Assembly: GCA_951406725.2 (NCBI GenBank)
Contig: OX597824.1
Span: 31,620,001 to 31,684,000 of the forward strand
DNA: 64,000 nucleotides
Origin: Octopus vulgaris
Taxonomy: Eukaryota
Reading direction: 5' to 3'
Below the pieces are notes generated by a model. It was not told the DNA's origin. It worked only from the letters and a program-made list of their open reading frames with translations, and searched no databases. This document shows positions 1-64,000 of this stretch, piece after piece; the stretch's first letter is position 1, and every line of letters starts with the position of its first letter. The translations under genes and the position numbers were made by a program.

Positions 1-639
1 ATATCAATAAATAAACCGTTAATAGCTTTTAAAGTTTGCAAATTTGTAGTAATTTTAGCCAATCGAAAGCCACAGACATATAGGTGTCTGTTTCCATAGT
101 AACGAGCCAAGCGTGCTTGCTCATGTAGAAATCTATGTGGGCCTCTGTAAAGCAAAGTAATAAATGACGCTGTGGTACTCACCGTTCCATGGCTGACTCT
201 TATCTCTCCGAGTTTGTGTGACGCAGGAGATATGAAAATTGCAATTTATTTTTTAAAAATCCCAGAGTGCATTGCTAACTTTCGTTTTTGAATTTCCGAT
301 TTTCGTGTTGTATCCATGAACTGAAGTCCAGTTAGTCTTTTTCGTGTAACATTTTCGCTAGAAAATATGTATTGTTTACAGTGGTAATGATTTTGATCAA
401 AGGTCTGCTTGACTAGAACTGACCTGAGGTTTAAAGTCTTATCATCTACAACATTCAAAGTTTATATTTTGCTGCCATATATGAACATTCTACATTACCG
501 TAAAAACTATGTACAGTTGAAACCCAACTTGATATGAACAGGAATATATTTTACAAAAGAAAATCAAGTAAAAACCAAAAAAGGGGGAGAAAGGGGAAAA
601 AATAGCAATGCAGCACCAAGTACTTCAGTAGGCTGCACA

Positions 640-1955
640 CCACAAGGTACAAGGGAACTTACTGAAGCAAGCCAGCACGCTCGCGGCATTACCACGAGTG
701 ATGGCGAAGCTAAGGGTTGGAAAAGCCAAGCACCCTCGGGGGCATCACATCGGTGAGGCGAGCTGCCAATGATGCCGAGAACTCAGTCCCTCCAAACGTC
801 TCTATATCACAGGTTGTAAGAGATAATTCACTGCCAGGTCCAGATATTTCAGGGGTTTGTTCCATTCAGCTACGGAAGCAGTGGCATTCCCATTTACTGC
901 AGTATCCAGGATGTGGGAGGGAACAAAAGTGTCATAGGCTGCAGCGTCCCAGATGAGGCCCCTACCTGAGGGATAGAAGGTAAGACCATCGGGTCTCTTC
1001 CCATCATTTCTGGATTATACCACCGGCTCCAGAACTGAGGGGATATTAATCCGAGCCAGGACCCACTTAATGGTTAAGTTTAGCTCGGTGTGACGAGCGA
1101 AACGACCAGCATTTAAGCGGCATGACAGAACTTGAAGACCTGTGGAATCGAGAGTCCTACCACAGAGATATCTCAGTCCCCTACAGACGTCAGCTCTCGC
1201 TCTAAGTATGATGGAGAAGCGGAACTCTTCTAGACTGTGTAGACTTTTAACGTTGGTCACGGACATGGCTTCAACAAAGTCCCCCGAGATTTTGCACTCA
1301 CAGAGAGTAGACGACACCTTGAAAATTGATCAGATTGATCAAAGAGAGAGTTTACGGTATCACTTGAACGCAAATTTTCCCATACTCTCTGCTTGCGTCT
1401 ATCCTCAGCAGTAACAGGAACTGACAAACCCAACTCACTTCACTATAACTGAGCTTCATCCCTCTCCCTTTTGGAATTAATCCATGTTGAAGAGAAGAGG
1501 ATGTTGCTTACCAAAGGAATGCAAACATGGATGGAGGAAAGAAAACAGGGAAGAAAGAGATAGACGAGCACTTACGCAGACCTAGGCCACTGACGAGAAT
1601 CTATAAAAGGGAGTAACTCTGAGAAAATACAATAATTTAGGAATCGACAAGTAATTCCTAAGCATTAAAAAAAAACCTTGGTGGGGCTCAGTTACCTCAA
1701 GAATTTTAAAAAATGTGCTAAAGGTTAGCCATTTTAGATAGAAAGATGTACTCGAAAGCTCGGTCAGTAATTGGGGTTCCCAGAGAGCACCATGCTGATG
1801 AAGGAAGGAACCGGGATGGAAGAGAGGGTGTCTGTAAACAGGTTTAGAGTCTGCTGATGTGAAGCTGGATGGTTGAGGAGCCAGAGCTCGCATTTGGAAC
1901 TATTAATTAAAGGCCTCTGAGACCAAGTTCCCCAATCATCGCCCTCCTGTTGCAA
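640..1955 (-). mobile_element. Degenerate restriction-like-endonuclease (CRE-like) non-LTR retrotransposon, 3' part
   Basis: Minus-strand fragments LRNYLSIPKLLYFLRVTP, a zinc-knuckle-like LCG...LSC...ARH, PSVLEP and DGKRPDGLT (~985-1005); frameshifts and stops. Confidence 0.75.
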
Positions 1956-2499
1956 GGATATGATGTAATTATATAATGAGAAAGCGGATTATAATATTCA
2001 TCACGTTCTCCTATTTCAACCTCATTATCTTATAAACATCATCGCAGCTGATCTCATGAAACCAAAGAAACTACATTTAGCTAGAAAAGCACTCGGAGAG
2101 CGCAGATCTCTGCCAAGCAGTTCATTTCCACCCATATACACGCATGCTGAAAATCGCCCAATTTCCCAAACCAACGCCGGCAAAAACATAACCTCCTCCC
2201 ATACTTATCTCGACCATCGTCATCATCAACACTGTCTCCGCTTTCACCACAATCAGTTTCTTTACACAGCTGAAAGTCCATTATCCAATACTCATGGGAT
2301 CGAGATTGTTGCAGATTTTTGACTTTTCTAATTTCGGAGTGCTTTATTACAAAAAAAAAAAATTGCATCTTCAAAACAGAACAGTTTGAGGATAGAAACC
2401 AGGTTTAAACACAATAGCTTATAGACATACTCTGAATGTAGTTCTATAAAAATCTTTAATATTTTTTATACTTAAGACCATCAGAAATGTTAAGATATC

Positions 2500-3030
2500 A
2501 GCCTCTATCCACGTTGTCATGCTTTGATTAATAGGTTACAGCATAGATTAGATTACTTAGATAAGTTTCAGCCAAAGTTGACTCAGGCCATGTCTAATTT
2601 AATAGCACCAACTGGAAGAGATACACAGTCAGCTCTGGGGAACTGTAGCCTATTCAAGCAGGGGGTTATTGTTTTCAAAGACATATCTAGGTGTGGGTGG
2701 TTTATCTCGTATTTGTTGGGGGTAAGCATCTAAGGATCGTTTGAATGCCGTGAAGTCACTTTCCTCTTTTATGTGTGTCTCGCACGATGTTGAAGAGAGC
2801 AGGGCCAATTGAGGTCAAATAGTTCTGTCACAGTGTTGTGATACGATACGAACATTTCTGTAGTGGACAGATGGCACGTGGGCCAAGCCTCGGACAAATT
2901 TTAAAGATGGGCAATGTTGATGGAATATTTTTCCACATCATACAGATGATATAGAGCTCAAAGCAGCGGTGGAGGGAGCAAAGCCTGAGCTTTTTGAGTC
3001 GATCCCAATAATCAAGGCTTATCATGTCAT
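2500..3030 (-). mobile_element. Old CR1/Jockey-group LINE 3' remnant
   Basis: DYWDRLKKLRLCSLHR..Y.I resembles the Y-x-x-RL-x-x-L-x-L-x-SL-x-x-RR ORF2 C-terminal motif; degenerate. Confidence 0.6.
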
Positions 3031-4663
3031 CCTCCGCAGTTCATTTTAAGATAGATACGCGAGTAAAATTACTAATAGAGAAACGAAAATAAACTTTGGA
3101 AACAGCAACGCCACCATAGGTTAGGTGGAAATGATGAACGTGTTTTCAAGGGAGATAATCAAAGAACCTAACAATACTTCATGTAAAGTAAATATAACAA
3201 ATGAAAAATCCTTCAAGAATCCATAAAAATTCCTGGATCACTACCAAAATTTCATCATCTATTCTTTGTGCCGTTACCAACTTTTCCTGCAATTTTCATC
3301 AAATACCGTTCACAACTTTTTGAGTTATTTTGCACACCGACGGACAACCCAACGCCGATGAAAACATAACCTCCTTCCTTAGCGGAGGTAATATTTTTTT
3401 TTTTTTCAATTTTTCGAAATTTTTTTTTTTTTTTTAATCACAGTCCGAATTTTTTGCTTAAATCTTAGAAATAGACCATTAAATGTCTTTATAAGATGAA
3501 AGATATTGGAGAACATCAATACATCAGAGTGACAAACAAACAAGGACGCCATGAGGTGGTCGTGAGATGTGCTTAACATAACCGCTAAGTACTCCTTAAA
3601 TCACATTTGTTTGTTTTTTTTTTTGCATAGTCCTATGAATTCCCGTGTATAGAACACAAGTTTGCAAAGATTTTCTGAAAATTCCCCAAAAAGTTATATG
3701 GTGTGCTTTAAACATAATCCTGCCCTTTGAAATTTGTTTATTTATTTATTTATAGGTCATTTTACGCTTCAAGGAAACTATATTTCCGTTAGTTTTCCAT
3801 TAGCTAACTCTATTCGCTATTTACAACTTCTGGCACAAAAACTTTGTGTGTGTGTGTGTGTGTGTTTAAATTGTTTTAGCTTCGAAGCTGCGGTCTACCT
3901 TTCAACAATAACTGTATTAAAAACTTTAAAGTTTATTTAGTGCTTGGTCACCTGTTAATGTCCCGGCTTTGGGTTAATAAGCAAATGAAGCACCGGGAGT
4001 GAAAGGCTTCTAGTTCTCGTTAGGGATGTTTTTTTCTGTTTGGCTGCCACTTTTGAATTTCTTCAATTTTTGTTCCAATTAATTTCATATTTGGTGTATT
4101 GGTGCAGTTTTGTATAGTAATCATTGGCATGAAATTCATTTTCGCCATAAATCAATAAATAAACAGTAGCTTTTAAAGTTTGCAAATATGGGGTAATTTT
4201 AGCCAATCGAAAGCCACAGACATATGGGTGTCTGTTTCCATAGTAACAAGCCAAAATGTTGCCAAGCTGCTTACCACTTGTTCTTTTTGTCACTGATTAC
4301 ATGCTTAAAAAAAAAAAACATCCGGTATGCGGTGTGCTTAAATTAACAGCTAAATATGCCTTAAATCTCGCACAACAACTCTTTTGGGGGTGTGGGGTTT
4401 GCACAGTCGTATGCATTCCCGTGTGTAGAGTATAAATTCTCAAAAATTTTCTGAAAATTCCAAAAAATAAAAGCAAGTTATGAAGGGGTTATATGACGTG
4501 TGCAAAGCAGAATTCTGCCTAATATTTCATTTATTTACAGTTGACAACCAGTGCTGTCAGGCACAAAATGACAGCTTCCAAATCCTATTTTCTGACTGGG
4601 TGAAAATTACCAAACTTTAAAACCTCTGTAACTTCTTTTCTTTAATTTCTGTTAAAAGTGAAG

Positions 4664-5073
4664 GAATCTTTTCGGTTTGAATGGCAGTTTTTTCTAGCGG
4701 TGTCATATGAAATTGTCACCCATAATTATGACCCTAGTATCGATCTATTGCATTTCAATCTGTTTTAGGGTTAGGGGTGGGGGAAGGGTATCTTTTTTCT
4801 TCTCATATGTAAATAAACCAAATCTGTTTCTTAAACGAGGGACATATTCATACGGCACAGAATGCTTTTTACCTCAATGGACGTCACTGATTGGTTGAAA
4901 TTGCAGAAATTGAAGAAAAAAAACAACAAATATCTTACAAACTTTAGAATTTTCTCAGTAAAGGCAAGAGAAAAAGATGTTTTATAAACACATTCTACCA
5001 GTATACGAAGTTTAAAAGTGTTTAGTTACGTGGAAATTATTTTAAAAAACTGCCGTTCAAACCGAAAAGATCC
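4664..5073. mobile_element. ~410-bp MITE (TIR GGATCTTTTCGGTTTGAACGGCAGTTTTT)
   Basis: Terminal inverted repeats; same family as 13899-14303 and 44425-44842; TSD unclear here. Confidence 0.8.
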
Positions 5074-6929
5074 AAAGTTTTTATTATTTTGGAATGAAGA
5101 ACATAAACATGGGTGCTGAGCCAGTGACTAAACTTGTAGAATTTTGTTGGGATTAATCCAATGAATTGACAGCAAAGTAATTGCTTCTAGCAGAATCGTT
5201 ACTTCTTTCTCTGTTCATTCGGATAAGCTGTAGAAATTGTTGCGCGTGCGCACACACACAAACACAAAAAAAGTCTCCAGGCATTTAGCTGTTATTTTAG
5301 CACATCGAGTATCGTGGCGAGGGCTTCACATGCTGTTTCAGCATAGATCTACGCAAGCGGAAACTGACAAAACAGCCGTTCATTTTCACTTTTAGACAAC
5401 AGGATGGGGTGTTGATCAATTTTGGAGTTTTTCATAAAAAGTTTGAAATTAAATGTTCCCACCCCCATATTCTTAATCTCCGTATTTTTCTACGTCGATT
5501 GAAAATAAAAAATTCGAAAAAAAGTTAAAAATTCAAAATTTTGGGAATGGGGGCTATAAAAAAATTTTGAAAACGTGGTTTTTTTGTATATTCGGAATTT
5601 CTGTCATTGAAAAAATAGGAATCCGGTGAAAAAAAAAGCGAAAATATCAGTTTAGTGGGTGAGGGTAGAGTCTGCACCAGGCCCACCATTAAATTAATTT
5701 TATTTTTAAACTCCTAAAAAGAAACGAAATTATTTCGTGGAATTCCACTGTCATTATTTAATGTGTTGACAACAAAGATCATTTCTTTTTCTTGAGAATT
5801 CATTCTTTTGAGCTGAAGTGTGCTTCATATAACCATTACTTAAAACAAACTGTTGATTTTACAATATCGACATCTTACGCGTTTACTTTTTCCATTACTA
5901 TTTACATCTCTAGTAGGAGCATTTTAAAATATTTCCCTGTTAAAACGGCAACTATCAGATATTAACAACTAGGCTTCTCTTTCTAGTCAATAAACTTTCA
6001 CCTATTCATAGCGTATTTAACCCTTTCATTACCGTATTTATTTTGAGATGCTCTGTGTTTCTTTCAATTATTCTAAATATAACAAAAAATTTAGTAAAAT
6101 AACTTAGTTACCATTAAGCTAGTGTTAGTAACATAAATTGTGACTAAGGTTTGGTAGAAGATTTTAATTCAAAACTCAAGAAAACAAGACATTTGTACTG
6201 CAGAGCCAGAGGCGGTTTCGGCCGAACCATACATAAATGATGGTCCGTGTAACTAAAATGTTATGCAATGAAGACTTCTCTATAACGTACACCATCTCAC
6301 ATATGTTGTTTATTCAAATAATTGTTTATATGTAAATGTTCCAGGTAATAAAGACGATGGAATCATATCATTATTCATGTTATTATTCTCAACTTCGCAC
6401 GCAGCCTTCTTAATATTGTATAAAACCAACAATGATTTATATTTATTGATCAAATCCGCGAAAATGATGATCCACTAAAGATTATAAGTTCAAAATAAAT
6501 ACATGTACATAAAGATAGTAAAATTCTGCTCAACGGTGAACAAGCTCTCTGAAATTAAAGTGTTTTATTAACGCACACACTCAAGAGATGTAATTAAAAA
6601 CACAAATTTATTATTTCCTGTCATTAGTAAGGCGGCCCATTAGTAATAATAACTAACCTAAATAATTACGGAATAAATGAAGTCAGTGAAGACGACTGTT
6701 GTTTTCGTTCAGTCCCAGCACAGGCTTGATTAAACATATCTACAAGCAAAAGCTTCCAACCGTGACAATTCTTTTTGTATATCCAATATTCGATATAAAG
6801 TGTCGTTCCTTTTTTTTTTTAATGATGTGATTTGAGATTTGACTACGATTTCTAACAGTTCGAGTGATATTGCGCGCACTAATTGACTGGCGGAAGATAG
6901 ACAACAAAGGCATGGGATGCGTCGCCCAC

Positions 6930-7630
6930 GTAAGTTGGAATTTCTCCGTTTTGACGGGGATTTTTCAGATCTTTTTTTCACGGTGCCCTTGGAAATGATC
7001 TGGGACATCTTTTTAACAAAACTTTTTTTTAAAATTACTTTTTAACCCCTCACTACTCTTCCCCTTTTCGGACCGATTTTGTGGGTACTACGCTCATTGT
7101 TTTGTTTTTTTTGAGCACTACACACTTAAAAAGTATAGAAGCGTTTTCCGTAATAAACAAAGGAAATATTTTCAGACGAAAAGGTGTGTAATTTAAGGGA
7201 GATTTGGCTGTTGTTTCTAGCATATCACATGACCGGTAAGGTTTATGGTTGATAAAAATCAAAAATTTTTTTAAAGTTTCTTTTTTAATACCATAAATGA
7301 GTTTATGCTATTAATGGAGAGAAAATATTGAAAAACATCAATATTTATCAGTGAGAAACAAAGTGGTCATGGGGTATGCTAGAAACAATAGCCAAATTCT
7401 CCCTTTAATCACACACCTTTTATTCTCAAGATATTTACTTTTCTTTTTTACTGAAAAGGCTTCTATAGATTTTAAGTGCGTAATGTCTTCAAAATGGACC
7501 AAAATCAGTCCGGAGGGGAAGAGAAACCCTTTTTCGAAAATATAAAAAAAAAATAAAATAGATGCTCCAAAGACACCATAAAAAGAAATCTGAAAAATCT
7601 CTGTCAAAACAGAGAAATTCCAATTCATTA
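6930..7630. repeat. Imperfect ~700-bp palindrome (foldback/MITE-like)
   Basis: 6933-7235 is the approximate reverse complement of 7365-7623 (e.g. gatttggctgttgtttctagcata vs tatgctagaaacaatagccaaat). Confidence 0.75.
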
Positions 7631-7899
7631 AGAAGTCCGCCATTAATTCAGCGATTAAGTAATATTAATATTATACTATTAACAGAAATTATTATTATTA
7701 ATATTAAAAGTAAAATATTTTCTTCGATGCGTAAATTTCAGGTTGATTGAAGAAAATTTCACATGAAATAGTTGTGTGATATGGTTTAATGGCGAGAGTA
7801 CATGTTTGGCATTCTGTTGCTGGGTTTGGTAATGTTATTTTGAAATTCTGTCGACCTTACTACAAATATAAATAAAACAGTAAAATGCTGGTGAAAGAA

Positions 7900-8098
7900 G
7901 GTTTCCTGGGAACATGTTAAGAATTTTATTTCTTTATTTGACGCAGCATTTTGGTTGGTTGATTTCCATCCACGTGATTAAGATGCTGGGGTTGAACTGA
8001 GATATTCTCAATTTGTGAAAAGTTTTCCAAAAAGAAGATATCATTGAGCAGTCAAGTGGTTTTGATACTTCTAATTATATATATATAAACAGGTAATT
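7900..8098 (+). promoter_or_regulatory. Putative promoter plus non-coding first exon of copy A (donor CAG|gtaatt at 8093)
   Basis: Block homologous to 34630-34800, sharing TTTGACGCAGCA, GTTGATTTC, ATCCACGT, ATCATTGAG and CTAATTATAT..ACAG|GTAAT. The ATG exon begins with an acceptor, so an upstream exon is required. Confidence 0.5.
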
Positions 8099-8619
8099 AA
8101 TTTGTTAATTATAACTATTTCCGAACAAAAAAAAAAAAAAAAGAAATTAATTTCTGTATATTGAAATATAAATGTAAAAGACGGATTAACTAGAAATATA
8201 TATTTTAGCCCCAGGAAGGACAATATATTTTTTTAAAAGATGTTTCAAGTTTCATTAAGTGTTTTTGTTTTGTAGGGGAGAATAAATTGAAATTTATTTT
8301 ATGAAAAATAATAGTTTTTATATCAATAGTAATTATATTCCATCATTGCGTAATAAATAGACTTAATAGTGTGTTACTGTAATTTTCTATAGAGACTTCT
8401 TATATTCTGTTAAATCCTTCTCAGCACATGGTTAATTTTATATTTTTGCATCATTGATTATTTTGTATTTAGGTATTCAGGACGGAAGAGAGGAGAGTCT
8501 GCCAGTTTTTGTTTTGTTTTTTTCCCTATTCTGTTTTTCTCGTCATCTGCGTTGTTTATGTGGGAAAAGCATGTCAAACTTTGCCTCTTCATCTTTGACT
8601 CTCATAAAATGCAACACTT

Positions 8620-9122
8620 TACATTCTCTTTTACTTGTTTCATTTATTAGACTGCGGCCATGTTGGGGCACCTCCTTGAGGAATTTTTTGTCGAATGAAT
8701 CGACAGCAGTACTTATTTTTTGTTAAGCCTGGTACTTATCATATTAGTCTGTTTTGCCGAACCGCTAAGTTACGGGAACGTAAACACACCAACGCCAGTT
8801 GTCAAGCGGTATGAGACAGACAGATACAAAGACGCATATACACAATATGGACATTATGCCTTTTTGACATAGTTTCGTTTATGGTCTCCAGATTTCCAAC
8901 TGGTTGTTCAGCAATTTCCGTAAAGGACGGGCCACTTTCAGTCTCCGGGTACTTGTATCGCAGAGTGGTCCCGAGTACCCAGTCTCCGTCTACCAAATTC
9001 ATTCACAATGCTTTGGTTGGCCCGAGGCTATCGTAGAAGACGCTTGGCCTAAGGTGCCACGCAGAAGGACTGAACCCAGAACCATGTATTTGGGAAGCAA
9101 GCTTCTTACCACAACTGCGCCT
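8620..9122 (-). mobile_element. tRNA-derived SINE, interrupted by small insertions
   Basis: Similar to the copies at 17490-17893 and 18408-18808. Confidence 0.75.
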
Positions 9123-9974
9123 AATTCATTATAATAATGTACCAACTTAATTAAAAAATATAAATAAATATGGAAGTATATATAAATATAAAGACCGGCT
9201 TTTTATTGATTTAATATATTTGTAACGTCAACTACAATATGTATACTTTTGCACAGAAAACAAAACAAGAAATATTTAAACGGTTGTCTTCTTTCATTCA
9301 TTCTAATTTTCTCTCTCAACAAACCACTGACCCAATAACTAGAAACTATTTTACTTTCATTTTTGTCTAAATAGTTTATATACATTGTTTAAACTTTAAT
9401 CAAATGTTACGCTGTTCAAACATTGAAATATTTGTCCTACAGAAGGCACACTACATCGATGCTGAATAAATAAAGTCATCACAAAATTAGTTTATTTCAG
9501 TGATAAACGAAGTGGACCAAAAAATCAACATGGTCTTTTAGCTTCTCTTGTTATATACCAACTTGAACATATTTCGTAACTACTATTTTTTTCTAACCCA
9601 GATCAATAAGTTATGACTAATAACTACGATCGATAACAATTGTGATTTTCACTGGCCATCTCAGTACCGTAAGCTATAGTATAAAATAAAAAGCATCTCG
9701 CATACACACACACATGTATATACATGTGTGTGTGTTGCCTCATAACTTTCGAAACAATTGATATTTTTCTATGAAATTTTCTACAGAAACGCCCCAGATG
9801 GTGTAGATCCTCATTATATCGGAATATGTGGTGTTAAAAGTTTTTCCGAAGGTGGAGAGAGGTGTTTCGGAAAATTCTCACGAAACGGCTTTCTTTACTC
9901 GTAACTTTCAGAAAAAGATACATGGCTCGCACCCGCTTTCGTTGTTTTTTTTCTTTATTTTTTTATTATTATTC

Positions 9975-10592
9975 AACAGGAACCCACTATTTCGACTGCG
10001 GAGATTCCGAATCTGCAAAAAAAAAATCGGCATTTCAAAATTTAAACTTTGAAACAGGAGAGAAAACACTTTCAGTTTAATAATTATACTTTGTCACAGA
10101 ATCGCGGGCGTGGGGAGGGTTTTTCTTTAAATCGAAGTTTTACCTCCCCACCCCTCAGAATCATATTCTCCGTACTTTTAGGCATTCCTTCGATATAACT
10201 CGACAAAAATCAAAACATTTCACTTCGGGTATTTCCGTGGGTTTGTGGAGTATAGATATAACGAAATTATGCCAGCAAATGCCTCATTTTAAACTTTAAA
10301 GAAAAAAAGCCTTGCATATTTGTTCTTACATGTTTCATGTATGTGTGAAAAATCCGCAAATTTCTAAGCAGAAAACAGAATCGAACTGTCATTTGCTTCC
10401 ACGGAAATACCCAAAGTGAAATGTTTTGTTTTTGTCGAGTTATATAGAAAGAATGCCTATTTTTATATGTATTTCGCCAAAAAAAGAGAAAAATGAAGAA
10501 ATTGAGAGTTTGGGGTTAAATTTTGAAATGCCATTTTTGGGGGGAGGGGGGTGCAGATTCGGAATCTCCGCAGTCGAAATAGTGGGTTTCCT
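9975..10592. repeat. Nested inverted repeats (foldback element); paralogue at ~38190-38825
   Basis: acccactatttcgactgcggagattccgaatctgca vs tgcagattcggaatctccgcagtcgaaatagtgggt; inner pair 10181-10240 vs 10398-10459. Confidence 0.8.
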
Positions 10593-12519
10593 CAGAAAAA
10601 AAAAGGGGTGTGGTCCATGTATTTTACATCCGCGATAAAACACTAAGTAGTTACTTCATAACTTTCAGAAAAAGCGATACTTTTCAATGAAGTTTTCAAA
10701 TTACGGTCGCATCGGAATTTGATGAGAAGATGGTTCTTAGTTTCAAATTATTTTTTTTTAAATCTTCGTTTTAAAATATAGACAGTCCGATTCTGTCATT
10801 AGTTTCGCTTTATAATTTCCAAATAATTTTTTAAATACTTCGAAATCAAAATTGAAAAGTTTTAAACAATCGCGCATGCGCATGGCCTACAGTTATTGTT
10901 CAGTTTGGTTTGATTAAAAAAGTAAATAAAAGTTAAGGGGGAGATAAAAGAAGCATTCTTTACTTTACAATCGATCGGAATGGCACGTGGGACACCAGCA
11001 GCACCGCGATTCATTGTTCCTGAACGGGCGGCGAGCTGGCAGAATCGTTAGCACGCCGGGTATTTCGTCTGCTGCTACGTTCTGAGTTCAAGTTCCGCCG
11101 AGGTCGACTTTGATACACGTAAATGAATTTTTAAGATAATAAATGTGATTTTAACATATCATTGAGTATTAATATTGCTTTCAAATTTTGGCATAAGGCC
11201 AGGAGGAGTATCGACTACATCAACCTTAGTGTTCAACTGGTATTCAGTTTATCGACCAGGAAAAAAGGAAAAACTAAGTCAACCTCGGTAGAATTTGAAC
11301 TTAGAATGTAAGAGTTATAGTCCTTGGACCACAACCAAGACTGCATACATACATTTTCATGAGTATTAAGTCTTTCCTAAATTCCACCGCCAAAGTCAAC
11401 TTTATCTTTCATCCTTTCAGGGTCAGTGAAATAAATACCTATTGAGTACTGGGGTTGATGTCATCGACTTAGCACTTCCTGCAATTTTTGGGCCTTGTGC
11501 CTATGAGAAAGGATTATTATTATTATTGAGAGAGCTGCACATGCCATCAAAGTGACACTGGGGTACAAATATATGAAACCCAATATACCCATCATGACTA
11601 CCCATCTCATAAGGCTACACCAGACACATGCTTCACAACCATAAGTGCGTCATAGCGATCTCATATCAAGATAACCAGCACATGACCTTGCAGGTGGAGC
11701 CCATCCCACTCAAAAGGTCCTTGGATAAGGGTTGTTTAAAGATGTTGAAAAACACCCATGTTTCCAGAGGAGAATTATTCAAGCCCCAAAGAATTCCTCT
11801 CAACACATGCTATGATGCTCCCCCACTACTTCTACACGTGATCAGAACTGCATGTATCATCAGTCACTAAGGGACATGCTCAACTGATTAAGGTCAAACA
11901 ACTGACAGGCAAATTATTATTATTATTTGATGTGTTAAATTTTTTACAGCGCTAAGCTGACAGAATTGCTAGCACACCAGACGCTTAGTGGCATGTCATC
12001 TGTCTTTATGTTCTAAGTCTAAATTCCACCTGGTCAACTTCGTCTTTCATCCTTTCAGGGTCAATAAAATAAGTACCGGTCAAGCACTGGAGTCAACCTA
12101 CTCAACTCCTGGTCCTGTGCCAAAATTTTAAATCATTATTATTTGAAAGTTGCCAGCTGGCAGAATCATAGGCACGCTGGGCAAAATGCATAGCAGCATT
12201 TTGTCCATTTTTATGTTCTGAGGTCAACTTCTGTCAAGGTCAACTTTGCCTTTCATCCTGTAAGTCACAATAAGATAAGTACCAGTTGAACACTGGAGTC
12301 AATGTAATCAACTTAAACCCCACCACCGGAATTGCTGGCCTTGTTCCAAAATTGGAAGCCATTAATGTTATATTCATAAACGTAAGTGTGAGTCCCATTT
12401 GCAGTTTTCAATATTTTTCTATCCAAAGGTTTCTTATCTCAGTATTCCGCATACTATCATTTATAGTTTTATCAACTTCACGTTCTACCATTAAAACGAT
12501 ATATAATGTGTGTGTATAA

Positions 12520-13520
12520 TCATCATCATTTAACGCCTGTTTTCTATGCTGGCATGGGTTAGCCAGTTGACAGAACTGGAGAGCCAGCAGCTGCACCAGG
12601 CTCCACTCTGATCTGGCAATGTTTCTACAGCTGGATGCCCTGCCTAACACAAATCACTTTGAGAGTGTAGTAGGTGCTTTTTACATGCCACCGGCACAGG
12701 AACCAGTCAGGTGGGCTTGGCATCAATCATGTTCAGATAGTGCTTTTTACATGCCACAGGTATGGGAGTCAGTCAGGCAGATTTGGCATCAATCATGTTC
12801 TGATATTGCTTTTTATGTGCTGCTAGCACAAGAGCCAGTCAGGGGCCACTGGCATCAGCCACATTCAGGTGGTGTGCCAGTGGACCTGGCATCAACCACA
12901 TTCAGATGGTGCCTTTTACATGCCACCGGCACAGGAGCCACTCAGAGGGCACTGGCAACGACCACATTCAGATGGTGCATTTTACATGCCACTGGAATGG
13001 GAGCCAGTCAGGGGGCACTGGCTACAGCTACAATTGTGGTTTTACTTGACTCAACAGGTCTTCTCAAGCATATCATATTGCCTGATACATCAAGGGTACT
13101 CTTAAATGGGCCAGACATGTAACACTAGCATCGGCCATGACTGAAATCTCACTTTAGTTGCCAGGTCTTCTCAATCACAGCATATCTCCAAAGGTCTTGG
13201 TCTCCTGTCATTGCATCTGTGAGGCCCAACGTTTGAAGGTCATGCTTCACCACCTCATCCCATGTCTTCTTGGGTCTACCTCTTCCACAGTTAGGGTGTG
13301 GCACTTCCTCACACAGTTGTCCTCATCCATACGTAACATATGATCATGCCAGCGCAGTCGTCTCTCATGCACACCACATTTGATGCTTCTTATGTCCAAC
13401 TTTTCTCTCAGGGTGCTCACGCTTTGTTGTGCATGCACACTGACATTACACATCCAGTGGATCATACTAGCTTCATTTTTTTCAAGCCTACGCATGTCCA
13501 GCACCCAACACAGCATAGCA
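12520..13520 (-). mobile_element. RTE-clade LINE 3' remnant with ~60-bp tandem repeats in the 3' UTR and a (GAT)n tail; paralogue at 43053-44053
   Basis: RRLRWHDHMLRMDEDNCVRKC resembles the RTE RRLRWxGHVxR motif; repeated tgcttttacatgccac...gagccagtcagg units at 12675-13020. Confidence 0.8.
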
Positions 13521-13605
13521 TGTGAGCTTGCTAGTTTTCTTTTACTAACTAATTTGAAATTTTTTTTTCTTTTATTTTTAGATAAGCTTCACATAACCAT
13601 CAAAA

Positions 13606-13782
13606 ATGATTGCTGGTTTCCAGTACATGGCTATGACCATAACGGGAGCGTTTCATTTGGGTATTGGAATTTTGTGTTTCATTATTTCAATGGTGGGATT
13701 TTCAACAAAAATATTACAGTACCAACCCATTGGACATTTGTCTAATGTTACCTCTGCTGCAGCATGTATTGTAAGTCTATGG
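13606..13782 (+). CDS. Copy A coding exon 1 (TM1, loop 1, start of TM2)
   Basis: Acceptor ttttag ends at 13581, AAAATG start at 13606, donor TGG|gtaagt at 13783. Confidence 0.85.
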
Positions 13783-16700
13783 GTAAGTACTGATTTTTAC
13801 ATTTCTCTATCCTAATAAGGATGGTTACATAACTAATATCGGTTTTTATGACAACTATATACTTTTCAAAAATATATGGAAATACACCTAAATTTTTCGA
13901 ATCTTTTTGGTTTGAACGGCAGTTTTTTCTAGCGGTGTCATATGAAATTGTCACCCATAGTTATGACCCTAGTATCGATCTATTGCATTTCAATCTGTTT
14001 TAGGGTGGGAGGGAAGGGTGTCTTTTTTCTTCACAAATGTAAATAAACCCAATCTGTTTTTTAAACAAGGGACATATTCATACGGCACAGAATGTTTTTT
14101 ACCTCAATGGACGTCAGTGATTGGTTGAAATTGCAGAAATTGAAGAAAAAAATACAACAAATATCTTGCAAACTATAGAATTTTCCCAATATAGCCAAGA
14201 GAAAAAGATGTTTTATAAACATGTTCTACCAGTATATGAAGTTTAAAATTTTTTAGTTACCTAGAAATTATGTTAAAAACTGCTGTTCAAACCGAAAAGA
14301 TCCAATTTTTCAGATAATACTCATAAAAAGCAACCAGTACACTTTGCAAAGTGATTGACACTGGGAAGGGCATCCAACTATAGACACCATGCCAAAACAG
14401 ACAATAGAACCTGGGGCAGCTCTTATCAAATCGTCCAACTCCTGCCAACATAGAAAATGATGCTTCTGTTTTTGTTATCTCATGCTTAACTATTGTTTTG
14501 TGAAATGTTTGCTTATAGCAATGAATATTGGAACTTTGCATAGAATAGTGTTTGGAAATTCTCTCAACCTTAAACTGCAAATAAGGTATTTTATAGCAGA
14601 TATGAAGCACTTTAAAATGTATTGCTTTACTACAACAAAGAGTAAATAAATGCCCATAGATGATAATGTTCTCAACTGTGTATGTTTTATTTAATATTTT
14701 TTCTCAGTATCTCATATTCTATCATTATACACAATTATAATCATCTTTGTCATTTTAACATCCCTTTTTGGGGTTTGATGGTTCAACATAAACTGGTGAA
14801 TGAGGGGACTTTGTTGAGCCCCAATGTCTTCTTTGGCATGATTTCTATGGTTGGATGCTCTTCCTAATGTCAGCTACTTCACAGAGTGTACAGAGTGCTT
14901 TTTTCATGGCACCAAGCACTGGCAAGAACACCAGGTACCCCCAAAGTGAGTGGAGTGGAGTACTGAGCAATATAAAATTCATCATCATCATCGTTTAACG
15001 TCCGCTTTCCATGCTAGCATGGGTTGGACGATTTGACTGAGGACTAGCGAACCAGATGGCTGCACCAGGCTCCAATCTTGATTTGGCAGAGTGTCTACAG
15101 TTGGATGCCCTTCCTAATGCCAACCACTTTGAGAGTGTAGTGGGTGCTTTTACGTGCCACTGGCATGAGGGCCAGTCAGGCGGTAGGGCAAAGGTCACGG
15201 GAAATCGTGTTTTTTTTTTACATGTCACCTGCACAAGTACCGCTAAGGCAACGCTGGTAACGATCACGCTCAAATGGGGATTTTTACGTGCCACCGGCAC
15301 GAACGCCAGTTGGCTCCTCTGGCAACAATCACGCTCAGATGGTGCTTTTAGTGCTCCATTAGCACAGATGCTAGTCAGCGAATTTGATTTCGATTCCGAT
15401 TTCACTTGCCTCAACAGGTCTTCGCAAGCAGTGTCCAATGAAGGGAAGGTACGCAAAGGTGGGCTGGTTGCACCCTTGGCTCTGCGATAATTCCCTTCCT
15501 CATCAGCTTCTTTCCCAGATCTTTGATTTTTTCCTCTTTAAACTGGCTTTGTTTGCTTATTTCCTTGTGTAATATCTGCTTGAATGTTTGCTTGTGAACA
15601 TCCTAATTACTACATCATCCCTCTCAGGGACAGATTTATACACCCTAACAATGATTGAAACACACTTCCAATTACTCAGTAATTAAGTTATGTGGGTTTA
15701 GAAAAAGAATCAAGTCAGTTATAGGAGGATAACGTGTTTGTTCACTGCTTGATTAAAGGATTTTTTTACAAATTTTATCGGCAATAGTGTTTATTGTTTC
15801 TGTGCAACTGACACAAAGTCTACTATTATGTGTGCATAGTTTATGATATGTACACAATTAAATGACCATTTTACTGGAGGAATTAGCATCCTGTCTGTCT
15901 GCTTACTAGAATTTTGGTTTCTGCTAAATTGATGTTGAAGCCCTTTAAATCCAGGTTTTGCTTCTACACCTGGAATTTCTTTTCTAATTCTACTACAGAT
16001 TCAGTTTAAATAACAAGATTAGCAGCAGAGAGGAGTTCCGTGGACAACCAGCCTTAAACTCCTCTGTTATAGCCTAAAAGATAAATAGGAGAAGACTGAG
16101 AATCAAACCCTGGTGAGCTCCTAGCTGCACATTAAATTTGTTGCTGTACTTATTAGCTTTCACTGTGTGGACAACACCCTCGCTTCTTCAGCAACCATCA
16201 CATCAGAAAGCAAGAGATTTATTTGCTTTCTCTATGTCAATAAATGCCAAGTGCAGCAGATTACATTTGGCTAAATACTTCTGCAGTTGCCTTACTAGGA
16301 AGAAAGCACCAGCTTCACTTCTTACTCAGCTAACTCACTAGTATATATATATATACACACACACACATATACATACATACATTAATTAATTAATTAATTA
16401 TCTGACTATCTTATCTTAAAATTTTACATTTAATTGTACATTTTTTGTTTTGTTTAGGTTATCGCAGTTGGCATCTTTGGAATTCTTGCTGGTCTCAAGT
16501 CAAATACAGAATTACAAACCAGGAGAATGGTAAAAATTTCTCTGACTATTAATCTTTTCTGTTCAAATTTTCAGTCTGTTTAATGTTTACAATTAAAAAG
16601 CATCTAGTTATTACTTATCAGAAATAGTAACACTATAGAAAATGCTATATTTATCCAGTTTTCCAGTGGTAGACCATGCTCTTGGCAGAATTAACAAATA

Positions 16701-19700
16701 CTAGTGTATTACTTACAAATGTTGGAGTGCATTTGGCTAGAGTATTTTACAGCTGGATGCCCTTCCTGTCACCAACTCCACTTGCTTCCGAGCAAAGGAA
16801 TTATTTTTCAGTCTGTCAAGTAATAAACAGCACAGCTTGCTCAATATATCAAGACATGTCAAAAACCCCAATATGTTCTCCTGGTGGTCTGCAAGCAAAC
16901 AGCACCATCAGGATGTTATTGTTTACTAATGTGAGGGAAATACGAATTCACAGAAACACATGCACATGTGTGAGTATATATACATATATATTCTCCCATA
17001 GCTTTCAGTGTCAACATCCCATTCAATTTATTCAGCTTGGATGTGATATTTTGGTCCTACAAAAGATTTGCAAACCAGTTCACAGATCAGGCATGCATGT
17101 GTGGATTATAGGACAATGTTGCTGCTCTTCTTGGTAATGTTTTTGTGCTACCAAGAATCAAAGTCATGATCTTAGTCACGTGTTGAGTACGCTAACCACT
17201 TAGCCATGCTCCTTCACATCAGCTGCTACCCATCACAATTATGCTGTCATTACAACCACTTCTGAGCTGTGAATGTAAAGCAACAGCTACCGCTGCTCAT
17301 TATCATTAAAACAGCCTGTTTTAATCAAACCACCACCAAGCTGTATATTTTTGCTATAGTTGTGTCATTATACCACTTTTAAATTGTCGTTCCAAGCATA
17401 ACAGAGCTGTGTCATAACAAACTCTGAGTGCTCATTACAAACACTATTGAGGTAGTTGTACGCAATGTTACGTGTGGCACTCTCTTTTACTCTTTACTCT
17501 TTTACTCGTTTCAGTCATTTGACTGCGGCCATGCTGGAGCACCGCCTTTAATCGAGCAACTCGACCCCGGGACTTATTCTTTTGTAAGCCCAGTACTTAT
17601 TCTATCAGTCTCTTTTGCCGAACCGCTAAGTTACGGGGACATAAACACACCAGCATCGGTTGTCAAGCAATGCTAGGGGGACAAACACAGACACAAACAC
17701 ACACAAGCACATATATATATACATATATACGACGGGCTTCTTTCAGTTTCCATCTACCAAATTCACTCACAAGGCTTTGGTTGGCCCAAGGCTATAGTAG
17801 AAGACACTTGCCCAAGGTGCCATGCAGTGGGACTGAACCCAGAACCATGTGGTTGGTAAACAAGCTACTTACCACACAGCCACTCCTGCGCCACAGGTGC
17901 TTCAAAAGTAAAAGTGTGTCCCTGGAAGACCTGCCATGAGCATCACCCATGGAAATATGGTAATGTGCATCAAGAATTTGTCCTCCAGGGCCAGACTGTC
18001 AATTGAGAGTTCTACTGTGATATTTTTAAGCGTTTGAGGGAGGACATTTGACAAAAGCAACCAGACCTGTGGAGCGCAAAGAATTGGATTCTTCATGACA
18101 ACAATGTGCCCTGTCATCAAACTCTTCTCACTTTTGAGTTTATTGCCAAAAACATGGTATTGCTTCCACACGCTCTTTTCACCAGATTTAGCACCTGCAA
18201 ACTTCCATCTCTTCCCCCAAGATGAAAACGCTGCTCAAAGGTTGCTGTTTTAACACCATTGTCGAGACCCAGTGCAGATCACAGAAGGGCCTCAACCCAC
18301 ACACAAAAAATGACTTCCAGGTCAGATTCCCAAAAGTGGCAGAAATGCTGGGACCAGTATATTGCTGTACAAGGTGGCTATTTCAAAAGAGATGATGTTA
18401 AAATGTATGAGTGGCTGAGTGGTAAGTAGCTTGCTTACGAACCACATGGTTCCAGGCTCAGTCCCACTGCATGGCACCTTGGGCAAGTGTCTTCTACTAT
18501 AGCCTCAGGCCGACCAAGGCCTTGTGAGTGGATTTGATAGACAGAAGCTGAAGGAGGCCCATCGTATATATGCACATATATATATATATATGTAAGTGTT
18601 GGTGTGTGTATGCTTGTATTTGTCCCCTCGACATCACTTGACAACCAATGCTGGTGTGTTCACATCCCCGTAACTTAGCTGTTCGGCAAAAGACACCGAT
18701 AGAATAAGTACTAGGCTTACAAAGAATAAGTCCTGGGGTCAATTTGCTCAACTAAAGGCAGTGCTCCAGCATGGCCACAGCCAAATGACTGAAACAAGTA
18801 AAAGAGAGTAAATTAGTTATTTTTTATTAAACATAACTAGCCAAGGAACCTTTTGATACCCCTCGTACTTATGATCTCTGAGGAGTGAAAGACAAAGTTA
18901 GCAAAGAATGGTATCATTTGTGACTTTCTGCCACAGATCACATAAAATATTAGATTCTCCTCTCTCTCTGACAAAAGATAATAGATTTCCTGAGATATGA
19001 ACCTAAAAGAAAAATGTCATTTGCCTAACACCATTCCTTCTATGATAAACAGTATTTTCTTTAATATACTCAGAAAAGATAATAATTTGATAGAATCCAT
19101 TAGAGTGACTATGTGCTACCTTCCTGTATTTAGTTACGTCCTGGGGCTCAGTTAAAAAAAAGGATCAGTCATGGATTGGTATTATAAATAACTTTTATTT
19201 TTATAATCGGTCTATTTATCAATGAATAAATCTGCATCTCTAGTGCTAAACAGATCTGTTTTTCTCTTTTTGACTCAAACTCACACATGCACATATCCTT
19301 ACCCCCATGTGTGTATGTATGTGTCTATATACCACCACACATACATAACTGTAAAACCTAAATAAAATGCTTTAAATTTTTTTTTTTTTTTTCAGAAAAT
19401 TACCTACATGGTCCTTGCCATTTTGTCAGCATCTATATTTTCAATTGGTGGAATGAGTGCCCTTTCTGGCCATGCAACTTGGATTGTAAGTATATTATAT
19501 GTGTGTTTGTTTTTTGTGCAGAGATTACTGATGCCTAATGAAGTAAGGTACTTTATATGATGGGGAAAAATCAGAACAAAAGCAATTATACTTCTTAGCT
19601 GTCTAGAATAAAAGACATTGTAACTTAATTATTGTTCTTGGTTTTTGGATGAACAGGTTTTCTAATGTTATTTCACTATCATACCTTTTATCAAAACATT

Positions 19701-22075
19701 TTAAACTTTGTAACTATGGAGCCTTTTTCAGCTATATTAGGAAAATATCTTGTAACAGACTTTATAAAAAAGAAAACAACCCTTTTAATATTCTTTCAGA
19801 TAAATAAACTGTAAAAAGAGCCAAATAATGGCATGGCTGTGTGTTAAGAAGTTTCCTTCTCAACCACTGCATTGCATGTTGGGCAAGTGTATTCTTCTAT
19901 AGCCTCGGGCTGACTGCAGGCTTGTGAGTGGATTTTATTGATGGAAACTTAAAGAAGTCTATCATATGTGTGTGTGTGTGAACTTTAGGTTTGTTAAAAT
20001 ATGTTTGTGATATATGACTTCTAAAGGCAAATTCATTGTAGTTACCCTGGAGAAACGAAGTCTCTCCAAGAGGTGTGAAAGCACCATATCTGCCCAGTGC
20101 TTCTCCGTATCAGATTCCCAGACACACATTTCTGGCTCTTTAGCCTTCCTCAATGGAAAATACCAGAGAGAGATAACCCTGGGCAGATTCCAAACCTGTT
20201 TCTTTTAGTTAACTAAAAAAACAGTCAACATCAGTGACTGATTTGCACTAGTGGACCAGCTGGTCTGAATAAAAAATAGCATCAGTACCAAACAGTGATT
20301 AGGAAGATCTTTAGATTATGGCTCTAAACTTTAACATGAGTTGAGCATGGCTGCAGGCCATTGACTGAAACTAGTAAAAGAATCTTTTTAAAAATCAACT
20401 CTATTTAATATAAAGTTAGTTGACCTAGTGATTGTGCCCTCAATTCTTGAATCAGGTAGCACATTGTGTTCTTGAGCAAAACACTTCATTTTATGTTCCT
20501 CCTGTGATGAAATCGCATCCCATTCAGGGGAAATGTTTTGATCTCAGTCCCTTATATGCTTTGGAAACTAGATAGCTGGTCCTATGACTCAGTAGACAGC
20601 AATGTGCAACAGTTGATGGTGGTGTTGTGGGATTGTTCTGGACATAGCTGCAGACCAATGACTGAAACTGGTAAACGATTAAGTGACTACATTTATAACT
20701 TTTAATACCAATAAAGATTATCAAAAATGCAAAGTCATTGCTTGAAAAATCTGAAAAGATAACCCTGTACTGTAAGATTATCACATATTTCTTTCACTTT
20801 TTCTCATTAAAAATTATTTGTTTTACAGGCAATGTCTTCTCGTTATGACAGTTATTATCCTTTATTTTGTGTTGGATCCTTTGCTATGTTTGCGGAATTT
20901 GTTTTGGCTATTGTCTCTTCATCCATTTGCTGCTGCTGCTCACAAGCAAAGGTAACTATAGTTTACTCATTTGATAAATATAATTGTGTAATAAGAGGCA
21001 AAGTTCATTCCATTTACATCCTAGATTTGGAAATATTTTGTGACTTCTGATCTATGTCCCTGCCATAGAACAGGTTACATGATGTTGAGATTCCATGTGT
21101 GACATCCAACTCTGTAGGATACAAGATTCGGGTATAATTCTGTTTTCAGAACCATAAAGAGATAGGTGAAAAGGGAAAATAAAAAATCCAAAACTAGATG
21201 GGAAATGGGGAGTATATGATATGGTAGAGAAATAAGCTGTAAAGGTAGTGCTCAAGGTTACATATCAGGAGATAGTAGGATTATGGTGAAAGGAAAAAAA
21301 TACATGAAGATGGAGAACATGATGTTGGACATCATGCAGGCTTACCATTTGACCTCCATTTTTTGCATTGCTGTTCTTATCCAACAAAGGGTAAAATTAA
21401 TTAATTAAGAAGTAATCAATAACTTCACCAAGTAGAATTCGGCATGAAAAACTTTCACGGTAAACTTAAGTAATACTTTATAATTAGGGTTCAGCAAAGA
21501 TATGCTTTACCACATACCAAAGTTTATAAATAGTTTTTCTGGGAGTTCCTTTTTAAAGTAGAAGAAATAGCTAAGGTTTTTTGGCTGCTATTTCTAAACT
21601 TTGGTATGTGGTAAAGCATATCATTGCTGAACCCTAATTATAAAGTATATATATGTATATATAGAGACAGGAGAAATTATGGTAAACACAAGTTTATATT
21701 ATTTGCTCCACTTCACTGGAAGATGATACTCTATATGCAGCTTTTAATTCAACAATCGCAATAGTACATCTAACTACACACAAGATTTACTATGTATGAA
21801 TGTCATTGAAAAATAGATGCAAATCAAGGTATTCTTTAATTTCTCTTGGAATGATTTTAGAGTTGTTTATTATTTTTTTGTTTCTAAAGAAATTCAGTAT
21901 TTCTTTAATAATTTTTTTTTCTTTGCTTCTACAGAGTAATGTAGTTGTTATCCATCAGAACCAGGCTACTGAATTCGTGAATCCGTCAATTAATACACAC
22001 TACTCACCAATTACTCATTATTCTCCAAATGTTGCTGACCCATATATGCCTCAAGAATTCAATGAAATGAAATAA
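13606..22075 (+). CDS. Four-transmembrane MS4A/CD20-like membrane protein, copy A (200 aa; join 13606-13782,16458-16529,19396-19485,20829-20951,21935-22075)
   Basis: Manual splicing: each exon has a polypyrimidine-AG acceptor and GT donor, all phase 0, joining into one open frame MIAGFQ...ACIVSLW/VIAVGIFGILAGLKSNTELQTRRM/KITYMVLAILSASIF...ATWI/AMSSRYDSYYPLF...AEFVLAIVSSSICCCCSQAK/SNVVVIHQ...EFNEMK*. Four hydrophobic helices, W-x-I-x-x-G-x-x-G-I in TM2, E-x-x-L-A-I-x-S-S-x-x-C-C at the end of TM4 and a Pro/Tyr-rich tail match my recollection of the CD20-like pattern. No HMM search was run. Confidence 0.85.
13899..14303. mobile_element. MITE with 8-bp TSD (AATTTTTC), Merlin- or hAT-like, intronic
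   Basis: ~29-bp TIRs; AATTTTTC at 13891-13898 and 14304-14311. Confidence 0.85.
14978..15430 (-). mobile_element. RTE-related 3' UTR/SINE-like repeat; paralogue at 45541-45985
   Basis: catcatcatcgtttaacgtccg..ccatgctagcatgggttgg end shared with 12520-12700. Confidence 0.7.
16458..16529 (+). CDS. Copy A coding exon 2
   Basis: tttgtttag|GTTATC...ATG|gtaaaa; 72 nt, phase 0. Confidence 0.82.
17490..17893 (-). mobile_element. tRNA-derived SINE; paralogue at ~48055-48457
   Basis: Reverse complement begins ggcgcaggagtggctgtgtggtaag (A-box) and has ggttcagtccc (B-box-like); tail of agagtaa repeats. Confidence 0.85.
17900..18400 (+). mobile_element. Decayed mariner transposase C-terminal remnant; paralogue at ~48465-48965
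   Basis: Fragments HQEFVLQGQTVN, WILHDNN and SPDLAPANFHLFP, with frameshifts. Confidence 0.7.
18408..18808 (+). mobile_element. tRNA-derived SINE, inverted relative to 17490-17893; paralogue at ~48972-49370
   Basis: gagtggctgagtggtaagtagcttgc...ggctcagtcccactgc...gactgaaacaagtaaaagag. Confidence 0.85.
19396..19485 (+). CDS. Copy A coding exon 3 (TM3)
   Basis: poly-T cag|AAAATT...ATT|gtaagt; 90 nt. Confidence 0.85.
20829..20951 (+). CDS. Copy A coding exon 4 (loop 2, TM4, CCCC)
   Basis: ttttacag|GCAATG...AAG|gtaact; 123 nt. Confidence 0.85.
21473..21648. mobile_element. 176-bp hairpin MITE with ~60-bp arms in the last intron; paralogue at 52005-52180
   Basis: atactttataattagggttcagcaaagatatgctttaccacatacc vs ggtatgtggtaaagcatatcattgctgaaccctaattataaagtat. 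Confidence 0.8.
21935..22075 (+). CDS. Copy A coding exon 5 (cytoplasmic tail, stop)
   Basis: tttgcttctacag|AGTAAT...AAATAA. Confidence 0.8.
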   Translation, partial: SNVVVIHQNQATEFVNPSINTHYSPITHYSPNVADPYMPQEFNEMK

Positions 22076-23018
22076 ATTTTTTCATTTTTTGTGAAATTGA
22101 GAAATGTTTGAAAAGCATGAAACAGTTTAAAAATTCTTTTTTTTTTTTTTAAATTTGTATATTCTCACTATTCAGTAAAACTGACCAGAATCTCTTAATC
22201 AACATCCCTGTTGTCTACTCTCTCTCTCTTTCTCTCTCCATATATGTATGTATACACACACACACAAACATCTACATTCAAAAAAGCCTTAGCATCGTAC
22301 TATTGTCACTGAAGCTGACCCTATTACGATAACCATCTGTGCTATTTTACTGTTAAAGTAATTGTCAAGGTTTTTAATATCAAATCTTATTTACCATACA
22401 TAATTACACTACATCTTTGTTTGTACTAACTGTCCCTAACTTTTAGTAATGTTTAAATGTACTTACTTTACTAGTGTCATTGAAAAAAATGTTTATTGTT
22501 CTCATTTCTGTGAGATATTTCTAGTCCATACTCACTGATTCATTTGAAGTTGTTTTTTTTTATTGATGCTTATTTTTGTTATTGTTTTCTTTTAAAAACA
22601 CTTTATTTCCTGTTGCTCCATTTCACTCAGTTGTAGAAAGGAGTTACGATGTCACTGGTACCAATCTGTATCGGCCTTTGCCTTTCCCTTGATAACATCA
22701 GCGACGTGGAGAGGGGAGGCCGGTATACATAGGTGACTGCTGGTCTACCATAAACAACCTTTCCTGGACTTGTGCCTTGGAGGGGAACTTTCTAGGTGCA
22801 ATCCCATGGCCATTCCATGACTGAAAGGGGTCTTTACCTTTTATTCTATTATGCTTTGTAGTTTGTACAAAACTTTTTATATTACCTTGATGCTTTTTCC
22901 TTTCTTATTTTATTTGTAATTTCCTGCAAAGAATCTGCTACTGCCTGATTCTATTAGCAATATCACTACAAATATTTTTGTCTCTCTAGTTGTCCTTTTA
23001 ATTGTATTTTTGTTACCA

Positions 23019-23024
23019 AATAAA
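23019..23024 (+). other. Candidate polyadenylation signal of copy A (paralogue at ~53577)
   Basis: AATAAA ~950 nt after the stop, followed by GT/T-rich sequence; weak evidence in AT-rich DNA. Confidence 0.3.
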
Positions 23025-23488
23025 TACATTCATAAAATCATTTAAATGTCATTGTTTATTTATTTAGCATCATTGAATATGCTTTTCTTGAAATATCAAT
23101 TAACTATTGCAGCATGGAAGGTGTTTATAAGCCATTTAAGAAACACACAAAAGCCGTTCGATTCACTTCAACATTTAAGTTTAATTTGTCAAAATATTTT
23201 CGGCGCTAAAATCTGCGACCTGTTCACTGACAAAAATCCGTGCTGCATCTGTTTCAGCACACGATCTCAGATCAAATTACTTGCTATGCGAGTACATCTC
23301 AATTAACTATTTAAATCAGAATACTAAATTATATTTCTATATCTTTGATATATGTTCAATAACAAATTATTCACGTATTCATCTTGTCTTGGTTAAATGT
23401 TATATACACACATACATACATTGCAGTTTGTTTGGTATAATTTCAACCATTATTTGGCATTTTTCAAAGAAAGGCATTTTATGAAATA

Positions 23489-23792
23489 CTAGCTGTATCG
23501 CCCGGCGTTGCTCGTGTTTATAAGGGAAATAACTATATAAGCATTTTTAGAGAGTTACTTCCCTTATATAACCCGAACAAAAATCATTAAAAATGCGGAA
23601 AAATGATAAATTTTTTTTTAAATCGTAGACTCATCATAGATGCGCGCTAATACCCAGAAGGGCTCGATGTGAATGACGACTATAAGATACCCGCTTTTGG
23701 TTAAACTGCACCGCAAAATGTGGGAGTAGTTAGGAATCTAAATCGGAGGAGACAGAGTCTCACACACACAACTTCGATTTTATATATAAAGA
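23489..23792 (-). mobile_element. Non-autonomous Helitron (~300 bp); paralogue at 54047-54350
   Basis: Minus strand 5' TC(TTTATATATAAAA) to a GC-rich subterminal motif and CTAG 3', inserted between A and T without TSD. Confidence 0.75.
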
Positions 23793-24622
23793 TTTTCTCA
23801 CAGAAAATGCATGCTCTTACATTCCAGAATACAACACAAAGCAACCTTTATATGGTCCATGAGACTGCTAGAAATAGCAACAACTTTCTTTTTATCAACC
23901 ACTACAGATATTTTATTAATGTGACCGAGTTAGAGCAAACTGTTCATCAAGCACATTGTCTTCCTACTTTCTGATCCACTGATGTGTGATGCTGCAGCTC
24001 TCCACTCCTGTGCCACCTCCTCCTCCATCCTGCTGTTTACCTTCCACCACACCTCCACCTTTTTTCTTCACTCATTACATCCGCATTTGACCATCTGTCT
24101 CTCTCCTCCCCCACGCTTGTTATGAAGTTACTCTACCCTTTCCTCCCTTCCTGATGCACAGTTTTTATTCTCCCTCCTATACACTTTGTACTTTGTGTGC
24201 ATGCTCTCATACCCTGTCACCATGACCTTTATCTCCCTTTCAGCTACTCTCACCCACCATCACATAATGTATGGTAATTGTGTATCTCATCTATAGCAAG
24301 ATTCATGTGCTTGTCCCTCTTTCATACTTTAGCCTTCAACATCTGACAAAGCCAACTCCTCTCATACTTTCCATTTCCTTTTCCTTTCTTTAATTTGCTG
24401 CAATTTACAGAGCTGCCTCATCAGTGCATGAAAAATGTCACCCGGTACTCACCAGAGTGGTTGGCATTAGAAAGGGCATTGAGATGGAAACCACAGCAAA
24501 GCTGATGCAACTCTACTCTGCTGCTTGTCAGATCCTGTCAAATTATCCATCCCATGCCAGCATGGAAAACAAGTTAAATGATGATGATGAGGATGATATA
24601 TATATGTGCGTGAGTATGTATG

Positions 24623-24653
<31 letters not shown>

Positions 24654-24665
24654 ATCACTGTATGG

Positions 24666-24700
<35 letters not shown>

Positions 24701-24701
<1 letters not shown>

Positions 24702-26295
24702 TAGCAGAGATACCCGGCGTTGTTCAGGATTAAAATGGTGTAGTTTGAAACAGGTGATACAGGAAAGTGCAGCATTGACGATACAACATTTGTGGAGTAA
24801 AATTTAAAGCTTTTGCAGAAGCAACAATTTCAGTTTAGCTCACCAATTTGGATAGAATTATAATTCTTATAAGAATAGGATGGATCATATCTGAAAGCAG
24901 CACCAGGAGTTGTGAAGAACAAATTTGTATGTGGCCTGTTTCTGAGAGCTATTCTATTGGACCTCTGTGTAATCTGGCATGCTAAATTTTTATTTTAGTT
25001 ATTCAGCATTAAGTGCTGCAGTATACTTTTGTTGATTTTGAGAAAGTCTTAACTCCCTTCTCTCTTGAGATTCCATCTGACGTGCTGCAGCATGGCTTTG
25101 CTGATCTTGAGAAAGTCTCATGTCCCTTATCTTTTGAGTCTCTCGCCTTCAGGCTTTTTTCAATCCTCATTGCTTGATAGGTGTTTCTGGAGAGATTACG
25201 TTCTTTCTTTGGTGGCAAATTTTTTTTTCCAATATCATAAACAAAATATTATGATTATAGAAAAAATATACATTAATCCCTATTTTTGTAAGTAGTTGTA
25301 TGTATGTAGTATGTCTGTATTTTTGTATAAAGTGTAAAGTAACCAAATATAAGCAAATTGAAATACCTTGCAACTGTTGCGATAATTATGAACTGGTAAT
25401 TGAATGGTAGATGTGTATCTTTATATACCTTGGGCGTGCCACCTGATTGTTTTTTGTCAAGAGTTTCGCCTCCAGCCATTCGCATCACATATATATATGC
25501 ATGTGCAGATGTGTGTGTGTTTAATAATGTTCACAACGAACGCATACACCCACACATTCATATACAAAATGTGACGCTATACATACTTACACTCTCACGT
25601 AGTCATATACATATAGTAAGAGAGACACAAGCATACATTCACACATGCCAGTCATCACATATATATATCTGTATGTGTAGATGTGTGTGTATGTCGAATA
25701 ACGTACCTAATGCGGAAACACAAGTCACAGAGACATACTCATACACCCACACACATACACACTCATATACAAAATGTGACGTTGTCATATTATAAAATGT
25801 CCTTTACTATCTCGTACGTATCGAACACGCAAACACCCACACACAGACACTCATGCAAAAAGTGATGTTGCCGAACGCGGAAGCACACATACACATTAAT
25901 ACACACACATAAACAAAATGTGACGTCGTCATCATCGTGGTATAAAATATCTTGTACTATATTTGACTATAGAAAGATTATCTATAAAATGTTACATTGT
26001 TTTAATTGAAATGATACTCATATCATACCCCATGAGTCTTATCACATTAGGATTAAAAATGAAAGAATAAAAGCGAAACAATATTCACTTATAACACATA
26101 ATACCAAACCAGTGTAAAAGATTGCTCCGGGCCCGCATTAAGTAAGAAGTTAAAAGTTTTTTCGTCCATGACACTCCATGAACCCTAAGTAATACATGTG
26201 TAAAATTTGAATGAAATTGGTTGGGTACTTCTCGAGTTTTAGGGATTCACACATACAGATAGACAGATATACATTCTCAGTATTATATAGATAGA
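24701..26295 (-). mobile_element. Helitron-derived element; paralogue at 55253-~58531 hosts the Tc1 insertion
   Basis: Minus strand TCTATCTATATAAT start and gcaacgccgggtatctctgCTAG-type end; internal CA/TA-rich repeats; basic MPPKKERNLSRNT fragment. Confidence 0.6.
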
Positions 26296-26779
26296 TCTGT
26301 GTGTAGTCTGATCAGTAAGTATCCAGATTGTTGCCATAGTAACGAAACTAAAGCACACAGAGTGAAGTCACTTGGCACATCGACCTTGAACTCTGATGTG
26401 CATGTACACATACACACACGCGCGCACACAAACATTCACATACCTTCCATTTACATACACAGAGTTGAAACGCTTCCACTACCAGTTTGCCTTTACCTCT
26501 TCCTTCTTTATTCATCTATCACCCCTTCCTTTTTCATTCATACGTTGTGATGGAGAAAAACACAAGAGTATTATTATAGTAGATTATCTTTCTCGTATCT
26601 CGTATCTCCGCAGCATCTTTGGTTACTATGGAAAAAGAGTTTTTCCACACGGCGATGTGTAAAATACTTGCTTCTGATTGGCTAAAATACCCAAATTTTA
26701 AAGGCTAACCACTTTTTAGTTATGGATTTATAGGAAAAATTAATTTCGTTTTCATAATTAGTATACAAAACTTAATCCA

Positions 26780-27720
26780 TATATCAAATTAGAAAACAAT
26801 TGGAACAAAATTGTAGATAGTAACGAAAACCACAAAGATCCAAGTTTTGTTTATACTCCTTAATGGTGATAAAGGCATTCCTCTTAGCTAATACTTCTAC
26901 CCTATCGGGTATATGTAGATTGTTGGGTAACTGTTTGGCTTCAATGTTAATGTTGATGTATGTGTGTGGGGAAACGCGTCCATATTTCTGCGTTATGTTG
27001 TCTTCTAAAAGTTCTATCGTATGTGCTTGTATCAACCTTATAAAGTTTTTTTAGTTTTATCGGAAAAGAGTAAGGACCTGACAGAGATTTTTAGCAGTCG
27101 TAAGTCAGAGCGGAGTTTGATCTGAAATGAGTAAGGGCCTTACCGAATCTCAACTTTGGGATGATACCCAGTAGGTCTGCTTCGAAGGTTTCGCGGTCTT
27201 TGATTCTAGATGGGAACCTCCAGCACTTAATACCGTACGCGCTGGCTTCTGAGAATGGCGTGCGTTGATTGTAGAAGTATGCCTTCCATCTCATCCGTCC
27301 TATGAGGTTGATAATCTTTTCGAGCAGCATTTTTTTGTAAAGTTCGTTTGATGGTGTTGGTATATTTGTTGTCGAATAATCGAGATCGTATAACTCCATA
27401 GTACCCATGAGACAGTAGCCTTCGTGATTATGCAGAGGTGCTCAGCCAACGGTACTGCGCTAGAGCACAAACCACCTGGCGCCCTTTTGTAAATTGCTCC
27501 GCAACCGAGGTGCGTTATGAATATTCAGTTGTTCATATATCCGAAAAAGAAGCACACGCTAAAGCATTAAATCAGTAATATATTTTTTAGGAAGTTAAAT
27601 GTTATCTTACTTCAGTTGTAGAGAAGTTATGCGCCATCGGCCATTTGAATCTGACGAGTCACCTATACTGCTGAGCTCTTTATAGATGAGAAACCAATGA
27701 CCGACCATAACATTATATAT
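26780..27720 (-). mobile_element. Penelope-like retroelement 5' ORF remnant; paralogue at ~59085-59970
   Basis: YSTTNIPTPS, RMRWKAYFY, FEADL and AFITIKEYKQN resemble the N-terminal pre-RT region of PLE ORFs (from recall). Confidence 0.65.
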
Positions 27721-28089
27721 ATATAAACGGTCCCAATCACGAGTCACTTTTAGGTCACTTGACCATTTAACATCCAACTACTATCATACCACTCCTGCGT
27801 TATTCTTCTCCTTCTTCTTCTCTGCCAAGAATTCACAACGATCTCGAACCCACAAGAGAGACAGAGACAGGCAGAAACAAGGAAAATGCCCCTTGTATTT
27901 GAATACTATGCAAATATTCTTTTTAAACAACTTTTCATTTAATTTTTCCAAAATTTAATTGTTTTCCATGCTTACAGTTGAAGTAGCCTCAGTGATTGAA
28001 ACCAGTACTAAAATGTTTCTTATAAAATTATTTCAGTATTTTCTACCTTGACTCAAATCTTATCTCTTTGACTGAACTACAGTCCTAGA

Positions 28090-28760
28090 TCAAACATACA
28101 CCGAGGAAGAGCGCCGGGCAGCTAGAATGTCGTCAGGCGCTCACACTCCTCTGACACTCAGGTAATGCGGTCGGTGGAAGTTCCATTATGGCTTTCTATA
28201 GAAGGTTAGTGGCGGGTAAGTGCGACGACGTTCTTGGAGAGATTCTGGGCGTAGACAAGAATGAGCTGACTGGTCTGTTCTGGGGACTTTTCGGGCTGGG
28301 GCCAATGGATAATTTCCAGAAAGTCTTGGCCTGGCAGTGCTACTGGAAGGAGCTGTCTGTTCGAGATAAACTCTACTGTCACAAGTGCAGTCAGCCGGGC
28401 TTGCCCGAGATGCGTGCAGGGTGACGAAACCGTTCTGCACGCTATCGTCCAGTGCCCGAGTATTTCTGACTTGTGGGTTTATGTCGAACAGCAGGTGTTT
28501 GACATTAACCCACCTTTTCACTTGAAAAGGAAAATTATGTTGGAGAGGGAAGTTCTTCCCCCCAGCAATTTTGTTAAAAGGTGGGTGAACGTCGCAAGAA
28601 TGGTCCGAGTGAATAGGCCTACTCTAAGCATACGCCTGTAAACAAAGTGGAAAGGGCACTTACCCTGGTGATCAGGAATGTTGTAGACTCATGGGGCTTT
28701 CACAAGTAATCCTAGGAGGGCTCCCTCTTTTGGGGAAGTTTGTTATATTCGATTGTTTTT
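28090..28760 (+). mobile_element. L1/Tx1-like LINE ORF2 C-terminal remnant; paralogue at ~61710-62380
   Basis: LAWQCY..L.VRDKL and a CPRC..GDETVLHAIVQCP zinc knuckle; frameshifted. Confidence 0.75.
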
Positions 28761-29488
28761 GATTTAATTGTTTACAAGACTTTATCACTAGTTCTGTTTA
28801 CTAAAAGTGGCCCACTTGGCACCGTGCATTGTATTTTTCCTGTGTTGTTCATAAAAGGGTATACATAAGTATACCCTTAATTGTTAATAAAGAAATCATC
28901 ATCATCATCTTCATCATCTTCATCATCCACATCATCATTTCTACTCTTCCTCAATAACAGGAATAAAGAAAACTATGACTCCACTTCAGTTTCTTACGAA
29001 ACAGAACTGATTCACTTATCATTTTACACTCAACAATTTCGCTTTATTACATCGCTTGATGCTTACATCAACAATTTAAGCCTATTTCTTCTCTCGACCA
29101 AAGTGAAAGAAAATCGAGAGTATACTCTAAATAGTTGTTTAGTGGTAATCTGTAATTGAGGATTGGTTGGTGCTACTTAATTTCCTTGGAACAATCCCAT
29201 CTTGTATCGGAAGTAAACACATCACGTTAGATATCACTGCTTCCATTGAACAATGAGAAAAAATGTAACTGTTGTCTACGTCAATAAAACACTTGTATAT
29301 TACAAATGCTAAATTTCACAACATTCTTCAACCATAAGCTCATAAAAGTATCGTTCTCTCTTTGCTTCTTCTGTTGTACAACAACAACCTCTTCTCATCG
29401 GAACTATCTGCACACACTCAGGTCTCACATGAATCATTTCACCCAGTTTTTCTTCCTCAGATTGCAATCACACAGGGTGAGGACCTGC

Positions 29489-29896
29489 GTGATTGCAATC
29501 AGAAACGTTAGCACGCCGGGCGAAATTCTTTGCGGTATTTCGTCTGCCGCTACGTTCTGAGTTCAAATTCCACCGAGGTCGACTTTGCCTTTCATCCTTT
29601 CGGGGTCGATTAAATAAGTTACACACTGAGGTCAATATAATCGACTTAATCCGTTTGCCTATCCTTGTTTGTCCTCTCTGTGTTTAGCCCCGTGTGGGTA
29701 GTAGAGAAATAGGTATTTCGTCTGTCGTTACGTTCTGAGTTCAAATTCCGCCGAAGTCGACTTTGCCTTTCATCCTTTCGGGGTCGATAAATTAAGTACC
29801 AGTTACGCACTGGGGTCGATTTAATCGATTTAATCCGTTTGTCTGTCCTTGTTTGTCCCCCTCTACGTTTAGCCCCTTGTGGGCAATAAAGAAACA
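29489..29896 (+). mobile_element. SINE with internal duplication and 15-bp TSD AGGGTGAGGACCTGC; paralogue at ~63187-63577
   Basis: B-box gttcaaattcc; central gcctttcatcctttcggggtcgataa domain (resembles the Meta-SINE core, from recall); TSD at 29474-29488 and 29897-29911. Confidence 0.85.
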
Positions 29897-30019
29897 AGGG
29901 TGAGGACCTGCCTGCAAAGATCATGGTCACTTTCGGTCTTTCTAACTTTTAAATGAATAAAAATAATCTACATATTCATCACTGTTAAATAAGTTTTATT
30001 TGTAACCAGATCAGAGACA

Positions 30020-31035
30020 GGTTGTTGTACCACACCTGCTCACTGTTTAGGAAGCACTGGAAATGTTGTAAGATCAGCACATGTCTGCGCATCAAAGCCA
30101 CGACATGCCCAGTCCTCCATTTAGCAAATGGAACGCCTGACCAGTGGAACGCGTCCCTTCCACAGAAAGCGGAAAAGTAGGTGCTCCAGTTTGGTCGGAC
30201 TCGAACCTGGACAAGTCAGGACAGTGAGACGGTAGTAGATGATGGATGCGATGTAAGCATTCGCCACCTCCACCCGAACTTTCAGGGAACACTTCCTCAC
30301 AGCCCATTTCTGAGTGAGATTGGCAACTCAGCTCGTCACTTTGTCCCAATTTCTTCTCCATCTGGAGATCTGGACCAGAACCAGACCCCAAGCAATTTAA
30401 GTCGCTGGCCCACTGACTTCTGGTTAATTTTTGCTCCTGTCAACGCCTCGTATTTTTTAGAGCGATGCCGACCAGGTCCATGTGCTTGATGTTCAACATT
30501 ATGACGATGACGTCGTTCGCGTATGCCGACACAGTTCCCCCACGTCCTAGTTCGCGCAGAATGCCTCTCAACGCTTCCAATTTCCGCGCTAGTGTCTCTA
30601 GAACCAGTACATACAAGAGAGACGAGAGAGGATACTCTTGACTGATCGAGTGCATAATGCTGAATGATTCTGATAAGTACCCATTTACCCGAACTATCGA
30701 GCAGATGACACTGTACATTGCTGCGATACAGCCACGGAAAACGGGACCGAAACCGGCTGCCGTGAGAACGGACGTCAAGTATTGGTGGTCGACCCTATCA
30801 AAGTCTTTAAACTGATCTAAACTGATCAACACCCTACCCATGCCACCTTCATTCCCCACCCTGTCTATAATGTGTCGCATGAGATGGAGGTTGTCGTGGA
30901 TGGATCTGCTTGGGATAGTGCATATTTGCACATCGACGACAAGCGCCAAACTCTTCGTTGACACCTTGGCCAACATTTTGAAGTCTGTGTTCAGCAGCGT
31001 TATGGGCCGAAAAAGTACTATTTGATCCCCCTTGA
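30020..31035 (-). mobile_element. L1/Tx1-like LINE reverse transcriptase remnant (partial paralogue at 63700-64000)
   Basis: RPITLLNTDFK, LDQFKDFDRVDH, Q(E)YPLS.LLY, YANDV (decayed YADD), GGLGM. Confidence 0.85.
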
Positions 31036-31046
31036 GAACGCTAGTA

Positions 31047-32410
31047 CTAAATTAAAATGACTGGAGCAGGCACAAGAAAGCAAAGATGGGCCACCGATCG
31101 CAAACAACAAGATGTGGTACAAAATATGATACAAAATGTGATAAGTTGAGAAAAATAATTACAAGCAATATGAAAGGAGCATGCACAAAATATTTTTTTT
31201 ACAAAGTTCAATGGCAAGGCATTGGAATTGTTCAGCACACGAGAAAACAATTGTCTGTCACAGGAAGAAAAAAGAAAAGGGTTAAATATAAATAGTTCTG
31301 GTGAGTTTTTTGGCCAGTGCACAGTGCGACCTGTCCTGGTGACATAGGGTTTGTTCGTGTTAGGTTGTGGCGACGAAGGTGGAGGTGGAGGTGATGGTGT
31401 GGTCAAAAGTGCACGTGCAGGTGGATGTGTAGGTGGTTGTAAAGGATCAAAGGTGGGCATGGCTGGGGTGTCACCAAAGGGTGTGGAAACCTCAGAATGT
31501 GCCCTTCTAAGTCTGTCGACTGACACGGTCTCTGCCCGACCATTGATGTCGAGACTAAAAGCTTTGAGTGTGCGCGATAGCACACGAAATGGTCCTTTAT
31601 AAGGAGAAACGAGAGGTCCTCTAACAGAACCATCCCGAACAAAAACATCAGTCCATTTGTCAATGTCCGGTGAGAGGTGAGAGGGAATAGACTGGCCACG
31701 CAGATGCATGGGTGGAAGACTTGAGAAATATGAGCGAAGTCTGGTGACATACGACATTGTATCAGGATGCAATGAATTGTCTGGCGCCAACATTGTATCA
31801 GGGAGTGCCAGGATGGTACCGTAAAGGCGTTCAGCAGAGGAGAAACCTAAGACTGTTTTAACAGCAGTGCGACAACCAAGAAGAACGATAGGCAGGAATT
31901 CTGTCCAAGACTGCGAATCAGGAGTGGCGCGTAGAGCGGCCTTCGGTTGCCTGTGAAAACGTTCGACCATCCGTTGGAAGCTGGATGATAGCTGGTCGTA
32001 CGAATGTGACGAACGCCTAGGATTCGTGACAATTCACGAACTAAAGAAGCTCCGAACCGGCGTCCACGATTAGTGGTTATTTAAGCTGGGATACTAAAGC
32101 GAGCAATCCAGTTAGAAACGAAAATTCGAGCAACTGACTCAGCCGAAATGGCCACTATTGGATTGGCTTCAGGCCAACGAGAGAAACGATCGACGCATGT
32201 CAATATGTAAGAGAAACCGCGACTGACAGGCCATGGTCCAACACTGCACTGTTCGTGAACTACTTCACCATGGATGAACAGCGAATGTACAACCTGCGAG
32301 AACTCCTGTACCAAGTGACTCAGGCAGCAGCATCACAGCCACAACTTCACGTACATGTACTGCAACCGGCTCTGCATCATTGCCGCAACTTCTTGATACA
32401 GTATTTCAAC
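31047..32410 (-). mobile_element. Ty3/Gypsy LTR retrotransposon integrase remnant
   Basis: LTCVDRFSRWPEA, TTSYHPASNG/MVERFHRQ, and the PYKGPFRV GPY/F motif; frameshifted; LTRs not identified. Confidence 0.85.
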
Positions 32411-33685
32411 TATCGTGTACAATTGACTACGAACTGTTATTTATCATTCTTGTATTTATGAACTTACTACTGACTTCGATGGCTACAGACTCTTTCAATA
32501 TCTCTTCTTCATCGCCATCCTTATATATTCTGAACACGCATACGTCTATGCTTACATACACACGCATACATTTTATTCTTATATATGACGCACTTTATAT
32601 GATACATTTTATTCTGTATATATGACGCACACAATCACACATGTTACCATATCCAGTTCGTGGCCAAGGCTTGGTTCTGCGTTACCAGTATAGTGCTCTT
32701 GGTCTCTTTATTCAGGGTTCCTTTCAACAATATAAACAGACAATTCTGTAGTTATGACAAAATTGTTGGTCAGCAAGGCTCTCTGAATACGCTGTCAAGA
32801 CGGGGGAAATATCATGTTAAATTCACGATAGCCAAACTGTTGCTGCTGTTTGGTCGATTGAATAAGTTCAATGTCGATAAAGCGAATGTGGTTTTTATGG
32901 TGGTGATTTCCCACATTCTCAGATTTAACGCCTAAACTTGTCCGGCAGATCACGTAAAAACGTTGTGGCTAAGCTGTGACTTATAATTGGCTGTTTGGAG
33001 ATTCGGTTTCAATTCTCTGATACAAACAGAAAAAGTGGCTGGCAAGTCATTCGAGATTTCCTTCATTTCTAAAATATCAACTCACTAGGCGCTTCAATGT
33101 TTGTTTATAAAAAATATATTCTAGTTAATCCATCTTCGGCGATCGTTAGCTTGAGGCATTCTTTCATTTTCAGTTCCTCATTTCCTATTTATGTCTCTAC
33201 AGCGAAAGATCACTATGTATTTTTACTTGTTGAATATGTGGGGAAGACATTTATCATAACCTTTGTAGGTCCTCCAAGAGCAATGAATTTAATGCTATAA
33301 ATGCTCCGTTTAAATAGCGGCAGGTCAACTCTTGCAGGAAAGATATGAACATGAAGATTTCGTGGGGATGACGTTCTAGGAAGGAAAGGTTAGGTATAAC
33401 GTTTAGTGTGGGGCTGGGGAAACTGGACATGCCAAAATTAAGGGAAAAGGCAGCTGGAACCGGGATATCTAAGCGCTTCAGGTACGAGACCATCCAACTC
33501 ACAGAAACAGAGGCTGTTATGGTAATGATAAGAGGCGGTGAGCAGGTAGAATTGTTAGAACATTGAGCATAATGCTTAGCAGTATTTCGTCCAGAGGAAC
33601 AGAAGGGGATACGAGGCGTTACATTACCTAATAACCATAAGGTGTTGCACAGAAAGTCGACATTATAGAAATGTATATATATCAC

Positions 33686-33743
<58 letters not shown>

Positions 33744-33763
33744 GGATGGATGGATGGATGGAT
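33686..33763. repeat. (GATA)n(GA)n(GGAT)n compound microsatellite
   Basis: Direct observation. Confidence 0.9.
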
Positions 33764-33812
33764 AGCGCACCCTCTGTGACGTCAATATTTCAAATGGAAT
33801 GATTCAATATAT

Positions 33813-34560
33813 GTTAGTTAGTTAGTTAGTTAGTTAATTTGGCTCAAAAGCAAATAGCAAGGCCATGTAGGGGGACATGGAGTTAAGTACAGGGTGGTGT
33901 TCATGTAAAGAGTTCAGGCCACTTGAGGTCCAGGGAGGCTTTGAACAAAGCGGTCGTCGGCATCTTCACCATCTCGTCTGGCAGCTTGTTCCACGGATCC
34001 GCAACCCGGACGGAGAAAGCTCCTCTCCTTCGATTGAGATGAAATCGTCGCAGGTAGAGCTTTTCGGAATGACCCCGCAGCCGACGCTCTGGAGCAGGAG
34101 TGAAGAACAGCTCTTTCGAGAGGTTACACTTTCCGCTTATGATGTTGTGGGCGAGAATGAGATCACCACGGCGGCGGCGTTTTTCAAGAGAATAAAGGTC
34201 GAGCGTCCTCAGCCTTTCTTCGTAGGACAAATTTTTGAGACCATGAACCATGCGGGTAGCCAGCTTCTGGACTCTTTCGAGATGCTGTATGTCTTTGAGG
34301 AGATAAGGAGAAGAGGCTTGAATCCCATACTCCAATATGGGTCTCACCAGCGTGACATAGAGTGGTAGGAATATGGCTGCTGTGAGCATTCCGAATGACC
34401 GTCGAATCAAGAACAGAATTCCGCGTGCTTTGTTGGCAGCATGGACGCACTGGGCCGAAGGCGAAAAGGAGGAATCCACCAAGATACCCAGGTCCTTTAC
34501 CTGATCGGTCCTCTCCAGCAGCAGACGACCCGGCTCGAAATCAAGTTGAGTTGCAACATG
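33813..34560 (-). mobile_element. Young 5'-truncated CR1/L2-group LINE with (TAAC)n tail
   Basis: Uninterrupted ~215-codon ORF2 C-terminus (KDLGILVD, LY.TLVRPILEY, LERVQ..ATR, YEERL..L.LYSLEKRRRRGDL, WNKLP), short 3' UTR, gttagttag repeat at 33813-33836. Confidence 0.9.
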
Positions 34561-34629
34561 TTGTTTGCTATTGAAGTATGTTAACGAACGTATTAAAAAT
34601 ATAGATAAAAGAATAAGGATTGTCAAACA

Positions 34630-34800
34630 TTTCCCTACAGACGACTTAAGATTTTAATTTGACGCAGCAATTTGATTTGTTGATTTCTATCCACGTAATT
34701 GAGATAATACTGGAGTCACACAAAAATTTTCTCAAATAGTGCGAAGCTCGCGATCATTGAGGAGCTACCTCTTTTACACACTAATTATATACAGGTAATA
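34630..34800 (+). promoter_or_regulatory. Putative promoter plus non-coding first exon of copy B (donor CAG|gtaata at 34795)
   Basis: Diverged homologue of 7900-8098 at the equivalent position upstream of copy B. Confidence 0.5.
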
Positions 34801-34860
34801 AGATTTATTAATTATTAGTAACACACAAATATAATGTAAATGCGATGATAATTTATGTGC

Positions 34861-34900
<40 letters not shown>

Positions 34901-34909
34901 AATATGAAT

Positions 34910-36580
34910 ATGAAGAATATGAAGACTGGTATATCCTCAAAAATTTTTTCCTTTTGTTTTACAATGTCATACAACATATTTTTATGGTTACGGCGGTCTA
35001 AATGTGTTTCCATTGTACATAGTATGGGTCGTTGCATATGCAACCGAGCATGACTTTCTGCACAGCTTCGTTCATAGTCTTTTAATCAGCTTGGCTCGAA
35101 GCGGTGGTCTAAAAAGCTTTATCTTCATGCACAAGCATCCCGTCCTTCTTCTTGAGTTCCTTCACAGGTGTGTGCAGTTTCCGAAGATGTTGGTTCTTCC
35201 TCAAGGAGAATTTGCGGAATTTGATGTATTTAACTATGCTTCGCAGGTCATTTTCGAATCCAACCAGTTGCGGACTTGGTGATACTCGTAGGTGTTTCCG
35301 TGTTTTGAACAAATGCTGCGTTTTCTCATCATTCTTGATGTTGCTTATCCTTTCTTCTTCCCGGTCGAGATAGTATGCTCGCCTCCTCATGCGATGTATA
35401 AAGGAATTGGTTTTATGGCAATCTTTCGTCTCTAGTAGACCTTTCCGTCGATTTCCGTAAAAAAAATTTTTTTTTACATATGGGCTTGCGGGAACTTTTG
35501 AAGTAATGAGAGCGAAAGAGACTAAGAGAAAGCGATTGTATGACGAGGGAAGTTCTTTTGAAGTTACCGTGCATGTGAAGCATTGATGTACATGTGTGTG
35601 CGTGTGTGTGTTTGATGGGGTGTGGGAGACAGACAGTATGTTGTGTAAGTGAAGCGCTTCTGTTAGTGTGTGTGAAAGAAAGAGATAACTGAAATTTTTT
35701 ACTCGGTGTATGTGTATATGTATGTATATTACTTCAAAAGTTCCCGCAAGCCCATATGTAAAAAAAAAAATTTTTTTACGGAAATCGACGGAAAGGTCTA
35801 CTAGAGACGAAAGATCGCCGGTTTTATCGATGAGATCTTTTATTATATTCCTTTTTAGAGGGCAACAAGATATCTTTTAGAAATGTATTGATGTTCATCT
35901 TCTCCATATTTTGGCATGCCGCCTTAGCCGCTCGTTGAATTATCATTGATGTGAGTTTAGAGAAATATATTATCTGGGAGGGTATCATGTTCCAGGTTAT
36001 GATTAACCGCATCGGTTGGTATTTAACGTCTATGACAGCTAGGAGTTGTCGCTTAAGCTGTAAATTCCTTTGATGAATAATTCCGTGTTCGCTTCACTAG
36101 ATGGTAAAATTATCTGGAGTGTATATTTGCAATAATTATAACGATAGAGAATATAAAGACAGGTACATCCTCAAAATTGATTTCCTCTTAATTTACAATT
36201 CATACAACATATTTTTATAGTTACGACAACCTAGACGTCTTTCTACTGCACATATGCAATCGAGCCAAGCTGGTGAAAGACCCTGAACGAAGTTGCACAG
36301 GAAATTATGCCCGGTTGCATATGATGCAGCTGCTCATTCTATGTGCAGTGGAAACACGTCTGAATCGTCGTAACCATAAAAATACGTTGTGTGAACTGTA
36401 AATCAAAAGGAAACAAATTTTGAGGATGTACCAGCCTTCATACTCCCGCTCTGTCGTTATAATTATTGCAAATATAAGACTTATGAGCGACAAAGCATCC
36501 CTGAAATGATCTAGCATTCATAGACGTTAAATACCAATCGATGCGGTTAGCCGTAACCGGGAACATAACTGAGAACTACC
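34910..36580 (-). mobile_element. Penelope-like element with direct and inverted pseudo-LTR-like repeats
   Basis: MRRRAYY, GFENDL..VK.IKFRK and PSKKEY fragments; 34915-35050 repeats directly at 36150-36265 and inverted at 36308-36470. Confidence 0.65.
35417..35819. mobile_element. 403-bp MITE with ~90-bp near-perfect TIRs and 8-bp TSD GGTTTTAT (Merlin-like GG..CC termini), nested in the Penelope remnant
   Basis: ggcaatctttcgtctctagtagacctttcc... vs ...ggaaaggtctactagagacgaaagatcgcc; TSD at 35409-35416 and 35820-35827. Confidence 0.9.
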
Positions 36581-36617
36581 ACGCTATCCTCTCAGATAAT
36601 CTCCCTCTAAACTCACA

Positions 36618-37063
<446 letters not shown>

Positions 37064-37068
37064 TGAGT

Positions 37069-37102
<34 letters not shown>

Positions 37103-37106
37103 ACAT

Positions 37107-37153
<47 letters not shown>

Positions 37154-39273
37154 ATATAATATAATATAATATAATAGTACCCACTCTCCGTCTACCAAAT
37201 TCATTCACAATGCTTTGGTTGGCCCGAGGCTATTGTAGAAGACGCTTGGCCTAAGGTGCCACGCAGAAAGACTGAACCCAGAACCATGTATTTGGGAAGC
37301 AAGCTTCTTACCACAACTGCGCCTAATTCATTATAATAATGTACCAGTTTAATTAAAAAATATAAATAAATATGGAAGTATATATAAATATAAAGACCGG
37401 CTTTTTATTGATTTAATATATTTGTAACGTCAACCACAATATGTATACTTTTGCACAGAAAAATAAAACAAGAAATATTTAAACGGTTGTCTTCTTTCAT
37501 TCATTCTAATTTTCTCTCTCTACAAACCACTGACCCAATAACTAGAAACTATTTTACTTTCATTTTTGTCTAAATAGTTTATATACATTGTTTAAACTTT
37601 AATCAAATGTTACGCTGTTCAAACATTGAAATATTTGTCCTACAGAAGGCACACTACATCGATGCTGAATAAATAAAGTCATCACAAAATTAGTTTATTT
37701 CAGTGATAAACGAAGTGGACCAAAAAATCAACATGGTCTTTTAGCTTCTCTTGTTATATACCAACTTGAACATATTTCGTAACTACTATTTTTTTCTAAC
37801 CCAGATCAATAAGTTATGACTAATAACTACGATCGATAACAATTGTGATTTTCACTGGCCACCTCAGTACCGTAAGCTATAGTATAAAATAAAAAAGCAT
37901 CTCGCATACACACACACACGTATATACATGTGTGTGTGTTGCCTCATAACTTTCGAAACAATTGATATTTTTCTATGAAATTTTCTACAGAAACGCCCCA
38001 GATGGTGTAGATCCTCATTATATCGGAATATGTGGTGTTAAAAGTTTTTCCGAAGGTGGAGAGAGGAGTTTCGGAAAATTCTCACGAAACGGCTTTTTTT
38101 ACTCGTAACTTTCAGAAAAAGTTACATGGCTCGCATCCGCTTTCGTTGTTTTTTTCTTTTTCTTTATTTTTTTTTTATTATTATTCAACAGGAACCCACT
38201 ATTTCGACTGCGGAGATTCCGAATTTGCAAAAAAAATAATCGGCATTTCAAAATTTAAACTTTGAAACAGGAGAGAAAACACTTTCAGTTTAATAATTGG
38301 CGAATGCCTAATTATTATACTTTGTCACAGAATCGCGGGCGTGGGGAGGGTTTTTTTTTAAATCAAAGTTTTTACCTCCCCACCCCTCAGAATCATATTC
38401 TCCGTACTTTTAGGCATTCCTTCGATATAACTCGACAAAAATCAAAACATTTCACTTCGGGTATTTCCGTGGGTTTGTGGAGTATAGATATAACGAAATT
38501 ATGCCAGCAAATGCCTCATTTTAAACTTTAAAGAAAAAAAGCCTTGCATATTTGTTCTTACATGTTTCATGTATGTGTGTAAAATCCGCAAATTTCTAAG
38601 CAGAAAACAGAATCGAACTGTCATTTGCTTCTACGGAAATACCCAAAGTGAAATGTTTTGTTTTTGTCGAGTTATATAGAAAGAATGCCTATTTTTATAT
38701 GTATTTCGCCAAAAAAAAGAGAAAAATGAAGAAATTGAGAGTTTGGGGTTAAATTTTGAAATGCCATTTTTGTGGGGTGGGTGGTGCAGATTCAGAATCT
38801 CCGCAGTCGAAATAGTGGGTTTCCTCAGAAAAAAAAATGGAAAAAAAAGAAAGGGGTGTGGTCCATGTATTTTACATCCGCGATAAAACACTAAGTAGTT
38901 ACTTCATAACTTTCAGAAAAAGCGATACTTTTCAATGAAGTTTTCAAATTACGGTCGCATCGGAATTTGATGAGAAGATGGTTCTTAGTTTCAAGTTTTT
39001 TTTTTTTTAATCTTCGTTTTAAAATATAGACAGTCCGATTCTGTCATTTGTTTCTCTTTATAATTTCCAAATAATTTTTTAAATACTTCGAAATCAAAAT
39101 TGAAAAGTTTTAAACAATCGCGCATGCGCATGGCGTACAGTTATTGTTCAGTTTGGTTTGATTAAAAAAGTAAATAAAAGTTAAGGGGGCAATAAAAGAA
39201 GCATTCTTTACTTTACAATCGATCGGAATGGCACGTGGGACACCAGCAGCACCGCGATTCATTGTTCCTGAAC

Positions 39274-39618
39274 GGGCGGCGAGCTGGCAGAATCGTTAGC
39301 ACGCCGGGTATTTCGTCTGCTGCTACGTTCTGAGTTCAAGTTCCGCCGAGGTCGACTTTGCCTTTCATTCTTTCGGGGTCGATTAAATAAGTACCAGTTA
39401 CGCACTGGGGTCAATATAATCGACTTAATCCGTTTGTCTCTCCTTGTTTGTCCTCTCTGTGTTTAGGTATTTCGTCTGCCGCTTTGTTCTGAGTTCAAGT
39501 TCCGCCGAGGTCGATTTTGCTTTTCATCCTTTCGGGGTCGATAAATTAAGTACTAGTTATGCACTGGGGTCCTTGTTTGTCCCTCTATGTTTAGCCCCCT
39601 GTGGGCAAAAAGAAATAC
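39274..39618 (+). mobile_element. SINE with 17-bp TSD ATTCATTGTTCCTGAAC; only its 5' end survives in copy A (11027-11112)
   Basis: ggcggcgagctggcagaatcgttagc head, B-box, TSD at 39257-39273 and 39619-39635. Confidence 0.88.
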
Positions 39619-40759
39619 ATTCATTGTTCCTGAACATAAAATCTTAAGTCGTGAATCAATCGTATAGGAATAGTGGACTATCATTCAATTAAGAAAAGCT
39701 GGAGACAGCATTCTTCATTGGTTGGAACGGCGTCGACTAATTATGAATATGTAAACCTGTGCAAATTGTAATTTACCATGTGGACTTACTACATATGGTG
39801 ACGTTACTGATGGGAAATTATGGCACTGCAAGGGTTGTAAAAGGAGCAAATTTGTTCGTTACCTTTCATTTTTTGAGAGAAGTCCTATTTCTTTGCTCAG
39901 TATCATTTTAGTTGTTTGGTAAATTTCGACCCTTCACTGGCACGATTTTCACTAAGAAAAAATAAAAGGAAAAAGCTCGGTTTTTTTGCGTGGAATCAAG
40001 TACCCTGACCTCCTAATAAGCTGCAAACCCCATATTTTTGTCCTTCCCCATCCCGGAATCATTTGAATTCCTTTTTTTTAAAAATTTTCCTTTGAATGAA
40101 TTTCAAAACCCTTGGAAATTTCACCCCCTTTCCTTGGGAAGTACACCTACAAGATTTTCACTAAAAAAATTTAAAGTAAAGAATGCTACTTTTACTACTT
40201 ATCTCCCTCTTAACTTATTTGCTTTTTTTAATCAAACCAAACTGAACAATAAACCGTAGGCCATGCGCATACTCTTTTACTTGTTTCAGTCATTTGACTG
40301 TGGCCAGGATGGAGCACCGCCTTTAGTCGAGCAAATCAACTCCAGGACTTATTCTTTGTAAGCCTAGTATTTATTCTATCGGTCTGTTTTGCCGAATCGC
40401 TAAGTTACGGGGACGTAAACACACCAGCATCAGTTGTCAAGCGATGTTGGGAGTACAAACATATACACATACATACATACATACATATATATACAAGGCC
40501 CAAAAACGTTTTCACAACAATTCTGATATAATTGGAATCTACACAAAATAAGGCGCTTTCATAGAAAATTTCGTCAAATATAATCTATTTTCCTGAAAGT
40601 TATGAGGAAAGAATGTGGGTGGGGGCACATGTGTAGGTGTGCCTGTGTGTGTGTAAATAATTAAAACATCCATTTGATATATGTATATAATTTATTTTAT
40701 AGTGGTTTTGGTCGATGGATTGCGGCCATGCTGGAGCACCGCTTCATATTTTTAATGTA

Positions 40760-40790
<31 letters not shown>

Positions 40791-43700
40791 GCGTGAATGT
40801 ATGTGCATATATCTTGCATTGGTTTTTTGGTCGATGGACTTTGGACAAGCTGGAGCACCATCTAATTTTACTTATTATATATTTATATGAAACAAATCGA
40901 TATAGGTCTCTTTTTGCTGAACCATAATCGAACACAAGAACACACATGCATAGGTGTGTGTGTGTACGATGAGCTTCTAGAAATTTGGAAACAGCGTGCT
41001 GTACTGCTTGGCATTCGCACTGGAAGCTCCAATATGTATGAACTGTTTGGGTGTCAATTGGAGGGACTGTGATTTAAAGGCACATAGTCGAATATAGCTG
41101 GTTTCAAATGCAACTGCTTTATCTCTATGTCGGTCGTATATAAACCAATTTTGCTGTATAATTAATTAACTGTAAAATATATATATATATCAGAAATACA
41201 AGTCTCTGTATTCATTATAATTGTTTTGAATTTACTCTCAAAAATATTCATAATCTTGTGAAACGAACTCAGGGCTAACCCCTCGGATGAATTACAATAG
41301 GATTGCTCACCCGAAGTAATACTAGATGCAACTTACTATTCGATACAGATAGCCTGAATCTGATTACACCTACAGTATCTGCCTGGATAATTTATACCTG
41401 TCTATACATTGTATGTATATATGTACATGATGATGAAAATTATTGGCTTGGTGAAGAATGCCATCTACACAAAGCTAGCATTTTATCCTAGCAATCAACC
41501 CTATCAGATAGACACAAAGTATATAGTCACGTTATTGATAAATGTTTCATAAACATTATAACAAATGTAAGCATGTTTGACTCTTCAAAACCATTCTTAG
41601 ATCAACAACAGCTTTCCATTCTGTATACAGACATTTCCCATGTAGTTGATACACGTAAATGAATTTTTAAGATAATAAATGTGATTTTAACATATCATTG
41701 AGTATTAATATTGCTTTCAAATTTTGGCATAAGGCCAGGAGGAGTATCGACTACATCAACCTTAGTGTTCAACTGGTATTCAGTTTATCGACCAGGAAAA
41801 AGGAAAAACTAAGTCAACCTCGGTAGAATTTGAACTTAGAATGTAAGAGTTATAGTCCTTGGACCACAACCAAGACTGCATACATACATTTTCATGAGTA
41901 TTAAGTCTTTCCTAAATTCCACCGCCAAAGTCAACTTTATCTTTCATCCTTTCGGGGTCAGTAAAATAAATACCTATTGAGTACTGGGGTTGATGTCATC
42001 GACTTAGCACTTCCTGCAATTTTCGGGCCTTGTCCCTATGAGAAAGGATTATTATTATTATTGAGAGAGCTGCACATGCCATCAAAGTGACACTGGGGTA
42101 CAAATATATGAAACCCAATATACCCATCATGACTACCCATCTCCTAAGGCTACACCAGACACATGCTTCACAACCATAAGTGCGTCATAGCGATCTCATA
42201 TCAAGATAACCAGCACATGACCTTGCAGGTGGAGCCCATCCCACTCAAAAGGTCCTTGGATAAGGGTTGTTTAAAGATGTTGAAAAACACCCATGTTTCC
42301 AGAGGAGAATTATTCAAGCCCCAAAGAATTCCTCTCAATACATGCTATGATGCTCCCCCACTACTTCTACTCGTGATCAGAACTGCATGTATCATCAGCC
42401 ACTATGGGACATGCTCAACTGATTAAGGTCAAACAACTGACAGGCAAATTATTATTATTATTTGATGTGTTAAATTTTTTACAGCGCTAAGCTGACAGAA
42501 TTGCTAGCACACCAGACGCTTAGTGGCATGTCATCTGTCTTTATGTTCTAAGTCTAAATTCCACCTGGTCAACTTCGTCTTTCATCCTTTCAGGGTCAAT
42601 AAAATAAGTACCGGTCAAGCACTGGAGTCAACCTACTCAACTCCTGGTCCTGTGCCAAAATTTTAAATCATTATTATTTGAAAGTGGCCAGCTGGCAGAA
42701 TCATAAGCACGCTGGGCAAAATGCATAGCAGCATTTTGTCCATTTTTGTTCTGAGGTCAACTTCTGTCAAGGTCAACTTTGCCTTTCATCCTGTAAGTCA
42801 CAATAAGATAAGTACCAGTTGAACACTGGAGTCAATGTAATCAACTTAAACCCCACCACCGAAATTGCTGGCCTTGTTCCAAAATTGGAAACCATTAATG
42901 TTATATTCATAAACGTGAGTGTGAGTCCCATTTGCAGTTTTCAATATTTTTCTATCCAAAGGTTTCTTATCTCAGTATTCCCCATACTATCATTTATAGT
43001 TTTATCAACTTCACGTTCTACCATTAAAACGATATATAATGTGTGTGTGTAATCATCATCATTTAACGCCTGTTTTCTATGCTGGCATGGGTTAGCCAGT
43101 TGACAGAACTGGAGAGCCAGCAGCTGCACCAGGCTCCACTCTGATCTGGCAATGTTTCTACAGCTGGATGCCCTGCCTAACACAAATCACTTTGAGAGTG
43201 TAGTAGGTGCTTTTTACATGCCACCGGCACAGGAACCAGTCAGGTGGGCTTGGCATCAATCATGTTCAGATAGTGCTTTTTACATGCCACAGGTATGGGA
43301 GTCAGTCAGGCAGATTTGGCATCAATCATGTTCTGATATTGCTTTTTATGTGCTGCTAGCACAAGAGCCAGTCAGGGGCCACTGGCATCAGCCACATTCA
43401 GGTGGTGTGCCAGTGGACCTGGCATCAACCACATTCAGATGGTGCCTTTTACATGCCACCGGCACAGGAGCCACTCAGAGGGCACTGGCAACGACCACAT
43501 TCAGATGGTGCATTTTACATGCCACTGGAATGGGAGCCAGTCAGGGGGCACTGGCTACAGCTACAATTGTGGTTTTACTTGACTCAACAGGTCTTCTCAA
43601 GCATATCATATTGCCTGATACATCAAGGGTACTCTTAAATGGGCCAGACATGTAACACTGGCATCGGCCATGACTGAAATCTCACTTTAGTTGCCAGGTC

Positions 43701-44139
43701 TTCTCAATCACAGCATATCTCCAAAGGTCTTGGTCTCCTGTCATTGCCTCTGTGAGGCCCAACGTTTGAAGGTCATGCTTCACCACCTCATCCCATGTCT
43801 CCTTGGGTCTACCTCTTCCACAGTTAGGGTGTGGCACTTCCTCACACAGTTGTCCTCATCCATACGTAACATATGATCATGCCAGCGCAGTCGTCTCTCA
43901 TGCACACCACATTTGATGCTTCTTATGTCCAACTTTTCTCTCAGGGTGCTCATGCTTTGTTGTGCATGCACACTGACATTACACATCCAGTGGATCATAC
44001 TAGCTTCATTTTTTTCAAGCCTACGCATGTCCAGCACCCAACACAGCATAGCATGTGAGCTTGCTAGTTTTCTTTTACTAACTAATTTGAAATTTTTTTT
44101 TTCTTTTATTTTTAGATAAGCTTCACATAACCATCAAAA

Positions 44140-44316
44140 ATGATTGCTGGTTTCCAGTACATGGCTATGACCATAACGGGAGCGTTTCATTTGGGTATTG
44201 GAATTTTGTGTTTCATTATTTCAATGGTGGGATTTTCAACAAAAATATCAGAGTACCGATCCTTTGGACATTTGTCTAATGCTATCTCTGCTGCAGCATG
44301 TATTGTAAGTCTATGG
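44140..44316 (+). CDS. Copy B coding exon 1
   Basis: Paralogous to 13606-13782; same splice signals; 7 nonsynonymous differences. Confidence 0.85.
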
Positions 44317-46892
44317 GTAAGTACTGATTTTTACATTTCTCTATCCTAATAAGGATGGTTACATAACTAATATCGGTTTTTATGACAACTATCAAAAATA
44401 TATGGAAATACACCTAAATTTTTCAAATCTTTTCGGTTTGAACGGCAGTTTTTTCTAGCAGTGTCATATGAAATTGTCACCCATAATTATGACCCTAGTA
44501 TCGATCTATTGCATTTCAATCTGTTTTAGGGTTAGGGGTGGGGTGGGGGGAAGGGTATCTTTTTTTCTTCACAAATGTAAATAAACCCAATCTGTTTCTT
44601 AAACGAGGGACATATTCATACGGCACAGAATGTTTTTTACCTCAATGGACGTCAGTGATTGGTTGAAATTGCAGAAATTGAAGAGAAAAAAAACAACAAA
44701 TATCTTACAAACTATAGAATTTTCTCAATAAAGCCAAGAGAAAAATATGTTTTATAAACACATTCTACCAGTATACAAAGTTTAAAATTTTTTAGTTACC
44801 TAGAAATTATGTTAGAAACTGCCGTTCAAACCGAAAAGATCCAATTTTTCAGTTAATACTCATAAACAGCACTAGTGCCAGGGCCACATAAAAAGCACCC
44901 CAGTACACTTTGCAAAGTGATTGGCACTGGGAAGGGCATCCAACTATAGACACCATGCCAAAATAGACAATAGAACCTGGGGCAGCTCTTATCAAATCGT
45001 CCAACTCCTGCCAACATAGAAAATGATGCTTCTGTTTTTGTTATCTCATGCTTAACTATTGTTTTGTGAAATGTTTGCTTATAGCAATGAATATTGGAAC
45101 TTTGCATAGAATAGTGTTAGGAAATTCTCTCAACCTTAAACTGCAAATAAGGTATTTTATAGCAGATATGAAGCACTTTAAAATGTAATGCTTTACTACA
45201 ACAAAGAGTAAATAAATGCCCATAGATGATAATGTTCTCAACTGTGTATGTTTTATTTAATATTTTTTCTCAGTATCTCATATTCTATCATTATACACAA
45301 TTATAATCATCATTGTCATTTTAACATCCCTTTTTAGTGTTTGATGGTTCAACATAAACTGGTGAATGAGGGGACTTTGTTGAGCCCCAATGTCTTCTTT
45401 GGCATGATTTCTATGGTTGGATGCTCTTCCTAATGTCAACTACTTCACAGAGTGTACAGGGTGCTTTTTTCATGGCATCAAGTACCCCCAAAGCAAGGCT
45501 CCCTTAACTGAGTGGAGTAGAGTACTGAGGAATATAAAATTCATCATCATCGTCGTTTAACGTCCACTTTCCATGCTAGCATGGGTTGGACGATTTGACT
45601 GAGGACTAGCGAACCAGATGGCTGCACCAGGCTCCAATCTTGATTTGGCAGAGTGTCTACAGTTGGATGCCCTTCCTAATGCCAACCACTTTTAGAGTGT
45701 AGTGGGTGCTTATACGTGCCACTAGCATGAGGGCCAGTCAGGCGGTAGGGCAACGGTCACGGGAAATTGTGTCACCTGCACAAGTGCCGCTAAGGCAACG
45801 CTGGTAACGATCACGCTCAAATGGGGATTTTTATGTGCCACCGGCACGAACGCCAGTTAGCTCCTCTGGCAACAATCATGCTCAGATGGTGCTTTTAGAG
45901 CTCCATTAGCACAGATGCTAGTCAGCGAATTTGATTTCGATTCCGATTTCACTTGCCTCAACAGGTCTTCGCAAGCAGTGTCTGTCCAATGAAGGGAAGG
46001 TACGCATAGGTGGGCTGGTTGCACCATTGGCTCTGGGATAATTCCCTTCTTCATCAGCTTCTTTCCCAGATCTTTGATTTTTTCCTCTTTAAACTGGCTT
46101 TGGTTGCTTATTTCCTTGTGTAATATCTGCTTGAATGTTTGCTTGTGAACATCCTAATTACTACATCATCCCTCTCAGGGACAGATTTATACACCCTAAC
46201 AATGATTGAAACACACTTCCAATTTCTCAGTAATTAAGTTATGTGGGTTTAGAAAAAGAATCAAGTCAGTTATAGGAGGATAACGTGTTTGTTCACTGCT
46301 TGATTTAAAGGATTTTTTTACAAATTTTATCGGCAATAGTGTTTATTGTTTCTGTGCAACTGACACAAAGTCTACTATTATGTGTGCATAGTTTATGATA
46401 TGTACACAATTAAATGACCATTTTACTGGAGGAATTAGCATCCTGTCTGTCTGCTTACTAGAATTTTGGTTTCTGCTAAATTGATGTTGAAGCCCTTTAA
46501 ATCCAGGTTTTGCTTCTACACCTGGAATTTCTTTTCTAATTCTACTACAGATTCAGTTTAAATAACAAGATTAGCAGCAGAGAGGAGTTCCGTGGACAAC
46601 CAGCCTTAAACTCCTCTGTTATAGCCTAAAAGATAAATAGGAGGAGACTGAGAATCAAACCCTGGTGAGCTCCTAGCTGCACACTAAATTTGTTGCTGTA
46701 CTTATTAGCTTTCACTGTGTGGACAACACCCTCGCTTCTTCAGCAACCATCACATCAGAAAGCAAGAGACTTATTTGCTTTCTCTATGTCAATAAATGCC
46801 AAGTGCAGCAGATTACATTTGGCTAAATACTTCTGCAGTTGCCTTACTAGGAAGAAAGCACCAGCTGCACTTCTCACTCAGCTAACTCATTA

Positions 46893-46941
<49 letters not shown>

Positions 46942-49900
46942 TATACATACATACATTAATTAATTAATTAATTATCTGACTATCTTATCTTAAAATTTTA
47001 CATTTAATTGTACATTTTTTGTTTTGTTTAGGTTATCGCAGTTGGCATCTTTGGAATTCTTGCTGGTCACAAGTCAAATACAGAATTACAAACCAGGAGA
47101 ATGGTAAAAATTTCTCTGACTATTAATCTTTTCTGTTCAAATTTTCAGTCTGTTTAATGTTTACAATTAAAAAGCATCTAGTTATTACTTATCAGAAATA
47201 GTAACACTATAGAAAATGCTATATTTATCCAGTTTTCCAGTGGTAGACCATGCTCTTGGCAGAATTAACAAATACTAGTGTATTACTTACAAATGTTGGA
47301 GTGCATTTGGCTAGAGTATTTTACAGCTGGATGCCCTTCCTGTCACCAACTCCACTTGCTTCCGAGCAAAGGAATTATTTTTCAGTCTGTCAAGTAATAA
47401 ACAGCACAGCTTGCTCAATATATCAAGACATGTCAAAAACCCCAATATGTTCTCCTGGTGGTCTGCAAGCAAACAGCACCATCAGGATGTTATTGTTTAC
47501 TAATGTGAGGGAAATACGAATTCACAGAAACACATGCACATGTGTGAGTATATATACATATATATTCTCCCATAGCTTTCAGTGTCAACATCCCATTCAA
47601 TTTATTCAGCTTGGATGTGATATTTTGGTCCTACAAAAGATTTGCAAACCAGTTCACAGATCAGGCATGCATGTGTGGATTATAGGACAATGTTGCTGCT
47701 CTTCTTGGTAATGTTTTTGTGCTACCAAGAATCAAAGTCATGATCTTAGTCATGTGTTGAGTACGCTAACCACTTAGCCATGCTCCTTCACATCAGCTGC
47801 TACCCATCACAATTATGCTGTCATTACAACCACTTCTGAGCTGTGAATGTAAAGCAACAGCTACCGCTGCTCATTATCATTAAAACAGCCTGTTTTAATC
47901 AAACCACCACCAAGCTGTATATTTTTGCTATAGTTGTGTCATTATACCACTTTTAAATTGTCGTTCCAAGCATAACAGAGCTGTGTCATAACAAACTCTG
48001 AGTGCTCATTACAAACACTATTGAGGTAGTTGTACGCAATGTTACGTGTGGCACTCTTTACTCTTTTACTTGTTTCAGTCATTTGATTGAGGCCATGCTG
48101 GAGCACCGCCTTTAATCGAGCAACTCGACCCCGGGACTTATTCTTTTGTAAGCCCAGTGCTTATTCTATCGGTCTCTTTTGCCGAACCGCTAAGTTACGG
48201 GGACATAAACACACCAGCATCTGTTGTCAAGCAATGCTAGGGGGACAAACACAGACACAAACACACACAAGCACATATATATATACATATATACGACGGG
48301 CTTCTTTCAGTTTCCATCTACCAAATCCACTCACAAGGCTTTGGTTGGCCCAAGGCTATAGTAGAAGACACTTGTCCAAGGTGCCATGCAGTGGGACTGA
48401 ACCCGGAACCATGTGGTTGGTAAACAAGCTACTTACCACACAGCCACTCCTGCGCCACAGGTGCTTCAAAAGTAAAAGTGTGTCCCTGGAAGACCTGCCA
48501 TGAGCATCACCCATGGAAATATGGTAATGTGCATCAAGAATTTGTCCTCCAGGGCCAGACTGTCAATTGAGAGTTCTACTGTGATATTTTTAAGCGTTTG
48601 AGGGAGGACATTTGACAAAAGCAACCAGACCTGTGGAGCGCAAAGAATTGGATTCTTCATGACAACAATGTGCCCTGTCATCAAACTCTTCTCACTTTTG
48701 AGTTTATTGCCAAAAACATGGTATTGCTTCCACACGCTCTTTTCACCAGATTTAGCACCTGCAAACTTCCATCTCTTCCCCCAAGATGAAAACGCTGCTC
48801 AAAGGTTGCTGTTTTAACACCATTGTTGAGATCCAGTGCAGATCACAGAAGGGCCTCAACCCACACACAAAAAATGACTTCCAGGTCAGATTCCCAAAAG
48901 TGGCAGAAATGCTGGGACCAGTATATTGCTGTACAAGGTGGCTATTTCAAAAGAGATGATGTTAAAATGTATGAGTGGCTGAGTGGTAAGTAGCTTGCTT
49001 ACGAACCACATGGTTCCAGGCTCAGTCCCACTGCATGGCACCTTGGGCAAGTGTCTTCTACTATAGCCTCAGGCCAACCAAGGCCTTGTGAGTGAATTTG
49101 ATAGACAGAAGCTGAAGGAGGCCCGTCGTATATATGCATATATATATATATGTAAGTGTTGGTGTGTGTATGCTTGTGTTTGTCCCCTCAACATCACTTG
49201 ACAACCAATGCTGGTGTGTTCACATTCCCGTAACTTAGCTGTTCGGCAAAAGACACCAATAGAATAAGTACTAGGCTTACAAAAAATAAGTCCTGGGGTC
49301 AATTTGCTCAACTAAAGGCGGTGCTCCAGCATGGCCACAGCCAAATGACTGAAACAAGTAAAAGAGAGTAAATAAGATATTTTTTATTAAACATAACTAG
49401 CCAAGGAACCTTTTGATACCCCTCGTACTTATGATCTCTGAGGAGTGAAAGACAAAGTTAGCAAAGAATGGTATTATTTGTGACTTTCTGCCACAGATCA
49501 CATAAAATATTAGATTCTCCTCTCTCTCTGACAAAAGATAATAGATTTCCTGAGATATGAACCTAAAAGAAAAATGTCATTTGCCTAACACCATTCCTTC
49601 TATGATAAACAGTATTTTCTTTAATATACTCAGAAAAGATAATAATTTGATAGAATCCATTAGAGTGACTATGTGCTACCTTCCTGTATTTAGTTACGTC
49701 CTGGGGCTCAGTTAAAAAAAAGGATCAGTCATGGATTGGTATTATAAATAACTTTTATTTTTATAATCGGTCTATTTATCAATGAATAAATCTGCATCTC
49801 TAGTGCTAAACAGATCTGTTTTTCTCTTTTTGACTCAAACTCACACATGCACATATCCTTACCCCCATGTGTGTATGTATGTGTCTATATACCACCACAC

Positions 49901-52623
49901 ATACATAACTGTAAAACCTAAATAAAATGCTTTAAAATTTTTTTTTTTTTTTTCAGAAAATTACCTACATGGTCCTTGCCATTTTGTCAGCATCTATCTT
50001 TACAATTGTTGGAATGATAGCCCTTTCTGGCCATGCAACTTGGATTGTAAGTATATTATATGTGCGTTTGTTTTTTGTGCAGAGATTACTGATGCCTAAT
50101 GAAGTAAGGTACTTTATATGATGGGGAAAAATCAGAACAAAAGCAATTATACTTCTTAGCTGTCTAGAATAAAAGACATTGTAACTTAATTATTGTTCTT
50201 GGTTTTTGGATGAACAGGTTTTCTAATGTTATTTCACTATCATACCTTTTATCAAAACATTTTAAACTTTGTAACTATGGAGCCTTTTTCAGCTATATTA
50301 GGAAAATATCTTGTAACAGACTTTATAAAAAAGAAAACAAACCTTTTAATATTCTTTCAGATAAATAAACTGTAAAAAGAGCCAAATAATGGCATGGCTG
50401 TGTGTTAAGAAGTTTCCTTCTCAACCACTGCATTGCATGTTGGGCAAGTGTATTCTTCTATAGCCTTGGGCTGACTGCAGGCTTGTGAGTGGATTTTATT
50501 GATGGAAACTTAAAGAAGTCTATCATATGTGTGTGTGTGTGAACTTTAGGTTTGTTAAAATATGTTTGTGATATATGACTTCTAAAGGCAAATTCATTGT
50601 AGTTACCCTGGAGAAAAGAATTCTCTCCAAGAGGTGTGAAAGCACCATATCTGCCCAGTGCTTCTCCGTATCAGATTCCCAGACACACATTTCTGGCTCT
50701 TTAGCCTTCCTCAATGGAAAATACCAGAGAGAGATAACCCTGGGCAGATTCAAAACCTGTTTCTTTTAGTTAACTAAAAAAACAGTCAACATCAGTGACT
50801 GATTTGCACTAGTGGACCAAACAGTGATTAGGAAGATCTTTAGATTATGGCTCTAAACTTTAAAATGAGTTGAGCATGGCTGCAGGCCATTGACTGAAAC
50901 TAGTAAAAGAATCTTTTTAAAAATCAACTCTATTTAATATAAAGTTAGTTGACCTAGTGATTGTGCCCTCAATTCTTGAATCAGGTAGCACATTGTGTTT
51001 TTGAGCAAAACACTTCATTTTATGTTCCTCCTGTGATGAAATCGCATCCCATTCAGGGGAAATGTTTTGATCTCAGTCCCTTATATGCTTTGGAAACTAG
51101 ATAGCTGGTCCTATGAGCAGTAGACAGCAATGTGCAACAGTTGATGGTGGTGTTGTGGGATTATTCTGGACATGGCTGCAGACCAGTGACTGAAACTTGT
51201 AAAAGATTAAGTGACTGCATTTATAACTTTTAATACCAATAAAGATTATCAAAAATGCAAAGTCATTGCTTGAAAAATCTGAAAAGATAACCCTGTACTG
51301 TAAGATTATCACATATTTCTTTCACTTTTTCTCATTAAGAATTTTTTGTTTTACAGGCAATGTCTTCTCGTTATAAAAGTTATTATCCTTTATTTTGTGT
51401 TGGATCCTTTGCTATGTTTGCGGAATTTGTTTTGGCTATTGTCTCTTCATCCATTTGCTGCTGCTGCTCACAAGCAAAGGTAACTATAGTTTACTCATTT
51501 GATAAATATAATTGTGTAATAAGAGGCAAAGTTCATTCCATTTACATCCTAGATTTGGAAATATTTTGTGACTTCTGATCTATGTCCCTGCCATAGAACA
51601 GGTTACATGATGTTGAGATTCCATGTGTGACATCCAACTCTGTAGGATACAAGATTCGGGTTTAATTCTGTTTTCAGAACCATAAAGAGATAGGTGAAAA
51701 GGGAAAATAAAAAATCCAAAACTAGATGGGAAATGGGGAGTATATGATATGCTAGAGAAATAAGCTGTAAAGGTAGTGCTCAAGGTTACATATCAGGAGA
51801 TAGTAGGATTATGGTGAAAGGAAAAAATACATGAAGATGGAGAACATGATGTTGGACATCATGCAGGCTTACCATTTGACCTCCATTTTTTGCATTGCTG
51901 TTCTTATCCAACAAAGGGTAAAATTAATTAATTAAGAAGTAATCAATAATTTCACCAAGTAGATTTCAGCATGAAAAAGGACCATTTCACGGTAAACTTA
52001 AGTAATACTTTATAATTAGGGTTCAGCAAAGATATGCTTTACCACATACCGAAGTTTAGAAATAGTTTTTCTGGGAGTTCCTTTTTAAAGTAGAAGAAAT
52101 AGCTAAGGTTTTTTGGCTGCTATTTCTAAACTTTGGTATGTGGTAAAGCATATCTTTGCAGAACCCTAATTATAAAGTATATATATGTATATATAGAGAC
52201 AGGAGAAATTATGGTAAACACAAGTTTATATTATTTGCTCCACTTCACTGGAAGATGATACTCTATATGCAGCTTTTAATTCAACAATCGCAATAGTACA
52301 TCTAACTACACACAAGATTTACTATGTATGAATTGCCATTGAAAAATAGATGCAAATCAAGGTATTCTTTAATTTTTTTTAGAATGATTTTAGAGTTGTT
52401 TATTTTTGCTGCCTTTATATGATCCAACATTTTTTTGTTTCTAAAGAAATTCAGTATTTCTTTAATAATTTTTTTTTCTTTGCTTCTACAGAGTAATGTA
52501 GTTGTTATCCATCAGAACCAGGCTACTGAATTCGTGAATCCGTCAATTAATACACACTACTCACCAATTATTCATTATTCTCCAAATGTTGCTGACCCAT
52601 ATATGCCTCAAGAATTCAATTAA
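44140..52623 (+). CDS. Four-transmembrane MS4A/CD20-like membrane protein, copy B (197 aa; join 44140-44316,47032-47103,49957-50046,51357-51479,52492-52623)
   Basis: Same exon structure and intact splice sites as copy A, with the frame open throughout. GAA>TAA at 52621 ends the protein 3 codons earlier. Confidence 0.85.
44425..44842. mobile_element. Same MITE insertion in copy B
   Basis: Same TIRs and AATTTTTC TSD at the paralogous position. Confidence 0.85.
47032..47103 (+). CDS. Copy B coding exon 2
   Basis: Paralogous to 16458-16529; L72H. Confidence 0.82.
49957..50046 (+). CDS. Copy B coding exon 3
   Basis: Paralogous to 19396-19485; S99T, G101V, S104I and one synonymous change. Confidence 0.85.
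51357..51479 (+). CDS. Copy B coding exon 4
   Basis: Paralogous to 20829-20951; D120K. Confidence 0.85.
52492..52623 (+). CDS. Copy B coding exon 5
   Basis: Paralogous to 21935-22075; T181I, stop at codon 198. Confidence 0.8.
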   Translation, partial: SNVVVIHQNQATEFVNPSINTHYSPIIHYSPNVADPYMPQEFN

Positions 52624-55600
52624 ATGAAATAAATTTTTTCATATTTTGTGAAATTGAGAAATGTTTGAAAAGCATGAAACAGTTTAAAAATTCTTTTTTT
52701 TTTTTTAAATTTGTATATTCTCACTATTCAGTAAAACTGACCAGAATCTCTTAATCAACATCCCTGTTGTCTACTCTCTCTCTCTTTCTCTCTCCATATA
52801 TGTATGTATACACACACACACAAACATCTACATTCAAAAAAGCCTTAGCATCGTACTATTGTCACTGAAGCTGACCCTATTACGATAACCATCTGTGCTA
52901 TTTTACTGTTAAAGTAATTGTCAAGGTTTTTAATATCAAATTTTATTTACCATACATAATTACACTACATCTTTGTTTGTACTAACTGTCCCTAACTTTT
53001 AGTAATGTTTAAATGTACTTACTTTACTAGTGTCATTGAAAAAAAATGTTTATTGTTCTCATTTCTGTGAGATATTTCTAGTCCATACTCACTGATTCAT
53101 TTGAAGTTGTTTTTTTTTATTGATGCTTATTTTTGTTATTGTTTTCTTTTAAAAACACTTTATTTCCTGTTGCTCCATTTCACTCAGTTGTAGAAAGGAG
53201 TTGCGATGTCACTGGTACCAATCTGTATCGGCCTTTGCCTTTCCCTTGATAACATCAGCGACGTGGAGAGGGGAGGCCGGTATACATGGGTGACTGCTGG
53301 TCTACCATAAACAACCTTTCCTGGACTTGTGCCTTGGAGGGGAACTTTCTAGGTGCAATCCCATGGCCATTCCATGACTGAAAGGGGTCTTTACCTTTTT
53401 ATTCTATTATGCTTTGTAGTTTGTACAAAACTTTTTATATTACCTTGATGCTTTTTCCTTTCTTATTTTATTTGTAATTTCCTGCAAAGAATTTGCTACT
53501 GCCTGATTCTATTAGCAATATCACTACAAATATTTTTGTCTCTCTAGTTGTCTTTTTAATTGTATTTTTGTTACCAAATAAATACATTCATAAAATCATT
53601 TAAATGTCATTGTTTATTTATTTAGCATCATTGAATATGCTTTTCTTGAAATATCAATTAACTATTGCAGCGTGGAAGGTGTTTATAAGCCATTTAAGAA
53701 ACACACAAAAGCCGTTCGATTCACTTCAACATTTAAGTTTATTTTGTCAAAATATTTTCGTCGCTAAAATCTGCGACCTGTTCACTGACAAAAATCCGTG
53801 CTGCATCTGTTTCAGCACACGATCTCAGATCAAATTACTTGCTATGCGAGTACATCTCAATTAACTATTTAAATCTGAATACTAAATTATATTTCTATAT
53901 TTTTGATATATGTTCAATAACAAATTATTCACGTATTCATCTTGTTTTGGTTAAGTGTTATATACACACATACATACATTGCAGTTTGTTTGGTATAATT
54001 TCAACCATTATTTGGCATTTTTCAAAGAAGGGCATTTTATGAACTACTAGCTGTATCGCCCGGCGTTGCTCGTGTTTGTAAGGGAAGTAACTATATAAGC
54101 ATTTTTAGAGAGTTACTTCCCTTATATAACCCGAGCAAAAATCATTAAAAATGCGGAAAAATGATAAATTTTTTTTTAAATCGTAGACTCATCATAGATG
54201 CACGCTAATACCCAGAAGGGCTCGATGTGAATGACGACTATAAGATACCCGCTTTTGGTTAAACTGCACCGCAAAATGTGGGAGTAGTTAGGAATCTAAA
54301 TCGGAGGAGACAGAGTCTCACACACACAACTTCGATTTTATATATAAAGATTTTCTCACAGAAAATGCATGCTTTTACATTCTAGAATACAACACAAAGC
54401 AACCTTTATATGGTCCATGAGACTGCTAGAAATAGCAACAACTTTCTTTTTATCAACCACTACAGATATTTTATTAATGTGACCGAGTTAGAGCAAACTG
54501 TTCATCAAGCACATTGTCTTCCTACTTTCTGATCCACTGATGTGTGATGCTGCAGCTCTCCACTCCTGTGCCACCTCCTCCTCCATCCTGCTGTTTACCT
54601 TCCACCACACCTCCACCTTTTTTCTTCACTCATTACATCCGCATTTGACCATCTGTCTCTCTCCTCCCCCACGCTTGTTATGAAGTTACTCTACCCTTTC
54701 CTCCCTTCCTGATGCACAGTTTTTATTCTCCCTCCTATACACTTTGTACTTTGTGTGCATGCTCTCATACCCTGTCACCATGACCTTTATCTCCCTTTCA
54801 GCTACTCTCACCCACTATCACATAATGTATGGTAATTGTGTATCTCATCTATAGCAAGATTCATGTGCTTGTCCCTCTTTCATACTTTAGCCTTCAACAT
54901 CTGACAAAGCCAACTCCTCTCATACTTTCCATTTCCTTTTCCTTTCTTTAATTTGCTGCAATTTACAGAGCTGCCTCATCAGTGCATGAAAAATGTCACC
55001 CGGTACTCACCAAAGTGGTTGGCATTAGAAAGGGCATTGAGATGGAAACCACAGCAAAGCTGATGCAACTCTACTCTGCTGCTTGTCAGATCCTGTCAAA
55101 TTATCCATCCCATGCCAGCATGGAAAACAAGTTAAATGATGATGAGGAGGATGATATATATATGTGCGTGTGTATGTATGTATGTATATATATATACATA
55201 TATGTGTGTGTGTGTATCACTGTATGGATATGTATGTATATATATATATATACTAGCAGAGATACCCGGCGTTGCTCAGGATTAAATGGTGTAGTTTGAA
55301 ACAGGTGATACAGGAAAGTGCAGCATTGACGACACAACATTTGTGGAGTAAAATTTAAAGCTTTTGCAGAAGCAACAATTTCAGTTTAGCTCACCAATTT
55401 GGATAGAATTATAATTCTTATAAGAATAGAATGGATCATATCTGAAAGCAGCACCAGGAGTTGTGAAGAACAAATTTGTATGTGGCCTGTTTCTGAGAGT
55501 ATTCTATTGGACCTCTGTGTAATCTGGCATGCTAAATTTTTATTTTAGTTATTCAGCATTAAGTGCTGCAGTATACTTTTGTTGATTTTGAGAAAGTCTT

Positions 55601-56042
55601 AACTCCCTTCTCTCTTGAGATTCCATCTGACGTGCTGCAGCATGGCTTTGCTGATCTTGAGAAAGTCTCATGTCCCTTATCTTTTGAGACTCTCGCCTTC
55701 AGGCTTTTTTCAATCCTCCTTGCTTGATAGGTGTTTCTGGAGAGATTACGTTCTTTCTTTGGTGGCAAATTTTTTTTTTCAATATTATAAACAAAATATT
55801 ATGATTGTAGAAAAAAAATATACATTAATCCCTATTTTTGTAAGTAGTTGTATGTATGTAGTATGTCTGTATTTTTGTATACAGTGTAAAGTAACCAAAT
55901 ATAAGCAAATTGAAATACCTTGCAACTGCTGCGATAATTATGAACTGGTAATTGAATGTAGATGTGTATCTTTATATACCTTGGGCATGCCACCTGATTG
56001 TTTTTTGTCAAGAGTTTCGCCTCCAGCCATTCGCGTCACATA

Positions 56043-57721
56043 CATTACCGTCAGAAATTAATTAGCACCCTTGATTTGCACTTCACTTAAGGTATTTGCT
56101 GTCACCTAGTGGCCATATCTCGAACTATTGCTTTGTTGCGAGTTCACTGTTGCGCAGAACGATGACGTAACTTTGTTTGCAGAGCGGTTTGACAGTCTAC
56201 AGCCTAATGATGTTGACATAGCAGTGCAACAACAACATGGGGTGCGGATGCAGACAAATCTCCCTTTGTTTAATAGATATAGGTAGTGCCTCGCAAGGAC
56301 CGAAATCACACCGTACTAAGTTTTCTCATCACGTAAGACGTTTTGAACAGCTTGTAGGTTAATTGATTTGTGTATTTGCAAGATTTTTTTTCCTCACAAA
56401 TTCTCCTACACTCTGCTTGGTGACGTCACTTCCGGTTAACAAAACTTTCTGTTATACATCAAATAAGATGAGAAATTCTGCTTTCTTTCTTTTTTGTTTA
56501 ATGAATAATAACTCATAGCAGTTTTGTTATAGCATAACATTATTCAAATGAATAGTTTTAATGAAAATAACTGGTTTTTATCGTTCATTCCTAGATGGGC
56601 CCAAGACCTCGCATGACCTTGGAGAGACGGTACAAGGCTCTCTCGTGGCGTGGGAAGCTGTCGGAGGTTGCAATAGCCAGAAAACTTGGTGTAGCCAGGC
56701 GCACAATTCAGTGCTTACTTAAGAAATACGAGGAAACTGGATCAGCAGCTGACAAAAAGGGTAGGGGACGGAAGAGGCTGACGAACCAGCGGGAGGACCG
56801 GATGCTGATCCGAAAGTCACTGTACAACCGAAGGGTAACGAGCCAGCAACTGGCGGAGGAGATGCAAAAGATGACAGGGAAGCAGTTGTCTACAACCACC
56901 GTCAAGACCAGATTACTGGAAGCTGGTCTAAAATCCTGTAGGGCCACCCGTAAGCCGCTCCTTACAGCCCAAAACCGGAAGAGGCGGCTGCTCTGGGCCC
57001 GTGCCCACAAGACATGGACCGTGCAGCAGTGGCGGACAGTGATGTTCACTTACGAGTCGCGATTCAGTCTCGTCAGTGACAAGCCTGTCCATGTGCGACG
57101 CCGCAGGGGTGAGCGCTTCAACAAAGACTGCATTGCTCCCACCATGAAGCAAGGTGGGGGTGGTCTGATGGTGTGAGGGGCGTTCAGCTACAGTGGTGTT
57201 GGGCGGCTCTATGCCGTCGAAGTACGTTGAGATAATACGGGATACCTCTTTGGTGGCGAGGAGTACTGCTCCAGCAGGACAACGCGCCTTCCCACACAGC
57301 CAAGCTCACAACCGGTTTCTTCAAGGACGGTCATGGACTGGCCTGGCCAGTCACCTGACCTGAACCCTATTGAGAACCTCTGGAGTCGATTGGGTAGGGA
57401 TTTGAATGTGCAACAATACAGGAACCGACACGAGCTGTTTGGGGCACTTCTTGCTGCATGGGGGCCCATCCCTGCACAGTACCTGCAGGCGCTCATAGAC
57501 AGCATGCCGACCTGCGTAGCAGCTCTCATTGCTGCCAAAGGAGGAGCAACAAGATATTGACTAAATTTCACGATTAATAACAATTATGTGGTGTGCTGGG
57601 ATATGTTTTAATAAATTTTTGATTAAAAACGAGTTCGTTTCTGATAATAAGTTAATTAAATTAAGAAAATGTAAGAAAATGTAGAAATTTGAGAAGTGCT
57701 AATTAATTTCCGACGCAAGTG
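56043..57721 (+). mobile_element. Tc1 (DD34E-type) DNA transposon, copy-B-specific, TA TSD
   Basis: Imperfect 26-bp TIRs (CATTACCGTCAGAAATTAATTAGCAC / GTGCTAATTAATTTCCGACGCAAGTG); empty TA site in copy A at ~25490. Confidence 0.95.
56595..57560 (+). pseudogene. Tc1 transposase pseudogene
   Basis: HTH/GRGRKR, KPLLT and WPGQSPDLNPIENLW motifs; first catalytic D reads Y (FTYES), TGA at 57174, internal frameshift/deletions. Confidence 0.92.
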
Positions 57722-60062
57722 TATATATATGCATGTGCAGATGTGTGTGTGTTTAATAATGTTCACAACGAACGCATACACCCACACATTCATATACAAA
57801 ATGTGACGCTATACATACTTACACTCTCACGTAGTTATATACATATAGTAAGAGAGACACAAGCATACATTCACACATGCCAGTCATCACATATATATAT
57901 CTGTATGTGTAGATGTGTGTGTATGTTGAATAACGTACCTAATGCGGAAACACAAGTCACAGAGACATACTCATACACCCACACACATACACACTCATAT
58001 ACAAAATGTGACGTTGTCATATTATAAAATGTCCTTTACTATCTTGTACGTATCGAACACGCAAACACCCACACACAGACACTCATGCAAAAAGTGATGT
58101 TGCCGAACGCGGAAGCACACATACACATTAATACACACACATAAACAAAATGTGACGTCGTCATCATCGTGGTATAAAATACCTTGTACTATATTTGACT
58201 ATAGAAAGATTATCTATAAAATGTTACATTGTTTTAATTGAAATGACACTCATATCATACCCCATGAGTCTTATCACATTAGGATTAAAAATGAAAGAAT
58301 AAAAGCGAAACAATATTCACTTATAACACATAATACCAAACCAGTGTAAAAGATTGCTCCGGGCCCGCATTAAGTAAGAAGTTAAAAGTTTTTTCGTCCA
58401 TGACACTCCATGAACCCTATGTAATGCATGTTTAAAATTTGAATGAAATCGGTTGGGTACTTCTCGAGTTTTAGGGATTCACACATACAGACAGACAGAT
58501 ACACATTCCCAGTATTATATAGATAGATAGATGTGTGTGTAGTCTGATCAGTAAGTATCCAGATTGTTGCCATAGTAACGAAGCTAAAGCACACAGAGTG
58601 AATCCACTTGGCACATCGACCTTGAACTCTGATGTGCATGTACACATACACACACGCGCGCACACAAACATTCACATACCTTCCATTTACATACACAGAG
58701 TTGAAACGCTTCCACTACCAGTTTGCCTTTACCTCTTCCTTCTTTATTCATCTATCACCCCTTCCTTTTTCATTCATATGTTGTGATGGAGAAAAACACA
58801 AGAGTATTATTATAGTAGATTATCTTTCTCGTATCTCGTATATCCGCAGCATCTTTGGTTACTATGGAAAAAGAGTTTTTCGCCACGGCGATGTGTAAAA
58901 TTCTTGCTTCTGAATGGCTAAAATACCCAAATTTTGCAAATTTTAAAGGCTAACCACTTTTTAGTTATGGATTTATAGGAAAAATTAATTTCGTTTTCAT
59001 AATTAGTATACAAAATCTAATCCATATATCAAATTAGAAAACAATTGGAACAAAATTGTAGATAGTGACGAAAACCACAAAGATCCAAGTTTTATTTATA
59101 CTCCTTAATGGTGATAAAGGCATTCCTCTTAGCTAATACTTCTACCCTATCGGGTATATGTAGATTGTTGGGTAACTGTTTGGCTTCATTGTTAATGTTG
59201 ATGTATGTGTGTGGGGAAACGCGTCCATATTTCTGCGTTATGTTGTCTTCTAAAAGTCCTATCGTATGTGCTTGTATCAACCTTATAAAGTTTTTTTTTT
59301 AGTTTTATCGGAAAAGAGTAAGGACCTGACAGAGATTTTTAGCAGTCGTAAGTCAGAGCGGAGTTTGATCTGAAATGAGTAAGGGCCTTACCGAATCTCA
59401 ACTTTGGGATGATACCCAGTAGGTCTGCTTCGAAGGTTTCGCGGTCTTTGATTCTAGATGGGAACCTCCAGCACTTAATACCGTACGCGCTGGCTTCTGA
59501 GAATGGCGTGCGTTGATTGTAGAAGTATGCCTTCCATCTCATCCGTCCTATGAGGTTGATAATCTTTTCGAGCAGCATTTTTTTTTTTGTAAAGTTCGTT
59601 TGATGGTGTTGGTATATTTGTTGTCGAATAATCGAGATCGTATAACTCCATAGTACCCATGAGACAGTAGCTTTTGTGATTATGCAGAGGTGCACAGCCA
59701 ACGGTACTGCTATAGAACACAAACCACCTGGCACCCTTTTGTAAATTGCTCCGCAACCGAGGTGCCTTAAGAATATTCAGTTGTTCATATATCCGAAAAA
59801 GAAGCACACACTAAAGCATTAAATCAGTAATATATTTTTTAGGAAGTTAAATGCTATCTTCCTTCAGTTATAGAGAAGTTATGCGCCATCAGCCATTTGA
59901 TTCTGACGAGTCACCTATACTGCTGAGCTCTTTATAGATGAGAAACCAATGACCGACCATAACATTATATATATATAAACGGTCCCAATCATTGCTATAA
60001 TCCACAACGAGTCACTTTTAGGTCACTTGACCATTTAACATCCAACTGCTAACTCCTGCTTA

Positions 60063-60158
60063 TTCTCCTCCTCCTCCTTCTTCTTCTTCTTCTTCTTCTT
60101 CTTCTTCTTCTTCTTCTTCTTCTTCTTCTTCTTCTTCTTCTTCTTCTTCTTCTTCTTC
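60063..60158. repeat. (CTT)n microsatellite
   Basis: Direct observation; source of the spurious poly-Arg ORF. Confidence 0.95.
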
Positions 60159-60321
60159 TCTGCCAAGAATTCACAACGATCTCGAACCCACAAGAGTAAA
60201 CAAGAGAGACAGAGACAGGCAGAAACAAGGGAAATGCCCCTTGTATTTGAATACTATGCAAATATTCTTTTAAACAACTTTTCATTTAATTTTTCCAAAA
60301 TTTAATTGTTTTCCATACTTA

Positions 60322-61592
60322 CGAGGGGCGTTCAATAAGTAATGCCCCTGACCCACTTCCCATAGCAGTAGAGCAACGAAACTTGGCACAGTTATTAGTC
60401 TTTTTCTACATAGGAACCACTCAGAGTTACGCATTTCTCCCATCGTTTGATGCAGCTCTGGAGACCGTTTTTGTAGAAGACCCCAGCTTGGTCCTCCAAC
60501 CACGACATGACTTCAGAAATCAAGGCTGCATCATCTGGGAAACGCTTTCCTTTCAAAAACAACTTCATGGCTGGGAAGAGTTGAAAATCAGAGGGTGCAA
60601 GGTCAGGAGAGTAAGGGGATGGAGGAGGAGTTCATAGCCGCACGCCTGTGCTTCTGATCTGGCAACACGCGAGTTGTGAACCGGAGCGTTGTCCTGCAGG
60701 AGGAGGATGCCTTTGCTGATCTTGCTCCGCCTCTTGATTTTGATAGCTTCTCTTAATTTCCTCAAAAGTGAAGCATAATAGGCTCCTATAATTGTGGTAC
60801 CCTTTGCCAGGAAATCTGTCATCATTACTCCGTCCTGGTCCCAGAAGACTGTGAGCATGACCTTGCCTTCTTTGGAGGAGGTGAGTCACGGTGCTTCCAC
60901 TGCATTGACTGGGCTTTGGTCTCTGGATCATAGTGATGGATTCAGGTTTCATCCTGTGTAATCAGTCTTTTGAAAAATTTTGATTCATCTTCTTGGCACA
61001 TCTCCAAATTCATCCTCGAGCACTCGACGCGTTCTTGCTTCTCGAAAGGTGTGAGCAACTTGGGAATCCATCTGGCAGACACCTTTTGCATATGCAAATG
61101 GTCATGAATGATAATTTCCACAGACCCGGTACTAATCTTGACCTCATGGGCTATTTGGCGAATAGTTATGCGTCGATCTTCCAAAATGGCAGCCTCAACT
61201 TGACGGACAGATGCCTCATCAATGGCAGAAGGGGGGGCGACCAGATCTGGGAGCTGTTTCCACAGAGTTCAGACCATGTTTGAATTCACGATGCCAGCGT
61301 TTCACAAGGTCATATGATGGGGCATCATCACCATAAGTTACTTTCATTTCATCAAAAGTCTTCCGTGGTGTGCGTCCTTTCAAATACAAAAACCGGATCA
61401 CTGCTCGACACTCAACAGGCTCCATTTCACACTTGACTCAGTTCAAACATCTGTAAATCAGAAACCACAATTTGTTCAGAGCTGTAATTTGCCACTTAAT
61501 CTATAAAGATATCAATAATTGCACATGCAAAATTTCAGCTAGATCAAACGACTGCGAGTGGGTTAGGGGCATTACTTATTGAACGTCCCTCG
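60322..61592 (-). mobile_element. mariner (DD34D-type) transposon, 1271 bp, copy-B-specific, TA TSD
   Basis: ~35-bp TIRs CGAGGGGCGTTCAATAAGTAATGCCCCTGACCCAC with 2 mismatches; empty site cttacagttg in copy A at ~27973. Confidence 0.95.
60385..61425 (-). pseudogene. mariner transposase pseudogene
   Basis: PRSGRP, ARWIPKLL, ITQDET, YDPETK, LLQDNAPVH and PYSPDLAPSDF spread over several frames. Confidence 0.92.
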
Positions 61593-62514
61593 TACAGTTG
61601 AAGTAGCCTCAGTGATTGAAACCAGTACTAAAATGTTTCTTATAAAATTATTTCAGTATTTTCTACCTTGACTCAAATCTTATCTCTTTGACTGAGCTAC
61701 AGTCCTAGATCAAACATACACCGCGGAAGGGCGCCGGGCAGCTAGAATGTCGTCAGGCGCTCACACTCCTCTGACTCTCAGGTAATGCGGTCGGTGGAAG
61801 TTCCATTATGGCTTTCTATAGAGGGTTAGTGGCGGGTAAGTGCGACGACGTTCTTGGAGAGATTCTGGGCGTAGACAAGAATGAGCTGACTGGTCTGTTC
61901 TGGGGACTTTTCGCGCTGGAGCCTATGAATAATTTCCAGAAAGTCTTGGCCTGGCAGTGCTACTGGAAGGAGCTGCCCGTTCGAGATAAACTCTACAGTC
62001 ACAAATGCAGTCAGCCGGGCTTGCCCGAGATGCGTGCAGGGTGACGAAACCGTTCTGCACGCTATCGTCCAGTGCCCGAGTATTTCTGACTTGTGGGTTT
62101 ATGTCGAACAGCAGGTGTTCGACATTAACCCACCTTTTCACTTGAAAAGGAAAATTATGTTGGAGATAGAAGTTCTTCCCCCCAGCAATTTTGTTAAAAG
62201 GTGGGTGAACGTCGCAAGAATGATCCGAGTGAATGGGCCTACTCTAAGCATACGCCTGTAAACAAAGTGGAAAGGGCACTTACCCTGGTGATCAGGACTG
62301 TTGTGGACTCATGTGGCTTTCACAAGTAATCCTAGGAGGGCTCCCTCTTTTGGGGAATTTTATTGTTATATTCGATTGTTTTTTATTTAATTGTTTACAA
62401 GACTTTATCACTAGTTCTGTTTACTAAAAGTGGCCCACTTGGCACCGTGCATTGTATTTTTTCTGTGTTGTTCATAATGCTTTTTTATGTATACCTTTAC
62501 TTGTTAATAAAGAA

Positions 62515-62541
62515 ATCATCATCATCTTTATCATCATCATC

Positions 62542-62627
<86 letters not shown>

Positions 62628-62635
62628 CATCATCA
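62515..62635. repeat. (TCA)n microsatellite
   Basis: Direct observation; source of the spurious poly-Ser and poly-Ile ORFs. Confidence 0.95.
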
Positions 62636-64000
62636 TTTCTACTCTTCCTCAATAACAGGAATAAAGAAAACTATGACTCCACTTCAGTTTCTTACGAAAC
62701 AGAACTGATTCACTTATCATTTTACACTCAACAATTTCGCTTTATTACATCGCTTGATGCTTACATCAACAATTTAAGCCTATTTCTTCTCTCGACAAAA
62801 GTGAAAGAAAATCGAGAGTATACTCTAAATAGTTGTTTAGTGGTAATCTGTAATTGAGGATTGGTTGGTGCTACCTAAATTTCCTTGGAACAATCCCATC
62901 TTGTATCGGAAGTAAACACATCACGTTAGATATCACTGCTCCCATTGAACAATGAGAAAATTGTAACTGTTGTCTACGTCAATAAAACACTTGTATATTA
63001 CAAATGCTAAATTTCACAACATTCTTCAACCATAAGCTCATAAAAGTATCGTTCTCTCTTTGCTTCTTCTGTTGCACAACAACAACCTCTTCTAATCGGA
63101 ACTATCTGCACACACTCAGGTCTCACATGAATCATTTCACCCAGTTTTTCTTCCTCAGATTGCTATCACTCAGGGTGAGGACCTGCGTGATTGCAATCAG
63201 AAACGTTAGCACGCCGGGCGAAATTCTTAGCGGTATTTCGTTTGCCGCTACGTTCAAATTCCGCCGAGGTCGACTTTGCCTTTCATCCTTTCGAGGTCGA
63301 TTAAATAAGTTATACACTGAGGTCAATATAATCGACTTAATTCGTTTGTCTGTCCTCTCTGTGTTTAGCCCCTTGTGGGTAGTAAAGAAATAGGTATTTC
63401 GTCTGTCGTTACGTTCTGAGTTCAAATTCCGCCGAGGTCGACTTTACCTTTCATCCTTTCTGGGTCGATAAATTAAGTACCAGTTACGCACTGGGGTCGA
63501 TTTAATCGATTTAATCCGTTTGTCTGTCCTTGTTTGTCCCCTCTACGTTTAGCCCCTTGTGGGCAATAAAGAAACAAGGGTGAGGACCTGCCCGCAAAGA
63601 TCATGGTCACTTTCGGTCTTTCTAACTTTTAAATGAATAAAAATAATCTACATATTCATCACTGTTAAATAAGTTTTATTTGTAACCAGATCAGAGACAG
63701 GTTGTTGTACCACACCTGCTCACCGTTTAGGAAGCACTGGAGATGTTGTAAGATCAGCACATGTCTGCGCATCAAAGCCACGACATGCCCAGTCCTCCAT
63801 TTAGCAAATGGAGCGCCTGACCAGTGGAACGCGTCCCTTCCACAGAAAGCGGAAAAGTAGGTGCTCCAGTTTGGTCGGACTCGAACCTGGACAAGTCAGG
63901 ACAGTGAGACGGTAGTAGATGATGGATGCGATGTAAGCATTCGCCACCTCCACCCGAACTTTCAGGGAACACTTCCTCACAGCCCATTTCTGAGTGAGAT

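What the first reader, a model, noticed from the sequence alone, without database searches (positions are those of the whole stretch)
13582..22075. Hidden 5-exon four-TM gene invisible to the ORF track
Seen: five short exons spread over 8.5 kb of TE-rich intron join into a 200-aa protein with almost no N-terminal tail, four TM helices, short loops and a ~50-aa tail. It is the only host gene I can support in the window. Inference: a divergent invertebrate MS4A/CD20-like member, possibly part of a longer array, since copy B runs off the window.
Basis: partly seen in the sequence, partly recalled or inferred. Interest (0 to 1): 0.7.

Follow-up and report, generated by a model that had tools for sequence, protein, structure and literature searches.

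The report
Octopus CD20-like gene pair, fast-evolving loop
This is a real octopus gene, already listed in databases as 'uncharacterized', for a small four-pass membrane protein distantly related to human CD20; a second copy next door has quickly changed its outward-facing loop, as receptors that recognise chemicals or pathogens often do.

Summary
The gene is real. Five GT-AG, phase-0 coding exons give a 200-aa protein identical to an NCBI Octopus vulgaris 'hypothetical protein'. So it is hidden from ORF lists, not from annotation.

It is a divergent homologue of the CD20/MS4A-like superfamily. It misses the Pfam cut-off and lacks the TM2 W-x-G motif. However, its family profile reaches CD20-domain proteins (44 of 80 scanned), a second-round profile ranks FcεRIβ and CD20 first in the PDB, and intron 2 falls where human CD20 has one.

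Correction: copy B's coding exons lie wholly inside the window (44140-52623); only the duplicated block runs off.

New here: A and B differ by 1.1-1.4% in non-coding DNA, yet B has 7 missense and 0 silent changes within 37 bp of outer loop 1. The O. bimaculoides orthologue sides with A at 11 sites and with B at none. This suggests diversifying selection on a ligand-facing surface; whole-gene dN/dS alone is not significant.

Most likely a cell-surface recognition receptor, chemosensory or immune; ligand, tissue and signalling are untested. No paper linking MS4A/CD20 to cephalopods was found.

The parts
13582..13605 (+). Copy A: 24-nt 5' UTR part of the first coding exon, after an AG acceptor, with an in-frame TAA before the ATG (implies an unlocated upstream non-coding exon)
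   Evidence: sequence
13606..13782 (+). Copy A coding exon 1 (aa 1-59): TM1, outer loop 1, first half of TM2
13715..13751 (+). Divergence hot spot: 7 missense, 0 silent differences between A and B (codons 37-49); the nearest other A/B differences are at 13420 and 13899. B loses the N47 glycosylation sequon
16458..16529 (+). Copy A coding exon 2 (aa 60-83): second half of TM2 and basic inner loop; its 3' intron matches human CD20 c.336|337
19396..19485 (+). Copy A coding exon 3 (aa 84-113): TM3
20829..20951 (+). Copy A coding exon 4 (aa 114-154): outer loop 2, TM4 with conserved E136, Cys147-150 cluster
21935..22075 (+). Copy A coding exon 5 (aa 155-200 and stop): disordered tail with three Tyr
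44140..44316 (+). Copy B coding exon 1 (7 missense differences from A, at 44249-44285)
47032..47103 (+). Copy B coding exon 2 (L72H)
49957..50046 (+). Copy B coding exon 3 (S99T, G101V, S104I, one silent change)
51357..51479 (+). Copy B coding exon 4 (D120K, two nucleotides)
52492..52623 (+). Copy B coding exon 5 (T181I; stop at codon 198, three codons early; 197-aa product)
8974..37175 (+). Tandem duplication unit A (~28.2 kb)
37176..64000 (+). Tandem duplication unit B; at 64000 it corresponds to A 30320, so it runs off the window; carries three insertions absent from A
37072..37190 (.). Duplication junction: a (TA)n/(AATAT)n tract joined to the middle of a repeat element; no homology next to the two unit starts, no N

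Best explanation
The locus holds two tandem copies of a cephalopod-specific branch of the CD20/MS4A-like four-helix membrane proteins. Shown: the gene structure, the four-helix bundle and homology to CD20-domain proteins. Inferred from the positive-inside rule and homology: both ends face the cytoplasm, the Cys cluster after TM4 is probably palmitoylated, and the two short loops and outer helix ends form an extracellular face. Shown: copy A keeps the ancestral state, while copy B has about ten times more missense change in that outer face than its non-coding DNA predicts. Inferred: that face binds something, and selection has favoured a new specificity in B. Most likely mechanism, by analogy with vertebrate and ascidian MS4As: a small plasma-membrane receptor or receptor subunit whose outer face recognises an external molecule (an environmental chemical, or a microbe/parasite product) and couples this to Ca2+ entry or to a partner through its Tyr/Pro tail. 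My split: CD20-like homology about 0.93; outer face under diversifying selection about 0.7; chemosensory versus immune role unresolved, about 0.3 each.
For: Family profile against 1.84 billion proteins: 172 hits at E<=1e-3; of 80 scanned, 44 match PF04103, 33 above cut-off, and none reaches the cut-off of another four-TM family. HHalign of the cephalopod profile against 33 CD20-positive relatives: 99.89%, 174 columns. Second-round profile against 177,635 PDB sequences: FcεRIβ 1.3e-8 and 1.4e-7, CD20 8.6e-6; next KCNQ 3.6e-3; a tetraspanin 2.1. Atlas: CD20 clusters score 0.90, falling to 0.78 when PF04103 is excluded. Intron 2 (M83|K84, phase 0) aligns to CD20 L112|V113, a splice site documented as c.336+1. 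Inner loop has 4 K/R, each outer loop 1. Selection: outer segments 12 missense nt against 1.1-2.0 expected (P 2e-9 to 1.5e-6); inner/TM core 1 against 2.6-4.9; silent 1-2 against 2.2 expected; model-defined loop 34-44 alone P<=0.01 after correction; the outgroup matches A at 11 sites and B at 0 (p=0.001). Outer-face enrichment in 6 of 9 other family pairs. Precedent: mouse MS4A1 responds to odorants with Ca2+ influx (PMC11026480); ascidian MS4As show positive selection in extracellular domains (10.1101/2022.08.15.492342).
Against: No expression, ligand or signalling data at all. The protein and 24 of 24 family members miss PF04103. Foldseek found nothing at E<=0.001, and the best VIA Z (15.4 sarcospan, 14.7 FcεRIβ) is only 1-2 above unrelated helical bundles (13.3-13.6); sarcospan is a scaffold, not a receptor. 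Within the gene, the missense:silent ratio alone is not significant (7 of 7 in loop 1, P=0.095; 14-15 of 16 overall, P=0.16-0.046). Segment limits 34-49 and 97-123 were drawn after I had seen the differences, though hydropathy independently gives 34-49. 2 of 349 non-coding 39-nt windows have as many differences (one indel-linked site). 3 of 9 family pairs show no significant outer enrichment, and variable loops are common in membrane proteins. B has an early stop, and its O. sinensis counterpart is annotated with a shifted frame in exon 4, which would fit decay.
Confidence: 0.55

Rival explanations
1. The loop cluster in B comes from a short gene-conversion tract from a third, more distant paralogue, or from one complex mutation, and not from selection; B is a relaxed or decaying duplicate.
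For: Seven changes lie in 37 bp with no other A/B difference between 13421 and 13898. A comparable cluster exists once in intron 1, beside an indel. All-missense is not significant alone (P=0.095). B has L72H, an early stop and an apparently frameshifted O. sinensis counterpart.
Against: None of the 24 aligned family proteins has B's loop. There is no silent change and no indel in the tract. A second missense cluster lies independently in outer TM3/loop 2 (99, 101, 104, 120). O. sinensis changed the same site 42 to a different residue. Plain relaxation predicts about 1.3 outer changes, not 12.
Confidence: 0.2
2. A and B are the two haplotypes of one locus, placed in tandem by the assembler; the loop differences would then be a deep allelic polymorphism, possibly balanced.
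For: A/B non-coding divergence is 1.13% (non-repeated) to 1.37% (all), like the 1.22% heterozygosity reported for the O. vulgaris assembly (PMC10700109).
Against: No N in the window, and the junction is a base-precise new adjacency with no homology upstream of the two unit starts, which an overlap assembler would need reads to span. The O. sinensis gene shares B's H72, V101 and both D120K nucleotides (37 of 37 against 35 of 37) and groups with B (100/91), so the B lineage predates a 2.5-My split. This does not exclude old polymorphism.
Confidence: 0.2
3. The protein is a structural or accessory subunit (sarcospan-like scaffold, or FcεRIβ-like chaperone/amplifier of a larger receptor or channel). 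Its outer face changes because it contacts a fast-evolving partner or is a pathogen's docking site, not because it senses ligands.
For: Best structural matches are sarcospan and FcεRIβ; loops are very short; the tail has three Tyr, and 13 of 24 relatives have PPxY.
Against: Lineage-specific paralogue expansion on one chromosome with repeated outer-face divergence resembles receptor repertoires more than single-copy scaffolds (general knowledge).
Confidence: 0.25
4. It belongs to another four-TM family: claudin (the UniRef label of the O. bimaculoides orthologue), tetraspanin or MARVEL.
For: UniRef name 'Claudin' on P0003; weak tetraspanin hits in 3 of 24 members (best E 0.0017; 18.5 bits against a cut-off of 32.1); synaptogyrin, uroplakin and claudin-15 at Z 12-13.
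Against: No claudin family hit in any of 24 members; no Cys in either outer loop and no large loop; profile searches converge on CD20.
Confidence: 0.04

Closest known systems
Vertebrate MS4A family (CD20/MS4A1, FcεRIβ/MS4A2; mouse olfactory MS4As)
   Same: Four-helix bundle of similar length; profile homology over TM1-TM4; conserved TM1 Gly pair, TM2 Gly, TM4 Glu and a Cys just after TM4; phase-0 intron just before TM3; multi-gene clusters; variable outer face.
   Different: No N-terminal cytoplasmic tail; TM2 W-x-G replaced (I55-x-S57); outer loop 2 short and Cys-free; a run of four Cys after TM4; CD20's c.573 intron is not at the octopus intron-3 position; below the Pfam cut-off; no function shown.
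Invertebrate PF04103 proteins (gastropod CD20-like proteins of Elysia, Lymnaea, Biomphalaria, Physella; ascidian MS4As)
   Same: Nearest relatives by profile (E to 1e-19); shared TM3 and TM4-Cys motifs; ascidian genes show clustering, lineage-specific expansion and extracellular positive selection.
   Different: The cephalopod-type proteins form their own clade of 30 rows (100/99; midpoint root for drawing only), start at TM1 and have lost the motif that gives the Pfam match. Ascidian sequences were not compared here.
Sarcospan
   Same: Top structural match (Z 15.4, rmsd 2.5 A, 139 residues); weak sequence hit (E 0.032).
   Different: Single-copy muscle scaffold with a larger Cys-containing outer loop (recalled); 12% identity.

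Membership tests
Pfam PF04103 CD20-like | Score above the curated cut-off (27.9 bits) | tested here: not met
   No PF04103 match for P0001 at E<=10 or for any of 24 family members at E<=0.1
CD20/MS4A-like superfamily (homology) | Profile-level homology over the four TM segments | tested here: met
   44 of 80 scanned relatives match PF04103, 33 above cut-off; HHalign 99.89%; FcεRIβ and CD20 top of PDB
CD20/MS4A-like superfamily (homology) | Four-helix TM bundle with cytoplasmic ends | tested here: met
   Four helices, pLDDT about 90+ in the TM core; positive-inside pattern; orientation inferred, not measured
CD20/MS4A-like superfamily (homology) | Fold closer to MS4A/sarcospan than to other four-helix bundles | tested here: inconclusive
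   Top three VIA rows are sarcospan and FcεRIβ in both models, but only 0.4-2 Z above unrelated bundles; Foldseek E>=0.025
MS4A (strict, vertebrate-type) | TM2 P-x-W-x-G motif (motif as seen) | tested here: not met
   Aligned positions are I55 and S57; the family's conserved W59 lies four residues later
MS4A (strict, vertebrate-type) | Conserved TM4 Glu and post-TM4 Cys | tested here: met
   E136 and C148-150 at >=90% in 60 sequences; aligned to CD20 Glu and Cys
MS4A (strict, vertebrate-type) | Shared intron positions | tested here: inconclusive
   Intron 2 coincides with CD20 c.336+1, phase 0; intron 3 does not match c.573+1; a match of intron 1 to CD20 c.279|280 rests on recall only
MS4A (strict, vertebrate-type) | Orthology with the vertebrate family in a rooted tree | not tested
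   The tree held no vertebrate rows; PMC2826416 restricted MS4A to jawed vertebrates
MS4A chemoreceptors | Clustered, lineage-expanded paralogues with excess change in extracellular parts | tested here: met
   Tandem pair; paralogues on one contig per species; outer missense excess
MS4A chemoreceptors | Expression in sensory cells; ligand-evoked Ca2+ influx | not testable with these tools
   No RNA or assay data available
Tetraspanin | Large second extracellular loop with CCG and further Cys | tested here: not met
   Loop 105-124 has no Cys; best 18.5 bits against cut-off 32.1
Claudin/PMP22 | Large first loop with W-GLW-C-C signature and beta-sheet (signature recalled) | tested here: not met
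   Loop 1 is about 16 aa, without Cys or sheet; no claudin Pfam hit in 24 members
MARVEL | Pfam PF01284 cut-off (32.8 bits) | tested here: not met
   1 of 24 members, 13.6 bits

The most novel reading that the evidence does not exclude
These genes are an unrecognised cephalopod repertoire of MS4A-type, non-GPCR chemoreceptors, working alongside the known chemotactile receptors (recalled) in suckers or the olfactory organ. Copy B is a receptor caught retuning its binding face within the last ~2.5 My. That would carry MS4A-type chemosensing back to the protostome-deuterostome ancestor and give a natural pair, differing at about a dozen outer residues, for finding the ligand site of an MS4A-fold receptor.
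Probability: 0.25. Interest if true: 0.8.

Novelty: new member of a known kind. Interest (0 to 1): 0.45.

Why it matters
The gene model is in public annotation, but only as 'uncharacterized' or 'hypothetical' (one orthologue is labelled 'Claudin'), and Pfam misses the whole cephalopod branch. A 2010 survey concluded that invertebrates lack MS4A-like genes (PMC2826416); ascidian members were reported later. Full-length profile homology plus a shared intron argues for common descent down to molluscs, against that survey's suggestion of convergence. The A/B pair turns an anonymous gene into a testable one: the copies are nearly identical in the membrane core and differ mainly on the outer face, so expression mapping and a ligand screen can ask directly whether cephalopods use MS4A-type receptors. 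If it proves to be an accessory subunit or B is decaying, the finding is a useful re-annotation only.

Tried and rejected
Pfam on single exons: nothing (8 pieces, one PsbN hit at E 0.1). Pfam on full proteins: no family at cut-off. First-round profile against PDB sequences: 1 chance hit. Foldseek on both models: none at E<=0.001. Search for further paralogue exons in the window: only A and B. B's loop as a copy of a known paralogue's loop: no match among 24 aligned proteins. Using the Argonauta protein's name to decide whether O. sinensis LOC115216985 is an A-type gene: undecided (bit scores 180-185 for both types). The cluster-member look-up that could show whether O. sinensis has both copies could not be made, so that question stays open. 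Complex prediction (homodimer) was not available, so oligomer state is unaddressed. Literature: 'MS4A'+'octopus' 5 papers (4 listed; the two invertebrate ones, read as passages, mention MS4A only for vertebrates or Ciona); six LOC identifiers 0 papers (main text only, supplements not searched); 'CD20'+'cephalopod'+'octopus' 1 paper, where the word was CD209; some searches listed 20 of 4,822, 20 of 362 and 25 of 2,994 papers with nothing relevant. Subscription journals are largely outside the library, so absence from print is not established. and part of 42 had off-by-one coordinates or register, corrected.
Full report
OBSERVATION. The window is repeat-rich animal DNA (GC 31-48%). Reading from the ATG at 13606, five exons (13606-13782, 16458-16529, 19396-19485, 20829-20951, 21935-22075) join into a 603-nt frame of 200 aa plus stop; every intron is GT-AG and phase 0. 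Four of five acceptors are among the 101 of 3,566 plus-strand AG sites with at least 56% T upstream, and all four donors start GTAA (283 of 3,654 GT sites). A search with exon 1 alone returned a 200-aa 'Hypothetical predicted protein [Octopus vulgaris]' that equals the joined product letter for letter. The gene model is thus independently predicted and the window is almost certainly O. vulgaris; spliced reads were not available. Relatives begin at the same Met, and an in-frame TAA lies between the acceptor at 13582 and the ATG, so the missing N-tail is real and a non-coding 5' exon must lie upstream.

CORRECTION ON COPY B. Self-alignment shows a tandem duplication: unit A 8974-37175 and unit B from 37176 to beyond 64000, 95-98% identical in blocks. 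All five exons of B are inside the window with intact splice sites; B stops three codons early (197 aa). Only the block runs off. No third copy is in the window (166 proteins by tblastn, HMM on 2,793 frames).

FAMILY. Direct Pfam fails: no CD20 match for the protein or for 24 of 24 family members. The close family (25 proteins at E<=0.1) is named only from cephalopods: three Octopus species, Argonauta and a cuttlefish; 12 are unnamed. Its profile, run against 1.84 billion representatives, gave 172 hits. I scanned 80 of the 141 newly listed ones (the best-ranked, leaving out five short fragments): 44 match PF04103, 33 above the cut-off, and none reaches the cut-off of tetraspanin, MARVEL or any other family. 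Profile against profile with those 33 gives 99.89% over 174 columns. A 60-sequence profile ranks FcεRIβ (1.3e-8, 1.4e-7) and CD20 (8.6e-6) first among 177,635 PDB sequences, ahead of spurious KCNQ hits (3.6e-3); this profile contains CD20-positive rows, so it is a transitive test. Atlas neighbours are a mollusc cluster (0.92) and CD20 clusters (0.90; share 48-52%), and drop to 0.78 when CD20 is excluded. Two AlphaFold2 models (pLDDT 78.0 and 82.5) give a four-helix bundle with a disordered tail. Structure searches put sarcospan and FcεRIβ on top, but with Foldseek E>=0.025 and Z only slightly above unrelated bundles: consistent, not proof. Independent support comes from gene structure. Human MS4A1 has a phase-0 intron after codon 112 (c.336+1; PMC13626146, Table 1 passage). 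Numbering the CD20 chain printed with that table's residues places L112|V113 exactly on octopus M83|K84, the site of intron 2. CD20's c.573 intron does not match octopus intron 3. That intron 1 also matches (c.279|280) is recall only. The canonical TM2 W-x-G is replaced. I therefore file it as a divergent homologue of the CD20/MS4A-like superfamily, not as a PF04103 or strict MS4A member. In a tree of 48 rows the cephalopod-type proteins form one clade of 30 (100/99), apart from the CD20-positive rows (midpoint root; no vertebrates). Within each Octopus species the named paralogues share one longest-contig length, and three O. bimaculoides genes have near-consecutive LOC numbers, which suggests a cluster.

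TOPOLOGY. The loop between TM2 and TM3 has four K/R, the other two loops one each; loop 1 carries the only N-glycosylation sequon (N47; close to TM2, so it may be unused); four Cys follow TM4; the tail has three Tyr. This fits both ends inside, loops 1 and 3 outside, with palmitoylation after TM4 (inference).

THE A/B CONTRAST. Non-coding divergence over 11110-25491 is 188 of 13,687 (1.37%), 1.13% outside repeats and 2.12% inside. Coding: 17 nt in 15 codons, of which 13 missense, 1 nonsense and 1 silent. Seven missense and no silent changes fall in 37 bp of loop 1, with no other difference from 13421 to 13898; four more changed codons lie in outer TM3 and loop 2. Outer segments hold 12 missense nt against 1.1-2.0 expected (P<=1.5e-6), the inner/TM core 1 against 2.6-4.9, silent sites 1-2 against 2.2. 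With the stricter model-defined loop (34-44) and the highest intron rate, P is 0.0096 after correction; a clustering permutation gives 2.3e-4 (window chosen post hoc). The O. bimaculoides orthologue matches A at 11 of the 14 differing residues, B at none, neither at 3. The O. sinensis gene LOC115216986 shares B's H72, V101 and D120K nucleotides but not its loop-1 changes, and has its own change at site 42. So the B lineage is older than the 2.5-My species split (date from PMC10700109, passages), and the loop changes probably came later in O. vulgaris, unless O. sinensis was homogenised by conversion. B also loses the N47 sequon. Against selection: the missense:silent ratio alone is not significant (P 0.095 in the loop; 0.046-0.16 overall); 2 of 349 non-coding windows are as dense (one indel-linked site); outer enrichment holds in 6 of 9 other pairs, not all; a short conversion tract from an unseen paralogue is not excluded; and the O. 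sinensis record reads exon 4 in a shifted frame.

IS THE DUPLICATION REAL? A/B divergence equals the assembly's reported heterozygosity (1.22%), so uncollapsed haplotypes are a serious rival. Against it: no N, and the junction joins a (TA)n tract to the middle of a repeat with no flanking homology (one 52-bp match about 1 kb and 2.5 kb from the unit starts). I put a true duplication at about 0.8. If they are alleles, the loop difference is a deep polymorphism and still points to selection.

MECHANISM. Shown: gene, fold class, homology, localised missense excess. Inferred: surface location, ligand binding at the outer face, signalling. By analogy, mouse MS4A1 expressed in HEK293 cells gives odorant-evoked influx that needs external Ca2+ (PMC11026480: passages and Discussion). 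Ciona has 29 MS4A genes, nine enriched in palp sensory cells, and Botryllus paralogues show extracellular positive selection (10.1101/2022.08.15.492342: passages; bioRxiv supplements closed). I favour a recognition receptor (0.55), chemosensory and immune about equally; an accessory/scaffold role (0.25), conversion or decay (0.2) and haplotype artefact (0.2) are not mutually exclusive rivals.

PRIOR KNOWLEDGE AND NOVELTY. PMC2826416 (first fifth of the text plus passages) concluded that invertebrates lack MS4A-like genes and suggested convergence. PMC7776563 (passages) calls MS4A ancestry poorly known. PMC7067487 and 10.1101/2023.07.03.547492 (one passage each) mention MS4A only for vertebrates or Ciona. 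Searches for MS4A or CD20 with octopus/cephalopod and for the LOC identifiers found no description of this family; the library lacks most subscription papers, and supplements were not searched. Invertebrate PF04103 proteins are common in databases. Verdict: a new, Pfam-invisible cephalopod branch of a known kind, already annotated as unknown, with a good hint of recent adaptive change. Interest 0.45; 0.8 if it proves to be a cephalopod chemoreceptor family (probability about 0.25).

Noticed in passing
window 56043-57721: Tc1-like DNA transposon present only in unit B, with terminal inverted repeats (23 of 30 match at my rough ends); transposase lies in two ORFs (56595-57176 and 57231-57560).
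   Followed up: partly
window 60082-61592: Mariner-like transposase fragments on the minus strand, present only in unit B (Transposase_1 4e-17).
   Followed up: partly
window 39361-41645: 2.3-kb segment present in unit B and absent from unit A, starting inside a repeat element; not identified.
   Followed up: no
window 30092-32033 and 33901-34653 (minus strand): Retroelement remnants: a LINE-type reverse transcriptase (RVT_1 4e-13), an adjacent 328-aa frame that looks by eye like an LTR-element integrase end (no Pfam hit), and a 250-aa LINE C-terminal-like frame.
   Followed up: partly
window 14912-14946: The only non-coding A/B cluster as dense as the loop-1 hot spot; it flanks a 4-bp indel and looks like one complex event.
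   Followed up: yes
window 21965-21967 region vs CD20 (alignment); octopus residues 150-160: The residues right after TM4 resemble the CD20 segment after its TM4 Cys closely, and octopus intron 4 falls there; a nearby CD20 intron is recalled but was not verified.
   Followed up: no
P0007 (O. vulgaris paralogue, 268 aa): The annotated protein repeats the TM2-TM4 exons, suggesting a partial tandem duplication or fused gene model at another member of the cluster.
   Followed up: no
P0002 (O. sinensis LOC115216986 isoform X3): Reads exon 4 in a shifted frame relative to the window; assembly error or a real frameshift in the B lineage.
   Followed up: partly
P0003 (O. bimaculoides LOC106868669): UniRef names it 'Claudin', which the evidence here does not support.
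   Followed up: yes
window 17497-17885 and 18409-18806: Two copies of a short repeat in inverted orientation bracket a transposase-like fragment in intron 2.
   Followed up: no
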